Shown here one piece after another: positions 1-63,083 of a stretch of DNA of 63,083 nucleotides. The notes under the pieces are model-generated. The model searched no databases and was not told where the DNA came from. It saw only the letters and a list, made by a program, of their open reading frames with translations. Source of the DNA: a virus (Duplodnaviria; Caudoviricetes); IMG/VR virus record IMGVR_UViG_3300024302_000009, positions 1 to 63,083 of that record, one strand, 5' to 3'. The translations under genes were made by a program, and so were the position numbers. Positions within the stretch are counted from its first letter, which is position 1. The number at the start of each line of letters is the position of its first letter.

Positions 1-670
1 CTGTATCAGTGTCACCAAATACTTTGGTTGATCCTGCTACGCCAGCTAAAGAACCTTTACCATGATTATTCATCTGAGATTTGTCATCCCATTAGTGTTA
101 ACTGGCATTCGACAAACATAACCCGACAGGTTAATAGAGCTACTCCCGTATGCTCTTACTATCAGGTTATTGTTTAGGATGAGTCCCGGTACAATCAGTA
201 CCAAGCCAATATCCGGGGCTATTGTATAAGGTATTAAGTCATCTGTGGATGTTACTCCACCCCACTCAATAGTTACGTCTTGGTTTGTACTACCTGTATT
301 TACAGCATAGATAAAGATTTGCTCATGAACGTCTTGTGTGCCAGCTACAGACTGACAGGTATGTATAATAGTACCGGGTGTGCTGGAACTACTGACTTTG
401 ATTTGCCTACCATTAGTCGAGCCACTCAGTAGCTTTGTGTAGGACAACTCAGCCATGACTTAAGCTACAAAACGGCAGTGTACGTTAAAGGTAGAGGCAG
501 TCGTGTAGGTACCTGTGCTGGTTACCTTGACACGGATTTTAGAACCAATCCAACCATCAATGTCAGTGTTATCTGCCAGAGCACCATCAGTAGGTGTAGC
601 GTGCGTATGTGCTAGTGCACCTTGCACAGCAGACACTTTACGCAAAGAGGACGTAGTGGCATTGAATGCT
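1..670. repeat. Imperfect terminal direct repeat, left copy (other copy 62414-63083)
   Basis: Ungapped alignment at offset 62413. Near-identical at both ends, with many substitutions inside the 128-aa gene. Confidence 0.95.
70..456 (-). CDS. Hypothetical protein, probably virion-associated (allele A; paralog/allele at 62483-62869)
   Basis: 128-aa beta-rich ORF in the late - strand operon. 103/128 aa identical to the right-end copy by manual count. Confidence 0.8.
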   Translation of the reverse strand: MAELSYTKLLSGSTNGRQIKVSSSSTPGTIIHTCQSVAGTQDVHEQIFIYAVNTGSTNQDVTIEWGGVTSTDDLIPYTIAPDIGLVLIVPGLILNNNLIVRAYGSSSINLSGYVCRMPVNTNGMTNLR

Positions 671-870
671 GATACATCAACCCAGTTGCTACCATCAATA
701 GAGCACTGTACCCATGCAGTAAGATCAGTTCCACCGCCACCTACAAACATGTTGTACTGAAGTACAAGACCAGTGCAGTTGTCTGGCACGATCTGCTCGG
801 TCCCTACATCTGCTGTTAGTGCAGTGGTGATAGTTCCTGAATATAAATTCAGTGCTTCTTTAGTAGCCAT
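460..870 (-). CDS. Hypothetical beta-rich protein, probably structural
   Basis: 136 aa, Thr/Val/Gly-rich, tightly packed in the operon. Its C-terminal part is repeated at 62873-63083. Confidence 0.75.
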   Translation of the reverse strand: MATKEALNLYSGTITTALTADVGTEQIVPDNCTGLVLQYNMFVGGGGTDLTAWVQCSIDGSNWVDVSAFNATTSSLRKVSAVQGALAHTHATPTDGALADNTDIDGWIGSKIRVKVTSTGTYTTASTFNVHCRFVA

Positions 871-873
871 TAT

Positions 874-1812
874 TTACCGTCCAAAATATTTCTTGCGTTG
901 GGCTTCATTGTACTTGCGGTTCTTTGTATCTTGTGCGAACTTCTTCTGAGCAGCAGTAGGACCCTTCTTGATAGCGGCCTTACGCTTAGCCCGAGAAGCG
1001 TCAACTACAGCTTTCTTGCTATTCTGTACAGACTTGTTAGCTGCACTGCGCTTAGCGGCTGTGGTGTCCACATTCTTGCTTACTACAGATTTGGTTTTCT
1101 TTGCAGGTACGTTGGCCTTAGGAGGAGATGTACGAGCAGTAGCAATTGTGCGACCAGCGCCAGCAGCACCGATAGAACGACGATCTGTAATAGACTTCTT
1201 CTTTGCAGGAGCTTTAGGGGCAGTCTTGGTACGAGTCTTACGCTGAGCAATAGTGTCTTTAGACTGAGCCAGTTGCTTCTCTTTGAGAGTAAGCTTAGGT
1301 GCTACTGTGGCGCGGCTACGATACGAAGCAGCACGCTTCTTACCAACATCCAGAGCTTGCTTGTCAAAAGCTGCTTTACGAGGTTTGTTAGTAGCTAACC
1401 CTTTTTCTTTTTTCTTTTTGTTCACTGCGTCACTGAGCATACTAGCACCACCTACTACCGCAGCCACAGGAAGCATCCTACGTAGTCCACCCTTCAGTGC
1501 GCTCTTAACCATCCCTTTGACGTTGCGAGGAGGCTGCTTAGTGCCGCCACCAGTAGTAGGCTTTGCTTTAGGAGCAGCCTTAGATTTAGGCTTTGCTTTA
1601 GCTTCTGGTTTAGGAGAACCCTTAGCACCACCACGACCACCGTCAGGGGCCTTACCCGTCATTGGTTTACTAGGCTTAGCAGTCTTTTTGATTGGGGAAC
1701 CACCAGCTTGCTTGGCGTTATACGCCCGTGCGTTCTTGTTCTTCTGTAGACGTACAGCTTTCTGTGCTTTCGTCTCATGTGCTGGTGTTGGTAGAATTGG
1801 TCGTTTGCCCAT
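874..1812 (-). CDS. Very basic Lys/Ala-rich (histone H1-like) protein
   Basis: 312 aa with many PKAK/AKK motifs and one central hydrophobic stretch (LPVAAVVGGASML). Confidence 0.75.
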   Translation of the reverse strand: MGKRPILPTPAHETKAQKAVRLQKNKNARAYNAKQAGGSPIKKTAKPSKPMTGKAPDGGRGGAKGSPKPEAKAKPKSKAAPKAKPTTGGGTKQPPRNVKGMVKSALKGGLRRMLPVAAVVGGASMLSDAVNKKKKEKGLATNKPRKAAFDKQALDVGKKRAASYRSRATVAPKLTLKEKQLAQSKDTIAQRKTRTKTAPKAPAKKKSITDRRSIGAAGAGRTIATARTSPPKANVPAKKTKSVVSKNVDTTAAKRSAANKSVQNSKKAVVDASRAKRKAAIKKGPTAAQKKFAQDTKNRKYNEAQRKKYFGR

Positions 1813-1901
1813 AATATATTCCTAGTTAATAATTAGCCCCCCAACAGGGAGAAGATTGGGTAGGAGACGCCACTATTACGTGGGCCTCAACTGTTTAAGG
1901 G

Positions 1902-2309
1902 CTAAAAGTTTGAAGCTTGTAGTCCAGCTTTGCCTAATGTTACAAAGGCATAAGCATAATGATCTTTACCCTGAGGATCAGTATATTTAATCTCAATTAG
2001 TTGCATACGATTGTTTTGGAAGTCTGTGAACTCAGCCAATATCTTGTTGATAGGGGCTGGAGCATTACGACCATGAAAACTGAAGCAGACACCATTCTCA
2101 AGTGCCTTCTTCATGGAAGCATTGACATGTTCCTGACGCTCACGCTTAGCAATAGTTGGGTCAGCAGCGATGCGTGAAAGATCAAGGACGAATTGTTTAT
2201 TTGTACAGTAACCACCTACATTGGCTATCTCACCAGCTTTAAAGGCTAGTGCTGGTAGTGATACCAGCATTCCAAAGGTCAATAGAGCTATTGCAATAAA
2301 TTTAAACAT
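1902..2309 (-). CDS. Secreted/periplasmic hypothetical protein
   Basis: N-terminal Sec signal peptide (MFKFIAIALLTFGMLVSLPALA) and two Cys residues. Confidence 0.75.
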   Translation of the reverse strand: MFKFIAIALLTFGMLVSLPALAFKAGEIANVGGYCTNKQFVLDLSRIAADPTIAKRERQEHVNASMKKALENGVCFSFHGRNAPAPINKILAEFTDFQNNRMQLIEIKYTDPQGKDHYAYAFVTLGKAGLQASNF

Positions 2310-2390
2310 ACGTTAGTCCTTAGGTTATAATTGGGTGCGCACCCATACTCAAGAAGACTCACTCACGTTACCGCTTTCCTGAGATTTTTC

Positions 2391-2537
2391 TTAGTCTGTT
2401 GAATTTCTGGTTAGTATCTCTAGTCTCTCTTTTTCGTAATCATCGTACAAGCGAGCTGCGAACTTGATGGCTCCCTCTTTACTCATCCCTGAGTCCATCA
2501 GGTGTTTGATGTACAGACTACGTTTGTCTTCCTTCAT
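2391..2537 (-). CDS. Small hypothetical protein (48 aa, MKEDKRSLYIK...)
   Basis: Manual translation. First ORF downstream of the - strand promoter at 2571-2598, with a purine-rich RBS. Confidence 0.55.
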   Translation of the reverse strand: MKEDKRSLYIKHLMDSGMSKEGAIKFAARLYDDYEKERLEILTRNSTD

Positions 2538-2570
2538 TTCACACCCTTTCTGTCTCTTGCCCTACTTACT

Positions 2571-2598
2571 ATTATAGGTTCTCTCACGGGTTTGTCAA
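2571..2598 (-). promoter_or_regulatory. Class II promoter TTGACA-AACCCGTGAGAGAACC-TATAAT, driving the leftward (late-strand) operon
   Basis: Perfect -35 and -10 with a 16-bp spacer nearly identical to three other copies. Confidence 0.85.
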
Positions 2599-2631
2599 GT
2601 AAAAAATGCATGGTGTTGCAAATATGTCACT

Positions 2632-2957
2632 TAAGTAGTTGATTACAAACAAAAGAAAGTTTTAATTTAGTTTACTGATTTTATGCTATTTATGGGTGTA
2701 TACCTAATATAATTACATGCCCAAGTTAACTACTTGATTACAAAGGTTTATTAAGGACTTTATTTTCACGTTTTGTAAGGGGGGTTAGGGGCTAAGATTT
2801 ATATGTGTAGTTACAAGGACTTAGTAATAAAAGTCTTAATACGTAGGTAATATCAATGACTTAATGTTGAAATGTAACGAAGTCTCTCTATTTCCCTATT
2901 TAGGCTTTATTTTTGGAGGGTTTGCTAAACTTTCTTTCGTTCTATATCAAGGAGTTA
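2632..2957. promoter_or_regulatory. AT-rich region with clustered IHF-consensus sites (WATCAANNNNTTR)
   Basis: Exact matches at 2632-2644(-), 2727-2739(-), 2851-2863(+) and 2945-2957(+), plus near matches. Confidence 0.6.
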
Positions 2958-2979
2958 GCAATTTGTTACAAAATAGTAC

Positions 2980-3007
2980 TTGACAAAACCCTGAGAGAAC
3001 CTATAAT
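2980..3007 (+). promoter_or_regulatory. Class II promoter TTGACA-AAACCCTGAGAGAACC-TATAAT
   Basis: Perfect hexamers with the conserved 16-bp spacer. No ORF downstream. Confidence 0.85.
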
Positions 3008-4098
3008 AGTACTTAGTACCCCACCGGGTTATATACCACGGGGGTCCCGATTTCCTCCTTAAGTATATTACTTAGTTTTCCCCTTTATATGTTCTCTAGT
3101 CCTTTCAAAGAACCACCTAAAATAAAAACTATGATTTCCCCCCGCTATAAGACCACTATACATCTGTAGGAAGACATAGAGTATACGCCTTTATGGCACT
3201 GCTGTATCCCCCACCCCATTAAGCCTTTAGGGCACCCTCTTTGTATGGGGCTTTAATGAGGTAGACACTTATTATTTGTATAATTATGTTCACCTCAATA
3301 CAATTAAACATATAAGACCCCCCGTGGCCCCTGCCCCCTCTCCCTATAATAGTACGACCACACTATTTCCCCGTGTATTACCTGACCGTAACTCCCGCTT
3401 GCCCTGCAATATAACTCATTAGTGTACTAACGATACACTCAATACTAGCATATCACAAACTATTACAACATGTTACCAATCAATTACCATGCCAACTAAT
3501 TCACCTGTTGCATTAATACCACATGTCAAGCACATAATGTATATTAGCATTATCACATATACGGTCTGAACTGTACCAGTATGGCACAATGTGTATCATT
3601 AAGGTATGCACTCACTGCATGGCTGCATCACAATGGCACACCTGTATCACATTGGTACGGTCCTGTATGCCCTGACGTTGCCCTGTAAGGGCCTTTGGCT
3701 CGTTTGGTACCCGTTGGTAGCCAGCAAATTGGATGGCTTGTGTGGTCATCCTCATGCCACCACGCTTATATTAGCTTTCTCTAATTTACGGTCATATTCA
3801 CTTTTGCTAATATACGGTCCGGGTTGTGTTACTGGTAACAATACAACCCCTTCGCTCTGGGCTGTTGAACGAGCCGTAAATCCCAATTAGGTTGTATTAG
3901 CATTACCTAATGCAACTACGGTCTGGCGGTTGTATCCCAAATAGTAATGCTCGTTTTTAAGCCTTTTCTTAAGGTGCCTTAAGGTTTTCAAACGTCTGTA
4001 ATCAGGGGCCAAAACGTGTCACGCAATGTCATGGAATACCTTGTATCCTGAATTACTGCCCTGAATTGTTGTTTAGTTTCAATAGGTTATTTTAGCGT

Positions 4099-4127
4099 TT
4101 GACATAAGGTGCTAGACAAGCGATAAT
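4099..4127 (+). promoter_or_regulatory. Class I early promoter TTGACATAAG-N13-GATAAT
   Basis: Sigma70-like with 17-bp spacer. Shares TTGACATAAG with five other copies. Confidence 0.8.
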
Positions 4128-4207
4128 AGGAATAGTTAAAGAGAAGTGATTAAGGGGATTGACCCCGAACCAGCCAATTTTGGCACATTGAATAGGAACC
4201 AAAGATC

Positions 4208-5191
4208 ATGGCAAATGCCACAAAGACAGTTAAGAAAGCCAAAGCAGCGAAAGCCGCCAAAGCAGCCACCGAGCCAAAGCAATCAGCAGCCGATAAGGCA
4301 CTAGCTTTGACAGAGCGCAAAGCAGCGCAAGAGTTCAAGGCAATCCTGCTGACTTCCACAAGTGAAAAGAATCAGATGGAAAGTGACGTTGACGTTATTT
4401 CCCGTCGTGTGCAGGACTTCATTAAGAAGCATAAAGCAGCCAATAAAGACGCTGTTTATGTTGCACCTGATCGTCAGACCTTGCGCAAGTTCGTTTATGC
4501 TTCTGCTGACTACAACCGCAAGGTTTTGGAAATTGCACCTTTCGAAACTCGCACTTCTGCTGGTGTCAAAGCTGCATTGTTGGCCGTCAAAGCACCTACG
4601 GTTGAGAGTAGTTTCTCAATCAATGATAGTGACGCGACAATTTCCGCCAAAATCAAAGTCGATAGCAAAGGACGTTGCACCTTGCCTCAATCCTTCATTA
4701 GCCCCGTCGTTTATGATGATGAAATTGTTGACGGCAAGGCAACCGGGAAAAAGATTGCTCGCCAGAACACCAACAAAACGCAAATGGTTTTATCTGAAAA
4801 GATGATCAGCAGCTTGTTCGCAAACCATGTTGAGGCAACCGCCAGCAGGGCAGCCAAAGCCGGACAAGGTGCAACAACCGGACAAGTGACTAAGGAACAA
4901 TTGTCCAAAGCCGGAACATTGGACCTGATCAAAGCGTTATCCACTCGCATTAATGCAGCAGTCAAAAAGGGCAATGATGCAGTACTGGATTTTGAAGTTG
5001 ATGTTGTTGATGCCCTGACAAGGCTAGAAGATAATATTGGAATGTTTCAAGAGAAACACGCCAAAGCATCCAATGAGCTGGCTTCTGAATTGGCTAAAGA
5101 TGATCAGGCAATCCTTGATGCAGAAGCAGCCGAGATTGATGATGCAGCAGACTTTATCCAAGGCGTCGCCAAAGCTGCAAAGGCTAGCTAA
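4208..5191 (+). CDS. First early gene, 327-aa Ala/Lys-rich hypothetical protein with acidic C-terminus
   Basis: Long ORF with its own promoter, RBS (AGGA) and terminator. Confidence 0.85.
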   Translation: MANATKTVKKAKAAKAAKAATEPKQSAADKALALTERKAAQEFKAILLTSTSEKNQMESDVDVISRRVQDFIKKHKAANKDAVYVAPDRQTLRKFVYASADYNRKVLEIAPFETRTSAGVKAALLAVKAPTVESSFSINDSDATISAKIKVDSKGRCTLPQSFISPVVYDDEIVDGKATGKKIARQNTNKTQMVLSEKMISSLFANHVEATASRAAKAGQGATTGQVTKEQLSKAGTLDLIKALSTRINAAVKKGNDAVLDFEVDVVDALTRLEDNIGMFQEKHAKASNELASELAKDDQAILDAEAAEIDDAADFIQGVAKAAKAS

Positions 5192-5211
5192 CTTACAACC
5201 CCCCCAACTAA

Positions 5212-5244
5212 CCCTGCTGCCTTCGGGCAGTGGGGTATTTTTTT
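5212..5244 (+). terminator. Rho-independent terminator
   Basis: CCCTGCTGCC-TTCG-GGCAGTGGGG hairpin followed by TATTTTTTT. Confidence 0.9.
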
Positions 5245-5405
5245 GTCCAAAATTTCCTTACGGTCACGGTCATAAAAGTAAAGGAAAAGAAAAGAAATGC
5301 AAAAGTAATAGTAAAAGAGGACTTACGGTCCAGAAAAGAAGTAAAGAAATAGGCGGCAAAGTAGTGTCAGAAAAGTATTACTGTGCATACATATGGTAGT
5401 ATGAC

Positions 5406-5434
5406 TTGACATAAGCAACTACTTGTAGTAGTAT
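5406..5434 (+). promoter_or_regulatory. Class I early promoter TTGACATAAG...TAGTAT
   Basis: 17-bp spacer, followed by the AGGGACA leader shared with other copies. Confidence 0.75.
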
Positions 5435-5464
5435 ATAGGGACAGTCAGGAAAGAGGAGCGAGAC

Positions 5465-5620
5465 ATGAGACGACAAGACCTGAGAACAATCCAGCTACTG
5501 CTTGAACAGTTACGCGACCTTGTTAAGATACAACAAGAGAGCCACGACATATCGGATGAAGACGCATCCCGTATGTTCTCCAACAAAATTAACCAGCTTG
5601 AGATATACTCACGCAAATAA
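5465..5620 (+). CDS. Small hypothetical protein (51 aa)
   Basis: Manual translation MRRQDLRTIQLL... with GAGGAG RBS. Confidence 0.6.
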   Translation: MRRQDLRTIQLLLEQLRDLVKIQQESHDISDEDASRMFSNKINQLEIYSRK

Positions 5621-5647
5621 CACCAACGCATATGGAAGGAAAGAAGT

Positions 5648-5905
5648 ATGCTCTACATAGTGAAGGCAAGACATAATCCCCTCGACACATATGGTCCCTA
5701 CGCCACGAAGGCAGAGGCCAAGCTGATCAGGGATGAGCTATCCCCTGCTCCTGCTCCTAATACACAAGAGCAACGGGACCTGTATACCCAGTACAAAGCT
5801 GATGTGAAAGCAGGTAAGAAAGTGACCAAGCACATTGTGTCACCTGATGAAGCACGTAGCTGGTACATCGCTCGTACTGATGCACATGCAAGGGGAGCAA
5901 GCTAA
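5648..5905 (+). CDS. Hypothetical protein
   Basis: 85-aa ORF with AAGGA RBS, translationally coupled to the next gene. Confidence 0.7.
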   Translation: MLYIVKARHNPLDTYGPYATKAEAKLIRDELSPAPAPNTQEQRDLYTQYKADVKAGKKVTKHIVSPDEARSWYIARTDAHARGAS

Positions 5906-6240
5906 TGCCCACATTCACACATGACGAAATGAACATCATTAACTTCTACCTGAAGGAAGTGTTGCATCATACTGGATTTGCATATGATCATCATGAGGGT
6001 GAGGTTATCTCTCTCATTGCAAAGACTACTCTTGTAGGTCTTCCAAGGAAGGCTGCCAGTGTTGATGAGTGCATAGCTATTGAGCAAGAGCTGGAGCGTA
6101 AGTACAACGAGGACTTCGCAATCAAATACCACTCCAAAGGTTTCATTGATGGTGCCAAGGCTTACAAGGCTGGTACGTTTGTAGCCAATGGTATCACTGA
6201 TCCTGATGACCCTGCATGTGAGGAGGATGACGATGAGTAA
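5905..6240 (+). CDS. Hypothetical protein with acidic tail
   Basis: 111 aa, TAATG overlap with the upstream gene. Confidence 0.7.
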   Translation: MPTFTHDEMNIINFYLKEVLHHTGFAYDHHEGEVISLIAKTTLVGLPRKAASVDECIAIEQELERKYNEDFAIKYHSKGFIDGAKAYKAGTFVANGITDPDDPACEEDDDE

Positions 6241-6376
6241 GAAAAACCTAGAGGCAGGGCATTATTACGCAGGTAACAAGGGCAGAACTACTTTTACACC
6301 TTTCAAGAGGACACCGGAGGAGCATCGCGCCCGTGTAGCTGCAAAGAAACTCTTGAAGAAAAGGAAAAGGAAATGA
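6233..6376 (+). CDS. Small basic hypothetical protein (MSKKNLEAG...)
   Basis: Internal ATG of ORF 6188-6376 after GGAGG, coupled to its neighbours. Confidence 0.55.
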   Translation: MSKKNLEAGHYYAGNKGRTTFTPFKRTPEEHRARVAAKKLLKKRKRK

Positions 6377-6462
6377 GAAACCTCTACCTGCTATTCGTCA
6401 TAGCCTTCTGTATGTATAGCGTCGCTGTACTTGGCATGTTGGGCTATCTTTGGGTCACATAA
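6373..6462 (+). CDS. Single-TM micropeptide (29 aa)
   Basis: MRNLYLLFVIAFCMYSVAVLGMLGYLWVT. ATGA overlap and AAGGA RBS. Confidence 0.55.
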   Translation: MRNLYLLFVIAFCMYSVAVLGMLGYLWVT

Positions 6463-6473
6463 GGAGAAAGACA

Positions 6474-6890
6474 ATGGAAGATTTTAAGACGTTTCTGGAA
6501 GCTATTAGTGGTTTGGTTGAGGGTGTACCTGATGTAGCTTTGTGGATCATCGGTATGTTCTTTGTATTCAAACTTACATTATTCCTCTCTGTTACTGGCT
6601 CTACTGTACTACTGGGTAAGTTAGCTATCAACAAGTTACATAGTTGGGCAACTAAGGAAAAGATTAACCTAACGGATACCTCCATGTATTTCACTGATGC
6701 TGCCGAGGGAATAGTACGATTAGCTATCACTACAGATGGTACTGACGCACGATTAATACGTCTACTTCGTACAAAGATAAGTGGTAAGCGTTGTAGTCTA
6801 GGGTCGGCTTATATTCATAGTGACTCTGTTGATTGGCTAGAAGATGCCATCAATGAAAAAGAGGAACGAGAAATGGCAGAGGCGGGATAA
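6474..6890 (+). CDS. Membrane hypothetical protein
   Basis: Start MEDFK after AAGGAG, with a hydrophobic N-terminal segment. Confidence 0.7.
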   Translation: MEDFKTFLEAISGLVEGVPDVALWIIGMFFVFKLTLFLSVTGSTVLLGKLAINKLHSWATKEKINLTDTSMYFTDAAEGIVRLAITTDGTDARLIRLLRTKISGKRCSLGSAYIHSDSVDWLEDAINEKEEREMAEAG

Positions 6891-6923
6891 ATACGGTCAT
6901 TACGGTCAGAAAAAGGAAAAGAA

Positions 6924-7100
6924 ATGGAAAATTCACGCAACTGGAAATACTGGATGGGCCACAAGGAGTGGTTCCTCCACCGTCAGCTCAAAAACATTGA
7001 GATGCAGGAAATTGCCCTGACAGCGAAGAAGGCAGCAATCAAGCTGGCTGTAAGCAAAAAGAGGGAAACACCTGTAGTAGAGTCCATGTGGTTGACTTGA
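6924..7100 (+). CDS. Small hypothetical protein (58 aa)
   Basis: Manual translation MENSRNWKYW... The stop codon lies inside the next TTGACA. Confidence 0.55.
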   Translation: MENSRNWKYWMGHKEWFLHRQLKNIEMQEIALTAKKAAIKLAVSKKRETPVVESMWLT

Positions 7101-7125
7101 CATAAGTGTGTCATAATGGTACAAT
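7097..7125 (+). promoter_or_regulatory. Class I early promoter TTGACATAAG...TACAAT
   Basis: 17-bp spacer and TGn extended -10. Confidence 0.85.
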
Positions 7126-7164
7126 AGGGACAGTTGGAAAGCGTCTCAAACAGAAGGACTATCA

Positions 7165-7443
7165 ATGCCTAACATCAACCTCGTAATCAGTAATGAACAG
7201 TATCTTGCTCTGCGTGAGGCTGTGCTTACTCCATCGGATCAGCGTGCCATTGAGAAAGAGGCTGCTGGCCTACACTTCACCAAGGATGAGCTTGGGTGGA
7301 TCAAGTCATACATGACACATGCGTACAAGACCACTGACTCCTTTGAAGGTGATCATGATGGTACCAACTGTTTCAACATATCTGTAAAGGCTGGTCTTAT
7401 GGCTGCTAACTTTGATGTTGATGATTGGGAAGGAGAGGAGTAA
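7165..7443 (+). CDS. Hypothetical protein
   Basis: 92-aa ORF with AAGGA RBS. Confidence 0.7.
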   Translation: MPNINLVISNEQYLALREAVLTPSDQRAIEKEAAGLHFTKDELGWIKSYMTHAYKTTDSFEGDHDGTNCFNISVKAGLMAANFDVDDWEGEE

Positions 7444-7961
7444 TGCCTGAAGTATTTGCCATATCTGACCTACATCTAGGTCACAACAACGTGTTAAACT
7501 TCACGCATGATGATAAGCCTCTGCGTGACTTTGCTAACACTGATGATATGCATGAGTGTATCATTGAGAGTTGGAACTCTGTTGTGTCTCCCGGTGACAA
7601 AGTATATGTCCTTGGTGACGTAGCTATGCGTAAGTCTGCCCTTCACCTTATGAATGAGATGAATGGCAGTAAACGTCTGGTGTTGGGTAATCATGACCTG
7701 TACAAATCACAGGTGTACCTCCAGTACTTCAAACAACTCTATGGTATCCGGCAAATCAACGGGCTATGGCTTACTCATGCACCTATGGAGCTTGGTGCTG
7801 TTGAGCAGGAGCGTGTAGGGCTAAATGTCCACGGTCATCTTCACGCTAACAGGGTAGCTCACCCTAAATACTTCAACGCATGTGTGGAGGCGATTAACTA
7901 CACACCTGTATCATTCGATTATCTATATGCTGTAGCAGACATAGCAAGAGGAGAAGACTGA
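7443..7961 (+). CDS. Calcineurin-like metallophosphoesterase
   Basis: SDLH, LGD, GNHD, THAP and VHGHLH motifs. Start MPEVF after GAGGAG. Confidence 0.9.
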   Translation: MPEVFAISDLHLGHNNVLNFTHDDKPLRDFANTDDMHECIIESWNSVVSPGDKVYVLGDVAMRKSALHLMNEMNGSKRLVLGNHDLYKSQVYLQYFKQLYGIRQINGLWLTHAPMELGAVEQERVGLNVHGHLHANRVAHPKYFNACVEAINYTPVSFDYLYAVADIARGED

Positions 7962-8239
7962 TGGTTAACCTAGCCCGTCGTAAGACCAGAACTGTATCCG
8001 CAAATGGTCGGGAGGAGAGTGATGACTGGACACCTGTCTACCTTGATGTGCCCCATGAGGAGGCTGTAGAGGTATTCACCAAGGCTCTCGGCTTGCTGCA
8101 TGACATTGAGTTTGTGCGTAACAACTACAAGAAGGAGAAAATGGCTGACCTTATATTCGATGTAGGTGTGCACATTGATCGTGTGACTAACGAGAATGGT
8201 GGGCTTACCTTCATGAAACTTCAACGAGGTTTGACATAA
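7961..8239 (+). CDS. Hypothetical protein
   Basis: 92 aa, coupled to the upstream gene. Its stop lies in the next promoter. Confidence 0.65.
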   Translation: MVNLARRKTRTVSANGREESDDWTPVYLDVPHEEAVEVFTKALGLLHDIEFVRNNYKKEKMADLIFDVGVHIDRVTNENGGLTFMKLQRGLT

Positions 8240-8259
8240 GCGTTGTATTGTAGTATACT
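8231..8259 (+). promoter_or_regulatory. Class I early promoter TTGACATAAG...TATACT
   Basis: 17-bp spacer. Confidence 0.85.
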
Positions 8260-8282
8260 GTAGGGACAATAAGGAGAAAGAA

Positions 8283-8495
8283 ATGAAAATTACCCCGGTA
8301 ATTGGTATGGAAGTATATTACAACCATACTGGCATACATAAAAAAGTAGTTAGTATAGATGAAAGGGTGCGTTTCAGAGACTTACGTTATCCCCATCGCA
8401 CTTCAAATGCATTCCATAGCGAGTTTTCTACAAGTAATTACACCCTTATTAACAGAACCCCACGACAAAAGATAGAAGCAATGCTCATGAAATAG
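8283..8495 (+). CDS. KIExML-tail family member 1 (SH3/KOW-like)
   Basis: VIGMEV start motif, ends TPRQKIEAMLMK. Confidence 0.8.
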   Translation: MKITPVIGMEVYYNHTGIHKKVVSIDERVRFRDLRYPHRTSNAFHSEFSTSNYTLINRTPRQKIEAMLMK

Positions 8496-8504
8496 GAGAG
8501 AGAC

Positions 8505-8801
8505 ATGAAATATTTTGTAATCCTAGCAATACTGTTAGGTTATTCATCCCAAGCCAATGCACAAGTAGTGTGTGGCGATAGAAAAGTATACATAGAGACA
8601 CTCAAGGCCACGCACAAAGAGGTTACCACATCTATGGGCCTCAACAGCAACGGTAATGTAATTGAAGTGTTGGTGTCCCCTACTGGTAGCTGGACACTGT
8701 TGTCCACTTCCCCCAAGGGTAAATCTTGTGTGCTTATGTATGGTGAGGCGTGGATGAATATGCCTAAGCAAAATATTTCAGGCCCCTCAATAGAAGGATA
8801 A
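8505..8801 (+). CDS. Small secreted protein
   Basis: Signal peptide ending ANA, and a Cys pair (CGDR...KSCVL). Confidence 0.75.
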   Translation: MKYFVILAILLGYSSQANAQVVCGDRKVYIETLKATHKEVTTSMGLNSNGNVIEVLVSPTGSWTLLSTSPKGKSCVLMYGEAWMNMPKQNISGPSIEG

Positions 8802-8805
8802 GAGA

Positions 8806-8979
8806 ATGGCTATTTATGCAGCGGAAATTGAAAGTGTTGTAACGCTCCATATTACGTTGGAGAGTGACACAGTACCCACAAAAGCAGATGTGCTACGTGC
8901 TGCTGCTTCTGTTGATAACCATCAATACTCTGACATAAGCGATGAAAGAGTTACGTGCATTGAAAAAGAAGAAGGATAA
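8806..8979 (+). CDS. Small hypothetical protein (57 aa)
   Basis: Manual translation MAIYAAEIES...EKEEG, with RBS. Confidence 0.55.
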   Translation: MAIYAAEIESVVTLHITLESDTVPTKADVLRAAASVDNHQYSDISDERVTCIEKEEG

Positions 8980-8983
8980 GATA

Positions 8984-9223
8984 ATGTACTACATCACAAT
9001 CACACCAAAGAGTTTCTATCAGTTGGATGAAACTATCTCATACGCCACGGAGATTTTGGCAAAGGACTTAGGACCACATGTTGAGTGGGCTATTGAGTTC
9101 GCCAAGTCCCGTGATACTGAAGAGATACAGCATACTGTCTCTGTGCATAAGCATGTGGCTAAGGTACCACACATTGTTACGGTCGGAAATCTCACCATCG
9201 AAACTGGTTGTGAGGACTTCTAA
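8984..9223 (+). CDS. Hypothetical protein
   Basis: Start MYYITITPK after AAGGA. Confidence 0.65.
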   Translation: MYYITITPKSFYQLDETISYATEILAKDLGPHVEWAIEFAKSRDTEEIQHTVSVHKHVAKVPHIVTVGNLTIETGCEDF

Positions 9224-9438
9224 TGCGATGTAAGACAGGAGATAAGGTGTACGTGCACCCGGATAATGAATGGGGTGTGTACACTGAAGGGAAAGTGTAC
9301 ATTGTAGAGTATGTAGGGGACAATGGTAATTGTGACATAGTAGATGACAGGGGAACTGATCTGTGGATCAATAAGCGACATGTAACTCCTGCCCTCACAA
9401 CTCCCCGAGAGAAGATTGAGGCTATGCTATTGGCTTGA
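9223..9438 (+). CDS. KIExML-tail family member 2 (SH3/KOW-like)
   Basis: KTGDKV start motif, ends TPREKIEAMLLA. The stop codon lies inside TTGACA. Confidence 0.85.
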   Translation: MRCKTGDKVYVHPDNEWGVYTEGKVYIVEYVGDNGNCDIVDDRGTDLWINKRHVTPALTTPREKIEAMLLA

Positions 9439-9463
9439 CATAAGCCTTTAGGTAGTGTATACT
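9435..9463 (+). promoter_or_regulatory. Class I early promoter TTGACATAAG...TATACT
   Basis: 17-bp spacer. Confidence 0.85.
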
Positions 9464-9557
9464 GTAAGAACAATAAGGAGAGAGACATGAGCAGCTTAAC
9501 AGGTGACGAGTTCTGGGATAACATCTCAAAGCGTGATCCCTTCAAGGGGAGAAAGAA

Positions 9558-9797
9558 ATGAAGTACGAAGTAGGTGATCTGGTACTTATCCCTAAGGATG
9601 TAACAGAGGAGTATGAATACCATGCTTTCACAGAGGGTGATCCGTATGAGGTAACGGAAATCTATACGGCTAACAATGGCATTATGTACCTGTATGTGAA
9701 TGATGATAGTGGAGACAACTGGGAGCTTGGCTTCGACGAGGTTAACCCCTACGAAAAGACTGCCCGACAGAAGATCGAAGCTATGCTACTCGCTTGA
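9558..9797 (+). CDS. KIExML-tail family member 3 (SH3/KOW-like, acidic)
   Basis: YEVGDLV start motif, ends TARQKIEAMLLA. The stop codon lies inside TTGACA. Confidence 0.85.
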   Translation: MKYEVGDLVLIPKDVTEEYEYHAFTEGDPYEVTEIYTANNGIMYLYVNDDSGDNWELGFDEVNPYEKTARQKIEAMLLA

Positions 9798-9822
9798 CAT
9801 AAGAAGCTGGTTAGTGTATAAT
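9794..9822 (+). promoter_or_regulatory. Class I promoter TTGACATAAG...TATAAT, driving the tRNA-like array
   Basis: Perfect hexamers, 17-bp spacer, 26 nt upstream of the first tRNA-like element. Confidence 0.9.
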
Positions 9823-9848
9823 ACTTGAACAATAAGGAAAGACATTAT

Positions 9849-9926
9849 GTTCCGTTCGTCTAGATGGTCTAGGACGCTGGTAGCTTGCTACTTGAAACGC
9901 TGGTTCAAATCCAGCACGGAACCCCA
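9849..9926 (+). tRNA. tRNA-Glu-like RNA 1 with non-canonical anticodon arm
   Basis: Acceptor GTTCCGT/ACGGAAC, D arm GTCT..AGGAC, T arm GCTGG-TTCAAAT-CCAGC, encoded CCA. The anticodon region folds as GTAG-CTTG-CTAC with no 7-nt loop. Confidence 0.85.
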
Positions 9927-9928
9927 AT

Positions 9929-10043
9929 ATAGCCACTCGTCTAAGGGTAAAGACACTGGGTGGAGGGTGTACGCTTCTATAGGGCCACTGCACGCTTGTA
10001 TAACACACAGAGATATCTGGTTCAACTCCAGAAGGTTATTCCA
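9929..10043 (+). tRNA. tRNA-like RNA 2 with ~55-nt extended anticodon arm
   Basis: Acceptor ATAGCC/GGTTAT (weaker), D arm GTCT..AGAC, T arm TCTGG-TTCAACT-CCAGA, CCA end. Confidence 0.7.
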
Positions 10044-10048
10044 ATTAT

Positions 10049-10127
10049 GTTTCCATCGTCTAGTTGGTTAGGACGCTCATCTGTAAAACGGAGAGAAACA
10101 CTGGTTCAAGTCCAGTTGGAAACCCCA
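10049..10127 (+). tRNA. tRNA-Glu-like RNA 3 with distorted anticodon arm
   Basis: Acceptor GTTTCCA/TGGAAAC, T arm ACTGG-TTCAAGT-CCAGT, CCA. The arm CTCATCTGTAAAACGGAGAG is not a 5-bp stem plus 7-nt loop. Confidence 0.85.
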
Positions 10128-10129
10128 AT

Positions 10130-10223
10130 GTTCCTGTCGTCTAGATGGTCTAGGACGCTGATGAGATTGCCTCAATGTTGGTCCTTATCAGAAACACTGG
10201 TTCAAATCCAGTCAGGAACCCCA
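10130..10223 (+). tRNA. tRNA-Glu-like RNA 4 with elongated anticodon arm
   Basis: Acceptor GTTCCTG/CAGGAAC, T arm ACTGG-TTCAAAT-CCAGT, CCA. An 8-bp CTGATGAG/CTTATCAG stem encloses 18 nt. Confidence 0.85.
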
Positions 10224-10247
10224 ATTATGCTAGCAAAGGAGTAGCTC

Positions 10248-10454
10248 ATGTCATCTGGTAAACAACAACAATACAAATGGAATGTTCCAGCAAAAAGGAT
10301 TTACGTCACAGAGGCACGTGCTATAGGCAAGCAGTACCAGCCATGGGACAAGCTGCCGGACATGGATAAGGATTATTATAGGGCCTGTGCACAGCGCAAC
10401 GCCCAATACAAGATTGCGCAATCAGCGCATGAGGTTGTTGGTAACCTCAAGTAA
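10248..10454 (+). CDS. Hypothetical protein
   Basis: 68 aa with AAGGAG RBS, immediately after the tRNA-like array. Confidence 0.7.
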   Translation: MSSGKQQQYKWNVPAKRIYVTEARAIGKQYQPWDKLPDMDKDYYRACAQRNAQYKIAQSAHEVVGNLK

Positions 10455-10486
10455 GCCAACTTAACGCTCAACATAGGGAGTACTCC

Positions 10487-10771
10487 ATGAGCAATAACTT
10501 TATCAACGTGAGTAAGGGTAGTAAGAGTAATCATGTCCAGCGTAAGGATGTGAAGTTTGGCGAACTGTTTCGCGCCAAAGGCAAAGAGATGGATGGTGCT
10601 ACATACGCCCATATGGGTGTGCGTACTGACCCTCCTACCTCCGGCCCTGAGGCATGGCAGTCGATCAACATCGACTCTGGTGAGGCAGCGTCTTCCCCTA
10701 ATGGGGATAAGGGCGTAGTCATCGTGGGTGGTTTCACTATTGAAGCTGCTATCCACGAAGACTTCTCTTGA
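10487..10771 (+). CDS. Hypothetical protein
   Basis: 94 aa, GGGAG RBS, followed by a terminator. Confidence 0.75.
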   Translation: MSNNFINVSKGSKSNHVQRKDVKFGELFRAKGKEMDGATYAHMGVRTDPPTSGPEAWQSINIDSGEAASSPNGDKGVVIVGGFTIEAAIHEDFS

Positions 10772-10787
10772 TTAGCTGAAAGGCACA

Positions 10788-10815
10788 GGAGGGTGAAAGT
10801 CCCTCCACTTTCTTT
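10788..10815 (+). terminator. Rho-independent terminator
   Basis: GGAGGG-TGAAAGT-CCCTCC followed by ACTTTCTTT. Confidence 0.75.
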
Positions 10816-10972
10816 AAACTAAGTAGGGTATTGTGATACAGCATATATTTACATTATTGGAATTTGTTAATTGGATGGAAATTAATCCATCATTGGTGTA
10901 CGGTGAGGACTACATATACCTTGCTGTAGTTGACACTAAAACTATATATGTAATCTACTGAAGGAGAAAGAC

Positions 10973-12634
10973 ATGCGCGGATACTTTACCAACTCAACTG
11001 GGGCCAAGACTAAGGTCCAACTGCGTGAGCTGATTACTGGTTGGTCAGAGGATGCAGACACAGGCGAAAAGGAGTTTGCTGAGCATTACGATAAGTTCTA
11101 CAGTGATGAGGGTATCCTTACTGCTGCTCGGTTGATGCGCCACTTTAGTGAGAGGGCAGTCAGGTTAACTGGTGCTATTGCTAATCACTGTGGTTATGCA
11201 GAGAAACACACCTACCTTGAGTGGGGTGAAGGTGTCCCAATGATGCCGTTGTCCTACGTCGTGGTCAACAAGGGTGTTGTTTCGGTCAGAGTACATGAGG
11301 AGATTAAAATCCCTGTGCCTAGTGCCAATAACACTCTCCGCAACGTGTGGTGGTGCTCTGGTACAGATAACCTGAATATCATGGCTACCATCATTGAGGC
11401 TGACAAAGGTAACCCCCGCAACAAGAAGTGGGAGACACCTGCTCGCGCTATCGCTAACATGAAGCGAACCAAAGATTACACTATGGCTAAGTTCATGAAC
11501 AAGTTTACCCTAGTGGGTAATATGTATACTGCATCACAAATGCGTGATGTAGCAGACAACATCGCGGAGGAGTTCCTTCCTGTAGAGGTCAAGGAAGCTC
11601 TAACGCTACAAGACTGGATTGATATGTACGAGCTGAGTAAGCAGTCTTGTATGGTGTCACGTAGTGAGCACGCTGGTCAGTGGAGTGGTGACTTCCTCAG
11701 TCAAGTACAGAAGGGCGTACCTGTTGAAAAGGTGATGCACCCTGTCGTGTGGTACTTCTACAATCCTGATGTACGGGGCTTTTATGTACGAAAGAGAGAT
11801 AGTGTCACCACACGTTGTATTGTCATCAACGATGATGTATTCAACTACAAGATGTACTCCTCCGGTGAGGTAGATGGTCGTGCCCTGCGTGCATACTTTC
11901 AAGAGCAGGGGTGGGAGCAGATGGAAGAAGATGACATGGTTGAATGCGGTACTGCATCCTTCACTATACCAGCATATAAAAAGGATAACGGAGAAAAGGT
12001 CTGTCCTTTCCCCTACGTTGACTCCATTAATATGTACTGGAATGTGGAATACCTTGAAGATACTGATGAGTACAGGTGGTCCCAAGCAATGGAAGACACA
12101 CGCCCTGTACCTAAGGTACGCAGCCAAACCTATGCAGGGTTCATAACCCACAATCATATCACTGGTGCACAGTGTGTGCGTTGTGGCGGGGATTGTGGTA
12201 GGTACGCTGTGCTAACTAACGATAACTCCAACTACTGCTGTGATGAGTGTGCAGAGAATGACGGGTATGGTCGTGCAAAACGGTCAGACCACTCAACTAT
12301 CTGGATAGCTCGGGAAATGGCTTTCCTTGATGATGTTCATGGTGATATGTTCACCAACAGAGAAGCCTGTATCTCTTGTGGCGGTTTACCTCACTACAAG
12401 GGGCACACCTATGAGACGGAAGAAGAATACCCGTTGACTGTTCACGGTTACCAGAACATCACTCACGGTGACATGGCAATGACAATCACGCGGAGCACCT
12501 ATAGGTTCCTAACAGAAAAAGGCCAAATAAAAGAAGGTGTACTCACTCTCGGCAAGGCAATCGCCCCTCCCAACATCAATGTAACACGGGGCATGAACAG
12601 ATTTAATCGTGCAACAAGTCAATTTGAAAAGTAA
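10973..12634 (+). CDS. Large hypothetical protein with SCM and FPYVD motifs and a C-terminal Cys-rich (Zn-binding) region
   Basis: 553 aa, AAGGAG RBS, with CVRC, CCDEC and CISC clusters. Confidence 0.8.
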   Translation: MRGYFTNSTGAKTKVQLRELITGWSEDADTGEKEFAEHYDKFYSDEGILTAARLMRHFSERAVRLTGAIANHCGYAEKHTYLEWGEGVPMMPLSYVVVNKGVVSVRVHEEIKIPVPSANNTLRNVWWCSGTDNLNIMATIIEADKGNPRNKKWETPARAIANMKRTKDYTMAKFMNKFTLVGNMYTASQMRDVADNIAEEFLPVEVKEALTLQDWIDMYELSKQSCMVSRSEHAGQWSGDFLSQVQKGVPVEKVMHPVVWYFYNPDVRGFYVRKRDSVTTRCIVINDDVFNYKMYSSGEVDGRALRAYFQEQGWEQMEEDDMVECGTASFTIPAYKKDNGEKVCPFPYVDSINMYWNVEYLEDTDEYRWSQAMEDTRPVPKVRSQTYAGFITHNHITGAQCVRCGGDCGRYAVLTNDNSNYCCDECAENDGYGRAKRSDHSTIWIAREMAFLDDVHGDMFTNREACISCGGLPHYKGHTYETEEEYPLTVHGYQNITHGDMAMTITRSTYRFLTEKGQIKEGVLTLGKAIAPPNINVTRGMNRFNRATSQFEK

Positions 12635-12643
12635 GGTGGAATA

Positions 12644-14287
12644 ATGTCAAAAGGACCAATCAATAAGAAAGTGGTGACTAATCTTCCTGTCAAGGTTGAT
12701 CCCCACAAACGAGTTAAGAAGGGGGACATTGATCCTGTACTTCATGCTCTCCTTCGTCTGGCTACACCTATGGGGTCAGAGAAGGTCATTGTGGGTATCA
12801 TCAATGCTGTCTGTGCTAAACTATCTATTGAGACTACTCTCGATGAGAAGGGTAATCTACGTGCGGTTGTGGGAGAGGGGTCCAAGACTATCTTTAGTTC
12901 CCATATGGACACTGTGCATGACGCTTTTGGTGCATTACGTCTGTATCAATACACGGGGGACAAGAAGAAGGGGATCATCTTTGCTAAGCAGAACAACAAG
13001 AAATGTGTGCTTGGTGCTGATGACAAGGTGGGTGTGTGGCTTATGCTCAAGCTTATGGAGGCTGGTACACCGGGGCTGTACATCTTCCATATGGGGGAGG
13101 AGCAAGGTCGCGTAGGCTCTAAGTATATCGCTGCCTCTACACCTGAGATATTGGAAGGGTACGAGCGTGCTATTGCGTTTGATAGGGCAGGATACTTGGA
13201 CATTGTGGACACACAAATATCCGGTGAATGTTGCTCTGATACGTTTGTAGAGGCTCTGTCAACTCAACTAGACGCTGGTCTGGATGACAAGTACCCTGAT
13301 AGGGCTACTACCTCAGGCTTTACTGGGGCTACAGGTTCCTATACGGACACCGCCTCTTACATGAAACTCATCCCTGAATGTACCAATATCTCTGTGGGCT
13401 ATGACAACCAGCACACATCTGAGGAGATATTCGATTGGCCGTGGCTCAACGAGACGCTGCTGCCTATCCTGCTCAAAGTTAAGTGGGAAGACCTTCCAAC
13501 GGTCAGAGATCACACGGCAGTTCCTGTCTACACTAATAGCTACCGGAGTGGTGGTTATGGGAATTATGGTGGCTACAGCGGCTATGGCATGGGCGCAGAC
13601 CCTTGGTATGAGGATGATGACTTCTGGAAGGGCAATAGCCAGAACGACACTATCCGCAATGTGTCTTTGTATGAGAAGGATATCCCACGTACATATGACT
13701 CCACGGCTACATGGGTACTAGGGGAGGATTTACCCACTAACATCTACATGGCTACACGTATCATTGAGAAATGGACGTATAAGAAGGGAGATATCCTTGT
13801 TGATGAGGTCAAGACAGCTAACAAGACCATTGAAGAACTCAAGGACTTGGTGAACACTGCATACTATCTGTTCTCTAACATTGAGAGCTTGAAGATACTT
13901 GAGGATGGGGATGACAGGGCTAAGATGGTTCAAGGGGATATTGACGACTGGTATCAGGATATGTACACTACTGGTGTGTATGCAGGAGAGCTTGTGGATG
14001 ATGATAGCGAGGAACCTGCGGAGGAAAAAGATGAGCCGGGGCGTCCACCGGGACCAGCAGACAACATGACCTTTGATAGTAACCTGTTTAAGCTGACACA
14101 AGCGAATGAGGAGGCTACAGGAGGATACAATGAGATCACCATTGTTAACAGTGCTGGTGTCAAATACTCTCACTCTGCCTTGAAAGAAAAACGCAAGGGG
14201 GACACTCTGTACTACAACATGAGTGGTTATCGTCTGCCTTATATGTTCTACACCATCAAAGGTGATGAGAATTTCCTGAAAGGTTAG
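12644..14287 (+). CDS. M28/M20-clan Zn metallopeptidase with long acidic C-terminal extension
   Basis: SHMDTVH, LGADDK, GEEQG, FDR, YTD and NISVGYDNQHT motifs. Confidence 0.85.
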   Translation: MSKGPINKKVVTNLPVKVDPHKRVKKGDIDPVLHALLRLATPMGSEKVIVGIINAVCAKLSIETTLDEKGNLRAVVGEGSKTIFSSHMDTVHDAFGALRLYQYTGDKKKGIIFAKQNNKKCVLGADDKVGVWLMLKLMEAGTPGLYIFHMGEEQGRVGSKYIAASTPEILEGYERAIAFDRAGYLDIVDTQISGECCSDTFVEALSTQLDAGLDDKYPDRATTSGFTGATGSYTDTASYMKLIPECTNISVGYDNQHTSEEIFDWPWLNETLLPILLKVKWEDLPTVRDHTAVPVYTNSYRSGGYGNYGGYSGYGMGADPWYEDDDFWKGNSQNDTIRNVSLYEKDIPRTYDSTATWVLGEDLPTNIYMATRIIEKWTYKKGDILVDEVKTANKTIEELKDLVNTAYYLFSNIESLKILEDGDDRAKMVQGDIDDWYQDMYTTGVYAGELVDDDSEEPAEEKDEPGRPPGPADNMTFDSNLFKLTQANEEATGGYNEITIVNSAGVKYSHSALKEKRKGDTLYYNMSGYRLPYMFYTIKGDENFLKG

Positions 14288-14291
14288 TGAT

Positions 14292-14585
14292 ATGGAAAGA
14301 GATGTTAGACTAGGTGATAAGGTTAGGTGCTGGACAGATACCTCCTCAGTGCGAATAGGTACTGTGTGTCGCTTAACTGTCGCTGGCTGCGACCTTAAGG
14401 CTCAGGGCTATGACTTCATCATGAGTGGTGTGGAGAATAACAGAGGGCACCCCCTAAACCACGATGAAAGAGATATTTATGATTTGCCCTACGGGGATGA
14501 CTACTGGTATGGGGCGTTTAAAGACTGTGATGCACCAATTAAACTGACAGCTAGACAAAAGATTGAAAGGATGTTACATGCTTAA
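14292..14585 (+). CDS. KIExML-tail family member 4
   Basis: RLGDKV start motif, ends TARQKIERMLHA. The tail overlaps the GluRS start codon. Confidence 0.85.
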   Translation: MERDVRLGDKVRCWTDTSSVRIGTVCRLTVAGCDLKAQGYDFIMSGVENNRGHPLNHDERDIYDLPYGDDYWYGAFKDCDAPIKLTARQKIERMLHA

Positions 14586-15387
14586 CACACGTATTGCTCC
14601 ATCACCTACAGGTGACATGCACCTTGGAACAGCACGCACTGCATACTTTAACTGGCTTGCTGCACGGGCCACCGGAGGTAAATTCATTCTACGGATTGAT
14701 GATACCGACTTGGAACGCAGCAAGCCAGAACACACTGAAGTAATCCTTGAGACAATGGAATGGCTCGGGCTGGACTATGATGAAATCCATTACCAGAGTA
14801 AGCGTCAAGATAGGTACGAAGATATTGTGCGTATGTTTAAACATAGTGATAAAGGGTTTATTGATGATGGGTGTTTGCGACTGACTGCGCCCTTTGAGGA
14901 GGACAATCATCTAGTGATGATGAAATCAGACGGCTCCCCTACATATCACTTTGCCTCTGTGCTGGATGATATTGACATGGATACTAACTACATCATTCGT
15001 GGCAATGATCATGAACTCAACCTTCCTAAACACCAGCACATCCATAACCAAATTGTAGGTAATCTAGGGCCAGCGTTCCCTGACGTACAGCATGTAAGCC
15101 TTATCACCAAGGGCGGCAAGAAGATGTCCAAGCGTGATGATGCTGCATCTATGCTGTGGTATCGTGACCAAGGGTATAGTCCTGAGGCTGTGCTAAACTT
15201 CATGTTACGGTTGGGATGGTCACCAGATCAGGATGACAAGTCCAACGCTATCATCACAAGAGACAAGGCTGTAGAGATGTTCTTCGATGGGGGACACTTT
15301 ATCAAGGCTAAGCTGTCCGGCTATGACCAGAACAAGCTGGATTGGTTCAACAAGAAGTACAAGGCTATGGAGAGGATGGCGGCATGA
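14578..15387 (+). CDS. Truncated glutamyl-tRNA synthetase (catalytic and stem-contact domains only, no anticodon-binding domain)
   Basis: RIAPSPTG, HLGT (HIGH), LRIDDTD, YQSKR, PTYHFASVLDD, IRGNDH, KMSKR and LGWS motifs. Ends at 269 aa just after KLDWFNKKY. Confidence 0.92.
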   Translation: MLNTRIAPSPTGDMHLGTARTAYFNWLAARATGGKFILRIDDTDLERSKPEHTEVILETMEWLGLDYDEIHYQSKRQDRYEDIVRMFKHSDKGFIDDGCLRLTAPFEEDNHLVMMKSDGSPTYHFASVLDDIDMDTNYIIRGNDHELNLPKHQHIHNQIVGNLGPAFPDVQHVSLITKGGKKMSKRDDAASMLWYRDQGYSPEAVLNFMLRLGWSPDQDDKSNAIITRDKAVEMFFDGGHFIKAKLSGYDQNKLDWFNKKYKAMERMAA

Positions 15388-15611
15388 CGTATTGTTTTCA
15401 ACCGGGGGACAGAGTTAGGGTCAAGTACAACAATGATAGCAGCGCAGCAGATCACCCCGCAGGTAGTATCAGAATAGTAGATAAGTCGGAAACAACAAGA
15501 AGCGGGCTTACCACCTTTAGGGGGAATTACCATTATGGTATATGGGCTGAAAAATTAGAGTTGTGTGTCCCCACCGCCAGAGAGAAAATAGAAAGGATGC
15601 TCCATGAGTGA
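15384..15611 (+). CDS. KIExML-tail family member 5
   Basis: FQPGDRV start motif, ends TAREKIERMLHE. ATGA coupling to the GluRS stop. Confidence 0.85.
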   Translation: MTYCFQPGDRVRVKYNNDSSAADHPAGSIRIVDKSETTRSGLTTFRGNYHYGIWAEKLELCVPTAREKIERMLHE

Positions 15612-15849
15612 AATTAACGGAGGAAACAACTTCAAGGTAGGGGATATGGTGTATATTCCGGGCCATAGTATATTTGGGGAGCCTAGCAAAGTCCTAGAGA
15701 TAGGGGAACCTACGTTTCGTGACGCTGACTACACTTATGTCATGGCCCTTGAAGGTATTTATGACAATACCCGCACTATTGTACCTAATGGGTTTCACCT
15801 GTATGCTATGACACCTCGTCAGAAGATAGAGAGGATGCTCCATGCTTAA
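15604..15849 (+). CDS. KIExML-tail family member 6
   Basis: NGGNNFKVGDMV start motif, ends TPRQKIERMLHA. Confidence 0.85.
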   Translation: MSEINGGNNFKVGDMVYIPGHSIFGEPSKVLEIGEPTFRDADYTYVMALEGIYDNTRTIVPNGFHLYAMTPRQKIERMLHA

Positions 15850-16087
15850 CGGAGGAAACAAATTCAAAGTTGGTGATATAGTGTCGTATGCACCCAAACT
15901 TGACGACGATTATGATAAAAATCAAAACTTAAAAGTAGTTAGTGTGCAAGAGTTAGGTTTTCATCAGGATAGCTGTACGTATACAATATGCCTAGAAGGG
16001 ATGGGAGGTACAAAGTATCTACCTAGCTATTACAAACTAGAACCTATGACAGCTCGACAGAAGATTGAGGCCATGTTACATGAGTGA
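15842..16087 (+). CDS. KIExML-tail family member 7
   Basis: NGGNKFKVGDIV start motif, ends TARQKIEAMLHE. Confidence 0.85.
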   Translation: MLNGGNKFKVGDIVSYAPKLDDDYDKNQNLKVVSVQELGFHQDSCTYTICLEGMGGTKYLPSYYKLEPMTARQKIEAMLHE

Positions 16088-16895
16088 TATCAAGGAATAT
16101 ATAGACTCCATCGACCTTGACATGGACGTAGTACACAGGACGGATTGCCCTGAATGTGGTGGTGGTAACACCTTTACGGTCACCAAGACGCTCGATGGAA
16201 CAGTATGGAACTGCTATTCAGCGACCTGTAGTGTAGTAGGCGGTACTTCGGATGTGCGCTTAAGCAGTGAGGAGCTAGAGATGTTCCTCCAGAGAGGGGA
16301 TGTCAGGACCCCTTCTCTGTTCCAGATACCTGATATATGGGTACCAGCACGACAATCCAAGAAGACTATGGACTACCTTAAGGTGAATAACTGTCTGGAC
16401 GCCTATGAGGAAGACAGAGCAGACATCATGTATGACCCTGTATTGGACCGCCATGTCTTTGTAAGCTGGTCTGAGGGCATCTGTAAGGGTGCGGTAGGTA
16501 GACTAGCTGGAGGCTCCAGTGCCCCTAAGTGGTGGGTCTACAGCCTAGCAAACACCCATCCATTAGTTATCCCCCAATATGGGGTAGCTGGCTTCCCCGA
16601 GTATCCTAATCCCAAGGTAGGGGTGCTGGTGGAGGATGCAGCGTCTGCTTGTGCTGTGAGTTGTGAAGCTGACGGAATTGCATTGATGGGTACAAATCTG
16701 AACCCCTACTATGTACCTGTCATAAAAGAGTACGATAGTATTATTATTGCCCTAGACCCTGATGCGCACAACAAGGGCATTGACATGCAGCTAGAGGTAT
16801 CCATGTACACCAATGCGAAGGTTGCTACCATCACGGATGACCTTAAATACATGCAACCTGATCAAATTAGATGGGAAATAGGAGATTTAGTATGA
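16080..16895 (+). CDS. DNA primase (Zn finger + TOPRIM)
   Basis: CPECG...CYSATC Zn finger, and LVEDAASA, ALMGT and IALDPDA TOPRIM motifs. Confidence 0.9.
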   Translation: MSDIKEYIDSIDLDMDVVHRTDCPECGGGNTFTVTKTLDGTVWNCYSATCSVVGGTSDVRLSSEELEMFLQRGDVRTPSLFQIPDIWVPARQSKKTMDYLKVNNCLDAYEEDRADIMYDPVLDRHVFVSWSEGICKGAVGRLAGGSSAPKWWVYSLANTHPLVIPQYGVAGFPEYPNPKVGVLVEDAASACAVSCEADGIALMGTNLNPYYVPVIKEYDSIIIALDPDAHNKGIDMQLEVSMYTNAKVATITDDLKYMQPDQIRWEIGDLV

Positions 16896-17122
16896 TTAAC
16901 AGACATAGATTTAAGGTGGGGGACAAGGTGAAGCGTAAAAAGCACGATTACCCTGCTGGTTACTACAATGGCACATACACAGTGTGTGAGACATTCGGTT
17001 CACATGGTATCAGGTTAATTAATAATACCAATAAGCGCAAACTATATAACGGATACTACGCATGGGATGTGACACAAGTATTGTCCGCCCGAGAGAAAAT
17101 AGAAAGGATGCTACATGCCTAG
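16892..17122 (+). CDS. KIExML-tail family member 8
   Basis: FKVGDKV start motif, ends SAREKIERMLHA. Confidence 0.85.
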   Translation: MINRHRFKVGDKVKRKKHDYPAGYYNGTYTVCETFGSHGIRLINNTNKRKLYNGYYAWDVTQVLSAREKIERMLHA

Positions 17123-17282
17123 ATGTTGTGATGAGGCCAACAATGAGTTGGTGGAGAAGATTTGTGATGATTTACGTGTGTTATTGTTTGATGAAGAACA
17201 GATTAACACTATTGAGATATGGCATATTCAAAAGAAGTACACCAAGGTAATCTCTGATACAACACCCAAGCGGCCATTCTGA
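17115..17282 (+). CDS. Small hypothetical protein (55 aa)
   Basis: MPRCCDEANNE... starts within the tail of family member 8, at the same position as after members 4-7. Confidence 0.55.
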   Translation: MPRCCDEANNELVEKICDDLRVLLFDEEQINTIEIWHIQKKYTKVISDTTPKRPF

Positions 17283-17356
17283 TGCAAGGTGATGAGGTAT
17301 TCGTCTTGTGTCTCCTAGCCTTCATGCTACTAGTTGTAGTATATGGCATGGGATAG
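17282..17356 (+). CDS. Single-TM micropeptide (24 aa)
   Basis: MQGDEVFVLCLLAFMLLVVVYGMG, TGATG coupling. Confidence 0.45.
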   Translation: MQGDEVFVLCLLAFMLLVVVYGMG

Positions 17357-17410
17357 TGTGACATTCCTGCAACACTTATAAACTATTTTAGGGTGTTTGT
17401 ACGATTTGTC

Positions 17411-17438
17411 TTGACAAAACCCTGAGGGAACCTATAAT
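17411..17438 (+). promoter_or_regulatory. Class II promoter TTGACA-AAACCCTGAGGGAACC-TATAAT
   Basis: Conserved 16-bp spacer, upstream of the helicase/polymerase operon. Confidence 0.85.
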
Positions 17439-17496
17439 AGAACTTGTACCCCATGAGGTTTAACACCCAGTGGATTTCAGATTTAAGGAGGATTAG

Positions 17497-17625
17497 ATGT
17501 TTACACTAGAAGCTAAAGAGATAATACGAGGCATAAGGTGGATATGTTTCACCTTGGCAGGAGCTATCTTCTTATGGGTAACCATAGCGGTAGTAATAAG
17601 CCTGATCAGTAGGATGATAACATGA
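17497..17625 (+). CDS. Single-TM small protein (42 aa)
   Basis: AAGGAGG RBS, hydrophobic C-terminal half. Confidence 0.6.
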   Translation: MFTLEAKEIIRGIRWICFTLAGAIFLWVTIAVVISLISRMIT

Positions 17626-17801
17626 CTGATTACCATATGTGGGAATACTGGAGAGACAAGTATGGGTATGAAGATGCCTTAAAGGATTATTACCCTGATG
17701 ATGTAGCTAACACCAGACAACTAGAGTTTGCTCTTAGCCAACTTAAAATGGCAGAGATAATGATAGACACCATCATGAAAGGGAAAGAAGACTATGGGTG
17801 A
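17622..17801 (+). CDS. Small hypothetical protein (59 aa)
   Basis: MTDYHMWEYW..., ATGA coupling. Confidence 0.55.
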   Translation: MTDYHMWEYWRDKYGYEDALKDYYPDDVANTRQLEFALSQLKMAEIMIDTIMKGKEDYG

Positions 17802-17880
17802 AGCAATATTTATGATAATGATTAGCTTACTTGTAATCGTATTTGCAGGTGCAGCAGTGGTAGGGATGATACCAGCATGA
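17794..17880 (+). CDS. Single-TM micropeptide (28 aa)
   Basis: MGEAIFMIMISLLVIVFAGAAVVGMIPA, coupled on both sides. Confidence 0.5.
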   Translation: MGEAIFMIMISLLVIVFAGAAVVGMIPA

Positions 17881-18233
17881 AACGTAATGTAATAGAGACT
17901 GACCATAACGTATACCTATACTTGAGGAAGGTACTGATCACTGACCTGATTGATGATCTAGTAGAGTTACAGGAGAAGCACGGTGATGATGCCAAGATAA
18001 CAATTGATACACAGCATGATCATAATGGGTATACCTATGATGATGTTCAGGTTACTGTATTCTCATACTCCGGTGAGACAGACAAAGCCTTTGAGAAACG
18101 TAAGGCCAAGGCAGCTACCGCCAAGATCAGAGCTGACACAGCAAGAGAGATTAAACGGCTCAAGAAGATAGAAGAAGACCACAAAGAACTGGCAAGGCTA
18201 CAGGCTTTGTATCCAGAAGGGGCTAAGGTATGA
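17877..18233 (+). CDS. Hypothetical protein
   Basis: 118 aa, coiled-coil-like C-terminus. Confidence 0.7.
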   Translation: MKRNVIETDHNVYLYLRKVLITDLIDDLVELQEKHGDDAKITIDTQHDHNGYTYDDVQVTVFSYSGETDKAFEKRKAKAATAKIRADTAREIKRLKKIEEDHKELARLQALYPEGAKV

Positions 18234-18424
18234 CACTACTAGAGATGCTGCGCAACAATGCAGGTCCGGAGGAGAATATGTCTTGTAGGATTGATCATGC
18301 AGCAGCAGATAAAATAGAAAGCCTAACTAGAACGAACAAAGCACTTAATAAAAAGCTCAAGGCGTATAAAGATTATATTTTATGGTTTTGTTCTCCGGGA
18401 GATGACACAGATGAGGAGTACTAA
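18230..18424 (+). CDS. Hypothetical protein
   Basis: 64 aa, AAADKIE coiled-coil motif. Confidence 0.65.
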   Translation: MTLLEMLRNNAGPEENMSCRIDHAAADKIESLTRTNKALNKKLKAYKDYILWFCSPGDDTDEEY

Positions 18425-19627
18425 ATGGAAAAACAACTACTACTTAAGCTGCTGAACCATGAGTTCTATGAGGATAACAAACACCTTGTAAAGAGAGAAT
18501 ACTTCCCCAAGAACCTGCAACCCTTGTGGAACACGGTACAACAGGCTCAGGAGACGTACACAGAGGACTTAACCCCTTCTGTGGTAAAGAGGCTCCACAA
18601 TGAGTTCAACCCTGCTATGACCACCCGTCAGAGGGATAACATAGCCATTGTACTGGACGACATGGCACACAGTGATGCTGTACCCAATGATATGGCTGTG
18701 GACATCATGAAGCGTGTGCATAGGCGTGAGAGTGCCCGTGCTGTGGCTCAGGAGGCTGTTAAGGTTATCAATGGCTCTGTAGCCACTACAGCTAACCTTA
18801 AGCTCATGCTCGGTGACCTAGACGATGACAAGTTTGATGCAGACACCTTCAAAGAGATTGAGTATGATCTTGATAGTCTGTTGGACTCTGTATCACTGGA
18901 ACACCTGTTCAAGTTCCGCCTCCCTAGTCTGAGGGCACAAGTACCCGGAGCAGGTCGAGGCCACTTTGCGATTATCTTCGCACGTACAGAGATAGGTAAG
19001 AGTACCTTCTCTTGCTCTGAGGCTGCTGGTTTCCTTATGCAAGGGCTTAAGGTTGCTTACTTCATCAACGAGGACCCTGCCAAGGCTATGTATACTCGCC
19101 TTATCTCTAGTTACACAGAGAAGACCATCCTAGAGATGCTGGCAGACAAGACTACGGTCAATGAGAAGTTTGGCCCAGTATCCAAGAACCTGCACATGAT
19201 GGATTGTGTGGGCATGGATATCACAGAGGTGGATATATGGTGCAAGGAGAACCAGCCTGATGTTGTGTTCCTTGATCAGTTGGATAACTTCCAGATAGGA
19301 GGGGCGCACAACAGCGATACGGAGAAATTAGGGTCTATCTACAGGTATACCCGAGAGATTGCCAAGCGGAGGGACTGTCTTATATTTGCAGTCACACAAG
19401 CCTCTGTAGAAGCACAAGGCTTAGCTACCATACAGAAGCACATGATGGAGAACTCCAAGACAGCTAAGCAAGCTACCGCTGACCTTATTATTGGTATTGG
19501 TTACAATGATCAGGTACATCCTAACGAAGAGACACGACAAATCAATGTAGACAAGAATAAGATTAACTCATGGCATGGTCATGTGATCTGCCATATGGAT
19601 AAAGAGAAGGCTTTGTTTAATGACTGA
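18425..19627 (+). CDS. Replicative DNA helicase (DnaB/SF4-like)
   Basis: Walker A ARTEIGKS, Walker B VVFLDQ, and AVTQAS and ADLIIG motifs. Confidence 0.92.
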   Translation: MEKQLLLKLLNHEFYEDNKHLVKREYFPKNLQPLWNTVQQAQETYTEDLTPSVVKRLHNEFNPAMTTRQRDNIAIVLDDMAHSDAVPNDMAVDIMKRVHRRESARAVAQEAVKVINGSVATTANLKLMLGDLDDDKFDADTFKEIEYDLDSLLDSVSLEHLFKFRLPSLRAQVPGAGRGHFAIIFARTEIGKSTFSCSEAAGFLMQGLKVAYFINEDPAKAMYTRLISSYTEKTILEMLADKTTVNEKFGPVSKNLHMMDCVGMDITEVDIWCKENQPDVVFLDQLDNFQIGGAHNSDTEKLGSIYRYTREIAKRRDCLIFAVTQASVEAQGLATIQKHMMENSKTAKQATADLIIGIGYNDQVHPNEETRQINVDKNKINSWHGHVICHMDKEKALFND

Positions 19628-19829
19628 TAAAGAGCAGCCTCTTAATGAGTTTGGTAGGATCAAGAACTGGCGAGGACTTAACTGGCTGGATGACCCTAGA
19701 CCAGTGACTTGGGAAACCTTTGGCCTCAAGCACCATGACAATGAGAAGAAGTTTGGGGGTAAGGATGCTATCTATGTTCTATATGCTGCTGCCTTCCTTG
19801 TTCTAATGTTTATTGGGAGTTCATTGTGA
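19620..19829 (+). CDS. Small membrane protein
   Basis: C-terminal TM helix. Confidence 0.6.
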   Translation: MTDKEQPLNEFGRIKNWRGLNWLDDPRPVTWETFGLKHHDNEKKFGGKDAIYVLYAAAFLVLMFIGSSL

Positions 19830-19999
19830 AAGTATTAATGATTGATCCACCTTCAGGGTGGAAGTATGGGTTCCCTAAACCTGCACCTAAGGTGGGGGAC
19901 CTTAACGACCAGTGGTGGATTGATAATGGCTACCCTGAAGATAAGCTGGATGATATTACACGGTTTAGGTATTTTGAAACGGAGGTTGATGATGAGTGA
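19826..19999 (+). CDS. Small hypothetical protein (57 aa, IDPPSGWKYGFPK motif)
   Basis: Manual translation from a GTG overlapping the upstream stop. Confidence 0.6.
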   Translation: MKVLMIDPPSGWKYGFPKPAPKVGDLNDQWWIDNGYPEDKLDDITRFRYFETEVDDE

Positions 20000-20132
20000 T
20001 ACACAGTATTTTACTATTTTAGGCACTACATGGATGGTAGTAGTACAAGTTACTACGGGCTGGCTACAGCTAGTGACTTTGGTTGCTTGTCTTGGTTGCT
20101 TCGGTATAGCTGCATGGAAACAGAGCAGATGA
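19992..20132 (+). CDS. Small membrane protein (46 aa)
   Basis: MSDTQYFTILG... after GGAGG, hydrophobic. Confidence 0.55.
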   Translation: MSDTQYFTILGTTWMVVVQVTTGWLQLVTLVACLGCFGIAAWKQSR

Positions 20133-20326
20133 TGAATGACGGGTGGTACTGGGTTAAATCCAGTGTGGATGAGGATTACCATTTCATTGTCAGGGTTGAT
20201 GGTGGATGGGTATTCAGGTATGGTGATGCTACATGGTACAAGCAAGAGGACTTTATGTTTGTGAATGAGATACGAGGACATACAGAAATACAAGCTACAC
20301 TTGCAAAGGTAAGGGGTGAGAAATGA
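20129..20326 (+). CDS. Small hypothetical protein
   Basis: MMNDGWYWVK..., coupled to its neighbours. Confidence 0.6.
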   Translation: MMNDGWYWVKSSVDEDYHFIVRVDGGWVFRYGDATWYKQEDFMFVNEIRGHTEIQATLAKVRGEK

Positions 20327-20562
20327 TTGACCAGAAAGCATTGAAAGCTGCTCTTGAGGCATTCATGGGCGTCAGTATCGACAACACTGCACCCACTGAA
20401 CTGTTGAGCTATATGGCTAGAGCCATCACAACCTACGAGGCCGCAAAGCCACAGCTTGACCAAGAGGCGCTGGAGATTGTGCTTGACTACGCTGGTAAGG
20501 GCCACGGCTACACAGTAAAAGAACGTCAAACCGCCATTGCAAAGCTGAGAGGGACTGAATAA
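20323..20562 (+). CDS. Hypothetical protein with internal repeat (IDQKAL/LDQEAL)
   Basis: 79-aa ORF, coupled. Confidence 0.6.
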   Translation: MIDQKALKAALEAFMGVSIDNTAPTELLSYMARAITTYEAAKPQLDQEALEIVLDYAGKGHGYTVKERQTAIAKLRGTE

Positions 20563-20726
20563 TGGATATTGTTGAAGACCTGCGCCTTAACCATGAGTAC
20601 TGCCCAAAAGATGTTATCCTACAGGCCGCTGACGAAATAGAACGACTACGCAAGACGGACAAGATGGCTTGTGAACGTGCAGCCTATTGGGAAGATATGT
20701 ATCGTAAGCTGACAATGGAGAAGTAA
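20562..20726 (+). CDS. Small hypothetical protein (AADEIERLR motif)
   Basis: Manual translation. TAATG coupling at both ends. Confidence 0.55.
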   Translation: MDIVEDLRLNHEYCPKDVILQAADEIERLRKTDKMACERAAYWEDMYRKLTMEK

Positions 20727-22867
20727 TGCGCGTAACAATACTGGACGTTGAAAACTCCGTTACTTATAAAGAATATGAGGGGCGGGACGGCAAGATTAAG
20801 AAGCACACGATTATATCCCCCTATAGTGAGGACAACTATTTAGTATCATTAGGGCTTTATTCATTTGATGACACAGTGTCTGATATTACAGACGAAGATG
20901 TAGAGTATTTCTGTTTCCAACATAACGAGGAACCTGCAACAGAGGGTGGTTACGAGCGTGTCCAAGAGGTACTGGACAACACTGATCTTCTGGTAGCACA
21001 CAACTCCAAGCATGAGATTGCATGGCTTGACGCATGTGGCCTTAAGTACAAGGGCGCTACATGGTGCACTATGATTGCAGAATACATCCTCCTACGCGGA
21101 CAGAGTGCCCCCCTCAAACTTAAAGCCTTGGCAGAGAAGTATCGGCTTCCTCAGAAGAAGACTGATCTTACAGAGGAATATCTAAGCAACAAGGTTGGCT
21201 TTGAAGCTATGCCTTGGGACGATGTGGTAGAGCCATATGGTCGTGGTGATATTGTCACTGGTGGCTTGCTCTATCTGGCACAAGTAAAAGAATACGACAA
21301 AGACACAAACAAGGGACTTCTCCCTACCCTTCGTATGATGAATGAGTTCACCTACGAACTGGCAGAGATGGAGAAGAATGGCTTGCCTGTAGACGTGAAG
21401 GCTCTACAAGAGGTCAAAGCAGCGTATATCTATGAGCATAACCAACTCCGTGTACGTCTAATGGAGATGGCGCAGGATGCTGTAGGAGACACGCCTGTAT
21501 CACTAACTTCCAATGACTTTATGTCCAAGCTTCTATATTCCCGTGAGATCAGGGATAAGGAGGAATGGAAAGATGTATTCAACATCAAGAAGGACGATAA
21601 GAAGCGGGACCTCCCTCGCACACGTATGAACCCCTCTCAGTTTAACAAGGCTGTGAGGTCCATGAGCACTATCTTCCAGAAGACTTCTGCCACACACTGT
21701 AAGCCATGTAAGGGTAAGGGCTGGATACACAAGGTCACGATCAAGGGTGTGCCTTATAAGAAGATGCCCACCTGTAAGGATTGCGGCGGTGTAGGTGTTG
21801 TCTACAAGCCTACAGGGCATGTAGCAGGGTTTATGTTGGTGGCTACCAGCCCTAGAGGTACGTCTGCCAGTGGCTTCTCCTGTGATGCTGACACCCTTGC
21901 CTCGTTAGCTAGTGGTGCCATAGGGGATGCCAGAGAGTTCATGGCTAAGTATGCTAGGTACAATGCTGTGTCCTTCTACCTCTCCACCTTCGTAGAGGGT
22001 ATTGAGCGTAGGCTGGACATTGATGATGTACTACACACCTCTCTGAACCAGTGTGTAGCTGCTACAGGACGTTTATCGTCCAGTGGGCCTAACCTACAGA
22101 ATATGCCACGTGGGAACACCTTCCCTATCCGCAGGGCTATTGTATCTAGGTTCCCCGGTGGTAGTATCATGAAGGCTGACTTTAGCCAGTTGGAGTTCCG
22201 GGTAGCAGGGTATCTATCGAAGTGCCCAGTGGTGCTGTATGATGTTAGCAACGGGGTGGACGTACACTCCTTTACGAGAGACACCATCAATGCGTATGAT
22301 AATGAGCCAGACATCGACAGACAGGACGCCAAACCAGACACCTTTAAACCTCTGTATGGTGGAATGTCTGGTACACCAAGGCAGGTAGCATACTACAAAG
22401 CCTTTATGAAGAAGTATGGGTTTACTGCGTGGCATGACACCTTGCTGGCAACGGCAGTGGAGTACAAGCGTATCACACTACCCTCAGGGCGTCAGTATGA
22501 CTTCCCCGGCGCTGTGAGGACCAAGACAGGCTATGTGAAGTACACTACGCAGATAGTCAACTACCCAGTCCAAGGCTTCGCTACGGGCGACCTAGTGCCT
22601 CTGGCGTGCATAGCTGTGGGGAGATTGATGCGGTTACGGTCGGACCTGAAATCCCTTGTCATCCTCACAGTGCATGATGATATCGAGATTGATGTCTATC
22701 CCGGTGAGGAGGATGAGATTGCCAAGATACTTGAGAAGGGTATGCTAAGTATCCCAGAGATGTGTATGGAGTTCTACGGCTTTGAGCTTGAATACCCATT
22801 GGAGATTGAGATAAGCATAGGAGAGAATTTGATGGAACAAACTGAAATAGGAAAGTTTAGCAGATAA
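20726..22867 (+). CDS. Family A DNA polymerase (3'-5' exonuclease + polymerase) with DnaJ-like Zn-finger insert
   Basis: ExoI LDVE, TGRLSS, DFSQLEFR (motif A), AKPDTFKPLYG (motif B), NYPVQG, VHDDI (motif C). Insert motifs CKPCKGKG and CKDCGGVG. Confidence 0.95.
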   Translation: MRVTILDVENSVTYKEYEGRDGKIKKHTIISPYSEDNYLVSLGLYSFDDTVSDITDEDVEYFCFQHNEEPATEGGYERVQEVLDNTDLLVAHNSKHEIAWLDACGLKYKGATWCTMIAEYILLRGQSAPLKLKALAEKYRLPQKKTDLTEEYLSNKVGFEAMPWDDVVEPYGRGDIVTGGLLYLAQVKEYDKDTNKGLLPTLRMMNEFTYELAEMEKNGLPVDVKALQEVKAAYIYEHNQLRVRLMEMAQDAVGDTPVSLTSNDFMSKLLYSREIRDKEEWKDVFNIKKDDKKRDLPRTRMNPSQFNKAVRSMSTIFQKTSATHCKPCKGKGWIHKVTIKGVPYKKMPTCKDCGGVGVVYKPTGHVAGFMLVATSPRGTSASGFSCDADTLASLASGAIGDAREFMAKYARYNAVSFYLSTFVEGIERRLDIDDVLHTSLNQCVAATGRLSSSGPNLQNMPRGNTFPIRRAIVSRFPGGSIMKADFSQLEFRVAGYLSKCPVVLYDVSNGVDVHSFTRDTINAYDNEPDIDRQDAKPDTFKPLYGGMSGTPRQVAYYKAFMKKYGFTAWHDTLLATAVEYKRITLPSGRQYDFPGAVRTKTGYVKYTTQIVNYPVQGFATGDLVPLACIAVGRLMRLRSDLKSLVILTVHDDIEIDVYPGEEDEIAKILEKGMLSIPEMCMEFYGFELEYPLEIEISIGENLMEQTEIGKFSR

Positions 22868-23250
22868 TGTTTGATAAAATTTATCCAGTACGTACACATA
22901 CTGAGTATGTGCCGTATGACAAAACTGTAAACCACCAATACGCCACTACATCAGAACAGGCTAAGCATCTTGAAGATTTACAGAAGCAAGCGTGGGCTAG
23001 TGTTACAGATGTTATGGTGGAGGATATTGAGGAGAACTTCATCAGTGTGGCTAAGGCTGTAAGAGCTAAAGACTACTCTAGTTGGAAGGATAGAGCCTTC
23101 GCATGTTTTATCCTTAATGGTAAAGAGTTTGAGGTTAGGGTTTCAGTTGAAGACGTAGAAGATGATCCCAATGCAGTTAACAGAGCTATTGCTGAGAAGA
23201 TAGCAGCAGAGATAACTTCACAAATCTTTAAAGAAATGAGGGTAGTATAA
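22867..23250 (+). CDS. Hypothetical protein
   Basis: 127 aa, coupled. Confidence 0.7.
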   Translation: MFDKIYPVRTHTEYVPYDKTVNHQYATTSEQAKHLEDLQKQAWASVTDVMVEDIEENFISVAKAVRAKDYSSWKDRAFACFILNGKEFEVRVSVEDVEDDPNAVNRAIAEKIAAEITSQIFKEMRVV

Positions 23251-23474
23251 TGATATGGTTATTTTTATTCACAGCTATGGTTAGCTCCTCGGCACCAGCT
23301 ATGGTGGTTATACCTATGGGCAATAATCAAAAGTATACTTGTCAGGTTAGGTTAGATAACATCATGGAGCATGAGAAAAAGAAAAAGTATAGGCAGAGGG
23401 TATCCAGAGGTTATTGCATGGATCAGAGTGGAGTGTATTACGAGAGAGTGGAAAAACGGAGGAAGAATAAATGA
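23250..23474 (+). CDS. Small secreted/membrane protein
   Basis: Hydrophobic N-terminus and two Cys residues. Confidence 0.6.
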   Translation: MIWLFLFTAMVSSSAPAMVVIPMGNNQKYTCQVRLDNIMEHEKKKKYRQRVSRGYCMDQSGVYYERVEKRRKNK

Positions 23475-23854
23475 ACATCCTAGTATGCGGAGGCAGAGAC
23501 TACGGCAACAACACAGATGAGATGGAGTTCATCTGGGCAGTGCTGAAATACAAACATGAGGAAAACCCCATCACTCATTTGGTTAATGGCGGGGCTAAGG
23601 GAGCAGATAGCGCAGGTCATGCATGGGCAGCCTTCAATGGTATTGATGTATCTGTGTACGAAGCTAACTGGGCTAGGTATGGCAATGGAGCAGGGATGAT
23701 AAGAAACCTACAGATGTTAACAGAAGAGGCTATTGATTTAGTTATCGCATTTCCGGGAGGCAATGGGACAGCAGACATGGTTCGGAAAGCCATAGTAAAA
23801 GGTGTGCCAGTTTATAAACCAAAGTATGAGGACAAGTACAGGAGTGCTATATGA
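23471..23854 (+). CDS. SLOG-family (DUF2493/YspA-like) protein
   Basis: ILVCGGRDY, GGAKGAD, AGMIRN and IAFPGGNGT motifs. Confidence 0.85.
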   Translation: MNILVCGGRDYGNNTDEMEFIWAVLKYKHEENPITHLVNGGAKGADSAGHAWAAFNGIDVSVYEANWARYGNGAGMIRNLQMLTEEAIDLVIAFPGGNGTADMVRKAIVKGVPVYKPKYEDKYRSAI

Positions 23855-24057
23855 ATATTGACGACGAGATGAAAGTGGCTGAACTAAAGTTATGGGCACT
23901 TATTGAGAAGTATCAGGAAGACAATGAGGGGCAAGGCCCAAATATTATCTACATCAGTGATGACGAAGAACTACAATCATTGATGATGTGGGAGTGCGTT
24001 CAACAGGGATGGGACTATGATCGCACGACTAAACCTACATATGCTGATTACGAGTGA
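23851..24057 (+). CDS. Hypothetical acidic protein
   Basis: 68 aa, AGGAG RBS. Confidence 0.65.
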   Translation: MNIDDEMKVAELKLWALIEKYQEDNEGQGPNIIYISDDEELQSLMMWECVQQGWDYDRTTKPTYADYE

Positions 24058-24161
24058 GTTTTGTATTTGGTATTGCAGTGGTGATAATATTGTTAATGGT
24101 AATTACAGGGTGACAAATATGTCACACTTTTAAATTAATTTCACTTTTATGTCGATTTTAC

Positions 24162-24189
24162 TTGACAAAACCCTGAGAGAACCTATAAT
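24162..24189 (+). promoter_or_regulatory. Class II promoter TTGACA-AAACCCTGAGAGAACC-TATAAT
   Basis: Identical core to the 2980 copy, upstream of the SSB-like gene. Confidence 0.88.
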
Positions 24190-24221
24190 AGTATATGAGG
24201 CTAATGACAAAAGGAGCAAAA

Positions 24222-25154
24222 ATGTCAAAAACAGAAGTAGCGACAATCGAAGGGGTTAACGTACCCGCAACACTATCCGAGCTGTCTTCAGCAGAGCGTG
24301 ATGCTATCATGGAGGCGTCGGGACAAGGCGTTGTATACGGAAGTCTGTTACCCCGCCTGTCTATAAACTACAAAGCGGACTACTTGCCGGATGAGACTGA
24401 CCCCGACACGGTTATCTCTCTACCACGGGGCAAGTACAAGCTCACAGTGGAGAACAGTGAAGGTGAGAAAGTAACGGCGTATGCAAAGAATGTAATCTTC
24501 CAGCCATACATGAAGGTTAATTGCTATGCTGCATACAACAAAGACGAAGAGAAGTATGAGCTTATGTCCACACGTTTCCCTAACTGGAACACTCCGGTTA
24601 TGGATGATCTTGGTAACGAGTTTATTGCCAAGGCGTATGGTCGTGAGGTCAAGAAGGCATACCCTAAGTGGGAGAAGTTCATTAAGTGCTGGAACATTAC
24701 GTATGGCACAGCAACTCTCCCCGATGCGGTAGATATGCATGGTGCTGCTGTAGAAGTTGCAGACGTACCTTGTTCGTGGGTAGCAAAAGGTTCAAGCTTT
24801 ATGCCTTTGGCGGAAGCCATTGATGGTCTTACAGCACAAGGTAAGATGATGCAGCAATACACAATGAAGCTTGGTGCTACTCGCGTGGATGATGGTGGGG
24901 ACCTTGTGTACTTTATCTCCACGATTGATTGGTCTAAGGATAAAGTTGAGTTCGGCCCAGATCAAATGGATTTGTACCGAGACTTCCAAGACACAATCAA
25001 AGAAGAGAATGCGCAAATCCTTAAGAAGTTCAAGGAAGCGCAGAGTAAGCGTAGTAACATTAAGGCTGCCGAAGATTTCTCCGGGTCGGACTTGTCAGAT
25101 GACTTTAACATTACGCCAGATGACTTGCCAGAGGATATGTTAGCGGCAGGATAA
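24222..25154 (+). CDS. Putative single-stranded DNA-binding/annealing protein
   Basis: Start MSKTEV after AAGGAG. LPRLSIN motif, acidic C-terminal tail, located between polymerase and exonuclease. Confidence 0.65.
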   Translation: MSKTEVATIEGVNVPATLSELSSAERDAIMEASGQGVVYGSLLPRLSINYKADYLPDETDPDTVISLPRGKYKLTVENSEGEKVTAYAKNVIFQPYMKVNCYAAYNKDEEKYELMSTRFPNWNTPVMDDLGNEFIAKAYGREVKKAYPKWEKFIKCWNITYGTATLPDAVDMHGAAVEVADVPCSWVAKGSSFMPLAEAIDGLTAQGKMMQQYTMKLGATRVDDGGDLVYFISTIDWSKDKVEFGPDQMDLYRDFQDTIKEENAQILKKFKEAQSKRSNIKAAEDFSGSDLSDDFNITPDDLPEDMLAAG

Positions 25155-25320
25155 GCAGCAGAAGCGAAGAGAAGGGTTGGTGGTCATCCCGGAAAACGAA
25201 AACCACCCCTTACTAGGGAGTAGTACTACCCGATCTAGGGAGATCGAAGTGTGTGAAAGATAGGTCCGAGGGAGCCTTGACTAGTTCAAAATTCCCTCAC
25301 TTATTTAAAGGAGAAAAGTA

Positions 25321-25986
25321 ATGGCTCTACGACTTAAAGACATAGACTTTGTGATAGCTAATAGTTTTGGGGATGGTGCGGAGTACAGGGATAGTGTGCT
25401 GTATGGCAGTAGCATGTACCCCGACCCATACGCTGCCGTACACCACGTAACTGTTATTACCACTCGCAATTCACTTATGGCTGTGCGGCTCACAAAGCAA
25501 AACCATAAGGTAGTAGGTGACCTTCGGCCCGAGCTGGAGGAGATGAGAGTTTCCCGTATTCGTACATACAATACATATGCTTGGTATGATGGGCCTCAAT
25601 GTGGTGGTACTTACACTAGTACTGCCTCAGACAGTGTTACCCTTAATGCTGAGTTTGATACAGCAGAAAGGTACATGGAGGTAAGTGCAGAGCTGGATGA
25701 TATGCTTAGGGAAGAGGCCGCATCGGGGAGACGCCCCACAGCAGCTATCCCTAGTACCCAGTATGAAGGGCATGACGCAGTATCAGCACAACGAGTAGAC
25801 ACAGCACTATCCGCACTAGTAGTAAGATCAAGGGAGATATACAATGCAAGAGTCGCAACTAATAACCTTACAACTCAGCAACTACCTAATCAAGATGGCT
25901 CAGGACGAAGTACAACTGCCGCAGGAATTAGTACAGGTTATGGCAGACAATCTAGCCGCTACTTTCAGTTCACAGCGGAACTCTGA
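25321..25986 (+). CDS. Hypothetical protein (3' end overlaps the exonuclease gene)
   Basis: Strong AAGGAG RBS, 221 aa. Confidence 0.6.
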   Translation: MALRLKDIDFVIANSFGDGAEYRDSVLYGSSMYPDPYAAVHHVTVITTRNSLMAVRLTKQNHKVVGDLRPELEEMRVSRIRTYNTYAWYDGPQCGGTYTSTASDSVTLNAEFDTAERYMEVSAELDDMLREEAASGRRPTAAIPSTQYEGHDAVSAQRVDTALSALVVRSREIYNARVATNNLTTQQLPNQDGSGRSTTAAGISTGYGRQSSRYFQFTAEL

Positions 25987-26713
25987 TTTTTCCCTACGGA
26001 TGTCTAACGTAGGCAAGCCCTTGTGCCAATTAGTTATGGCTAGGGATGGTGCAAAGAGGGACCCCATTCATCCCACACAGATGCCAGTAAGGTTCGCCAC
26101 TGGAAATCTAATGGAAGAATGGTTTGTGGCTGTAATGCACGCAGCCGGGATACCAATCGAGGGATACCAGACCAAAGCCAAACTTGATATCGCTGATACG
26201 TCCATATCAGGGACCAGCGATCTGATCATATATGGCAAGGTCTGGGACTTGAAGACTGCCTCTGACTTCGCGTTTAAAAAGTACGAGCGTGATGGTTATG
26301 AGGGAATGAAAGCAGACGACCCTTTCGGTTATGTAGGTCAGGGTTTTATGTACGCCAAAGCACATGATAAACCATTGGGAGGGTGGATTATCATCAATAA
26401 GAGTAATGGCAAATTCGTTGTTATCTCCGCGCCGGAGGAGCAGGAGGAGGAAATAAAGGAAGTACTGGAGAATGTCGCAACCAGCATCAAGTACATCAAT
26501 GAGGGAGGAGAATTTAAAAGGGGCTTTGACGATGAGGAGGAGAAGTTCCGTAGTAATCCCACAGGTAATCGCAAGTTAAAGTTTGGTTGTGAATGGTGTG
26601 ACTACAAAGCTGCTTGTTGGCCTGATCTTACTCATGCACCCGCAGCCTTTAGTAAAGCCAAGGATCGTAAGTGGGTTTACTACACTGAACTAAATAACAC
26701 GTTGGACGAATGA
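25844..26713 (+). CDS. PD-(D/E)xK (Cas4-like) exonuclease
   Basis: RMSNVGKPLCQ, GTSD, WDLKTAS, YVGQ and CEWCDYKAACW motifs. Confidence 0.88.
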   Translation: MQESQLITLQLSNYLIKMAQDEVQLPQELVQVMADNLAATFSSQRNSDFSLRMSNVGKPLCQLVMARDGAKRDPIHPTQMPVRFATGNLMEEWFVAVMHAAGIPIEGYQTKAKLDIADTSISGTSDLIIYGKVWDLKTASDFAFKKYERDGYEGMKADDPFGYVGQGFMYAKAHDKPLGGWIIINKSNGKFVVISAPEEQEEEIKEVLENVATSIKYINEGGEFKRGFDDEEEKFRSNPTGNRKLKFGCEWCDYKAACWPDLTHAPAAFSKAKDRKWVYYTELNNTLDE

Positions 26714-27048
26714 AAACAAGTAGCGCCAAGCAGAAGGGTAGGAAACTGCAACAATGGGTAAGGGATCAGTTTTTAGCGATATTTCCTGATCTTGAGCCAG
26801 ATGATGTAAGGTCTACCTCTATGGGGGCGGGGGGTGAGGATGTACAGTTGTCCCCCGCTGCTCGTAAGCTTATACCATTAGTTATTGAGTGTAAAAATGT
26901 AGAGAAGTTAAATGTGTGGGCTGCATATGATCAAGCTAAGGAGCATAAAGAAAAAGGTGAGCCTGTTGTTGTGATGAAGAAGAACCACAGAGAGCCACTA
27001 GTGGTCATAGACGCAGAGTACTTTTTTAGGATGTTGAAAAATGAGTGA
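26710..27048 (+). CDS. Holliday junction resolvase-like endonuclease
   Basis: SAKQKGRKLQ, GEDV and IECKN motifs. Confidence 0.8.
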   Translation: MKTSSAKQKGRKLQQWVRDQFLAIFPDLEPDDVRSTSMGAGGEDVQLSPAARKLIPLVIECKNVEKLNVWAAYDQAKEHKEKGEPVVVMKKNHREPLVVIDAEYFFRMLKNE

Positions 27049-27292
27049 TGATAAAATGGGCGTAGACATGGAGAATAATATTATCACCATGCAGACGGAT
27101 TGTAGCTACGTTGTGTTTAAAGAGAGTGAAGAGGGGCGGCTACGTACTTTTAGTTACACGGGCAAGGACTGCTCTGACATATTGTACGTACTGATTAATG
27201 GAATGTTAATGCATTTGGAAAACAACCAAGACTTTTTATTGGACTACGCAGGGGAGCATGATGAAGATTATAAGCCAGTGGTGGTACATTGA
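27041..27292 (+). CDS. Hypothetical protein
   Basis: 83 aa, coupled. Confidence 0.6.
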   Translation: MSDDKMGVDMENNIITMQTDCSYVVFKESEEGRLRTFSYTGKDCSDILYVLINGMLMHLENNQDFLLDYAGEHDEDYKPVVVH

Positions 27293-27795
27293 TGTTAGCA
27301 AACAAAACAGACAAAGACTCTGTTAAAGAGTATTTAGAAAATAGAGTTAATAAATATTCTCCAATATTTGATACTGATTGCTGTTGGTTTTGGTCCCGTG
27401 GCGTTAACACAAGTGGATATGGTCACATAGGACCTAATCGTATAAGTGCTCACTATGGAGTCACTACGGCGCATAAGCTATCTTACTTAGTGCATAATGG
27501 GGAAGTACCTGAAGGACAGTGTGTATTACATACGTGCGATAACAAAATATGCATAAACCCCAACCATTTGTTTTTAGGTACGCACCAAGACAACATGGAT
27601 GATATGGTGCGCAAAGGTAGATCAGACACTTCTTCAGGTGAAGACCACCCCATGTCAGTGCTGTCAACCCTAGATGTTTTACGTATAAGAGATTGCAAAG
27701 ACCACAATACTTCTGTAGAGCTATCCCGTATGTTTGATGTTAGCCCCAGAACAATAAGAGATATATGGAATAGACATACTTGGAAGGATGTATAA
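27292..27795 (+). CDS. HNH homing endonuclease with C-terminal HTH
   Basis: CWFW..GYG, AHKLSY and VLHTCDNKICINPNHLFLGTHQDN motifs. Confidence 0.9.
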   Translation: MLANKTDKDSVKEYLENRVNKYSPIFDTDCCWFWSRGVNTSGYGHIGPNRISAHYGVTTAHKLSYLVHNGEVPEGQCVLHTCDNKICINPNHLFLGTHQDNMDDMVRKGRSDTSSGEDHPMSVLSTLDVLRIRDCKDHNTSVELSRMFDVSPRTIRDIWNRHTWKDV

Positions 27796-27796
27796 A

Positions 27797-28570
27797 ATGA
27801 GTACTCATATGGTTATAGGTGATACCCACTCCAAACCGGGGCAAAGTTTAGAGAGATTTCATATGTTGGGGGAGTTTGCTTTGAAATATCGCCCTAATGA
27901 AATTATATGTTTAGGAGATTTTGCGGACATGGAGTCTCTGTGCTCCTACGACTTTGGCAAGAAGAGCTTTGAGGGTCGCAGGTACAACAAGGATGTAGAG
28001 TCTTGTAGAGAGTCTCTGGCCGCCTTTAACGCCCCTATAGATGCATACAATAGGCGTCAGGCATTGAACCGCAAGGTACAGTGGCGTCCTAAGCGCACCA
28101 TGCTAGGTGGCAACCATGATGAGGCACGCATCAATCGTGTGATTGAGCTTGATCCCAAGATGGACGGCACTATCAGTATGGATGATCTGGGCTACACAGA
28201 TTACGGGTGGGACTATCAGCCCTTCCTACAGCCTAAGAACATTGACGGTGTGCTCTACAACCACTACTTTGTGAGTGGTGTCATGGGGCGTCCTATTGGG
28301 GGAGAGAACTCAGCACGCAGCCTCCTAATGAAGAACATGGTATCCTCTACAGCAGGACACTCACATGTGTATGACTACGCCAACAGGACAACTCCAGAGG
28401 GTAAACGTATTCATGGGCTGTCAGCAGGGTGCTACTTTGAGGAGAGTATGGATTTTGCACGTAGCACAGAACATCTGTGGTGGAGAGGTATTTTCTTGAA
28501 GCATAATGTTGAAGATGGGGATTATGATCTTGAGACATTTAGCATGAGGCGGTTGAGGGAGATTTTGTAA
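27797..28570 (+). CDS. Calcineurin-like metallophosphoesterase
   Basis: GDTH, LGDFAD, GNHD and GHSH motifs. Confidence 0.88.
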   Translation: MSTHMVIGDTHSKPGQSLERFHMLGEFALKYRPNEIICLGDFADMESLCSYDFGKKSFEGRRYNKDVESCRESLAAFNAPIDAYNRRQALNRKVQWRPKRTMLGGNHDEARINRVIELDPKMDGTISMDDLGYTDYGWDYQPFLQPKNIDGVLYNHYFVSGVMGRPIGGENSARSLLMKNMVSSTAGHSHVYDYANRTTPEGKRIHGLSAGCYFEESMDFARSTEHLWWRGIFLKHNVEDGDYDLETFSMRRLREIL

Positions 28571-28782
28571 TGCGTGGCGAAGTACAAGACTTTATGGAAA
28601 TGATGAGGAAACGCTTTTTGAACTACGAACAATACCAAGCATTGCTGGAGGAGGAGCATAAGAAATACCCTCCCCATCACTTAACGTCTAAGTATGCAGA
28701 CAGAATAATTGCGGACCTAGAGAGACAGATTAAAGAATTGAAGGAGGAGTTAGATGCTGTACAATTATCAAACAATCGGTGA
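28570..28782 (+). CDS. Hypothetical coiled-coil protein
   Basis: 70 aa, coupled. Confidence 0.6.
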   Translation: MRGEVQDFMEMMRKRFLNYEQYQALLEEEHKKYPPHHLTSKYADRIIADLERQIKELKEELDAVQLSNNR

Positions 28783-29155
28783 CAAGTTAAACATTTTCCA
28801 TGCCAAGATGGGGGAGCATATTCCTTACAAGTATGATAACTCCTTGCTACGGCTCAGGAAAGAATTGATTAGTGAAGAGTTTGATGAGACATGGGACGCA
28901 ATTCAAGAAATTGAAGACCTTGCGTATTCAGAAGAGAGTGAGAAAGTACTCAGAGGCAAACTACTAAAGGAGCTTTGTGATTTAGTGTATGTAGCAGTGG
29001 GTACAGCAGCGCAACTTGGTATGGACTTTGACTCTGCTATGAACAGAGTACACAAGAACAATATGACTAAATGGGAGAACCCCCGTTTTCGTGAAGATGG
29101 AAAACTTCTAAAACCTGAGGGATATGAAACTGTTAATTTGGAAGACCTAGTATAA
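28754..29155 (+). CDS. MazG-like NTP pyrophosphohydrolase
   Basis: LISEEFDE, KELCDLVYV, VHKNNMTK and REDGKLLKP motifs. Confidence 0.88.
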   Translation: MLYNYQTIGDKLNIFHAKMGEHIPYKYDNSLLRLRKELISEEFDETWDAIQEIEDLAYSEESEKVLRGKLLKELCDLVYVAVGTAAQLGMDFDSAMNRVHKNNMTKWENPRFREDGKLLKPEGYETVNLEDLV

Positions 29156-29430
29156 TGGCACACTACATTAAGATACACGACTTGGGCAATAACCCTTTCT
29201 TTGCGGATCAGATGCAGTTGGTAAAAGACTTGGATATTGGGGCCTTTAAGGTTTATGGTATCCCCCTCGGTAACGTACACACGTTCATTGAGTTCGCTCA
29301 GGAGAATGCTGAAGACTTTGAGCAGTTTGTGAATAAGAAGGCTTTGCTTAGTGGGGAGCTGGTTGCGGCCCCTACTGACGAGGAAGATGTTGACAAGTTT
29401 ATCGAAGCTGAATTTACTGAAAGCGAATAA
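29155..29430 (+). CDS. Hypothetical acidic protein
   Basis: 91 aa, coupled. Confidence 0.65.
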   Translation: MAHYIKIHDLGNNPFFADQMQLVKDLDIGAFKVYGIPLGNVHTFIEFAQENAEDFEQFVNKKALLSGELVAAPTDEEDVDKFIEAEFTESE

Positions 29431-31127
29431 TGAATAAAGTATATGGCCCTACACTACCAATTTCAGAAGAGTTACATGCACAAAAATACAGGGGGGAAGG
29501 CGAGAGTTTTGAAGAGGGTGTAATCCGTGGAGCTGGTGCTGTTGCGGACGATGAGGCTCACTACGCTAAGGTGGTGGATATCAACAAGAACATGCGTTTC
29601 CTGCCAGCAGGGCGTGTTCAGGCGGCTATGGGCAGTGCACGTAATGTAACACCCTACAACTGCTTTGTGAGTTCCACTATCGAAGATAGCATGGATAGTA
29701 TCATGCGTGCTGCTACAGAAGCAGCAGAAACCATGAGACTAGGAGGCGGCATTGGATATGACTTTAGTAGATTACGCCCAGAGGGGGATCGCATTGTATC
29801 TCTCGACAGTACATCAAGTGGCCCCATTTCATTCATGGAAATATTTGATGCTATCTGCGGTACTATCATGGCAGCAGGGCATAGGCGCGGTGCGCAGATG
29901 GCTGTCCTTAGGGTAGATCATCCAGACATTGAGAAGTTCATCAGGGCCAAGCAGAACGAAGAGAAGTTCAAGCGGTTCAACGTATCCGTAGCTGTTACAG
30001 ATAAGTTCATGCAAGCAGCTATTGATGGTGATGATTTTGATTTGGTATTTGATGGTCGTGTTTACGGTCGTGTCAATGCGTCAGCTTTGCTGGATGAGAT
30101 CATGCGCTCCACATGGAACTGGGCTGAACCCGGAGTACTGTTCATTGATCGCATCAATGAGATGAACAACTTGTACTATTGTGAGGAATTGGCAGCTACA
30201 AACCCTTGTGGTGAGCAGCCACTGCCTCCTAATGGTGCCTGTCTGTTGGGTAGCTTCAACCTAACCATGTACATCAAGGAGGATAATAATGGTAAGCGGT
30301 ACTTTGATTACGGTGCTTTTGAAAACGATATTGCTCCTACTGTTCGGGCTATGGACAATGTTGTTGACAGGGCTGTGTATCCGCTTCCGTCACAGCAGTT
30401 GGAAGCAGAGTCTAAAAGACGTATGGGCTTGGGCGTTACTGGGCTGGCTAATGCAGGGGAGTCTCTTGGTTTACCTTATGGCACTCCTAGATTTATAAAG
30501 TTCACGGAGTCTGTTCTAAGTATCTTAGCCAACACTGCGTATATGGCCTCTGCTATGTTAGCAAAAGAAAAGGGAGCGTTCCCACTATACGATAAGGAGA
30601 AATATCTTGCTGGAGCTTTCATCAAAACTCTGGACGACTCAGTACAAAAAGCTATTGCTAAGCACGGTATTCGTAACTCCCATCTCACTAGTATCGCTCC
30701 TACTGGAACAATTAGCCTTACTGCAAACAATGTTTCATCGGGGGGAGAACCAGTATTCGCCCTTAAATATGATAGGACGATCAATACACTCCGTGGAGTT
30801 GTGGTTGAAAGTGTTACTGACTACGCATTCCGTGAGTGGGGTGTTAGAGGTAGGACTGCCTCGGAGCTGAGTGCAGATGACCACCTGAGGGTACTGGTTG
30901 CCATGCAGAAGTATGTGGACAGTGCAGTATCCAAGACTTGTAATGTGTCACCAGACATGCCATTTGATGAGTTCAAGATGTTGTACATCAACGCATGGAA
31001 GGGTAAGTGTAAAGGTATTACGACATACAATCCAGAAGGTAACAGAAAAGGAGTGCTGAATGTTACAGAAGAAAGCGAAGGAGCAGCCTGTTGGATCAAT
31101 CCCGATGGGTCTAAGTCTTGCGAATGA
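29430..31127 (+). CDS. nrdJ: Class II (B12-dependent) ribonucleotide reductase
   Basis: FLPAGR, NCFV, RRGAQM, TNPCGEQ, IAPTGT and a C-terminal C...SCE. No beta subunit gene seen. Confidence 0.88.
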   Translation: MNKVYGPTLPISEELHAQKYRGEGESFEEGVIRGAGAVADDEAHYAKVVDINKNMRFLPAGRVQAAMGSARNVTPYNCFVSSTIEDSMDSIMRAATEAAETMRLGGGIGYDFSRLRPEGDRIVSLDSTSSGPISFMEIFDAICGTIMAAGHRRGAQMAVLRVDHPDIEKFIRAKQNEEKFKRFNVSVAVTDKFMQAAIDGDDFDLVFDGRVYGRVNASALLDEIMRSTWNWAEPGVLFIDRINEMNNLYYCEELAATNPCGEQPLPPNGACLLGSFNLTMYIKEDNNGKRYFDYGAFENDIAPTVRAMDNVVDRAVYPLPSQQLEAESKRRMGLGVTGLANAGESLGLPYGTPRFIKFTESVLSILANTAYMASAMLAKEKGAFPLYDKEKYLAGAFIKTLDDSVQKAIAKHGIRNSHLTSIAPTGTISLTANNVSSGGEPVFALKYDRTINTLRGVVVESVTDYAFREWGVRGRTASELSADDHLRVLVAMQKYVDSAVSKTCNVSPDMPFDEFKMLYINAWKGKCKGITTYNPEGNRKGVLNVTEESEGAACWINPDGSKSCE

Positions 31128-31388
31128 GCAATATTATACTGGTATGCTAAGAGGTATGCATATTATGCAAGACGCGGCCCTTAATGGTATGCAAAGTATG
31201 GATGTAGACAAGCGCGAGGTCTTTAAGATGGTATCCGAGCTTGTGGGATGGAGTATGATGATGGAGACTATATCAAAAGATGAAACATCCTAAGGAAAAC
31301 TGCTTCACTTGCACACTATACGCACATTGGCAAAAGCAACAGGCACTACAGAAACCAATCATAGATGTAGAATTTGAGGAGATAAAAG

Positions 31389-31637
31389 ATGGGCCAGAGA
31401 GAGGACGTACAGATGGTGGGTCTGTTGCAGCAGATAGCGGCGCTGCTACAGGACATGTCGATAGCATCACAGGTGATGGAAGCGAAACCGGAACCAGTGA
31501 AGGCAAAGGAGAAGGTGGAAAGGTTGACATCAGGGTGTAAAGACCATCCTAATTATTCCGGCCAACGTAAACCACGAAGCGAGTGTCCCCACTGTTGGGA
31601 GAGCTATGATGAGAAAAACAAAGGGAAAGCAAAATGA
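31389..31637 (+). CDS. Small Zn-binding hypothetical protein
   Basis: GAGGAG RBS, CKDH...CPHC. Overlaps ORF 31280-31540 in another frame. Confidence 0.55.
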   Translation: MGQREDVQMVGLLQQIAALLQDMSIASQVMEAKPEPVKAKEKVERLTSGCKDHPNYSGQRKPRSECPHCWESYDEKNKGKAK

Positions 31638-31796
31638 GTAAGAAGTTGTGCCATGCGTGCGTTGACCCCCGCGATACTGGACTACCGTTCTATGCGCTGT
31701 GGGATGATGGAGAGTATGTAGAATGTTATTTTTGTGAGGGTACAGGACGTAAACTCACACTTAAAGAAATGGAAAAAAGGGAACAGGAGATGGAAA

Positions 31797-31985
31797 ATGA
31801 AAGTTGAACTAGAGATTGAGAGCCTTGACGAATTTGTAATTACAGCACTACGTAACTCATATGAGCTTGTGGTACTGGATGACCTTAAGGGGCAAGAGGA
31901 GTTGCTAATTAGTATCCTTGATGTGTTAGAGTACTACACTATTCATGAAGAGCACATGGACTGGCTAAGCAGTCTGGCTGTGTGA
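31797..31985 (+). CDS. Hypothetical protein
   Basis: MKVELEIES... after GGAG. Confidence 0.55.
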   Translation: MKVELEIESLDEFVITALRNSYELVVLDDLKGQEELLISILDVLEYYTIHEEHMDWLSSLAV

Positions 31986-32218
31986 TGGCTTTTGGCACCA
32001 TTAATTATCTACCTTCACAAGTAGCTCTTAGCTCAAAGGAGTACAACATATGTATGCGAAAGTGTATGGAAGCAATAACAGAGAGGCTGATGGTTGATGA
32101 GAACAAAGAGACTATGTGCGTAGACGATATAGATACGCACCTCATGTCTCGGTTTATGACACCAGATGAAGACACTATTAGGATATCAGTCAGGACGGAT
32201 GTGTATAGGAGTTTTTAA
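31982..32218 (+). CDS. Hypothetical protein
   Basis: 78 aa, coupled. Confidence 0.55.
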   Translation: MMAFGTINYLPSQVALSSKEYNICMRKCMEAITERLMVDENKETMCVDDIDTHLMSRFMTPDEDTIRISVRTDVYRSF

Positions 32219-32520
32219 TGTACCTAGCGCCGAGTGTTAAGATAGCCCATTATGACTTCCTTATACAGCAGATGGGCGCAGTTATGGAGTCTGCTGAAGT
32301 GCATGGTATGTGTGATAAGAGTGGTCAGGTTATCTACATAGACACTGGTGCCACTAATGCCATCCAGAAGGATACTCTACTGCATGAGATAATGCACGCT
32401 ATCTGGTGGACTGCATACTTGGAGGATGAAGATAAAGAGGAACGGGTTGTCAGCAGCTTATCTACAGGGCTGTTACAGGTGCTGCGAGACAACCCTTGGG
32501 TGGGAGAAGCTATAAGATGA
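32218..32520 (+). CDS. Small HExxH metallopeptidase-like phage protein
   Basis: TLLHEIMHA...EERVV. Confidence 0.75.
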   Translation: MYLAPSVKIAHYDFLIQQMGAVMESAEVHGMCDKSGQVIYIDTGATNAIQKDTLLHEIMHAIWWTAYLEDEDKEERVVSSLSTGLLQVLRDNPWVGEAIR

Positions 32521-32882
32521 AAGTTGATGTGATACCAGAGCCTGTCGATACAGAAAATGTATACTTAGCAGGAGTCATTGATGGGGAGGGTTGTTTTGTA
32601 AGCACTATTGATAAACGCACTGGGAAACCTAATTGCTGGTTAGCTGTTGAGATGACAGACCTAGATGTGATACAGAGATTACATAAACAATACGGAGGGC
32701 ATTATCATGAGAATACTGCGCCCTCCCGTAAGCCTCATTTTAAGCAGAGTTGGAGATGGCGGTTAAACAAACAAAAAGATTTATTTGATTGTATTATACA
32801 TATCGGCCCTTACCTTTGTGAGCGCAGATACAAGAAAGCTAGTGAACTATTTGAAATATTGGAGCCTAAGGTATGCAAGTAG
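32517..32882 (+). CDS. Free-standing single-motif LAGLIDADG endonuclease
   Basis: YLAGVIDGEGCF and PYLCERR motifs. Sits immediately upstream of thyX. Confidence 0.85.
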   Translation: MKVDVIPEPVDTENVYLAGVIDGEGCFVSTIDKRTGKPNCWLAVEMTDLDVIQRLHKQYGGHYHENTAPSRKPHFKQSWRWRLNKQKDLFDCIIHIGPYLCERRYKKASELFEILEPKVCK

Positions 32883-33514
32883 AATTAGTATGGGCTACAC
32901 CTAACGGTGAGCAGCTTATTGCGGAGATGGCAAGAGTATCTAATCCAACCAATGCAAAAAACACAGAAACTGCACCTAACCTTATCAAATACCTCATAGA
33001 GCATTCTCATTGGAGTCCTTTTGAGATGGTGAATGTATGTATGTCTATTAAGTGTCCTAGAGATATTAGTAGACAGTTACTTAGGCACAGGTCTTTTACA
33101 TTTCAAGAATTTAGCCAAAGATACGCAAAAGTTGATAGTAATTTCATACCTAGAGACATTAGACTACAAGACACAGCTAACAGGCAGAATAGTATTTCTA
33201 TAAATCCTCATACAGAAGATAAAGAAGAGTTACTGGCAGTACACGATTGGTATGAAACTCAAAAGCGTATTCATAATATCACTAAATCAGAGTATGAGAG
33301 GCAGTTATCTAGGGGAGTAGCCAAAGAGGTTGCGCGTACTTTGTTACCTGAGGGGCTAACCCCAACCCATTTATATATGAATGGTACCCTACGTAGCTGG
33401 ATACATTTTTGTGGTGTTAGGTTAGGTGAGGAAACACAGAAGGAGACGAGGCAAGTGGCACAGATGATTGAGGATATTGTTAAACCCTTATTTCCAGTTT
33501 CATGGAGGCTTTGA
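32873..33514 (+). CDS. thyX: Flavin-dependent thymidylate synthase
   Basis: HWSPFE, RHRSFTFQEFSQRY, AKEVAR and TQKE motifs. Confidence 0.95.
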   Translation: MQVELVWATPNGEQLIAEMARVSNPTNAKNTETAPNLIKYLIEHSHWSPFEMVNVCMSIKCPRDISRQLLRHRSFTFQEFSQRYAKVDSNFIPRDIRLQDTANRQNSISINPHTEDKEELLAVHDWYETQKRIHNITKSEYERQLSRGVAKEVARTLLPEGLTPTHLYMNGTLRSWIHFCGVRLGEETQKETRQVAQMIEDIVKPLFPVSWRL

Positions 33515-33515
33515 A

Positions 33516-33854
33516 ATGAGTAGAGCAGAGACAGAGATTTGTGATGCACGACTATTCCTCAATACAGATGGTAACATCATCTTTGAGCTTGGGGAGTACC
33601 CACCAGCTCACCTAGCTGCTATACTAGATAGTAGTGAGGCTATGGGGCCACAGGAGAACCTATACAGCTTCCTAACGGCCCAACGTAGGTTCAAGGAAGT
33701 CTTTTGGGCACTACATGAAGAGATGGAGATGCACAACGGCAAGGAGGCAACCATCACATACGATGATGGGGAACAACTAGAGATAGAAACAGTACTGGAG
33801 GAAATGTATGGAGCACAAGATAAGCAGTCCGCAGCTACAGGTGGCAATAAATAG
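33516..33854 (+). CDS. Hypothetical protein
   Basis: MSRAETEIC... after GGAGG. Confidence 0.6.
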   Translation: MSRAETEICDARLFLNTDGNIIFELGEYPPAHLAAILDSSEAMGPQENLYSFLTAQRRFKEVFWALHEEMEMHNGKEATITYDDGEQLEIETVLEEMYGAQDKQSAATGGNK

Positions 33855-33985
33855 TCTGCTACCTTACCATGACACGTTGTCTAAGGAGAACAAGTTGGTG
33901 CTTACAACTTTACTACAGTTACAGTTAGTGAGGATGGCGGAAAAAGAAGCACAAGCCACACCAGCTACCACGTACATACAAGGCT

Positions 33986-34025
33986 AAAAATAAACCCTCC
34001 CCGGATTTCTCTAGGGAGGGTTTTC
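33986..34025. terminator. Bidirectional terminator between the convergent genome arms
   Basis: AAACCCTCCC...GGGAGGGTTT hairpin with A-rich and T-rich flanks. Confidence 0.85.
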
Positions 34026-34055
34026 TCGTTGTGAGCGAGTCTTCTTCTTTTCTTA

Positions 34056-36362
34056 TTATGAGTTCTTTTTCCTTGCTTGTATAGCCTGTGCGTATTTAGC
34101 CGCTGCAAACATAGTGTTGACCTTAGGGTCCATCAGTATTCTTTCTAGCTGCCTGATGTTCATTTCTTTTAGCTCTGACTGCTTTAGCCCAGTATATTTA
34201 GTGAATTTATTCCCAAATAATTTACCAGCGTGCTCCAGCATATTCTTAGCTGTTTGTGGTTCTACTTGCCAATAGCCTCTGGCCGGACCCTCTGAAAAAC
34301 CTACATGAGACTTCTCATTTAGGGATAACTTCACAACCCCTGTATCAATCGTGCCTTTTCTAAATACACCTTTCTTGGGTATTTTTGGCTTCCTAAACTT
34401 AACTTGCTGTACTTTGTATCTGCCGCCACCGCTCTCATGTAGGGCTGTCATGTACATAAGCTCTTCAAACTGCTTAGGGTCCATACCTGCATCTCCTGCA
34501 AAGGCATCAGCAGCTATCCTAGACATCTTCCGCAGTTCTTTTTCTTTAGGGGCTTTGCCGTACAAGCGTTTAACATCTGCACGGAATTTCTTCATCTTCT
34601 CAGGGTCGTTCTTTCCCTGATATGCCCACCCCCACAGCTTACTAAAGTCCTGCGTGTTACTCTCTCTGGTGCTGGCTTTAGCCTCACTGGCGTTAGTCAT
34701 CATGCTGCCGCCTACTACGGCTGCTCCTGCTGCACCAGCTACAGGTTTCTTTATGTCGTACATACCACTGGAGGTGGGCACATCACGCATTGATCTAGCT
34801 GTGTGAAACTCTCTATCTTCAGGATTTCCTCCGGTGCGGGAGTTAGGGGTGTCATCTGCTGTGTCATATATATAATTACGTGCACGACTTTCATCAGACA
34901 AACGAACTCTGCCTTCGGTTAGCCTAGCATCTGCCTCACCAACATTGCCATAATACGACTCATCAGGGTCTGCTGTAAATTTTTTATACCTATTTCTGGT
35001 AGCGATCTCTTCTCCCATAGATTTGTAAGATATCTGTCGGGTGTTAGCTAATTTTATAGACTGCTCAGAAGGTGTCCAGCCAAACATATCTTCAAAGTAG
35101 TCTTTAACAAAATTCATATCTATATCTTTTGTAGGCTCTTTACCATTATTCCTATTCATGGCTAGTTCCCGAAGTATATGTGCATCTTGTAATGTTTCTG
35201 TGTCAGCATCCCAAACCTTAAAGTGTTTTTGCTCAACCTTAAACGCTCCGGGATTAGTGCCTAATGTGTGCCCCTCTTTGGTCTGTACTAGGTGCTGTAT
35301 CTCATGTAACAATGTTTCTAGTTTGTTACGATTACTATCTCTTGTGTTAAACTCTGCAAAATCATCACCCATAATTCTTTGTATTTGCTCATCATATTGT
35401 TTGAATGACGCCAAATTCAATTTCATAACTGTGCCATTATTAGTAACAGTACCTGCGTATCCAGAACCGGGTTTCCACTCAAACATTACCATAGTGTCTT
35501 TTAATTCTGGGTACACCTTAAACAGTTCGTCATGCTGTATGACATCGCCTAGTCGTGCCATGTCTAGGGTGTCTGCACCTTTATTCATCTTCTCTGTACC
35601 AAAATCTGTAATTTTAGCAGCTTGATCGTTTATTTCAAACTTCCAGTCACCAGATACAGGGTCCTTGGCCCACCCAGTTTCTTTCCAGATTTTACGCTCG
35701 CTCCTGAGCATAGCTTCATCTGCAAGCGCAGCGCCTCCGTGCCCATATTGATCATATGTTTTACCATCAATGATCATAGGTTTGCGTTTTTTATTTGCTG
35801 CTAGTGCTGCTTTCTGCGCTGCCTCCGCAGCCTTATGCTCTCGCATAGCTGTGCCAAGGGTACCAATCTGTTTAAGGCCAGAGTCTCCTTTAGCCATAGC
35901 TCTCATAGCACCCTTCTCACCACTGAGCATACCAGCAGCAGCAAACGCAGCTATGCCTTTGGTAGCCGCAGCTTTAGCTACAGAAGCAGTACCAAGGGTA
36001 GCAGCATCCAGAGCACCAGAAGCTACAGACTCTACTCCACTAGCAGCAGCACCAAAGTAATCCCCCTCACCCCACCTTTTCTCTGCTTCTTTACTGGCGT
36101 CTGTCATGCCCTTGAAAGGGGCAAAGTCTAGGGCGTTCTCATTCATCCAGCCGTAGGTAGCTTTAGCAGCGTCAACTGTGGTGTCATACGCATCTTCAGC
36201 AAACTCAGCTATGTCTCCGGGTATCTTTGCTAAAGACTGACCAGCAGAGGACATGAATTTAGATATATCAGACTCAGGTTCATTGGTACGGTCTGGTAAA
36301 AGATCAAGCCGAGGCCCTGTACCATTGAACTTATGTGCATAGTTTGTTATCTCATCATCCAT
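34056..36362 (-). CDS. Polyvalent virion protein: LPD23-like domain + HExxH zincin-like domain + C-terminal lysozyme-like domain
   Basis: IWKETGW..DWKFEIND; LLHEIQH...GEADAR; TALHESGGG...GPARGYWQVEPQT. Start taken at MDDEIT. Confidence 0.75.
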   Translation of the reverse strand: MDDEITNYAHKFNGTGPRLDLLPDRTNEPESDISKFMSSAGQSLAKIPGDIAEFAEDAYDTTVDAAKATYGWMNENALDFAPFKGMTDASKEAEKRWGEGDYFGAAASGVESVASGALDAATLGTASVAKAAATKGIAAFAAAGMLSGEKGAMRAMAKGDSGLKQIGTLGTAMREHKAAEAAQKAALAANKKRKPMIIDGKTYDQYGHGGAALADEAMLRSERKIWKETGWAKDPVSGDWKFEINDQAAKITDFGTEKMNKGADTLDMARLGDVIQHDELFKVYPELKDTMVMFEWKPGSGYAGTVTNNGTVMKLNLASFKQYDEQIQRIMGDDFAEFNTRDSNRNKLETLLHEIQHLVQTKEGHTLGTNPGAFKVEQKHFKVWDADTETLQDAHILRELAMNRNNGKEPTKDIDMNFVKDYFEDMFGWTPSEQSIKLANTRQISYKSMGEEIATRNRYKKFTADPDESYYGNVGEADARLTEGRVRLSDESRARNYIYDTADDTPNSRTGGNPEDREFHTARSMRDVPTSSGMYDIKKPVAGAAGAAVVGGSMMTNASEAKASTRESNTQDFSKLWGWAYQGKNDPEKMKKFRADVKRLYGKAPKEKELRKMSRIAADAFAGDAGMDPKQFEELMYMTALHESGGGRYKVQQVKFRKPKIPKKGVFRKGTIDTGVVKLSLNEKSHVGFSEGPARGYWQVEPQTAKNMLEHAGKLFGNKFTKYTGLKQSELKEMNIRQLERILMDPKVNTMFAAAKYAQAIQARKKNS

Positions 36363-36996
36363 ACTGCTTCTCCACTGCTTTGCACATATATCCCATGCTG
36401 TGACGGGCAAGAGGGTTGTACCAGTTACCTGAACCAACATGAATGCGCTCATCAACATGTACAAGACCGGGGACCGGGGGCCAGTAGACTGCAACATCAT
36501 ATTTGTTTCCTATCACGTTAGTCTCACAAATAACTTGATCGGCTGCCTTCTGGTCTAAGGACTTGGTAGCACAAAAAGAATAGAGTGCCGTAGGCATCAT
36601 AGGGTTAGCTGAGCAATAGACAGTGGCTAATGCCCCGCCCATTGAGTGCCCTGTGACGTACAGAGGCTTACGTATACCCGCTATAACAGTATCTATGGCT
36701 GGTCTGAGCATGTTAAAGGCGTCTTTGTACCCTGAGTGGATACGCCCCTCTCCAGCCCACTTCTCCAGTCTAGGCCATGACAGGTTGTGCCATATGTCCA
36801 TGAAGCTGGTAGGCTCTGTACCACGCCACACCAGCCATGCTTCATCTGCACTCTCGCAGAGCATAGCCTGTGTGTCTGCATGGCTCCAGAAGAACACATC
36901 CTCATCAAAGCCAAGGGCCTTAGCCCGAGCAATAGCTACATCACACTTCTCATATACGGCAGAAGCTAATTGTGAGGCGACTACTACTTTTTGCAT
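36355..36996 (-). CDS. Lipase class 3 (alpha/beta hydrolase)
   Basis: VWRGT, IHSGY, VTGHSMGGALA nucleophile elbow, DVAVYWP, terminal HSM. Confidence 0.88.
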   Translation of the reverse strand: MQKVVVASQLASAVYEKCDVAIARAKALGFDEDVFFWSHADTQAMLCESADEAWLVWRGTEPTSFMDIWHNLSWPRLEKWAGEGRIHSGYKDAFNMLRPAIDTVIAGIRKPLYVTGHSMGGALATVYCSANPMMPTALYSFCATKSLDQKAADQVICETNVIGNKYDVAVYWPPVPGLVHVDERIHVGSGNWYNPLARHSMGYMCKAVEKQYG

Positions 36997-37328
36997 TCTT
37001 TGGCAATCCTTACGTTAGCAAGATACTTGATACGCTCATAATCAGCAGAGGTATCAATTTCATAACCTTCAGCAGCAGGCAGAAGGATCAGTAGAGCACC
37101 TACAGGAGGGATAGCAGCAGTGGCGATACCAATACTGGCACCCATGATAGCATAGCCCTTGGCTTGACGCAGGTTAAGGACTTTTGCAATCTTCTGTGCA
37201 CGCCCATACATCTCACGATCAATACCTTCACAAGTCGTGGGGGCATCCTTAAACGGCGTTAAAATACCTTCTGGTGTAGTACAAGCAGTCACTAGAGATA
37301 CTAGTGCAACCATAATCAGTTTATTCAT
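36984..37328 (-). CDS. Lipoprotein
   Basis: Signal peptide with lipobox LVTAC, and an additional hydrophobic segment. Confidence 0.75.
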   Translation of the reverse strand: MNKLIMVALVSLVTACTTPEGILTPFKDAPTTCEGIDREMYGRAQKIAKVLNLRQAKGYAIMGASIGIATAAIPPVGALLILLPAAEGYEIDTSADYERIKYLANVRIAKECKK

Positions 37329-40300
37329 TTTTAGCTTCCTCTCTCGCTCTTGATCTTTCGTAGCCCTTCATAACTGAGTCTACTAGTCTCTTGATGTTGG
37401 AGTTCAACCTGTCATTGATTTTGGTGAGGTCTGCCAACTTCTTCTGTGGATCACCTTTACGGGCCAGTATGCTGTTTTTACGTTTGTATAGCATCTGGAT
37501 ACCCTGCATACTTGCCTTGAGGTGCATATTACCCTCAAACAGACGCTTGTACTCAGGGTTAGCCAACATGTCTTTTACTAGCTGCCTAGCCTCAGGCTCC
37601 GCTTTAGCCATGTTACTCTGGATAGTGTTACCTACAGGCTCAGCTTTCTCACGCATCTCACGCAACAACTGTACATTACGTCCACCTTTGTGGGTAGGCT
37701 CCATTGATCTACCAGTAAGATAGGTGTCACCAGCAGCCTTTGCAGGGTACCTGTCAGAGTTAATCTCTTCGTCTATGGCGTGGAACGCTTTACCCACAAT
37801 ACCGGGGAGCAGGAAGTTAAACCATCTGTCCAGTTTCACAGGGGACAGGCCAGCAAACTCCCCACCAAAGTCTGCAATGAACTTAGCAGGTGTGGAGGTA
37901 TTGGCACGAACCCTTGACTGTGGGATTTGGCTAAGCTCATACTCTGTCTGTATAGGGGCACCAGTGAGGAGGTCCTCGTTGATAGAGTGCTCTAGTATGG
38001 TACGTGGCAGAGAAGGGATCATAGACATACCTTCTATGCTGGTAAGACGCCCCATCTGCATAAGCATGTACTTCTGGAAAAGCTTACGCTCCTCTGGTTC
38101 AGTGAAGTAGTCATTGAAAGCTATCTTGATAGCGTTAGGTAAGATGGCAAACTCAAAAGGTACAGGTATTGTGAAGATGGCATTGTCGTAGCCAGCTATC
38201 TTAGGGGTTACAATAACAGTGTTGTCGAACCCGATGTGGGGAGCTATATCATTGTATATTCTTGAGACATCTTTATCTCCAGTTATACCCTCTGCGTTCT
38301 CGTTGTAGGCGTCAACCATCATATAAGCTATGGACAGTTTGCCAAGCCTACGGTACACGTTAGCTACCTCAGTAGCTTCTTGTGCGTTCAGACGCTTACC
38401 CATGAGCTTACGGACACCCATAGCTCGGGACCACCTGTAGACACCCTGTGCCCAAGTGTTTGTAAACGCAGACACACTAGTAATCTGACGGAACAGACCA
38501 TTGGTGCCCGTGTTACTAAAGTCCATAAGATCACGTACCATGAACCCTGCTTTACGCTCAGAGTAACCATTCTTGATCAAACGGTCATACTGGGCCTGTC
38601 TAGGGAGATACTCTAGGCGGGACATGATGTCCTCATACCTGCGCATCCATGTCCCTAGTGTGCTCTTATCCAGCTTCATAAGTTTATTAGCGTGCTCACC
38701 GAGGCCAATGCTACGTAACCTCTCAGCAGGAGTCTTTGTGGCAAGTTTCTGTATGGACTCCGGTGTCCATTCTTTTAAGGTTCTCCCTATTCCCTCTGTA
38801 CTTACGGTGGTGCCAATGTCGTGCAGGTTGTGACCAAAGCCCATACCCTGTTTGATTGTGTCACCAAAGTCATCAGCAAAAGGTTTAGTTTTTCCTGCTA
38901 TAGATGCAGCTTTGTTTATGGCTGGTTTGAATACTGTAGTGCCAGAGGCTTTAACTAAATCCATAAGTGCGTGTGACTTACTAGGTGCAGCCAGCAGGGC
39001 AAAGTGTGCAATATCCCTCATCAAGTTGACCTGCGTAACAAACACAGGATCATACGTGGTGATAGACTTACTCTCATAACGCTTGAATGGGCGTAGGATA
39101 CCCAAGAAGGAGTTGAAGTAAGGGTTAGTCTCCAGAGGAGCCAACGACTTCATAGACGCAGCTAGGTCAGGAGCCTTAATGATGTACTGTTCTTCAACAC
39201 CATTCCTGAACACCTTCTCAATGTGTTGTCCTTTTTTAGCTTCCTTGGTAGTACCCTTAGTGATTAGCTCAGCTATGTCATCCCCATGATCAAGACGTTT
39301 GATCTGGTCAAAAGCTTTAAGCTTGAACTTGTTTGTGAGTGCAAACTTCATCTGACGCTTTACAGCATTAACGTAGTTTACGTACATATTCTCAAGAGGG
39401 GGCATATCCCGCAGAGACTCTTCTGGTGAGAGTTTACGTGCCTCCTTTACAGAGGACTTGCCACCTGTAGGCTTAGCTTTATCCTTAGTACGTGCAACAA
39501 TATCAGCGTCATCAGCGGTACGGAAAAAGTATGCGTGGTACTTACTTACAGAGTTAAAGGATTTAATGTCTTTAGCACTTAGTGTGCCTGAGTCCTTCAG
39601 GATTTCCAGCAGTGCTTTGTTAGTGCTTTCAAAGTTTTTAAGCTCGGCCTTCAGGATACTATTGTTGGCAGACATACCAGCATCTCTAAGGCCCTGCTTC
39701 CACTCATCTCTAGGGATACCAGCAGAAGACTCCTCTAGTGCCTTGGCGTCTTTTCGTAGCTGCTTCTGCTTCTTGGAGCCAGCTTTAGCCGCATCAGCCT
39801 CTGTACGAAGCTTGGCAGCCTTCTTGGCCCTGTAGGCAGCAATATCCTTTGCCTGAGAATACTTCCAGTACTTCTCAAACTCTCCTACAACGTCTGTTTG
39901 AGTGGCCTTAGAGGCACCCTCAAGGCGCTTGTAGATGTTATTGAATGAGTATACTTGTGGATCAGACAGCAGCTTCTTGCCACCTTCAGCGTACTTGAGC
40001 ATACCATTAACTAAGAACTGATCAATGTCTTCATTAGCACGGGAGAGCATACGCCCCTCTTGCTCTACAGACATCTCCTTGACATTGTTCTCAATGCCAT
40101 CAGCCTTGTCCCGTAGCTTACGCGCCTTGACGAGAGCTTTGTCTTTAGTGGCTCCGTCAGCCATCTTGGCGGCACCATCCTCAACGCTCTTAGCGTGAGC
40201 AAGGATTTGATCTACCTCAAGGTCCTGAAACTCTCTGTGAACGTCGTATCTATCTGTGATAGCCCGGATAGTCTTCTCAATGGGCCGCGCTACCCTTTTA

Positions 40301-41082
40301 TGTGCAAAGTCCTTAGCAAATTGAGGAGCAGCCCCTGCGCCCTTCTTAATGGCGTTGGAGGATGTCTTACCCACAAACTTCAATGCTTTAGGCAGTGACG
40401 CCATGAACACATCAGCAAAAGGGCCACCGAGGGTGTCCGCTACAACAGTCTTCAATCTGTTGACAGCAGCAGGATCATCTTCACTAGTCGCAAGAAAATC
40501 CACCAGAGCGTTCTTCACGCCGAGGTGGTCACGCAGAGCATTAGCTACGTTAGGGTCGTCATGCTCAAAGATCAGTGCGCCAGTGCCACCAGCGACTAAG
40601 GATGCGCGTGCGGAGTTAGCAGCAAAAGCACCTGCTTTACCTAGTGCACTACCCGATGTAGCCAGTTTAGCTCCCCATGTGAGTGCTTGTGCACCCTTCA
40701 TAGCTTGGGTAAAAGGAACGGCAAACTGTAGTATAGTGGAGGCAACATTACCTGCAATGGACTCAGGGTCTTCTGTTATGTCTACATCCCACAGACGTTC
40801 ATCTGTAGCCCCAAACTCATGTAATAGCATGGAGGGAGCATTTATGATACCTTCAGCAGCAGTACCCAATACTCGCACTGCTTCTTCCCCATAAGAGTTC
40901 TTCTCAGGGAGCCACGGAGTAGACTTCTCCTCGCCCAGTAATGCGTCAAGATTAGGTGTAGCAGTATTTACAGACGGGGTGGAAGGTTCGCTTAGTAAAG
41001 CATCAAGATTAGGTGTCTGTATTTCCGCTTCTACCGTATCTTCTGCTAAGAGAGCATCAAGATTAGGTGTTTCAGACATCAA
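37321..41082 (-). CDS. Large internal virion (ejection) protein with LPD38-like C-terminal domain
   Basis: 1253 aa. DFSNTG..AFTN, IPVPFE and SPVKLD motifs; three N-terminal TPNLDALL repeats. Confidence 0.75.
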   Translation of the reverse strand: MMSETPNLDALLAEDTVEAEIQTPNLDALLSEPSTPSVNTATPNLDALLGEEKSTPWLPEKNSYGEEAVRVLGTAAEGIINAPSMLLHEFGATDERLWDVDITEDPESIAGNVASTILQFAVPFTQAMKGAQALTWGAKLATSGSALGKAGAFAANSARASLVAGGTGALIFEHDDPNVANALRDHLGVKNALVDFLATSEDDPAAVNRLKTVVADTLGGPFADVFMASLPKALKFVGKTSSNAIKKGAGAAPQFAKDFAHKRVARPIEKTIRAITDRYDVHREFQDLEVDQILAHAKSVEDGAAKMADGATKDKALVKARKLRDKADGIENNVKEMSVEQEGRMLSRANEDIDQFLVNGMLKYAEGGKKLLSDPQVYSFNNIYKRLEGASKATQTDVVGEFEKYWKYSQAKDIAAYRAKKAAKLRTEADAAKAGSKKQKQLRKDAKALEESSAGIPRDEWKQGLRDAGMSANNSILKAELKNFESTNKALLEILKDSGTLSAKDIKSFNSVSKYHAYFFRTADDADIVARTKDKAKPTGGKSSVKEARKLSPEESLRDMPPLENMYVNYVNAVKRQMKFALTNKFKLKAFDQIKRLDHGDDIAELITKGTTKEAKKGQHIEKVFRNGVEEQYIIKAPDLAASMKSLAPLETNPYFNSFLGILRPFKRYESKSITTYDPVFVTQVNLMRDIAHFALLAAPSKSHALMDLVKASGTTVFKPAINKAASIAGKTKPFADDFGDTIKQGMGFGHNLHDIGTTVSTEGIGRTLKEWTPESIQKLATKTPAERLRSIGLGEHANKLMKLDKSTLGTWMRRYEDIMSRLEYLPRQAQYDRLIKNGYSERKAGFMVRDLMDFSNTGTNGLFRQITSVSAFTNTWAQGVYRWSRAMGVRKLMGKRLNAQEATEVANVYRRLGKLSIAYMMVDAYNENAEGITGDKDVSRIYNDIAPHIGFDNTVIVTPKIAGYDNAIFTIPVPFEFAILPNAIKIAFNDYFTEPEERKLFQKYMLMQMGRLTSIEGMSMIPSLPRTILEHSINEDLLTGAPIQTEYELSQIPQSRVRANTSTPAKFIADFGGEFAGLSPVKLDRWFNFLLPGIVGKAFHAIDEEINSDRYPAKAAGDTYLTGRSMEPTHKGGRNVQLLREMREKAEPVGNTIQSNMAKAEPEARQLVKDMLANPEYKRLFEGNMHLKASMQGIQMLYKRKNSILARKGDPQKKLADLTKINDRLNSNIKRLVDSVMKGYERSRAREEAKNE

Positions 41083-41084
41083 TG

Positions 41085-42110
41085 TTAATTCCCTCTGTTA
41101 GCATACTCAGTGGCTACTTGCTCTAGTGTTGCTAGGGAAGCGCCAGCAGCCTGTAGTGCTTTAAGCCTACTTCTTACTTCCCCTTGACTGAGCTTACCAC
41201 TTAAAATTTCTTCTCGGGCACTGACAATAGAAGCAGCAAGCGCAGCTTCCTTTTGTGGTCCCGGAGGCATAGCATTCAGTGCCGCTGCTTCTTGTGAACC
41301 TCCTGCGCTAAACACACCAAATGGGGAAGCCTTTAATGCAGCCTCTAAATGGTCATCAGGATTGAGATTACCCCCAGTCTTAACAGCAATATGGAAGGAG
41401 CGTTTAGCTTGGGACTTTACATGCTCAACCCATTGACTGACTACAGGGTTAGAGATTGTGAGATGAGGTTTACCGTCCTGCCCATATGTTAACTGCACAT
41501 CTTCAGCGTCAACACCTTCGGTGTTACGTAACACAGAGTCAAACTTATGGGACGCAAGGTCTTGCATCTTACTATCCATACCCACAATAAGGTTTGCTTT
41601 TTGGTTAGCGTCAAGAGTAACAGATGATAAAGAAGCAGCAGACTTACGTATGTACGCAGCCGCCAAGGCACTACCAACGTAACGCGCCCCTTGTGGAGTA
41701 TCAATTAGCTCCATCTTAAGAAGCGCCCCTGCACCTTCAGCAGTTATCAAGGCTTTCATCTCATCAAGGTTTTTTGCATGTGGGTTCAGGCTACTGAGTG
41801 CAGTCTTAATACCATCCGTCCGTGACTTCTCTTTACTATCAAAGCTTTGTAATTGGGCCTTAACAGCCTGATCAGCTAAAGACAAGTCTTCCTTAGGGGC
41901 AATATTCTGACGCCTGTTTTTCTCTAGTTGTATCTTCTCTGCTTCAGCTTGAGTATCTTTCCACCCACCAGCACCAGAGAACTTAAGTTCTTGTAGCTTA
42001 GTGGCCTTCTCAATCTCCCATTCGCGTGCAGCATTAGCATCAACATGCTCCTCACGCCGATCCAGCATACCCTTAAGGGCAAAGCCCAGTCCAGAACTAG
42101 CAAATCCCAT
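41085..42110 (-). CDS. Putative internal virion protein
   Basis: 341 aa, helical, located in the ejection module. Confidence 0.65.
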   Translation of the reverse strand: MGFASSGLGFALKGMLDRREEHVDANAAREWEIEKATKLQELKFSGAGGWKDTQAEAEKIQLEKNRRQNIAPKEDLSLADQAVKAQLQSFDSKEKSRTDGIKTALSSLNPHAKNLDEMKALITAEGAGALLKMELIDTPQGARYVGSALAAAYIRKSAASLSSVTLDANQKANLIVGMDSKMQDLASHKFDSVLRNTEGVDAEDVQLTYGQDGKPHLTISNPVVSQWVEHVKSQAKRSFHIAVKTGGNLNPDDHLEAALKASPFGVFSAGGSQEAAALNAMPPGPQKEAALAASIVSAREEILSGKLSQGEVRSRLKALQAAGASLATLEQVATEYANRGN

Positions 42111-42697
42111 TACTTAATCTCCTTACCCATGATACCCTTGCGCTTCACAGAGGCAAGTAAATCTGCTTTACTCTTCTCAACATCAGCCTTCTTGTCATTA
42201 CGCTTAACACCTACAGGCATACTAGGGGCCATCTTCTCAAAGGCAGAGATGTCCATAGGCTTCTTCTTCTTAGGCTCTGTATTGACGTTGGCACCGCCCA
42301 TGTTGGCTAGACCAATGATCATAGCAGCCACAGGCTCATACAGCATCATAGACATATCAATGTTCCACAGGCCCTCTTGGGCACCATGTAGCAGTACTGG
42401 CTCAATGATAGCATTCAAAGGGATACCTGTATTGACAATACGAAGCAGGTTGTTGACGTTATCCTGTTGGATCATACGCTCAAAGATATGATCTACAGCA
42501 TCATCCAGATCAGTGTACTGTGGAGGCTGCTCATACGTGCTCTGGCCCTGTTCAGCAGTTAAAGACTGTCCGGGTATAGGCAGATCAAATGCACTCATAG
42601 CACTATTCTGGCCTTCAGGAGTAGGTTCCTCAGGGAACATCGAAGGAGCTTCAGGCTCTTGCTCAGTGAATAAGCCTTCCATACTATTAGGTAGCAT
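42110..42697 (-). CDS. Hypothetical podovirus protein
   Basis: FDLPIPGQSLT...YEQPPQY motif, located in the virion module. Confidence 0.7.
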   Translation of the reverse strand: MLPNSMEGLFTEQEPEAPSMFPEEPTPEGQNSAMSAFDLPIPGQSLTAEQGQSTYEQPPQYTDLDDAVDHIFERMIQQDNVNNLLRIVNTGIPLNAIIEPVLLHGAQEGLWNIDMSMMLYEPVAAMIIGLANMGGANVNTEPKKKKPMDISAFEKMAPSMPVGVKRNDKKADVEKSKADLLASVKRKGIMGKEIK

Positions 42698-43055
42698 CTG
42701 ATTTCCTTGTTACTTTTTCACTTTGAGCCACAGCATCTGCAAAGGCTGAGATAACTCGACCAGTTACAGGCATAAGGTCTGAACGTGTGGTAGCTTTGAT
42801 GCCTCGTCCACCAGCAGGGCCAGCACCTTTGTACCGTCCTGTGCCTCCTGAGGGTGTTGTAGGGGCCTTGGCAGCGTACTTACCAAATGTAGCGCCAGCC
42901 ACAGCCCTCTTATCGGCTGCTCGGGCTAACATAGAGTTACTAGCACCAGAGGTAGCTACACTACCTTGCACGCCCATAGTGGAACCACCGCCTATTGCTC
43001 TACTGGCAGCTCCTGCTACAGCGGGTAACACTGCACTGAATATCTCACCCCACAT
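42687..43055 (-). CDS. Gly/Ala-rich putative virion protein
   Basis: 122 aa, AAGGAG RBS. Confidence 0.65.
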   Translation of the reverse strand: MWGEIFSAVLPAVAGAASRAIGGGSTMGVQGSVATSGASNSMLARAADKRAVAGATFGKYAAKAPTTPSGGTGRYKGAGPAGGRGIKATTRSDLMPVTGRVISAFADAVAQSEKVTRKSDAT

Positions 43056-43066
43056 ACATCTTCTCC

Positions 43067-44176
43067 TTAAACTGTAGAGGCATACTGTAGTAACAGGTCA
43101 CTGGCAAATCTACCAACACCCGCAAACAATGCAGCCTTTTCATCATGTCCCCGATCATCGAGGAAATCCTCTCTACCAAGTGCGTAGAAGGCAATCTTGG
43201 AAGCTCGTTCTTTCTCATTCTCAGAGGACTGGTTAGCCCAGTGGAATGCATCTCTTGCACGCTGCCACAGATCAGCCTGAGCTTGCTGTGACATGTTGAA
43301 GCGGTTCTGTACGTCTTGTTGCAGGGAGGCGTTAGCAGCAGCAGTGTTAGCCAGATTGAGGGTTCTACGCCACTCAGCATTGCTCTTAGCTACAGTCATC
43401 TTATTCTGTGCTAGGAACTTGTCTGTCTCATTCTGCATCTTATCATAGAACTGGTTACCAGAGTTAGTCTGGTCAGCACCAAAGCGTGACATCTCATTGC
43501 TCTGCTCTACGTTAAACCGCACCATACGATCACGGAACGAAGCCATGAATTGATCAATCTCTTGCTTATTCTTGGCATCAAACTGCTTGGCAGCGTTCGT
43601 AGCAGCAGTGTTACTAAGCATAGTAGACTGACGGTTACGGAGGTTCTCAAGGTTCATCTGACCAAAGGTAGCAGCGTCCAGCTTAGCGATAGGAACAGCA
43701 GCTTCCATGATAGCTGTGGAGATAGCAGCACCAGCTACAGAGCTTGCACCAATACCTCGGGCAATCATCTGTTGGTTAGCGTGACGAATAGCCCCGTTAG
43801 CCCATGTAGCAGTGCCCTCTTCTACGTCCTGCATCAAGTTCTTAAGTTGACCTTGGACAGTAGACTCTTCAGTTACAGTGCCCTGTTGTGCTGTGGACTG
43901 TGTAGCATCATACGTAGAAGCTTCCACATTAGCTATATCATCCACTTGAGTTTGATCTACAGCGGAGGTAGTGCCAGTAGCAATAGGTGCAGTAGGGGTA
44001 GCAGAGACATCCTGTAAAGGCTGGTCTGTCAGTAGCTCATTCTGGTTCTCTTGAATATCAATGGTAGGCGTCTGAGTGCCAGCAGGGAGAGCAGGGTTGG
44101 TTACCTGATCTGCCGTGGCTTGCTCAATGCCCTGACCACCAACTACAGGATCAGAATAGTCGATTTCTAATGCCAT
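43067..44176 (-). CDS. Putative internal/pilot virion protein
   Basis: Gln/Asn/Ala-rich helical repeats, RGIGASSVAG motif. Confidence 0.7.
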   Translation of the reverse strand: MALEIDYSDPVVGGQGIEQATADQVTNPALPAGTQTPTIDIQENQNELLTDQPLQDVSATPTAPIATGTTSAVDQTQVDDIANVEASTYDATQSTAQQGTVTEESTVQGQLKNLMQDVEEGTATWANGAIRHANQQMIARGIGASSVAGAAISTAIMEAAVPIAKLDAATFGQMNLENLRNRQSTMLSNTAATNAAKQFDAKNKQEIDQFMASFRDRMVRFNVEQSNEMSRFGADQTNSGNQFYDKMQNETDKFLAQNKMTVAKSNAEWRRTLNLANTAAANASLQQDVQNRFNMSQQAQADLWQRARDAFHWANQSSENEKERASKIAFYALGREDFLDDRGHDEKAALFAGVGRFASDLLLQYASTV

Positions 44177-44496
44177 TAACCATCGCTCCTTACTTTTTTC
44201 TTCGCTATCAGCTTATCTTTGACCTCTTGCGGAATTGGAGTACCACTGATTAAGTGGTCTAGAATATCTTCTACTAAACGCGGCATAATCTTGTCTGACG
44301 TAGCTAGACGGTCTTCAAAGGTTTCAACGGGGGTGTCGTCTTGAACTTCAATACAAGTTGGGTCAGCCGCAACATCCAGCAGCATTAGCTTATAATACTT
44401 ATTGTCTGGATATGCTGTCCAATATTTGTAGTTAGGCGTGTTAGTGGAATACCCGGTAGTCACGCCATCAATTTGATGCTCTGTGTATTTGCTCAT
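44176..44496 (-). CDS. Putative tail fiber assembly/chaperone protein
   Basis: 106 aa, directly downstream of the tail fiber gene. Confidence 0.55.
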   Translation of the reverse strand: MSKYTEHQIDGVTTGYSTNTPNYKYWTAYPDNKYYKLMLLDVAADPTCIEVQDDTPVETFEDRLATSDKIMPRLVEDILDHLISGTPIPQEVKDKLIAKKKVRSDG

Positions 44497-46286
44497 AACT
44501 CATCCTCGTATCCAAAGTAGCTACCTGACGCTTGCGGCATGTAAACATGTAAACCTTGCCCTGCGACATGCGTTCCTGACGCTCCTGTGAAGTTCACTAG
44601 ATTGGACTTATCTGATCCCAGGAACGTCACTGCAACTGCGCTGGAAGTCGTGGTGCCGGGTGAACTGTCAATGCTGAAATCATTCGTCGCAGAAATATCA
44701 AGGGTCGGTGCGTTTGTCCGCATTGGTACGGGGAAATTTATTTCAATACTGGCGACAGTCGCACTATCTGCAAAGCCTACACCAATCTCTGCATGGTTAG
44801 CACCATCGTCGGATATTCTCCAGCAGTACCGCTGACACTTTGCCAATACTTCGCTGTAAATTTCACCCTCAAAGGCTGTCGCGTCTGATCCAAGTTCGCA
44901 TTTCACCTTGCCAAGCGTTCCTGTATCCGTTGCGATAGTTGATCCACCAGCAGCATCAGCGCCAGTGAATTGCAGTGTAATGACCTGATCCAATACCGCT
45001 GTTACAGTGATAGGAGAAACAGCGAAGTTGCCCGACATAGTTTGAGTGTTTACAACACCTCTTGCCGTGGCTGTACCAGACCATGAAATTGTATGCGTCC
45101 CGGCAGTGTCAATCTGTACGCCCTCAATGACCTGTTCGATACTGTCATTCGCGGCAATCGTGACGGTCTGCGGAGAATTAGGAGAAGCACTGGAGAACGT
45201 GTAGCTGCTGTTCGCAGTTCCAGACCGCCACCTGTCGTGCATGTAAGTGCCATCAGCGGTCGCTGTTGTAGAAACATAATTGCGCTGGTTGACCTGAAAG
45301 CCACCGTTGATAATCTTGTTGGGGTTTACACCGCCAGCCGCATGGGTATCAATCATTTCCTTGACGCCAGCTACAGTAGGGGTAACTGTGTCGTCTGTGC
45401 CTGTCACATTTTCTGCGCTAGTAGATCGTTCTACAAGACCAGCAAGTGTAACAGAGGAAGATTTAGTTCCTACTAAGGGCACAAGACCTGAAGTGGTGCC
45501 TGTGTCCAGTGTGGCTACAGTACCCAACCCCAAAGAGGTTCGTGCCGTAGCACCTGCTTCATATGCAAACGCACCAGCACCTGTGGCTACAACAAATTCT
45601 CCATCAGCACTAGCAGCACCTAAAGTGTTAAGGTCATCTAGTACATCGCCTTGAGCTTGCACATCAGTGCCTATTACAAGGCCCAAATTAGTTCGTGCGT
45701 CACCCGCAGAACTAGCCCCCGTACCCCCATCTGCTACAGGAACATCGGTACCAGAAGCGTGGTATATCACGTTACCCTCGACTGCTAAGACTCCAGCCCC
45801 AGAGCGAGTTAGAGTAGTATCCGAAGCTGCACCAACTTCAATACCAGTGAACTGTGGGCTGTCTCCAGTCCCTACACCAATGCTTGTACGCAGTGTAGCA
45901 CCACTCTCCAATACTGGATCAGTAGTGCCATCACCTACAACCATCTCACCGTCAGCCATAGCTGCTAATGCTGTTACAGCACCAGTACCAGAGCCTAAGA
46001 GGATACCACCATCAGTTAGTGTAGTGGCCCCAGAGCCACCTTGTGCCACTGTCAGTGCAGTAGTCAACCCTGTTAAGGATGTGATGTTAGAGTTAGCACC
46101 TGAAGTAGCAGCGCCAGTAACATTAGCTACAGCAATGTTAGGTCCATTACCAGTAGTACCATCATGTGCGTGCCCAGTAGAAGCGTTAAACGCAGCTAGG
46201 ATAGCATCGAACTCATCATTCGTATCTGCTGCTTCAATAGTATCTCCAGTGGTGTATACACTTTGCCGCGCAGTGTAACCAGCCAT
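44493..46286 (-). CDS. Tail fiber protein
   Basis: N-terminal anchor (NDEFDA..GHAHDGT), VAxGGxGA repeats, C-terminal NKIINGGF..DRW..CQRY domain. Confidence 0.85.
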   Translation of the reverse strand: MAGYTARQSVYTTGDTIEAADTNDEFDAILAAFNASTGHAHDGTTGNGPNIAVANVTGAATSGANSNITSLTGLTTALTVAQGGSGATTLTDGGILLGSGTGAVTALAAMADGEMVVGDGTTDPVLESGATLRTSIGVGTGDSPQFTGIEVGAASDTTLTRSGAGVLAVEGNVIYHASGTDVPVADGGTGASSAGDARTNLGLVIGTDVQAQGDVLDDLNTLGAASADGEFVVATGAGAFAYEAGATARTSLGLGTVATLDTGTTSGLVPLVGTKSSSVTLAGLVERSTSAENVTGTDDTVTPTVAGVKEMIDTHAAGGVNPNKIINGGFQVNQRNYVSTTATADGTYMHDRWRSGTANSSYTFSSASPNSPQTVTIAANDSIEQVIEGVQIDTAGTHTISWSGTATARGVVNTQTMSGNFAVSPITVTAVLDQVITLQFTGADAAGGSTIATDTGTLGKVKCELGSDATAFEGEIYSEVLAKCQRYCWRISDDGANHAEIGVGFADSATVASIEINFPVPMRTNAPTLDISATNDFSIDSSPGTTTSSAVAVTFLGSDKSNLVNFTGASGTHVAGQGLHVYMPQASGSYFGYEDEL

Positions 46287-46287
46287 A

Positions 46288-46869
46288 TCAACGCCTTCCT
46301 ATTATTTTGTGGCACCAAGCTTTTAGCTCGTCCACAGACAAATTACTTTTCATCATGTTTACTTGGTAACAAACTAAATGTATGTTATCTAAAGTGTATC
46401 CCAAACTAGAGTCTATCCTATCAACGGATGCTATGTAAGGGTTAGGGGCACCATCTCCCATCATAAATGACATTGGTATACCAGTTATACTACACAATCC
46501 TTGCTGGTCTTCCCACATACACATAAGTATGTCTTTAGTGACTTCGGATTTCCACCCCTTACCCTTAGCTCTGTATGCTACTCTACGTTTAGCCGTTTTA
46601 GCCCAGCCATCTAAGCTATTTCTGCTATGCAAATGCCAACAATACCGACTACAGAAGTGTATATCCCCGCGTCTAGCTCTTGCCTTTTCTACTATCTCTC
46701 CATTCCACATTTTATACAGAGCACTATGTGGGATGTTTAACTCTTCAGCTATCTCTTTATATGATTTAGTGCCCTTTAACGATTTTGCACGTTCAATTTG
46801 CTCTTTAGTGTACTTACTAGGTAGGTCGGGAATATTTTTATCACACTGATCACATATATATTTTGTCAT
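46288..46869 (-). CDS. HNH-like homing endonuclease with HTH/Zn finger
   Basis: CSITG and SVDRIDSSLGYTLDNIHLVCYQVNMMK motifs. AT-rich insert between tail genes. Confidence 0.85.
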   Translation of the reverse strand: MTKYICDQCDKNIPDLPSKYTKEQIERAKSLKGTKSYKEIAEELNIPHSALYKMWNGEIVEKARARRGDIHFCSRYCWHLHSRNSLDGWAKTAKRRVAYRAKGKGWKSEVTKDILMCMWEDQQGLCSITGIPMSFMMGDGAPNPYIASVDRIDSSLGYTLDNIHLVCYQVNMMKSNLSVDELKAWCHKIIGRR

Positions 46870-48398
46870 CTGCGCCCTGCGGGGGTCACTTCAATTAAGA
46901 AGTCTTTAATTGCGAATGCAGACTCAACTGCTGTGTGTTCAAATAACAGTGCGATAGTAAAACCAGAACCTTCAGCACTTAACCTTGTAATAGCAGTGGG
47001 GTCGTTTCCATAAATAGCTGCGCCATATACTGCACTCCCATATACGGGTATGCTAGTAGGTGTGGATAGTGTGTATTCTGTTGGTTGTGGTGTGTCATCG
47101 CTACCAAAGTCATATACAAACTTGACTGTAGCGTTAACTGTACCCTCATATGAAATAGTAAGGATTGCTCTTTGAGTGGCCTTACGTATACCAATATCTT
47201 CAAAGGAATAGTCTGGTGTCCTGTATACAGATGCTATAGCAGTGCCATTAAAACTGTTACCACTCTCCTGTTGATACACTATACCGTCGTCATACCCACC
47301 ATGAATTACAAGCTCCGTAGTGGTGCTAATGTAATCACTAGCACTGTAGGAGGGGCGAATACCTACGATGTCAGCAAAGTCCCACCCTACATTACCCGCA
47401 ACCTGTGGAGTAGTTTGCCGTGTGAGGGCAGCTAAAGTACCTTTAGCAACAGTGTCAGAGTCTGTAGTCTTAGGGTAAAAGATACGATATTGGTTCTTCT
47501 TACGTACTACGCAGGAGATAATATCAGCAGTGGTTTCTCGTACACCTTCTAAACGGGTGTGTACTGGTGTGGATATAGTACCTAACTCAACATCACCAAT
47601 CTTATCTGTACCAGCAACAGTGCGAAGACCATCAGTAGCCAAGAACACAATATCTCCACCAATCTCTTGTATGGACTGTGCAGCTACACACCCTACATTC
47701 TCACTGACTGGTTCAATCTTCCAGTCCTCTAAGGTGTTGCCTGTGAGCTTATGAATGCTATCCCTACAAAAGATGTAAAGAGCATCACGAAACTTCTTAA
47801 GTCCTGTAATGCTGTCTTTGATGTTTACTACACCAGCACCATTAGCAGGGGTGAAATCATTTATAGCGTAGGGCGCGGACCATGTGAGCACATTATCCTG
47901 CGCATAGAACATATGGTTCTTAAAATCATGGACCTCGGAGGGAGCAGTAGGAGCAGTACCAGAACCACTACCAACAGCACCATTCATAAGTGTGTAGGTA
48001 GAAGCGTCCCATGTGGCTGCATAGTTAACCCCATCAGCCATAATAAGGCGCTCTGTGCCATCCCAGTTGTATTTATCGAACGTATAGGTCCCTGCGCTGG
48101 TCCTAGCGCTACTGATAGAGGTCCATGTGGTACCACTACCATACTCTACGTTAGCACCTCTGCACCCAATCACAGTGGCTCCTAAGATGGCTAGGCCTAG
48201 TACTTTACCTGTACCAGTGAGTGCCGTGGAGCTATACTCACTAAACCCATCAATACGACGATAGCCGCCATTAATGTTAGGCTCAAAGTTCTGTAGTTGT
48301 AGAGCTTCCCCCGGCTCCATACTTTCAGGAGTTTTGTCCAGTACCAGACCACCACCACAGGTGATTTTGAGAGGTTTAATCTCAGAAGTATCTGGCAT
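46866..48398 (-). CDS. Tail nozzle/stabilization protein (tubular B or P22 gp10-like)
   Basis: GGL..NFEP..GGYRRIDG start, beta-propeller-like, VGCVA..DIVFLATDGLR. Confidence 0.75.
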   Translation of the reverse strand: MPDTSEIKPLKITCGGGLVLDKTPESMEPGEALQLQNFEPNINGGYRRIDGFSEYSSTALTGTGKVLGLAILGATVIGCRGANVEYGSGTTWTSISSARTSAGTYTFDKYNWDGTERLIMADGVNYAATWDASTYTLMNGAVGSGSGTAPTAPSEVHDFKNHMFYAQDNVLTWSAPYAINDFTPANGAGVVNIKDSITGLKKFRDALYIFCRDSIHKLTGNTLEDWKIEPVSENVGCVAAQSIQEIGGDIVFLATDGLRTVAGTDKIGDVELGTISTPVHTRLEGVRETTADIISCVVRKKNQYRIFYPKTTDSDTVAKGTLAALTRQTTPQVAGNVGWDFADIVGIRPSYSASDYISTTTELVIHGGYDDGIVYQQESGNSFNGTAIASVYRTPDYSFEDIGIRKATQRAILTISYEGTVNATVKFVYDFGSDDTPQPTEYTLSTPTSIPVYGSAVYGAAIYGNDPTAITRLSAEGSGFTIALLFEHTAVESAFAIKDFLIEVTPAGRR

Positions 48399-49504
48399 TA
48401 ATACCAACCCCTGTAATGTACGCGAGGAGTAGGAATAGTAGAAGCTGCTCGGAAGTATGTGGGCCTGTTAACAAGCTCTACACGCATACGCTCCAACCCT
48501 TCTTTGTACTCCTTGTTAGACCTGTCAGCAAACGCTGGATCAGACCTTAGCTTTAACACGTAGTATACAGCCCGAGAGATGATAACCTGTTCAAACCTAG
48601 CAGGGATACTATGTGTATCACCAAAGGCTGACATATCAGTAGCAGGAGCATAGTAGTCAAATAGCACTTGTAAGTTACCCTGATCAGGTACAGGGGTGAC
48701 ACCAAACTCATCATTCTGTGTAGGGTACACAGCGCGAGGGATGTCCATAATATCTTTGGCGCTCTGGGTATCTTTCCATCTGCGCTCTTGACGCCATGCG
48801 TCTTGGTTCAGGACTTCTAGGTCCCGTCCTTCTATGTCCTCATTCATACGTACAAAGGCTACATCCACCGCAGTGGTTGAGGTAGTCTCCATACTGAGGA
48901 ATGTGGTTGCGCCAGTAGCTGTAAACGTAAAGTCGTACAACTCTCCTTCACCCGCGCTGTCCAGTGTAATTGTTTCTGTTTGGATTTCAGCACCACCTGA
49001 TGTGGTACCAATTTTGATTGTTACACCATTACTAAAGTGTTGCAGCAGAACCTTGTAGTTCCGGCTTGCCACTGTAGATAGTGATTGGGTTAGTCCACCA
49101 ATGTCTGTGCCATCACCAGTGAGGCGTGCAGCACCAGAGTTACTTGATGTGTATGCAGCAGTACCACTGCCAGCAGAGATGTCTGTCCAGCTAGTAATAG
49201 TAGTAGTGAACTCCCCGTTGGTAATCTCTTCAATGGGGCGTACAAAGAAACTTTCCCAATCCGTAGATTTCAACGAAGTGGGAAGGGCGTATACGGCAGT
49301 ACCTACAGTAAGTAATTGTGTGCCTGAAGTGTAAGCAAAGGGCCACTCAGTCTCCGCGTTGTAGATGTCACGGATAGCAGCATTAACAGCGTTCTTAACA
49401 GTAGTCTGAATACCACGGGATGCAGCGAAATCAGAACCATCTGTATTGAAAGCAACTTCATTAATAGAAGTCAACACTTCATTACATACTGTCAAATAAG
49501 TCAT
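48398..49504 (-). CDS. Head-tail adaptor (tubular A-like) with inserted beta-sandwich domain
   Basis: MTYLTVCNEVL...WPF N-terminus and PVPD...IPARF C-terminus, flanking an ITNGEF...W insert. Confidence 0.75.
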   Translation of the reverse strand: MTYLTVCNEVLTSINEVAFNTDGSDFAASRGIQTTVKNAVNAAIRDIYNAETEWPFAYTSGTQLLTVGTAVYALPTSLKSTDWESFFVRPIEEITNGEFTTTITSWTDISAGSGTAAYTSSNSGAARLTGDGTDIGGLTQSLSTVASRNYKVLLQHFSNGVTIKIGTTSGGAEIQTETITLDSAGEGELYDFTFTATGATTFLSMETTSTTAVDVAFVRMNEDIEGRDLEVLNQDAWRQERRWKDTQSAKDIMDIPRAVYPTQNDEFGVTPVPDQGNLQVLFDYYAPATDMSAFGDTHSIPARFEQVIISRAVYYVLKLRSDPAFADRSNKEYKEGLERMRVELVNRPTYFRAASTIPTPRVHYRGWY

Positions 49505-49530
49505 CAATTACCCTTTAAATTAGAATGAAG

Positions 49531-49552
49531 GGGGAGAGCCGAAACCCTCCCC
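49531..49552 (-). terminator. Terminator hairpin after the capsid genes
   Basis: GGGGAGGG-TTTCGG-CTCTCCCC on the - strand, followed by a pyrimidine-rich tract. Confidence 0.6.
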
Positions 49553-49564
49553 ATCCAAATAGTC

Positions 49565-50002
49565 TTACGCAGCGAATGTAGCTCGTTGAGTTACATTTGG
49601 CTCGGTAATGTCAACACACAAAGCCCAATAGCGGATTTTGGCGTCAATAGTACCAGTAGCACCCGTAGCGTCCAGCGTGTTAGCAGCGTCATATGTTACA
49701 AACATTTCTGCAACAGCGTTACCGCTTGTCATAGAGCCTGTGGAAGCCACAGTAGCAGCAGCAACATATTCTACAGTGCCATCACCAAACTCAACGGTAC
49801 CAGAGTTACCAGCGGCGTCAGCCGTCAGAACATCAGCACCAGCGTTGATGACCATTGTACCTGCTGGAATTTGAATTACTTCAATAACGTCCGTAGCGGC
49901 AGCGGCTTGAGTGCTGTAGTTCACTACTTCGTTAAGCAGGTAAGGTACATTTTTAAGTACTGCGTGTCCAGCAGTACCGCGATCACTTGTCAGAGTAGCC
50001 AT
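49565..50002 (-). CDS. Minor capsid/decoration protein
   Basis: 145 aa, beta-rich (IPAGT), directly after MCP. Confidence 0.65.
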   Translation of the reverse strand: MATLTSDRGTAGHAVLKNVPYLLNEVVNYSTQAAAATDVIEVIQIPAGTMVINAGADVLTADAAGNSGTVEFGDGTVEYVAAATVASTGSMTSGNAVAEMFVTYDAANTLDATGATGTIDAKIRYWALCVDITEPNVTQRATFAA

Positions 50003-50016
50003 TGTTCAATTACTCC

Positions 50017-50961
50017 TTAATCAATGGTGTAGTATGCGAGGGACATAGCATCTGTACGCAGTGTCTTGCGACCATACATATGCATTCCACGAACGACATC
50101 ACCGAAGAACTTCTGGGACCGGAAACGCTCGGTCTTAGAAATCTGAGAAGCAGTTGCCGTAGACGACATGTGACCAGCCATTACAACGCCACCAGCGTTG
50201 GTCGTAGCAGGGATGTTGTTCGTCTTGTAGCAAGTAAAGCCACGGATTTGACCGTCAGTTACTTTACCGTTACGCAGGCGGCTTGAGGAGTCTCCAGTAA
50301 AGTCGACGCCCATAAGCTTAGAGTTCTCGTCTGCCATAACTTCCCAAAACTCGGGCTTAGCAGTGAACCAGCGGTTCTCTTCAGGGATATCCTGATCATC
50401 AAGCAAGCGAGACATGCGTGCCATAATAGCCAGTGGGGACAATTCACCAGCACCATAGCCCATGTCCAACGAGCCAGCGGCTGTGTCCATGTCAGTGATC
50501 TTGGTGGCAGAGTCCGAACCGATTACCATGTCTGGGCTAGAAGTAGAAACTTGACCCTTCATGTAGCTCAGAATTGCTTGGTCATAGCTATTCTTCAGTG
50601 CGTAAACAGCAGAAGAAGTAGCCATAGCTTCCCAATTCAGGTGAGCGTGCTTGGCTTCAATGTCATCAACCGCGAACGCGAAGTTCTTGGCTTGGTCAAC
50701 AGTCAGTGTCAACTCAGAGTCGTTCAACTCTTGAATTTCCACGTTCTGTCCACGCACATGATCATTGATCAAGATGGTAGGCTCGTTGATGATCTTTACA
50801 GTATCACCTTCGTTAGCAATCTCACCGAAATAGTCGGTGTTCGTGATTGCTTCAGCAACCGAAGCACGTCGGAAGTACTTCAGTACGTTTTTGGAATAGA
50901 TAACAGGTGTAAACGCACCCGTTGGCAGGTTATTCCAGCCTGATGCAGCAGCAAAAGCCAT
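50017..50961 (-). CDS. Major capsid protein
   Basis: FTPVIYS, ITNTDYFGEI..GDTVKI, LTVDQ and GDVVRGMHMYG motifs; position after scaffold. Confidence 0.9.
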   Translation of the reverse strand: MAFAAASGWNNLPTGAFTPVIYSKNVLKYFRRASVAEAITNTDYFGEIANEGDTVKIINEPTILINDHVRGQNVEIQELNDSELTLTVDQAKNFAFAVDDIEAKHAHLNWEAMATSSAVYALKNSYDQAILSYMKGQVSTSSPDMVIGSDSATKITDMDTAAGSLDMGYGAGELSPLAIMARMSRLLDDQDIPEENRWFTAKPEFWEVMADENSKLMGVDFTGDSSSRLRNGKVTDGQIRGFTCYKTNNIPATTNAGGVVMAGHMSSTATASQISKTERFRSQKFFGDVVRGMHMYGRKTLRTDAMSLAYYTID

Positions 50962-50996
50962 TGGTTTTATCCTTTCAGTAGCCTTCTACAATGCAG

Positions 50997-51842
50997 CTAT
51001 TGACCAATGAGTATTCGACCTTCGTCGGCAGCGAGTTTAAATTCCGCTTCCCGTGCCTCATACTCGTCCATAGCCATGTGTTGAATATAACTTTCTAGAA
51101 ATACCGGCTTGTCTTCTACCGCATCGACGCTGGATTTTTTACCAGACACCAATTTAGAGGCAGCTTCTTTAGCCGACATTTTCCGTTCAGTGTTATTCGC
51201 CTTGCCTGTGTCTTTACCGCTATGCAGCTTGTACAGATCAAGGATACTAGAGGTGAAGTCTCCATCGTTGGTGTTATTGTAAATACCATCCTGAATACGT
51301 GAGGATTGAGTACTTACCCAAACATGGAAGTCTTCGTCGTCGTTGATCTCTTCCCAATCAGGATGAGACTTAGTAACGACAGTCATTGCAACTTCTTCAG
51401 CGTGTTGAGCACGCTCGTCTTCAAGTTGCTTTTCAAGCTTCTCCATTTTGGAGATAACTTCTGCGTTTCCTTTATGCGAGACACTCGTTAGAATGTCATA
51501 CGTATCAGGATACTCAGTCTTAAAAGCCTCCAGTTCTTCATCTGTCTTTGGAGGGGTCCACTGGGGAGTAGCCTCCATACTGGCTTCTAGATCAGCGATT
51601 TGTTTCAGAAGTTTGTCTTTTTCAGCATTGGAGCCTTTACGGAGATCACCATAACGCTTTTTGTACGTTACTTCTTCTGCGCTAAGGGTATCCTCTGGGA
51701 CTGCATCCAGTACTTCTTCCTCAGTTAGTTCCTGAGGCTCTGGATCGTTTTCCAGTGCGTCAGCCCTGTCAGCACCCATATACATGGGACGTTCAAACAT
51801 GGACTTAGTGGCAACTTCCTCTACTTTTTCAACTACAGACAT
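50997..51842 (-). CDS. Capsid scaffolding protein
   Basis: YKKRYGDL, HPDW and C-terminal EGRI motifs. Acidic coiled coil upstream of MCP. Confidence 0.8.
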   Translation of the reverse strand: MSVVEKVEEVATKSMFERPMYMGADRADALENDPEPQELTEEEVLDAVPEDTLSAEEVTYKKRYGDLRKGSNAEKDKLLKQIADLEASMEATPQWTPPKTDEELEAFKTEYPDTYDILTSVSHKGNAEVISKMEKLEKQLEDERAQHAEEVAMTVVTKSHPDWEEINDDEDFHVWVSTQSSRIQDGIYNNTNDGDFTSSILDLYKLHSGKDTGKANNTERKMSAKEAASKLVSGKKSSVDAVEDKPVFLESYIQHMAMDEYEAREAEFKLAADEGRILIGQ

Positions 51843-51856
51843 TACATTTCCTTTCA

Positions 51857-51927
51857 ACGGGGCCAGTGTCTAGTCTGGGTAGCCGTAAGGTTGCATGGAA
51901 GGGGCTAGGTATTCTAGGTAGCCTCCC
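51857..51927 (-). promoter_or_regulatory. Tandem RNA hairpins in the scaffold leader
   Basis: GGGAGG-CTAC-CTAG-N5-CTAG-CC-CCTTCC and ACGG-CTAC-CCAG-N8-CTGG-CC-CCGT, just before the RBS. Confidence 0.65.
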
Positions 51928-51943
51928 GGTTAAAATGCAAGTA

Positions 51944-53599
51944 TTAAACAGCACTACCTAGAGGGCCTGAGTTAGCGTACTCAGGTCTAGGGCGGTTACT
52001 ACCTGCATTAGTTGACATAGCACTTGCTGATGGCTGAGCATTTCCGGTTTGCTCAGGTAGACCAGCAGGAGGAGGACCTCCCTCTGCCATGTGCTTATCC
52101 TGCGCCTTTTGAGCAGTTGCAGGGTCAGCCTCGACGCCCTTACCATTAAGGGCACCTAATAGTTTAGTTCCGAAGTATTCTTTAGCCGCACGGCTGAATA
52201 TAACTTCACCATTTGAAATATTGATAGGGGGCTTAGGCTCTTCTCCACCTAAACCGGGAGGACCAGACTTGGCAGGAGCACCCACCTTCTCTGTAACCTC
52301 TTTAACCATCTGATTGATCTTGTCCATGCCTAGAGCTTTTACAGCCGCAGCATTTAGTACATAAGCTCCCGCTTCTGTCTTCATAGCGCCCCCATCATCT
52401 GTAGGGCCTCCGGGAGCAATAATATCTTGTGCTACAGGTTGTGTACTCGCCTCAGGAGGCATAGCCATTCCGGGCAGCGCACCACCAGCAGCGTAACCTT
52501 TAATTTCTCCACCAGTAGCTACATCCTGACCACCCATACCAGAAGTGTCAGCATCTCCAGATACATCAGCCCCGTGATCACCACTGTCCCCGCCTTGTGT
52601 GCCAGCAGGAGCACCTTCGGTATCCGGAGGGTTTTCTGAGGTATTAACTGCAACAGAGCCACCTTTGTATCCCGCAGGAACACTCTGATCTCCGGGGTTA
52701 GGGGTGCTGGCAGGATTACCATATGTACCATGTGGGCCTAAGCCTAAGTCTGAGTATCCGGCAGCTTCTCTTCCAGCTCTAGATGAATGATCTTGATCTT
52801 GATCACTAGAAGGCGCAGCATCAGGAGAAGAACCCCCAAAGAAGCCCGGATCAGCCATTACTGCTGCTTTTGCTATGTCAGGATTAAGTCCGGCTGCTAT
52901 TGCGGCATTGGCGGCTGTAGCTTGTGCTGCACTCATGTCGGCATAACCCCCCGGACCTTTTCCGGGATCAGAAGTAGTACCAGCAGGATCACCCGTTATA
53001 TCTTTTTGTGCATTATCATACATCTTCTCAGCTTCTGCTTTAGTGATGCCTAATGCTTTCATTGCTTTGTTTACTTGATCAAACTTAGCTGCGACCCCTA
53101 ACCCAAGCCCCGGAATACCTAACGCAGATAAGAAGCTAGGAGCTTTAGCGCCCTTCATAGCAGCTTCTACTTCTGATTTCGACATACCAGTAAAGTCTAA
53201 ATGGCCTCCCGGAGTGTTAGCAGCAGCGATACCCTCAGAACGATTTCCCTCTGCATCATAATATCCCCCAACATCGTCCCCACCAAAACCAGTAGCAGCA
53301 GCACCATCTCCACCTTGAGGGGTACCTTGGCGACGCCTCTCCTCGGCAGCAGCAGCATCTTCTGCGCTCTGTACACTTTTACCTTTATCATCAACACCAC
53401 CAGAGGTAGCGCCAGCACTGGTACCATCAGAGGTACCTGTAACATTCTGGATACGAGACTGAATAACACCTGTGTTCTGTTCATCAGTGCCATAGTATAC
53501 TGAGCCATCAGGACGACGGAAGGCCATGAAGTTAGCAGGAGCTTTCCCACTAGCTTTCAGGGCTTGTACATAGTTATCTTCGAATGCTTGATCAGCCAT
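51944..53599 (-). CDS. Gly/Ala/Pro-rich low-complexity protein
   Basis: 551 aa. ATGG/AAGG/AEGG motifs, plus GAYVLNAAAV and NISNGEVIF. Confidence 0.7.
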   Translation of the reverse strand: MADQAFEDNYVQALKASGKAPANFMAFRRPDGSVYYGTDEQNTGVIQSRIQNVTGTSDGTSAGATSGGVDDKGKSVQSAEDAAAAEERRRQGTPQGGDGAAATGFGGDDVGGYYDAEGNRSEGIAAANTPGGHLDFTGMSKSEVEAAMKGAKAPSFLSALGIPGLGLGVAAKFDQVNKAMKALGITKAEAEKMYDNAQKDITGDPAGTTSDPGKGPGGYADMSAAQATAANAAIAAGLNPDIAKAAVMADPGFFGGSSPDAAPSSDQDQDHSSRAGREAAGYSDLGLGPHGTYGNPASTPNPGDQSVPAGYKGGSVAVNTSENPPDTEGAPAGTQGGDSGDHGADVSGDADTSGMGGQDVATGGEIKGYAAGGALPGMAMPPEASTQPVAQDIIAPGGPTDDGGAMKTEAGAYVLNAAAVKALGMDKINQMVKEVTEKVGAPAKSGPPGLGGEEPKPPINISNGEVIFSRAAKEYFGTKLLGALNGKGVEADPATAQKAQDKHMAEGGPPPAGLPEQTGNAQPSASAMSTNAGSNRPRPEYANSGPLGSAV

Positions 53600-53796
53600 T
53601 ATAGCACAACTTCCCGGTTAATGTAATCTTTAAGTCCCTTGAGCTTTTCAAGGTATTTGGCTTCTCCCTGTGCGCGTGTAGTCTCATCGCCACTGGCGTT
53701 GGTCATCCTGCTAAACAGTAGCCCTTGCTCTTCTGCAAGGAAATCCATAAATACTTCCCATTGCTCAGAGTTAACAACAGGCTGCATCTTCTTCAT
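53599..53796 (-). CDS. Small conserved protein downstream of portal
   Basis: 65 aa, RAQG motif. Confidence 0.65.
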   Translation of the reverse strand: MKKMQPVVNSEQWEVFMDFLAEEQGLLFSRMTNASGDETTRAQGEAKYLEKLKGLKDYINREVVL

Positions 53797-53801
53797 AGTG
53801 T

Positions 53802-55859
53802 CTAGCTTAATGGTTCTTCTCCAGTATTACCAGAGAAGCTGTCTTCTCCGGGCATAGGAGCACCACCAGTGCCCATTGTGCCATCTCCGGTACCCGTGTC
53901 ACCCAAATTGAGTGAAGCGGCTCCCATGGCCTCTCCAGAGCCGCTGGTCTTCATCAGCTCAGCTTGGAATTGTGCCTTTGCCGGACCATTTACAAGCATC
54001 TCAGGGTCTAGGTCGAGTGTTTTGCCTAATTCTTCCAGAATGTACTCACCATTAGCCAGTGGAGCAGTAATAGGGTTGCTAAAGGCTGTCTGCATGAACT
54101 GGGTAAGGCGCTGACTACGTACTTCCTTCTGCATGATGGCTTCTGTGCCCAATGCTTTCACATCTAGGTCGCCAGTTACCCGCGCATCAGGGTTAAACTG
54201 CATATTCCAGTGGAACATAGCCTCACCGAGAGGCTTAAGCAGGTAATCGTCAAGGTTTTTAACCACAGTCTTGATATTCAGGGATGCAGCGCCCATAAGC
54301 ATCGACATACCAGAGGCTGTACGTGTAGTACCAGCTCCACCACTCGCTCCGTGGCTGTATGAAGGGATACCTGTGCTCTCATCAGCTAACTGACGGAACT
54401 TATCAAACATTTCCATGTTCTGTTGCGTCGTGTTAGGTATCTTAACCGCTGTAATAGCTGTACCAGCAGAGCCGCTTTGCCTACGGAACGTCTTTCCGGG
54501 GAACAAAGTCATATCTTGGCCTGAAACCAGTGAAGTTTCATCTACTTCCAAGATCACATGACCTGACAGAGCCAAGTTATCAATAGCCATACGCGCATGA
54601 CCATTCATAATCTGGGTGGCATCAGCCATATTCTCAGGAACACCCACACCAAACAGCTCATTAGGGTTCTTCTCATATGGAAACACATGAAAAGGAATGC
54701 GCTCTGGCTCAAATGGGTTGATTACAGCACGTAAAATCTCATTATTACAGACCCAGATGTTGATCTGGACCTCATTCATGACATCTACTTCTGATGGATC
54801 GACTTCCATACCAGCTTCAAGAGCCAGTTGGTGATCCATTACTCCCCAATACTCTAAAACTTCCCAACGGGTAGTGTCATCGTAGTTGTAGTCAGTATCT
54901 CGTACATCATCCTCATAACCTTCACTGTGGTAGTTAGGGCCAGCAGTGATGGAGTTACGAATACCATCCAAGTTAAAGAATGGGCGGTTAGCCAAACCAC
55001 GCATCTGGGAGCGATTGAGCTTGTGCCGTTGAATGGCGAACTCACACTCTTCGATAGTGGTAGCAGATGGATCAGGATAGAAGTCCCATACAGATACAAA
55101 CTCAATCCGTGGCACATTTACTGTAGTAGGATTGTATGTCTTACGGATGTCACTAGGATCATCCTTACTAATCTCGGTGTCCCATTTGTTCAGCGTCTTA
55201 TCGTAGCTGAAAGGACCCTTAATAATACCTGTACCATACAAAGCAGACTCAAGGATAGCTGAACGCAGCTCCCGTGAGGCATGAGATTCTGTAAGCTGGT
55301 CCCTGACAGTCTTTTCCATCTCTTCCGCAGCAAGCTGCGCAGGGGAGATAGTTACACCTTTAGGGTCAGGGTTCTGACCCATAACAAAGTCAGCACCTTT
55401 GAACTTGGCTTTCAGACCACCAACGATGGCATCAAATGCACTCTTATGTCCGTCTCCGGGATAACCTACAGCCAACTCTTTGGGGATGATAGGCTCTTCG
55501 GCATCCTCTTTAGGCCCTTTAAGGTGTGCCTTCTCGGCAATACCTGTAGGACGTTCAGTAGGACTAATCCCGATAGGGAACTTGTTACCAGAGAAGATGA
55601 CCTCAGTCAGTTGACCAAACGCAGCAAGGGTCTTGGTCTTTGCGATCTTTACAAAGACTTGTGACCTCTCTGTGTCCTTAAAGGTGACATTACCACTATA
55701 ACGGCCACGAAAGTCTTCGTATGCCTGATACAGTCGAATGTCTACAGAATTGCGTGCAGCTCTCGCCTCATAGAAGCGATCACGTACAAACGCAACGATA
55801 CCCGGAAATTCATCCTGAATATCTTCTAGGTCCTGTGCCTCTTGAGGATCATCCATCAT
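53802..55859 (-). CDS. Portal protein
   Basis: YGTGIIKGP, VWDFYPDP, FGVGVPE and RTASGMSMLM motifs. Confidence 0.9.
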   Translation of the reverse strand: MMDDPQEAQDLEDIQDEFPGIVAFVRDRFYEARAARNSVDIRLYQAYEDFRGRYSGNVTFKDTERSQVFVKIAKTKTLAAFGQLTEVIFSGNKFPIGISPTERPTGIAEKAHLKGPKEDAEEPIIPKELAVGYPGDGHKSAFDAIVGGLKAKFKGADFVMGQNPDPKGVTISPAQLAAEEMEKTVRDQLTESHASRELRSAILESALYGTGIIKGPFSYDKTLNKWDTEISKDDPSDIRKTYNPTTVNVPRIEFVSVWDFYPDPSATTIEECEFAIQRHKLNRSQMRGLANRPFFNLDGIRNSITAGPNYHSEGYEDDVRDTDYNYDDTTRWEVLEYWGVMDHQLALEAGMEVDPSEVDVMNEVQINIWVCNNEILRAVINPFEPERIPFHVFPYEKNPNELFGVGVPENMADATQIMNGHARMAIDNLALSGHVILEVDETSLVSGQDMTLFPGKTFRRQSGSAGTAITAVKIPNTTQQNMEMFDKFRQLADESTGIPSYSHGASGGAGTTRTASGMSMLMGAASLNIKTVVKNLDDYLLKPLGEAMFHWNMQFNPDARVTGDLDVKALGTEAIMQKEVRSQRLTQFMQTAFSNPITAPLANGEYILEELGKTLDLDPEMLVNGPAKAQFQAELMKTSGSGEAMGAASLNLGDTGTGDGTMGTGGAPMPGEDSFSGNTGEEPLS

Positions 55860-55864
55860 GTAAC

Positions 55865-56125
55865 TTAGTACTTACCTGATTTGCCGCAATTTTTAATAGC
55901 TGCTGTATCCGTCTGAGGACCAGTCATCTTGGTTTTAGAACCTTCTTGACCAGCGCCAGACTTCTTGGCATATTTACCAGTGCCGCCGCCAAAGTCATTG
56001 TTCTTTGTAGCATTAACTTTACCACCTGACATTTTACCGAAAGAAGTATTGGCTGTCATGTCGCTATTGAATGAGCCAGCCTTCTTGTAACCGGGAACAG
56101 GTGCTACGCTTGAGTAATTAGGCAT
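55865..56125 (-). CDS. Small Gly/Lys-rich protein
   Basis: 86 aa, AAGGA RBS. Confidence 0.6.
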   Translation of the reverse strand: MPNYSSVAPVPGYKKAGSFNSDMTANTSFGKMSGGKVNATKNNDFGGGTGKYAKKSGAGQEGSKTKMTGPQTDTAAIKNCGKSGKY

Positions 56126-56136
56126 TTGTTTTCCTT

Positions 56137-58884
56137 TTAATATCCAAACACAGGGTCTGCCATTTGTGGGGCATTCGCTGTGGAACTGAAGTATTCAGCT
56201 TCAACTATGTATCTTGCAGGTACTGCAAGTCGGCTAGTAACTCCGTAACGTAGAGCATCGTACAGGTGATCCTCTGGGAACTTGGTGTCTACATCTTCTG
56301 GGTTGTTCTTATCCAGAGGAAGCATTGGTAAGATACGAAGAAGATTATCACAAGCTGTGCTAATTCGTAATCTTGGTAACTCGGTTACTGGATCAATAGA
56401 GAACATCTTGTGGAGGGCCACTTTACCATTTACACGGCTGCCGGGACCCTTGTCAGCTTTAATCCACCTGACACCTAAATTGATCATCTCTTCAGCTATA
56501 GAAGGACCTCTCTGTCCTCTCATAGCCCATGTCTCATTATCCAAGATACCTAGTATGCCCGGAGGCTCTTCGGCTTCAATCTCATGGATTTTCTCTGCTA
56601 GAGCAACTCCATCCAGACCCTTCTGGTATAACTCTCTGTAAGCGTACACTGTACCATCGTAATCAACTGCAAACCAGATAACTGCGGCAGGAGCCGAATA
56701 ACCATAGTCACAAGCTCTAAACCTCGGCCAGTCCGCAGGAGGTACAAACTGTTCTACTGCGTGTATTGACTTATCGAACTCTGGAAAGGCACTGGAGTCT
56801 GATATGTCCCAGTCACCCTCTAAGAGCCTCTTACGCTGTACTGTGGACATAGACGCCAAGTTAGCCATGTACTCTGGAGACTGCATCAAGTAAGGGTTGT
56901 CAGTAAGCCTTGCAGGTATGAACCTGCGTCTGATAGCTTTCTTATTCCTTAGCTCTTCTGGTACAAACTCTGAGTCTGGGAACCTTAGTATCTCTCCCGT
57001 TTCAATGTCTCTGCCCCAGAAAGGCTCTCCCCAAGGAGCAGGATCAATGAACATCTTCTTAACCCACCATGCCCCAATCTGTCCGGGATTAGTGGTAGCA
57101 CGCATGTATGGTGTAATCTCTGGATCAGTAGTACGTAAACGAGAACGAAGTGTGTCCCATACGTAAGGTGTGGCAAACAGTGTTAACTCATCCACACCAA
57201 TCCAAGAGTACGATTGTCCAATGTAACGGCCTACGTCAGCATCTGCATCACAGAAACCAAACAGTAGAGTTGCACCTGATGGGAACTTCCATCTGTTTTC
57301 CCCTTTGTTATACTTAGCGCCGGGGAAGGCTTTAGGGTACAGCTCCATGGACAGATCAATCAGTTCCATAAGCTCAGGCATTGACTTACGAATAAGTAGC
57401 GCCCTGTGTGCTGGCCTGTGCATGTACCTCAGAGGGTCCATGAGCATCCCGTAGGAATTATGCGTTACTATATAATTGTCCGTTATATATAATCCATCTT
57501 CTGATGCTAGTGTGACACATTTAGCCTCTTCACGGTGACTATAACTTATAGAAACTATTCTGTTTTTTAAGTGTTTCTTTACTTTACACCTTGCCTTCTT
57601 CCTACTTAAATTAAATATGGAAGCAGCGTCTCTAAGCCGTATGTAAACAGTGTACGCTGTGTACCCTTCGTGAACTACGTTACCACATCTATAATGAGTA
57701 CTCTTCCACGTTATAGTAGCTGTTCCCCCTAAACCTCTAACTAGCTCTGCTACGTCTTCAGCCAGTGTAAAGCTTATTGAGGTGTAATACACCTTACTAT
57801 CTTTGGATGCGTAGCCATCTGTATCCATAAGCCCTTGTAATAAACATATTCTATCTTGTGTATTCGCTTTTTTATAGTTTTCAGGTATAAACTTTGTTAG
57901 AGAATTTGTACCTAGTAGCTTTAAATCCCGCAGAGCTTGTGTCTGTCCTAGCACACCCCACGCGTATTTACTTGATCTCTTAGTGACTACTACACCATCT
58001 TGGCGTATGCGATTTACAATCTCTTCATCAGCAGAGCTTAAACCTACAGAGTCTGTAGTTATACTGCCATCTCCGAGTAATGCACCTAATGTGTAAGGTG
58101 GCACTACAAGATTTGTAGACACTCCAAAATCAAACTGCTGTATTAAAGGAACTAACGCCCAGCGCGGTCGTTTTTTACTGTACTGCTTATCTGTATAATC
58201 TTGTAAACTTTTAGTGTCTCTAACCTTAGGTAATATAGAACTACTATTACCCGCAATAGTGTACTCCCACAAATGATCTCCTGTACATTCTACATTGGAG
58301 CCATCTTGAAATGTTACAAGATATATGTCTTGTGTTCCTTGTGGGTGTTCTTGTACAACCTTAGTGGTAGTTCCGTCTGGAGAATATACAATATCTCCTA
58401 CTCCCACCTCACCTATAGTTTTAAACCCTTCAGGAGTAAGTATTTTTGCGGATAATGGCTGTGCCTTGCCGCCACCAGCACTGCCTCCGTAGAGTATCTC
58501 TTTCTCAGGGGCAGCTAGGAAGTCTGTTTGAGGTCCCGGATTGGGTTGGAAGATGACTGTTCGGCCATCATCTAAAACATTCTGGAACGTCTGTCCTGCC
58601 GTGTCGATTGTGTCTTGGGTGATAACCTTTCCCTTTTTCTTAGGGGGATTGGTCATCACCCGGACAATCTCATTAGCAGCTTTAGCCTTGGCTTTTGCGG
58701 CTACCGCATTTTCCTCGGCCTTATCCTCTGCCTTTTGCTTACGTCTGGCTTTGGCTTCTTTTGCCCTGTGTGCCTTAGTGAGCTTAGCGTTTCTCTCTTT
58801 CTCAAGCTGCCTAGCTTTACGCTTGGCCTTTTCTGTTGAGGAGAGCTGATATCTACGCTTTGGCTTTGGAGTCTCGTCAGTCAT
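56137..58884 (-). CDS. terL: Terminase large subunit containing an intein
   Basis: PNPGPQ, YGGSAGGGK|S Walker A, IGVDEL Walker B, ATTNPG, DYGY and DHLYDALRY motifs. Confidence 0.93.
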   Translation of the reverse strand: MTDETPKPKRRYQLSSTEKAKRKARQLEKERNAKLTKAHRAKEAKARRKQKAEDKAEENAVAAKAKAKAANEIVRVMTNPPKKKGKVITQDTIDTAGQTFQNVLDDGRTVIFQPNPGPQTDFLAAPEKEILYGGSAGGGKAQPLSAKILTPEGFKTIGEVGVGDIVYSPDGTTTKVVQEHPQGTQDIYLVTFQDGSNVECTGDHLWEYTIAGNSSSILPKVRDTKSLQDYTDKQYSKKRPRWALVPLIQQFDFGVSTNLVVPPYTLGALLGDGSITTDSVGLSSADEEIVNRIRQDGVVVTKRSSKYAWGVLGQTQALRDLKLLGTNSLTKFIPENYKKANTQDRICLLQGLMDTDGYASKDSKVYYTSISFTLAEDVAELVRGLGGTATITWKSTHYRCGNVVHEGYTAYTVYIRLRDAASIFNLSRKKARCKVKKHLKNRIVSISYSHREEAKCVTLASEDGLYITDNYIVTHNSYGMLMDPLRYMHRPAHRALLIRKSMPELMELIDLSMELYPKAFPGAKYNKGENRWKFPSGATLLFGFCDADADVGRYIGQSYSWIGVDELTLFATPYVWDTLRSRLRTTDPEITPYMRATTNPGQIGAWWVKKMFIDPAPWGEPFWGRDIETGEILRFPDSEFVPEELRNKKAIRRRFIPARLTDNPYLMQSPEYMANLASMSTVQRKRLLEGDWDISDSSAFPEFDKSIHAVEQFVPPADWPRFRACDYGYSAPAAVIWFAVDYDGTVYAYRELYQKGLDGVALAEKIHEIEAEEPPGILGILDNETWAMRGQRGPSIAEEMINLGVRWIKADKGPGSRVNGKVALHKMFSIDPVTELPRLRISTACDNLLRILPMLPLDKNNPEDVDTKFPEDHLYDALRYGVTSRLAVPARYIVEAEYFSSTANAPQMADPVFGY
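57457..58464 (-). mobile_element. Class 3 intein with LAGLIDADG homing endonuclease (336 aa) in the TerL Walker A
   Basis: Starts AQPL and ends VTHN before Ser+1. TGDHLW (block B), KCVT (block F), LGALLGDGS and LQGLMDTDG. Confidence 0.9.
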
Positions 58885-58891
58885 TGACTAC

Positions 58892-59428
58892 TTATGCAGC
58901 AGAACTAATTGGAGTAGCTTCAGAACCACCACTCTGCGTGATGTTGCCTTCAAGCATCCACCGATCAGTAGCTACATCAGTGACCCTAACCCAGTCATAG
59001 ATTTTACCACCAGTAGCAACACCATTCAAGGTAATTGTATCTGATGTGCCAGTTGTAGCAACCCAAGAGTATGTACCAGCCGCGTCAGTATCAGAACCCA
59101 TAATGAAACCAGCAAAACCAGCGTTGGTCGTGTCAGCAGTTACGATGGTCACAGCAGTAGCTGCGATACCCATCATGACTGTGTAGCTGTCGCCTGTACC
59201 AGTAGCTTCAGGCAGAGTAACAGCCAACGAAGCGTCCAGAGATACACAGATGCGATTAGCATGTGTAGCTTGGGTCAGGGACAGGGTGTTTGTGGCGTCT
59301 GCAATAGAGATCAGCCGTGTAGAAACATCAGCAGCATTGTTGATCTCAGCATTAGTGGCAGTAAGCAGTGTGCCAGCGGAGTCCGGGTTACGGACTACAT
59401 CATTCATATTCACGTTACGTGTACCCAT
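58892..59428 (-). CDS. Putative structural protein
   Basis: 178 aa, Thr/Ala-rich, VTLPEATGTG. Confidence 0.65.
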   Translation of the reverse strand: MGTRNVNMNDVVRNPDSAGTLLTATNAEINNAADVSTRLISIADATNTLSLTQATHANRICVSLDASLAVTLPEATGTGDSYTVMMGIAATAVTIVTADTTNAGFAGFIMGSDTDAAGTYSWVATTGTSDTITLNGVATGGKIYDWVRVTDVATDRWMLEGNITQSGGSEATPISSAA

Positions 59429-59429
59429 C

Positions 59430-59678
59430 TTATTTTCCTTTGGTTTTCAGTATTTGTTTGAGTGCATCTTTGATCCACTCTTGATTTGTCTCGATAGTGC
59501 CTAGACGTTCCTTTACAGACTCATTCTTTTGTATCCATAAGGCATTTGCAGAAACCTGAGAGTTCAATGTTCCTGCGGAAAATCCAAACACTAGAGTTTG
59601 GAATATAATGGCACCCACTATAGAGACGTTAAAGGTCTTGCTTAAGTGCCAGCTTGAATTGTTTGTGTCGTCGCCCAT
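59430..59678 (-). CDS. Small single-TM coiled-coil protein (holin-like candidate)
   Basis: WHLSK..TM..coiled coil. Start MGDD after GAGGGA. Confidence 0.5.
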   Translation of the reverse strand: MGDDTNNSSWHLSKTFNVSIVGAIIFQTLVFGFSAGTLNSQVSANALWIQKNESVKERLGTIETNQEWIKDALKQILKTKGK

Positions 59679-59679
59679 C

Positions 59680-59916
59680 TTAGTAGTCCCTCTCAAGGAT
59701 TTTCTGCATTCCTCTTAGGGATAACTTCTTCCCTGTGCGCTCTTCTATAATCTTAATAGACTTACGAATGCTGGAGTTTTCTTGAATTTCCCTTACATAA
59801 TTAAGGGCCTCAATTTCTTCTTGTTTTTCTATCAGAAGACTTCTGTTTTCTGGATGCTCCTGATAACCAAAAGGTATACGGGAGGACGCTCTTATTCTAG
59901 TCTTCACGTACCGCAT
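59680..59916 (-). CDS. Small DNA-binding protein (IPFGY + HTH-like)
   Basis: SSRIPFGY...SIRK...GKKLSLRGMQK. Confidence 0.6.
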   Translation of the reverse strand: MRYVKTRIRASSRIPFGYQEHPENRSLLIEKQEEIEALNYVREIQENSSIRKSIKIIEERTGKKLSLRGMQKILERDY

Positions 59917-60295
59917 CCTTCTTGGGAAGGATAAAAATACCACCATCAGATACGACATCAACTTGTACTTTGTCTGTACGAGAGATACCGATACGATCTA
60001 GAACTTGGTTGCCAGCCTTCATCTTAAGGTCAGCACCCTTAACATCTACGTTAGGGTCTTCAGAGTTCAGGATGTCCTCAAACGTAGCAGCCGCCCTCAT
60101 CCCCGTGAGTAGCAGCTTGTCTTCAATCTTATCCAGCCAGAAGTTCTTGTACTTGCGTACTAGTACATGAGCATACTGGTTGCTGTAATCTGCGGCTTCC
60201 CTAGCCTTGGCTAGATTACCTTTGGAGTCTACAAGGACCTTAAAGAAAAGGATTTGGCGCTCTTCTTGAGGCTCATCGCGTTTAGTGTTTGCCAT
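59897..60295 (-). CDS. Putative terminase small subunit
   Basis: GNLAKAREAADYS, VLDRIG and GIFILPKK motifs; upstream of TerL. Confidence 0.65.
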   Translation of the reverse strand: MANTKRDEPQEERQILFFKVLVDSKGNLAKAREAADYSNQYAHVLVRKYKNFWLDKIEDKLLLTGMRAAATFEDILNSEDPNVDVKGADLKMKAGNQVLDRIGISRTDKVQVDVVSDGGIFILPKKDAVRED

Positions 60296-60296
60296 C

Positions 60297-60632
60297 TTAG
60301 CCCCTCTTCCGTCCTGCTGACTTGTTTCTTGGAAAGCTGCTATTCTTGGAGGCGGACTGCACACCAAGGTTACTGCGCTTATCGTTCTTAGGAGTTCCCT
60401 TTTTATTGTTCTTGTGGATAACGTGCTTGCCGTCACCCTTTTTAACTTTGCCTTCTTTTTCTAACTTGTAGCGTGCTCGGTTGCTTGCGTTACGATTTTT
60501 CTTGGTGGACTCTTTACCGTCGTACTTGCGCTCTTTCTTGTAGTCCCTGCCTGTAGCCTTTGTGGTGCCCTTCTTGGCTCCCGGCTTGGCCTTAGGGCCA
60601 CTCTGTTTTTTCTTTTTAACTGGTTTTTTCAT
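60297..60632 (-). CDS. Basic HNH-like protein with degenerate active-site motif
   Basis: RDYKKE...RNRAR...GDGKHVIH...SNL...SKNSS. Confidence 0.6.
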   Translation of the reverse strand: MKKPVKKKKQSGPKAKPGAKKGTTKATGRDYKKERKYDGKESTKKNRNASNRARYKLEKEGKVKKGDGKHVIHKNNKKGTPKNDKRSNLGVQSASKNSSFPRNKSAGRKRG

Positions 60633-61702
60633 TAGAAGTACTTATCACTCCCCCTGATAATAGCGTTAAATAGTAGTAGTCCTGAAAGATCATCTGCTAT
60701 AGTGAGAGAGATGTAGTTGTCATCAGGGTTCCCACTTATAATTACAGGGGATTGAAAATTCACCTCTATATTAATGTAAGTGTTAGTCCCATCGCTTATT
60801 GGGTTTGTAACATTTCCAAACCTTAAAAAATCCGATAGTTGGCGCAAGGGGGTGGAGAAATCAACTTGCCCATCAATTACACGTTTGAATGTTATACCAT
60901 TAGCTAAAGCAGACACACCCAGTATGGTGTTATACGACAGTCCCGGAACAGTACCATTAGTGACTACACTTGTAACATTGTCTGCTATTAGAAATTTAAT
61001 CTGGTCAGCGTAGTAATCGTAACTTGTATCCTTGGTAATCTTAAACTCTAAAGGGTCACCTGTCTCTTCTAACTGTATATCATCAAATACCACAGTAGGC
61101 TTAGCTCCCCCAAGCCGAGTCATAATTATACTAAAGCCGTCTACATCATCACTGGCAAAGAAAAATGCAGACAAAGGAATAGCAAATGTCTGTGCGGAGC
61201 CTATAAGGGAAGCATCCACATACGACTCTAAATCTACGTCTACTCCTACCTGTGTACCCGCATTATCAAATCGTATAGTCATGCCATTGTTGGCTTGGTT
61301 GTACGTAGTCAGGTTTACTTCACCCGTCAATGCCGTATAGCCTGAGGTGTCAATTGTAGTGGGTGACTCCTCAGCGAATGTAGCCTCATCTAAATCGTTA
61401 GCTGAGGTTATACTAATCTTACCTGCATCTGCAAAGTTCCAAGTACCCGCTACTGCGCTCCCTGTCCACTCAGTAGAGGTACCACCATTATGAATAATCT
61501 CAGGAGTACCACCAAAAGACACATTCTGTGCCATGTCGATACCGTGGGTATCGTTGATAAAAAACAAAGGACTGGGGTTAAACAACTCATCAGGGCGCGT
61601 GAAGGTTACTAGGCCATTGTGCCCACCATTTCTGTGGACATCTACTCTGCGCTCAGACTTGTTGCCGTCTGGTCCCTGTAGTCCGAATGCTACGTCTGCC
61701 AT
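60632..61702 (-). CDS. Beta-rich putative virion protein with carbohydrate-binding-like domain
   Basis: 356 aa, TFAIPLSAF..VVFDDIQL pattern. Confidence 0.6.
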   Translation of the reverse strand: MADVAFGLQGPDGNKSERRVDVHRNGGHNGLVTFTRPDELFNPSPLFFINDTHGIDMAQNVSFGGTPEIIHNGGTSTEWTGSAVAGTWNFADAGKISITSANDLDEATFAEESPTTIDTSGYTALTGEVNLTTYNQANNGMTIRFDNAGTQVGVDVDLESYVDASLIGSAQTFAIPLSAFFFASDDVDGFSIIMTRLGGAKPTVVFDDIQLEETGDPLEFKITKDTSYDYYADQIKFLIADNVTSVVTNGTVPGLSYNTILGVSALANGITFKRVIDGQVDFSTPLRQLSDFLRFGNVTNPISDGTNTYINIEVNFQSPVIISGNPDDNYISLTIADDLSGLLLFNAIIRGSDKYF

Positions 61703-61707
61703 TTAGG

Positions 61708-62259
61708 TTACTCGTAGAATGCGAAGATAACACCTTCAACAATACCTGCTGAAGCAGTCTTATCAACTTCCAAGGCCATAGCTTGACCGGGACCTAAGCG
61801 AAGACGATCCTTAAGGCGAATTTCTTCGTGACCCGCAGCAGGGCATTGCACCTGATCAACTACAACTACAGATGTCAAGCCTGTAATAGAGTCATCCCCC
61901 CGGCATGTGGCCTGTGCTACTTTAGGCACAGCACGATTGAGACATGCAGCAGTTAGAGCAGAGCCAGCAGCGGCAGTGCCTGTTACTACATGTACTTTCA
62001 AAGTAGATAGCTGCACACAGTTGACACCAATAGCCTCTACGACTAGGTGCTTATCCGTATGGTCATTCTTCCAGTAAACTACATAAGTACCAGCAGCGCC
62101 TGTGGTGTCATCAAATACTAGGGAGTAGGCCTCAGAGTCATCGCGGGAAACGTAATACGAACGCTCATCAGAACGCGACGACACATTCATACGGCCATCG
62201 GAACCCTGAATACGTTGCTCAGAACCCGTAACGTCACTAGGTACAAAAATTTGTGTCAT
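61708..62259 (-). CDS. Putative structural protein
   Basis: 183 aa, beta-rich. Confidence 0.65.
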   Translation of the reverse strand: MTQIFVPSDVTGSEQRIQGSDGRMNVSSRSDERSYYVSRDDSEAYSLVFDDTTGAAGTYVVYWKNDHTDKHLVVEAIGVNCVQLSTLKVHVVTGTAAAGSALTAACLNRAVPKVAQATCRGDDSITGLTSVVVVDQVQCPAAGHEEIRLKDRLRLGPGQAMALEVDKTASAGIVEGVIFAFYE

Positions 62260-62486
62260 TGTGAACTGCTTTCTTGTTGTATTTCATCTATGGTTTTGGT
62301 GTCTCCTGTGAGTACACCTAGCCTGTACGAGATGAGTTGTAATTCTAAAAGTATCAAATTGTTTAGCCCGTGCTGATTACGGGTCTGTTGTTGTATTAGT
62401 GTTAACAGGTCTTCTGTATCAGTGTCACCAAATACTTTGGTTGATCCTGCTACGCCAGCTAAAGAACCTTTACCATGATTATTCAT
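62256..62486 (-). CDS. Small hypothetical protein
   Basis: 76 aa, coupled. Its 5' end is repeated at window positions 1-73. Confidence 0.6.
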   Translation of the reverse strand: MNNHGKGSLAGVAGSTKVFGDTDTEDLLTLIQQQTRNQHGLNNLILLELQLISYRLGVLTGDTKTIDEIQQESSSQ

Positions 62487-63083
62487 CTGAGATTTGTCAT
62501 CCCATTAGTGTTGACCGGCATTCGACAAACATAACCTGACAGATTAATCGAGCTACTCCCGTATGCTCTTACTATCAGGTTGTTGTTCAAAAGCAGACCC
62601 GGTACAATGAGTACCAAACCTGCGTCGGGGGCTAAAGTATAGGGCAGCAAATCATCTGGGTTTGTAGTGCCGCCAAATTCTATTGTTACAGATTGATCTT
62701 GGTTACTGGTGTTAATAGCGTAGATAAAGATTTGATCATGAACGTCTTGTGTGCCAGCTACAGAGGGTGTCTGGTGTATCAGCGTACCCGGAGTACTGGC
62801 AGCAGCAACATTGATAGGTCGCCCATTCGTACTGCCGCTAAGCAGCTTTGTGTAGGACAACTCTGACATGACTTAAGCTACAAAACGGCAGTGTACGTTA
62901 AAGGTAGATGCAGTTGTGTATGTGCCTGTGCTGGTTACCTTGACACGAATTTTAGAACCAATCCAACCATCAATGTCAGTATTGTCTGCCAGAGCACCAT
63001 CAGTAGGTGTAGCGTGCGTATGTGCTAGTGCACCTTGCACAGCAGACACTTTACGCAAAGAGGACGTAGTGGCATTGAATGCT
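62414..63083. repeat. Imperfect terminal direct repeat, right copy
   Basis: Matches 1-670 without gaps. Confidence 0.95.
62483..62869 (-). CDS. Hypothetical protein (allele B of 70-456)
   Basis: Same length as the left copy, 25 aa differences. Confidence 0.8.
   Translation of the reverse strand: MSELSYTKLLSGSTNGRPINVAAASTPGTLIHQTPSVAGTQDVHDQIFIYAINTSNQDQSVTIEFGGTTNPDDLLPYTLAPDAGLVLIVPGLLLNNNLIVRAYGSSSINLSGYVCRMPVNTNGMTNLR

Follow-up and report, generated by a model that had tools for sequence, protein, structure and literature searches.

A near-invariant 12-residue C-terminal tail on eight diverged small proteins of an uncultivated marine podovirus

The window analyzed here is the whole stretch of 63,083 bases, derived from an uncultivated marine HMO-2011-type podovirus whose nearest relatives are also HMO-2011-type podoviruses. 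Eight mini-protein open reading frames (ORFs) of 70 to 97 amino acids (aa), m1 to m8, are located on the + strand at 8.2 to 17.1 kb, in a region of primase, helicase, and polymerase genes, and the structural genes occupy the opposite strand at 34 to 62 kb. All eight ORFs were found where a preliminary description of this DNA had placed them. By position, they flank a tRNA array (9849-10223), a GluRS-like gene, and a primase-like gene, as that description had also reported. The genes, with the 36-nt segments encoding their tails, are as follows.

8283..8495, + strand: m1, 70 aa, the most divergent member, with a VIGMEV head; basic, pI 10.1; tail TPRQKIEAMLMK, encoded at 8457-8492
9223..9438, + strand: m2, 71 aa; tail TPREKIEAMLLA, encoded at 9400-9435
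9558..9797, + strand: m3, 79 aa; very acidic, pI 4.1; tail TARQKIEAMLLA, encoded at 9759-9794
14292..14585, + strand: m4, 97 aa; tail TARQKIERMLHA, encoded at 14547-14582
14578..15387, + strand: GluRS/GluQRS-like gene, 269 aa, catalytic domain only (Pfam tRNA-synt_1c, E 2e-58)
15384..15611, + strand: m5, 75 aa; tail TAREKIERMLHE, encoded at 15573-15608
15604..15849, + strand: m6, 81 aa; tail TPRQKIERMLHA, encoded at 15811-15846
15842..16087, + strand: m7, 81 aa; tail TARQKIEAMLHE, encoded at 16049-16084
16080..16895, + strand: primase-like gene, 271 aa (PHROG 47 DNA primase, E 1e-7)
16892..17122, + strand: m8, 76 aa; basic, pI 9.9; tail SAREKIERMLHA, encoded at 17084-17119

Earlier starts were listed for m5 (TTG 15342) and m8 (ATG 16871). 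The starts used here, ATG 15384 and ATG 16892, each overlap the stop codon of the preceding gene as ATGA, and an AGGAG sits upstream of ATG 16892. Through such overlaps, the GluRS-like gene, which is also matched by the NCBIfam gltX and GluQRS models under their cutoffs, is coupled in translation to its neighbors m4 (upstream) and m5 (downstream), and the primase-like gene is coupled to m7 and m8 in the same way. A peptidase gene, a member of a PHROG family, ends 5 nt ahead of m4. The phage sequence represents real DNA, given that two seawater DNA runs from different studies, X3 and X4, contain contigs at least 99% identical to it. In addition, contigs of two RNA libraries contain pieces over m3, m4, m6/m7, and m8, which is not proof of transcription.

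The feature uniting the eight products is a common 12-aa C-terminal tail, already recognized in the preliminary description and recovered here by two routes. A six-frame regular-expression scan of the 63,083 bases found the pattern (T/S)(P/A)R(Q/E)KIE(A/R)ML(H/L/M)(A/E/K)-stop exactly eight times, always on the + strand and with the stop two residues past ML, and no ninth copy in the whole genome. A profile built from the eight members retrieved the same eight from the genome (E 6e-30 to 2e-17), the next segment scoring an E value of 1.6. When the members are aligned, the invariant positions are M1, the G and V of an xVGDxV head, and, in the tail, R, K, I, E, M, and L; the head D is mostly kept.

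To the preliminary description, conservation of the tail explained entirely at the DNA level was one outcome that would have spoken against a role of the peptide. The codon table of the eight segments points the other way, with a pS of 0.81 against a pN of 0.18 for the 12 codons, and 0.92 against 0.11 for the RxKIExM core. Mean pairwise identity is 0.47, nearly random, at third positions versus 0.86 at second positions, and the synonymous spread covers CGA, AGA, and CGT for R, ATA, ATT, and ATC for I, and CTC, CTA, and TTA for L. The tail is kept by selection on amino acids, not on DNA.

The same segments carry expression signals for what follows them, a point that the preliminary description had missed. 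In five of the eight copies, the last codons hold the Shine-Dalgarno sequence and the ATG of the next gene, giving an 8-nt overlap preceded by GAAAGGA, GAGAGGA, or GAGG. The E-R codons (GAAAGG) serve as the Shine-Dalgarno sequence, and the His codon (CAT+G) provides the ATG of the next gene, 8 nt ahead of the stop. Accordingly, His is found in all five overlapped tails and in none of the other three. In two further copies (m2 and m3), the Ala codon and stop (GCT TGA CA) form the -35 box TTGACA of a consensus promoter. The junctions and the three promoter-like sites, which score 11 to 12 of 12 consensus matches, are given below.

8231-8259, + strand: sigma-70-type promoter-like site directly ahead of m1
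8505, + strand: start of the gene after m1, whose stop TAG runs into the AGGAG of this gene
9435-9463, + strand: sigma-70-type promoter-like site, 11/12 consensus, with the m2 stop TGA inside its TTGACA
9794-9822, + strand: sigma-70-type promoter-like site, 12/12 consensus, with the m3 stop TGA in its TTGACA, just before the tRNA array
14578, + strand: ATG of the GluRS-like gene, within the m4 tail His codon (8-nt overlap)
15604, + strand: ATG of m6, inside the m5 tail
15842, + strand: ATG of m7, inside the m6 tail
16080, + strand: ATG of the primase-like gene, inside the m7 tail
17115, + strand: ATG of a 55-aa ORF, inside the m8 tail

The tail and promoter of m2 and m3 together make up an 84-nt repeat (D6) of 79% identity, and copies of a 59-nt repeat family (D4) occur at 5403, 8228, and 9432. 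The 3' end of the tail coding sequence has a second use, as the start region for translation of the following gene or as a promoter -35 box, which explains the alternation of A/R and H/L/M in the tail. The overlapping start signals place a partial constraint on the last five codons, such that protein function does not account for all of the conservation of the tail.

Taken to its extreme, this dual use would make coupling, a promoter, or a recombination site the sole cause of the conservation and the peptide a by-product. Such signals do fill the last five codons, and the m5 and m8 tails are identical at 31 of 36 nt despite unrelated cores, which hints at some exchange at the DNA level. However, synonymous sites are near saturation whereas replacement sites are not, the upstream T-x-R-x-K-I-E has no signal role and is invariant in the three copies without an overlapping start, and 8-nt overlaps without the tail peptide occur at three other + strand gene junctions. 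An explanation by nucleic acid signals only can therefore be set aside as extremely improbable.

In contrast to the tail, the remainder of the proteins has diverged to the point that the cores are almost unrelated in sequence, as the preliminary description had stated. When the tail is removed, BLASTP detects 2 of the 28 pairs at E < 1e-3 (m2-m3 and m6-m7, the latter at E 5e-8), and the 13 of 28 pairs with any match at E ≤ 10 are mostly limited to the short VGD motif. Core pI spans 4.1 to 9.9.

The label SH3/KOW-like, assigned to the cores in the preliminary description, finds weak support on its SH3 side. In a Pfam scan of all eight members at E ≤ 1, no SH3, KOW, or other model reached its cutoff and KOW gave no match, the best SH3-type match being SH3_13 on m8 at 14.3 bits versus a cutoff of 41. 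Some support for an SH3-like class comes from profile and structure matches. The family profile retrieves 44 proteins at E ≤ 0.001, 36 of them from outside the window, and matches multi-repeat proteins with Mind-bomb SH3 repeats. In a Pfam scan of nine of these 36, SH3_15 was found far over its cutoff in P0009 (234.9 bits) and P0011 (208.8 bits), marginally over it in P0015 (26 versus 24), and under it in P0021 and P0044. Against the PDB, the profile matches HERC2, a ubiquitin-protein ligase, at E 0.0047. AF2 models of m1 and m7, both of low confidence (pLDDT of 54.7 and 61.2), show four strands and a helix. Foldseek searches of the PDB gave no match at E ≤ 0.001, and a VIA structural comparison placed Tudor, chromo, and SH3 domains best at Z 6.3, a Z of about 6 lying in the range that the tool itself calls common. 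The cores may thus be small beta-barrels of the SH3/Tudor type with a helix at the C-terminal end. They resemble the SH3, Tudor, and chromo barrels, including the Mind bomb/HERC2 repeat (SH3_15), in size, in the xVGDxV first strand, and in predicted strands, but differ in that no member reaches a Pfam cutoff and that SH3_15 proteins lack the tail. Phage small beta-barrel proteins of 60 to 100 aa among the BFVD models are alike in predicted fold (Foldseek E 0.01 to 0.1), but none matches at E ≤ 0.001 and no sequence relationship was found; none of them is known to make up a multicopy family with a constant tail.

The tail is predicted to be helical in both low-confidence AF2 models, with the helix of m7 covering residues 71 to 80. 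On a helical wheel, the invariant K5, M9, I6, L10, R3, and E7 form one contiguous arc and the variable positions 1, 4, 8, 11, and 12 the other. Where the helix sits against the barrel, like the fold itself, is taken from these AF2 models and shares their low confidence. One-sided conservation is equally expected if the helix packs on its own barrel, beside the conserved first strand.

The helix could accordingly be a structural cap lying over the open face of the barrel in its own protein, required by the fold, with no common partner and with eight separate jobs for the eight proteins. In chromo-domain or Sso7d-type barrels, a helix packs over the open side in this manner, and both termini of SH3-type barrels lie close together. 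The xVGDxV head and the tail are the sole conserved parts of the family, and chromo and Tudor domains are among the top structural matches. The tail also begins in the way typical of helices (T/S cap, P/A, Q/E third) and contains an i/i+4 R-E pair, features that stabilize a helix as such. However, the exposed R, K, and E are invariant although the barrels, which keep G, V, and mostly D, differ so widely in pI. Moreover, a constraint from the fold only usually permits swaps among I, L, M, and V, of which the eight saturated paralogues show none. We regard the cap as a real but rather unlikely explanation.

Outside this phage, the tail was absent from all proteins searched, comprising 1.84 billion representatives, IMG/VR, JGI metagenomes, and the nearest phage relatives. 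In outside proteins matched by the family profile, the best stretch never passes profile position 72 of 78. Thirteen viral loci with homologues of the GluRS-like enzyme (43 to 50% identity) contain neither a family member nor a repeated tail. Across these searches, the mini-protein family is an orphan confined to one phage lineage.

This distribution weakens two partners proposed in the preliminary description, the GluRS-like enzyme and the peptidase, because homologues of the former occur without the family and the latter belongs to a PHROG family while the tail is in no outside protein. It bears equally on the idea that the tail is a modification site, with the GluRS-like enzyme acting on the invariant Lys or Glu and the M20-like hydrolase taking the mark off again. 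Loose parallels are the lysylation of EF-P by a truncated LysRS paralogue and the LysW carrier proteins. The coupling of m4 and m5 to the GluRS-like gene and the peptidase end just before m4 fit this idea, as does the weak resemblance of the peptidase to M20 enzymes, with [LysW]-lysine hydrolase among them (E 0.012; E 1.5e-5 but far under the curated cutoff). However, with a tRNA array adjoining, a tRNA target is the simpler reading of the GluRS-like enzyme, and together with the distribution this leaves a modification site very improbable. The weak likeness of the peptidase to LysK prompted a comparison with LysW carriers, which use an invariant acidic C-terminal residue as the attachment point on a zinc-ribbon core. 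The phage proteins do not follow this type, since only two of the eight end in Glu and their alignment has no conserved Cys/His pattern.

The tail endings (LMK, LLA, LLA, LHA, LHE, LHA, LHE, and LHA) also bear on a tag for degradation or timing, through which a host protease (Lon or ClpXP) would clear eight early proteins on one schedule. A partly hydrophobic stretch at the C terminus of early proteins would suit such a role, and the two copies ending in LLA resemble nonpolar C-terminal tags. The terminal degron put forward in the preliminary description is nonetheless weakened, as conservation is lowest at the last two residues, three of the eight tails end in a charged E or K, and the invariant block is set back from the end by 3 to 10 residues, a poor fit with reading of a free C terminus. 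Tags of the ssrA type have conserved nonpolar last two or three residues, unlike the variable endings found here. A degradation tag is therefore improbable.

The reading that we favor, still tentatively, is that of a shared interaction helix on diversified barrels. The eight genes would be old paralogues in the early/replication region, each encoding a putative SH3/Tudor-class small beta-barrel with the conserved first strand xVGDxV at its start and, as its closing element, an amphipathic helix that is constant and N-capped (T/S cap and P/A ahead of RxKIExML). The barrels would have drifted or diversified until most pairs became unrecognizable and their charge ranged from strongly acidic to strongly basic. 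Selection at the protein level has held the helix near invariant. We infer that the helix is a docking surface and that a partner for it exists. The conserved face, an I-M-L stripe with R, K, and E on its flanks, would act as a common protein-protein interaction element tying all members to one partner, either a host hub or other family members, and the variable barrels would offer differing second surfaces. The last five tail codons have been co-opted as expression signals. An adaptor library, in which the barrels would each bind a separate host or phage target and the helix would connect all of them to one hub (protease, RNA polymerase, or replisome), is conceivable, if doubtful.

Short C-terminal docking peptides on otherwise unrelated proteins are known from SspB, which tethers to ClpX, and from the T4 proteins binding the gp45 clamp. 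The phage tail is alike as a short C-terminal common handle but differs in motif, and, unlike the eight phage proteins, those proteins are not related as paralogues. Poxvirus ankyrin-repeat proteins comprise many paralogues with a variable target part and a constant C-terminal PRANC/F-box-like module docking on one host machine. Both systems thus join a variable part to a constant C-terminal module across paralogues of one viral genome, although the poxvirus one belongs to a eukaryotic virus and uses a domain of about 40 to 50 aa with an SCF ligase as partner, compared with a 12-aa helix in the phage, and there is no homology. The T4 internal proteins, a small polymorphic set encoded among head genes and bearing an N-terminal, cleaved capsid-targeting sequence, are similar in having one constant short address peptide. 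Capsid targeting of this type does not match the phage family, whose peptide is C-terminal and whose genes lie among replication genes behind sigma-70-type promoters.

Early small phage proteins are the main reservoir of host takeover and antidefense functions, and most are without an assigned function. The family described here amounts to a natural experiment, with eight copies in one genome in which synonymous divergence is saturated, the barrels were free to change, and a 12-residue helix is frozen. Where the tail runs into the start signals of the following gene, it provides a compact example of dual coding, and this overlap accounts for which tail positions vary. Should the helix prove to be a common handle, it would be a ready-made bait for a hub attacked by this phage group, as well as a minimal portable docking tag. 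If the adaptor library is true, a single docking site would redirect or neutralize many targets early in infection, and the family would stand as the counterpart, in a bacterial virus, of the poxvirus ankyrin/F-box families, with a far smaller module as its building block.

Eight small open reading frames (ORFs), designated m1 to m8, end in the same 12-residue tail, (T/S)(P/A)R(Q/E)KIE(A/R)ML(H/L/M)(A/E/K), and all of them were found on the + strand:

8283-8495, +, mini-protein m1
9223-9438, +, mini-protein m2
9558-9797, +, mini-protein m3
14292-14585, +, mini-protein m4
15384-15611, +, mini-protein m5
15604-15849, +, mini-protein m6
15842-16087, +, mini-protein m7
16892-17122, +, mini-protein m8

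In a six-frame scan of the entire window, the tail motif occurs exactly eight times, and a stop codon comes two residues after every occurrence. A profile built from the eight proteins finds no further member in the genome (the eight, E of 6e-30 to 2e-17; next segment, E of 1.6). ORF calls, scan, and profile together bear out in full the eight tail-sharing ORFs of the preliminary description, and m1 to m8 are a real orphan family of paralogues. Their alignment is invariant at the start Met, at G and V in the xVGDxV head strand, and at R, K, I, E, M, and L in the tail. The cores had been called almost unrelated, which agrees with BLASTP after removal of the 12 tail residues: only 2 of the 28 pairs are detected at E<1e-3 (m2-m3, 5e-4; m6-m7, 5e-8), and the remaining alignments mostly span just the 7- to 10-residue VGD motif. 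The pI of the cores ranges from 4.1 to 9.9, and the full-length proteins carry net charges between about -13 and +9.

Across the 36 nt encoding the tail, the mean pairwise identity is 0.71, 0.86, and 0.47 at the first, second, and third codon positions, respectively. Nei-Gojobori proportions equal 0.81 (pS) and 0.18 (pN) for the 12 tail codons and 0.92 and 0.11 for the RxKIExM segment, and codon choice varies for Arg (CGA/AGA/CGT), Ile (ATA/ATT/ATC), and Leu (CTC/CTA/TTA). Synonymous sites are thus near saturation; it follows that the paralogues are old and that purifying selection acts on the peptide itself. The preliminary description had proposed an adaptor library, in which each variable domain binds a different host target and the constant tail docks on one common partner, and had named DNA-level conservation as the observation that would count against it. 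The pS and pN values reveal no such conservation; the proposal survives this comparison, and the rest of it we infer.

The tails of m5 and m8 (15573-15608 and 17084-17119) have 31 of 36 nt in common, with seven of nine same-residue codons identical and unrelated cores. Judging from the sequence, a tail segment may have been exchanged locally between copies in the past.

The 3' end of the tail-coding sequence is reused for expression signals, a point missed in the preliminary description. In m4, m5, m6, m7, and m8, the His codon and the following base (CAT G) form the ATG of the next gene, which in all five copies sits 8 nt before the end of the stop codon. Upstream of this ATG lies GAAAGGA or GAGAGGA, encoded by Glu-Arg codons, or GAGG in m7. 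The GluRS-like gene (with the ATG at 14578 as its true start), m6, m7, the primase gene, and a 55-aa ORF start inside tails in this way. His is present in 5/5 overlapped tails and 0/3 others, and Arg occupies the A/R position in 4/5 overlapped tails. In m2 and m3, the Ala-stop end (GCT TGA CA) makes the TTGACA of promoter-like sites (11/12 and 12/12), and tail plus promoter constitute an 84-nt repeat with 79% identity between the two copies. The m1 stop codon, TAG, runs on into the AGGAG of the next gene. What comes after each gene therefore largely accounts for the alternation seen at the variable positions of the tail. The 8-nt overlap geometry is not peculiar to the family, since three other + strand junctions in the genome show it as well. 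The T-x-R-x-K-I-E block has no signal role and is equally invariant in copies without an overlapping start. That nucleic acid signals alone explain the tail conservation has hardly any probability, as the pS and pN of the tail codons argue against it. Rfam matched a single tRNA in the region 8000-17600 and no RNA family over any tail.

Near-consensus sigma-70-type promoters form two families, which differ in their conserved spacers and leaders and lie within the repeat families D7/D8 and D4/D6:

2971-3009, promoter, repeats D7/D8
17402-17440, promoter, repeats D7/D8
24153-24191, promoter, repeats D7/D8
5403-5461, promoter, repeats D4/D6
8228-8286, promoter, repeats D4/D6
9432-9490, promoter, repeats D4/D6
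9791-9842, promoter, repeats D4/D6

This arrangement suggests that the host RNA polymerase reads the entire left arm and that two regulatory classes exist. Behind the promoter at 9435-9463 lies a 24-codon ORF (9487-9561, +) with its own AAGGAG, which overlaps the m3 start as ATGA and may encode a leader peptide coupled to m3.

No family was matched at a credible score in Pfam, PHROGs, or PADLOC for any of the eight members or in NCBIfam for m3 and m7. The best Pfam matches fall far under the cut-offs, and the PHROG matches are to families of unknown function only, at E values of at least 4e-4. An exhaustive profile search of 1.84 billion representative proteins returned 44 at E<=0.001, including the eight of the window itself. 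The 36 outside proteins are long (247-3239 aa), with 3-24 matched stretches each, and of nine analysed with Pfam, two have Mind bomb SH3 repeats scoring well over the cut-off and three more have them weakly. In the PDB, the best match of the family profile is the ubiquitin-protein ligase HERC2 (E of 0.0047). Low-confidence AF2 models predict a helix at residues 60-69 of m1 (pLDDT, 54.7) and four strands with a helix at residues 71-80 of m7 (pLDDT, 61.2; pTM, 0.46). Foldseek found nothing at E<=0.001 in the PDB and BFVD, and the ESM Atlas held no match scoring at least 0.9. An aligner independent of Foldseek ranked Tudor, chromo, SH3, and KOW barrels at the top, with Z scores of 6.3-5.3, a level that the tool calls common. 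A small barrel of the SH3/Tudor class with a helix at its C-terminal end is likely but not established: the profile matches and the aligner point weakly to the class behind the earlier SH3/KOW-like label, and no curated model fits. The members would then be alike in fold to SH3/Tudor domains generally and to the numerous small uncharacterised beta-barrel proteins of phages.

The record is the complete window (63083 bases) and, by its large genes, belongs to a podovirus-type tailed phage. Replication and nucleotide-metabolism genes occupy the + strand to ~33.5 kb (primase, DnaB-like helicase, family A polymerase, Cas4-type nuclease, ribonucleotide reductase, and thymidylate synthase), and the structural genes lie past this point on the - strand. 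The major head protein shares 54% identity with that of Pelagibacter phage HTVC115P and 44% with that of Puniceispirillum phage HMO-2011, which makes the phage an uncultivated marine representative of the HMO-2011-type group. The phage is real and recurrent in seawater: four seawater DNA runs from different studies, one of which may be the source sample, contain 57-100% of the sampled words. Contigs from two of these runs (X3 and X4) are mostly >=99% identical to the window, with 3 differing letters in 9.5 kb. Contigs from two RNA libraries cover 9773-10002, 14470-14723, 15754-15904, 16878-17218, and 16972-17122, which does not in itself demonstrate transcription.

The ends of the record, 1-670 and 62414-63083, overlap by ~670 bases with a mean column identity of 91%; the flanks are identical and the middle (~170-440) only roughly two-thirds so. 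Such ends seem to reflect an assembly that is circularly closed or terminally redundant and that includes one hypervariable - strand gene segment in two allelic versions; the record is labelled "linear" and 80% complete by the source. The large terminase ORF (56137-58884, -; 915 aa) carries an inserted LAGLIDADG-type domain at residues 348-412 (Pfam E of 1.5e-9), by sequence probably an intein, and residues 98-370 give PHROG matches to primase/helicase-loader families.

Among 5.8 billion proteins, a word-indexed search retrieved nothing beyond the eight of the window itself. In the exhaustive profile search, no outside protein carries the tail, since no best matched stretch passes profile position 72 of 78. 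Scanning for the tail peptide yielded 26 chance stretches and no relatives in IMG/VR, and 596 stretches in JGI metagenomes, about chance level by a rough estimate, of which none was confirmed as a relative by tblastn with m7 alone, a query that could miss members with unrelated cores. A strict DNA pattern of tail plus stop has one match in IMG/VR, taken as chance because it is out of frame with any ORF of at least 30 aa. The primase led to no loci in IMG/VR or metagenomes. Five related virus records contain no family match; the capsid protein (63-44% identity) had led to four of them and the GluRS-like gene to the fifth. In the two complete genomes among the five (68 and 62 kb), re-examination of the ORF tails and with the HMM gave no match and no comparable repeated ORF end. 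Among INPHARED phages, neither a DNA match to 8000-17500 nor a tblastn match to m7 was found. The family is likewise absent from 13 viral loci with a GluRS-like homologue (43-50% identity), and no paper describing such a family was found in the portions of the full-text literature covered.

The GluRS-like protein (14578-15387, +; 269 aa) consists of the catalytic domain only, and GluRS and GluQRS models match it below their cut-offs. Its gene lies 4.3 kb from the phage tRNA-Tyr(GTA). tRNAs with GUN anticodons are the queuosine family. Modification of tRNA seems a likelier role for the protein than aminoacylation. The tRNA-like array (9849-10225) contains four copies of a 36-nt T-arm-like repeat; ARAGORN predicts three genes (Thr-GGT, Tyr-GTA, and a third whose anticodon loop is odd) and Rfam accepts 10049-10124 alone. 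The remaining units may be degenerate or non-canonical. It is very improbable that the neighbouring GluRS-like and M20-like enzymes use the tail as a modification site. Homologues of the former are present in other viral contigs that lack the family, and the peptidase has a PHROG family, whereas no outside protein in the profile search carries the tail; moreover, the peptidase resembles M20 hydrolases such as [LysW]-lysine hydrolase only weakly.

Plotted as a helical wheel, the tail has K5, M9, I6, L10, R3, and E7, all invariant, on one continuous arc together with A/P2, and the variable positions 1, 4, 8, 11, and 12 on the opposite arc. The helix starts with T/S, then P/A, with Q/E three residues further on; such a start is a textbook helix cap. 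A hydrophobic stripe with invariant charged flanks, retained through saturated divergence on barrels having almost nothing in common, would be expected of a surface meeting the same partner in all eight proteins. We tentatively read the tail as a shared interaction helix, for a common partner or for mutual assembly. A purely structural cap, with the helix packing beside the conserved first strand, is somewhat unlikely. A degradation or timing tag is improbable, given that the extreme C terminus is the variable part and that three of the eight copies end charged. As for the partner of a shared interaction helix, the 553-aa protein (10973-12634, +), a candidate named in the preliminary description, is close to an orphan itself: 5.8 billion proteins yielded a single distant homologue (27% identity), and its distribution neither supports nor excludes this role. 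The protein has Cys-rich clusters and no match in Pfam, PHROG, NCBIfam, or the PDB. A complex prediction with two copies of m7 scored 0.00 ("no answer") without controls and has no bearing either way.

Variable domains joined to a constant short docking element, in numerous paralogues within a single virus, have precedents in the poxvirus ankyrin/PRANC proteins, the C-terminal peptide tethering SspB to ClpX, the T4 clamp-binding protein tails, and the N-terminal capsid-targeting sequence of the T4 internal proteins. All are alike in principle and none is homologous to m1 to m8. The tail lacks defining features of the T4 and degron models. The pattern is striking and clean, yet restricted to one uncultivated phage lineage.

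What the first reader, a model, noticed from the sequence alone, without database searches (positions are those of the whole stretch)
9849..10223. Array of four tRNA-like RNAs with a conserved elbow but hypervariable anticodon arms
The acceptor stems differ in sequence yet pair perfectly (GTTCCGT/ACGGAAC, GTTTCCA/TGGAAAC, GTTCCTG/CAGGAAC), so compensatory change indicates selection rather than decay. D arms, T arms and CCA are retained, while the anticodon-arm segments are about 18, 55, 20 and 34 nt and each still forms a stem. Three copies have the unusual discriminator C73. Spacers are only 2-5 nt, behind a perfect sigma70 promoter. They could be cargo-bearing tRNA scaffolds (the variable arm as guide or aptamer), or decoys immune to anticodon nucleases such as PrrC.
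Basis: partly seen in the sequence, partly recalled or inferred. Interest (0 to 1): 0.88.

Follow-up and report, generated by a model that had tools for sequence, protein, structure and literature searches.

The report
Anticodon-less tRNA-Glu mimics beside mini-GluRS
A marine phage carries four tRNA-shaped RNAs that look like glutamate tRNA but have lost the anticodon loop, together with a glutamyl-tRNA synthetase that has lost its anticodon-reading domain, which suggests an RNA and enzyme pair working outside normal translation.

Summary
Four tandem tRNA-like genes lie at 9849-10223 (+), behind a 12-of-12 sigma-70 promoter. All four fold as cloverleaves. Units 1, 3 and 4 keep perfect acceptor, D and T stems with compensatory changes, but closed hairpins replace the 7-nt anticodon loop, so they cannot decode. 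Unit 2 is divergent and weaker.

New here: the units are tRNA-Glu in type. They keep U13.G22, U11-A24, a 4-nt variable loop, G1-C72 and U2-A71. The same phage encodes a 269-aa GluRS catalytic core with no anticodon-binding domain (14578-15387).

- Homologous mini-GluRS genes in other phages sit directly beside tRNA-Glu arrays.
- Two of the three related phage contigs found (L137, L178) carry a mini-GluRS plus one anticodon-less Glu-like unit and no other tRNA. The third (L136) has only the enzyme.
- 0 of 8 cultured relatives have a mini-GluRS or such a unit.

Against a strict link: similar Glu-like units occur in many phages without a mini-GluRS (25 of 27 records; 0 of 5 in an earlier set).

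Best reading (about 0.4): non-decoding glutamate-acceptor RNAs, or cofactors, of the phage's anticodon-blind GluRS. The main rival is decoys for host factors that bind tRNA-Glu. Nothing is shown experimentally; one 230-nt contig from an RNA library is only a weak hint of transcription.

The parts
9794..9822 (+). sigma-70-type promoter (TTGACA, 17 nt, TATAAT)
   Evidence: 12 of 12 consensus matches. It would leave a leader of about 20 nt before unit 1 (inferred).
9849..9926 (+). unit 1: Glu-type tRNA-like RNA. The 18-nt anticodon arm is a 5-6 bp stem with a CUUG tetraloop. C73 and CCA are encoded.
   Evidence: Cloverleaf MFE, z -2.28. Model R1 scores 69.3 bits. ARAGORN forces 'Thr-GGT'.
9929..10043 (+). 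unit 2: divergent tRNA-like unit with an anticodon-arm region of about 60 nt. The acceptor stem pairs 6 of 7, U13-A22 replaces U13.G22, and it has T73 and CCA.
   Evidence: Cloverleaf MFE but z -0.02. Not found by ARAGORN, by Rfam tRNA or by R1 at E<=1. It is the weakest member.
10049..10127 (+). unit 3: Glu-type tRNA-like RNA. The 20-nt arm is a 7-8 bp stem with one bulge and a 3-5 nt loop. C73 and CCA are encoded.
   Evidence: Rfam tRNA 45.4 bits with an oversized 'loop'. R1 68.9 bits. MFE cloverleaf.
10130..10223 (+). unit 4: Glu-type tRNA-like RNA. The 34-nt arm is an 8-bp stem with an 18-nt loop. C73 and CCA are encoded.
   Evidence: MFE cloverleaf, z -3.44, 0 of 200 shuffles as stable. 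R1 70.0 bits. ARAGORN 'tRNA-???'.
10248..10771 (+). two small ORFs (10248-10454, 68 aa; 10487-10771, 94 aa) directly downstream, probably co-transcribed with the units
   Evidence: ORF list. No Pfam or PHROG family.
10788..10806 (+). terminator-like hairpin that would end the promoter-units-ORFs transcription unit
   Evidence: This is a consensus match only.
14578..15387 (+). mini-GluRS: 269-aa GluRS catalytic core with HIGH and KMSKS motifs and no anticodon-binding domain
   Evidence: Pfam PF00749 E 1.5e-58. NCBIfam gltX_bact 253 bits against GluQRS 141 bits. It aligns to residues about 27-337 of a 490-aa GluRS. AF2 pLDDT 87.6; TM 0.81-0.88 to bacterial GluRS and 0.68-0.73 to YadB.
10973..14287 (+). 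context genes shared by the related contigs: a 553-aa protein of unknown function (10973-12634) and a 547-aa protein with an N-terminal Zn-peptidase-like half (12644-14287)
   Evidence: Homologs in L136, L137 and L178. PHROG 4191 'peptidase'. Weak M20-type NCBIfam hits. The peptidase half is common in unrelated phages. No link to the units is shown.

Best explanation
The array encodes non-decoding RNAs derived from tRNA-Glu. They are made from a strong early promoter as one precursor. They probably mature like tRNAs: RNase P at the 5' ends, and the CCA is already encoded.

Units 1, 3 and 4 keep the L-shape and every feature outside the anticodon by which GluRS is known to recognise tRNA-Glu. 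Closed hairpins replace the anticodon loop, so the units cannot read codons. The same phage encodes a GluRS reduced to its catalytic and stem-contact core, without the domain that reads the anticodon.

I propose that the two form a pair. The anticodon-blind enzyme binds these RNAs and glutamylates their CCA ends, or uses them as the RNA cofactor that GluRS needs to activate glutamate. This would yield a pool of Glu-RNA uncoupled from translation. What that pool is used for (glutamyl donor, sink, or bait) is unknown.

Shown: the RNA anatomy, the selection on the stems, the enzyme's domain content, and the co-occurrence of enzyme and units.

Inferred: processing, binding, charging, the amino acid attached, and any downstream use.
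For: 1. The units are Glu in type. Units 1, 3 and 4 have G1-C72, U2-A71, U11-A24, U13.G22 and a 4-nt variable loop. These are the non-anticodon identity elements of E. coli tRNA-Glu, for which N73 is not required (review PMC9976931, passage read). In an alignment with 17 Glu-type tRNA(-like) genes from mini-GluRS phages, U13.G22 is invariant (20 of 20), 97.6% of 418 cells pair, and 20 of 21 pairs change on both sides.

2. The window encodes a GluRS core without an anticodon-binding domain. The truncation point is shared by all 13 aligned homologs, and the family is large.

3. Mini-GluRS genes go with Glu tRNAs. Canonical tRNA-Glu lies within the fetched 10 kb flanks in 8 of 35 mini-GluRS loci. 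In 5 of them (L120, L121, L122, L124, L141) tRNA-Glu is the nearest tRNA gene, 4-511 nt away.

4. The same lineage repeats the pairing. L136, L137 and L178 share the 553-aa, 547-aa and primase-like proteins, the helicase and, in two of the three, the DNA polymerase with the window.
- The complete 68-kb record behind L137 has a mini-GluRS and exactly one tRNA-like hit, a 94-nt anticodon-less Glu-like unit.
- The record behind L178 has exactly one, 548 nt upstream of its mini-GluRS.
- L147 and L152, which are not related to the window, also have anticodon-less units near a mini-GluRS.

5. 0 of 8 cultured relatives by portal protein have a mini-GluRS. None has an anticodon-less Glu-type unit among its model hits, though one ARAGORN 'tRNA-???' call in Aeromonas phage 1233 was not examined.

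6. Controls. Non-canonical Glu-type units: 0 in 23 full-length gltX loci (337 kb), 0 in 22 portal loci (182 kb), and 3 in 35 mini-GluRS loci (696 kb).
Against: 1. Glu-like units with odd or missing anticodon loops are common in phages without a mini-GluRS.
- 0 of 5 records have a mini-GluRS in the first set; one of those five units is a canonical tRNA-Glu.
- In the second set 3 of 27 records match. Two are the window's relatives and one is a full-length 491-aa gltX. Only 1 of the 15 records that are at least 90% complete matches.

2. L136's record (62 kb, complete) has a mini-GluRS but no tRNA-like gene at all. The enzyme therefore does not need a phage-encoded RNA.

3. In the window the units and the enzyme are 4.3 kb apart and in separate predicted transcription units.

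4. The D-helix features are structurally interdependent. They could be kept for folding alone.

5. The window's enzyme lacks about 50-70 residues of the inserted acceptor-binding domain relative to full GluRS, so its activity is uncertain.

6. No partner enzyme that would use Glu-RNA was identified.

7. Transcription, processing and charging are all untested. One 230-nt contig in an RNA library spans 9773-10002, but it starts upstream of the promoter and may be DNA carry-over.
Confidence: 0.4

Rival explanations
1. Decoys or sponges. The abundant tRNA-Glu-shaped RNAs would soak up a host factor that recognises the tRNA body or acceptor end. Candidates are a defence nuclease that cuts anticodon arms, a toxin that modifies CCA ends, a HipA-type kinase acting on the GluRS-tRNA complex, or glutamyl-tRNA reductase. 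No charging by the phage enzyme is needed.
For: - Four copies sit behind a consensus promoter.
- The arms differ in every copy while the body is kept.
- C73 is unusual and recurs in non-canonical Glu-like units of unrelated contigs.
- Similar units are widespread in phages without a mini-GluRS.
- Defence nucleases that cut the anticodon arm of many tRNAs are documented (passages read in PMC13056530 and PMC12445682).
Against: - A decoy without an anticodon loop cannot bait nucleases that read that loop, and it cannot restore decoding.
- No target is identified.
- This reading does not explain why, within this lineage, the units occur only with a mini-GluRS.
- No paper describing such decoys was found in searches.
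Confidence: 0.25
2. tRNA scaffolds carrying functional hairpins. The variable arms, above all the 18-nt loop of unit 4 and the roughly 60-nt insert of unit 2, would be the active parts (guide, aptamer or protein-binding site). The tRNA body would serve only for processing and stability.
For: - Each arm forms a stem, and two arms carry sizeable extra sequence.
- The design matches the engineered tRNA scaffold for expressing RNA in E. coli (PMC3753655, start of abstract in search listing only).
Against: - No arm has a match or complement longer than 12 nt elsewhere in the window.
- Units 1 and 3 carry only minimal capped hairpins with no room for cargo.
- The arms of the related units in L137 and L178 have about the same size (32-36 nt) but share no obvious sequence by eye.
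- No Rfam family matches the inserts.
Confidence: 0.08
3. Cis-acting processing or stability elements. The tRNA-like folds at the 5' end of the transcript would recruit RNase P, or block nucleases, to shape the mRNA of the two small ORFs downstream.
For: The units lie between the promoter and two small ORFs, with a terminator-like hairpin after them.
Against: - In L137 and L178 the unit lies in front of different genes.
- Four copies, an encoded CCA and a conserved Glu-type body are more than a cleavage signal needs.
Confidence: 0.07
4. Decaying tRNA-Glu genes, relics of an array like those beside the mini-GluRS in large phages, with no present function.
For: - Canonical tRNA-Glu arrays exist next to homologous mini-GluRS genes.
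- Unit 2 shows a mismatch, an extra base and no fold-energy signal.
Against: - Units 1, 3 and 4 have 100% paired acceptor, D and T stems, with 4 pairs changed on both sides.
- The loops are replaced by stable caps rather than scrambled.
- The anticodon-less state is shared with distant relatives.
- A real decayed copy shows what decay looks like: in a Shewanella tRNA-Glu array one copy has a loop insertion together with acceptor-stem and T-stem mismatches.
Confidence: 0.07
5. Real tRNAs whose canonical anticodon loop is restored after transcription by splicing or editing.
For: None was found.
Against: - No Rfam intron or ribozyme family matches.
- The arms of units 1 and 3 are only 1 and 3 nt longer than a normal arm and hold no Glu anticodon.
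- No contig in the four runs laid shows a joined form, though these were contigs, which drop rare variants.
Confidence: 0.03

Closest known systems
Canonical phage-encoded tRNAs, including those with anticodon-loop changes that evade host nucleases (PMC10264068; start of abstract in search listing only)
   Same: Phage-encoded and clustered, with a tRNA fold. Change is concentrated in the anticodon arm.
   Different: Those tRNAs keep a 7-nt loop and an anticodon, and they rescue decoding. These units have no anticodon loop at all.
E. coli tRNA-Glu and its GluRS identity set (PMC9976931, passage read)
   Same: G1-C72, U2-A71, U11-A24, U13.G22 with A46, and no residue 47 are all present in units 1, 3 and 4.
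   Different: The strong determinants U34, U35, C36 and A37 are absent. The discriminator is C, not the G that I recall for E. coli tRNA-Glu.
C-truncated GluRS and YadB/GluQRS (Dubois et al. 2009, title seen in reference lists only; YadB passages in PMC3927822)
   Same: A GluRS catalytic core without the anticodon-binding domain. By the paper's title, a C-truncated E. coli GluRS stays specific for tRNA-Glu.
   Different: The phage enzyme is closer to GltX than to GluQRS (253 against 141 bits; TM 0.81-0.88 against 0.68-0.73). It also lacks part of the inserted acceptor-binding domain.
tRNA-like domain of tmRNA
   Same: A chargeable tRNA mimic without an anticodon. The acceptor and T arms are kept, and a helix replaces the anticodon arm (the tmRNA details are recalled).
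   Different: These units have no mRNA-like part and no G3.U70, and they keep a full D stem. ARAGORN reports no tmRNA.
Phage T4 stable RNAs 'species 1 and 2' (rnaC, rnaD) in the T4 tRNA cluster (recalled; no paper or sequence seen)
   Same: Small phage RNAs of unknown function, encoded among or like tRNAs and processed like them.
   Different: No link to an aminoacyl-tRNA synthetase is known to me.
Bacterial Y RNA YrlA (PMC4201824) and B. cereus pseudo-tRNA 'tRNA-Other' (PMC3399842); start of abstracts in search listing only
   Same: Non-decoding RNAs that mimic or derive from tRNA.
   Different: YrlA is circularly permuted relative to tRNA (recalled), and no Rfam family matches here. tRNA-Other is a single chromosomal gene.

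Membership tests
canonical decoding tRNA | 7-bp acceptor stem, D arm, and T arm with a T-loop | tested here: met
   Units 1, 3 and 4: all acceptor, D and T pairs form. The T loops read TTCAAAT or TTCAAGT and the D loops hold GG. Unit 2: acceptor 6 of 7.
canonical decoding tRNA | 5-bp anticodon stem with a 7-nt loop holding U33 and an anticodon | tested here: not met
   0 of 4 units pass. The arms are closed hairpins of 18, about 60, 20 and 34 nt. ARAGORN's anticodons are forced or undetermined.
canonical decoding tRNA | passes the Rfam RF00005 gathering score | tested here: inconclusive
   1 of 4 passes (unit 3, 45.4 bits, with an oversized loop). Unit 1 scores 18.1 bits, and units 2 and 4 give no hit.
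tRNA-Glu (GluRS identity set) | augmented D helix: U11-A24, U13.G22 with A46, and no residue 47 | tested here: met
   Units 1, 3 and 4. U13.G22 is invariant in 20 of 20 aligned Glu-type sequences. Unit 2 has U13-A22.
tRNA-Glu (GluRS identity set) | G1-C72 and U2-A71 | tested here: met
   Units 1, 3 and 4.
tRNA-Glu (GluRS identity set) | [quoted passage not shown] | tested here: not met
   No anticodon loop exists in any unit.
tRNA-Glu (GluRS identity set) | is charged with glutamate | not testable with these tools
   Needs an aminoacylation assay or an acid-gel northern blot.
GluRS (GltX), for the 269-aa protein | class I catalytic core with HIGH and KMSKS motifs | tested here: met
   PF00749 E 1.5e-58. 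Both motifs are read in the translation. TM 0.81-0.88 to bacterial GluRS structures.
GluRS (GltX), for the 269-aa protein | C-terminal anticodon-binding domain, and the NCBIfam equivalog cut-off | tested here: not met
   The alignment ends near residue 337 of a 490-aa GluRS. It scores 253 bits against a cut-off of 290. All 13 aligned homologs stop at the same point.
GluQRS (YadB), for the 269-aa protein | equivalog score, and closest fold | tested here: not met
   141 bits against a cut-off of 250. TM 0.68-0.73, lower than to GluRS.
tmRNA | tRNA-Ala-like acceptor stem (G3.U70) and a tag reading frame | tested here: not met
   U3-A70 in units 1, 3 and 4. ARAGORN finds no tmRNA.
intron-bearing tRNA | a recognisable intron whose removal leaves a canonical loop | tested here: not met
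   No Rfam intron or ribozyme family matches. The arms of units 1 and 3 are only 1 and 3 nt over normal length and hold no Glu anticodon.

The most novel reading that the evidence does not exclude
A small marine phage carries a natural aminoacylation pair that is orthogonal to translation. An anticodon-blind mini-GluRS charges anticodon-less tRNA-Glu mimics. The resulting Glu-RNA is used off the ribosome, for instance as an activated glutamyl donor for a modification or biosynthetic step, or to feed or block a host pathway that depends on Glu-tRNA.
Probability: 0.25. Interest if true: 0.9.

Novelty: new variant of a known kind. Interest (0 to 1): 0.74.

Why it matters
If the pairing is real, it is a natural counterpart of engineered orthogonal synthetase and tRNA pairs, and a living example of the supposed ancestral GluRS made of the catalytic domain alone (passage in PMC3927822). 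It would also show a phage using aminoacyl-RNA chemistry outside decoding.

It would give a first testable handle on a wider set of phage tRNA-like genes with replaced anticodon arms. Standard tRNA finders call these 'undetermined' or miss them: in the fetched loci ARAGORN missed the units of L137, L147, L152 and L178.

If the decoy reading is right instead, these would be RNA sponges against tRNA-directed immunity. My searches found no description of such sponges.

I found no paper describing anticodon-less tRNA-Glu-like arrays or a phage C-truncated GluRS in searches. Supplementary files could not be opened and may hold relevant lists.

Tried and rejected
- blastn (distant mode) of the array against 50,697 phage records: no match.
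- Exact-pattern scans of IMG/VR for close copies of the units: none besides the window's own record, which such scans may leave out.
- Looser patterns found only unrelated Glu-like units and many archaeal intron-bearing tRNAs.
- The 553-aa neighbour as a search anchor: no IMG/VR or phage match. The ESM Atlas gave only unnamed viral clusters and sub-threshold GNAT-like structural rows, so I name no family.
- Portal-based loci were too short to reach the array.
- Complementarity of the variable arms within the window: nothing longer than 12 nt.
- Neighbour-gene clustering across 14 mini-GluRS loci plus the window: no protein other than the mini-GluRS is shared with the window.
- Sequencing runs: the DNA runs are identical to the window, so there is no population-level covariation to use. 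Parts of the stretch without cover in the RNA runs mean nothing.
- ORFs overlapping the array (9847-10071 and 9960-10244): no PHROG family. I treat them as chance frames.
- L170, whose mini-GluRS N-terminus is the closest found (83% over 40 aa), is not syntenic with the window. It carries two tRNA(UUA) genes instead.
Full report
**What the window is.** It is an IMG/VR virus record of 63,083 bases, estimated 80% complete, with 45.6% G+C. Its portal protein is 44-50% identical to those of Pelagibacter, Roseobacter and Puniceispirillum podophages of the HMO-2011 type, and 38-40% identical to those of Vibrio, Aeromonas and Pseudoalteromonas phages. It encodes DNA polymerase A, a DnaB-like helicase, ribonucleotide reductase, ThyX, a portal protein and a terminase. 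Near-identical DNA is held by several seawater metagenome runs.

**The observation.** Four tRNA-like units lie head to tail at 9849-9926, 9929-10043, 10049-10127 and 10130-10223 on the + strand. The spacers are 2, 5 and 2 nt.
- A 12-of-12 sigma-70 consensus promoter sits at 9794-9822. Two small ORFs and a terminator-like hairpin at 10788-10806 follow the units.
- All four units fold as cloverleaves at minimum free energy. The z-scores are -2.28, -0.02, -1.98 and -3.44.
- ARAGORN reports three of them, with forced or undetermined anticodons. Rfam's tRNA model passes its threshold only for unit 3.
- Across units 1, 3 and 4, 98.1% of 54 pair cells are standard pairs. Three acceptor pairs and one T-stem pair change on both sides, and slid controls pair at only 27.5-50.9%.
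- The anticodon arms are closed hairpins. Unit 1 has 5-6 bp capped by CUUG. Unit 3 has 7-8 bp with a 3-5 nt loop. Unit 4 has 8 bp with an 18-nt loop. None has a 5-bp stem with a 7-nt loop.
- Unit 2 is divergent. Its acceptor pairs 6 of 7, it has an extra base before the D stem and an insert of about 60 nt, its fold is no more stable than shuffles, and my covariance model does not find it.

**What kind of tRNA they derive from.** Units 1, 3 and 4 have G1-C72, U2-A71, U11-A24, U13.G22 and a 4-nt variable loop ending in AAAC. A review of tRNA identity lists exactly these as the determinants of E. coli tRNA-Glu outside the anticodon, with position 73 not required. U34, U35, C36 and A37 are the strong determinants in the loop (PMC9976931, passage read). 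The units are therefore tRNA-Glu bodies without the tRNA-Glu anticodon.

**The enzyme.** The ORF at 14578-15387 (269 aa) is a class I Glu/Gln synthetase catalytic domain (Pfam PF00749, E 1.5e-58).
- It scores 253 bits on the bacterial gltX model, below the 290-bit cut-off, and 141 bits on GluQRS.
- It aligns to residues about 27-117 and 188-337 of a 490-aa GluRS. It therefore lacks the whole C-terminal anticodon-binding domain. That domain is residues 323-468 in T. thermophilus numbering (PMC3927822, passage). It also lacks some 50-70 residues of the inserted acceptor-binding domain.
- The HIGH and KMSKS motifs are present.
- An AlphaFold2 model built on 13 homologs is confident (pLDDT 87.6, pTM 0.88). 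It superposes on bacterial GluRS structures at TM 0.81-0.88 over the query, and on YadB at 0.68-0.73.
- Thirteen aligned homologs all end at the same point. The protein database holds a large family: the best 120 hits are 269-365 aa and, apart from the window's own copy, 47-64% identical.

**Do the enzyme and Glu-type tRNAs go together?** I fetched 60 IMG/VR loci encoding relatives. By ORF length, 35 are 'mini' (256-325 aa, with some duplicates), one more (L170) is cut by the contig end, and 23 are full length.
- In 8 of the 35 mini loci a canonical tRNA-Glu lies within the 10-kb flanks.
- In L120, L121, L122, L124 and L141 it is the nearest tRNA gene, 4-511 nt from the enzyme, often as an array of 3-4 tRNA-Glu (UUC and CUC).
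- These tRNAs share the U13.G22 and 4-nt variable-loop design of the window's units.

**True relatives of the window's phage.** L136, L137 and L178 share the 553-aa protein, the Zn-peptidase-like 547-aa protein, the primase-like 276-aa protein and the helicase with the window. L136 and L137 also share the DNA polymerase. Amino-acid identities are 22-51%. All three have a mini-GluRS. With covariance model R1, built from 20 Glu-type sequences:
- The complete 68-kb record behind L137 has exactly one tRNA-like hit. It is a 94-nt Glu-like unit with a 36-nt closed arm, about 8.4 kb upstream of its mini-GluRS.
- The 17-kb record behind L178 has exactly one, an 88-nt unit with an 8-bp stem and a 14-nt loop, 548 nt upstream of its mini-GluRS.
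- The complete 62-kb record behind L136 has none.
- Eight cultured relatives by portal protein have no mini-GluRS (0 of 8). None has an anticodon-less Glu-like unit among its R1 hits. Five have no hit, Aeromonas phage 1233 has an ordinary tRNA array, Slicky01 has one tRNA-Arg, and CHOED has one marginal partial hit. One ARAGORN 'tRNA-???' call in the Aeromonas array was not examined.

The anticodon-less state is thus old and maintained. In this lineage it occurs only in genomes with the mini-GluRS. These are few genomes, and they are related to one another.

**Results against a strict dependence.** Pattern scans for Glu-type D and T arms with non-canonical spacing found such units in many other phage contigs. 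Some have stems capped by tetraloops. Others have 18-nt arms with a 6-nt loop that still holds CUC.
- 0 of 5 of their records carry a mini-GluRS in the first set, where one of the five units is a canonical tRNA-Glu.
- In the second set 3 of 27 records match. Two are L137's and L178's records and one is a full-length 491-aa gltX. Only 1 of the 15 records that are at least 90% complete matches.
- Together with L136, this shows that neither partner needs the other in general.

My patterns required a Glu-type D arm, so they say nothing about other tRNA types. Non-canonical units of other types were also seen near mini-GluRS genes, for example L125, L127, L129 and L152.

**Decay control.** In a Shewanella jiangmenensis tRNA operon downstream of a full-length gltX, one tRNA-Glu copy has an insertion of about 15 nt in its loop, together with a mismatch in the acceptor stem and one in the T stem. 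That is what a decaying copy looks like. Units 1, 3 and 4 show the opposite pattern.

**Expression.** One 230-nt contig from a seawater metatranscriptome run covers 9773-10002, which spans unit 1 and most of unit 2. It begins upstream of the -35 box, and DNA carry-over cannot be excluded. The DNA runs are identical to the window. Transcription is therefore not shown.

**Interpretation.** The evidence supports a set of non-decoding, selected RNAs derived from tRNA-Glu.
- I rank first, at about 0.4, that they are acceptors or cofactors of the phage's anticodon-blind GluRS.
- Second, at about 0.25, that they are decoys for a host factor that binds tRNA-Glu or tRNAs in general. The wide occurrence of such units without a mini-GluRS favours this reading.
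- Cargo scaffolds, cis-processing elements, relics and spliced tRNAs rank lower.

No enzyme that would consume Glu-RNA was found among the neighbours.

**Literature.** Five full-text searches returned no description of such an array or of a phage C-truncated GluRS.
- A large survey of viral structured RNAs mentions tRNA-like candidates only in general terms (PMC10690425, passages).
- Papers on Schlafen and OLD nucleases show that defences cut anticodon arms, and that rescue tRNAs must keep the anticodon (PMC13056530 and PMC12445682, passages).
- A preprint on tRNA-derived messengers did not bear on this (PMC13692257, abstract and outline).
- Dubois et al. 2009 on a C-truncated GluRS was seen only as a reference-list title.
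- My statements about T4 species 1 and 2 RNAs, tmRNA anatomy, the permuted order of YrlA, HipA acting on GltX, and GluRS needing tRNA to activate glutamate are recalled, not checked here.

Noticed in passing
window 56137-58884 (-): The 915-aa terminase large subunit ORF also matches DNA primase, DnaC-like loader and helicase PHROGs over residues about 98-394. This could be an inserted element such as an intein, or a fusion.
   Followed up: no
window 27289-27795 (+) and 32496-32882 (+): An HNH endonuclease and a weak LAGLIDADG-like ORF lie among the nucleotide-metabolism genes (RNR, ThyX). They are probably homing endonucleases.
   Followed up: no
L170:3878-3953 and 4375-4448: A 5-kb IMG/VR contig has two tRNA genes with anticodon UUA (ARAGORN 'tRNA-Stop') 0.5-1 kb upstream of a mini-GluRS. 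Its first 40 residues are 83% identical to the window's. An anticodon-blind synthetase beside suppressor-like tRNAs would be worth a look.
   Followed up: partly
L228, L229, L210 (units printed): Two complete 64-66 kb phage genomes and one 35-kb fragment (55% complete), all without a mini-GluRS, carry a single Glu-type tRNA gene. Its anticodon arm is 18 nt, reading as 6 bp with a 6-nt loop, or 5 bp with an 8-nt loop, and the loop holds CUC. Whether it decodes is unclear.
   Followed up: partly
window units 1, 3, 4; L024, L027, L037, L068, L147, L211/L233, L223: Discriminator C73 recurs among non-canonical Glu-like units from unrelated contigs, whereas the canonical phage tRNA-Glu genes next to mini-GluRS have A or G. 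It may act as an anti-determinant against host synthetases. No statistics were done.
   Followed up: partly
L303:3107-3196 (Shewanella jiangmenensis contig): In a tandem tRNA-Glu array downstream of full-length gltX, one copy has an insertion of about 15 nt in the anticodon loop plus acceptor-stem and T-stem mismatches. It looks like a decaying tRNA gene and served as a contrast.
   Followed up: yes
L120-L123, downstream of the mini-GluRS: One or two tRNA-Arg (UCU or CCU) genes follow the mini-GluRS in these related large-phage contigs. ORFs that look like RelA/SpoT HD-domain hydrolases lie a few kb upstream in L119-L123; that was judged by eye from one printed sequence and was not tested.
   Followed up: no
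L125:9482-9583, L127:8217-8318, L129:9530-9611, L152:13506-13574: tRNA-like genes that are not of the Glu D-arm type also have replaced anticodon arms: a 53-nt arm, a UUCG-capped hairpin and a GCAA-capped 5-bp stem. They lie within 0.4-2.6 kb of mini-GluRS genes.
   Followed up: partly
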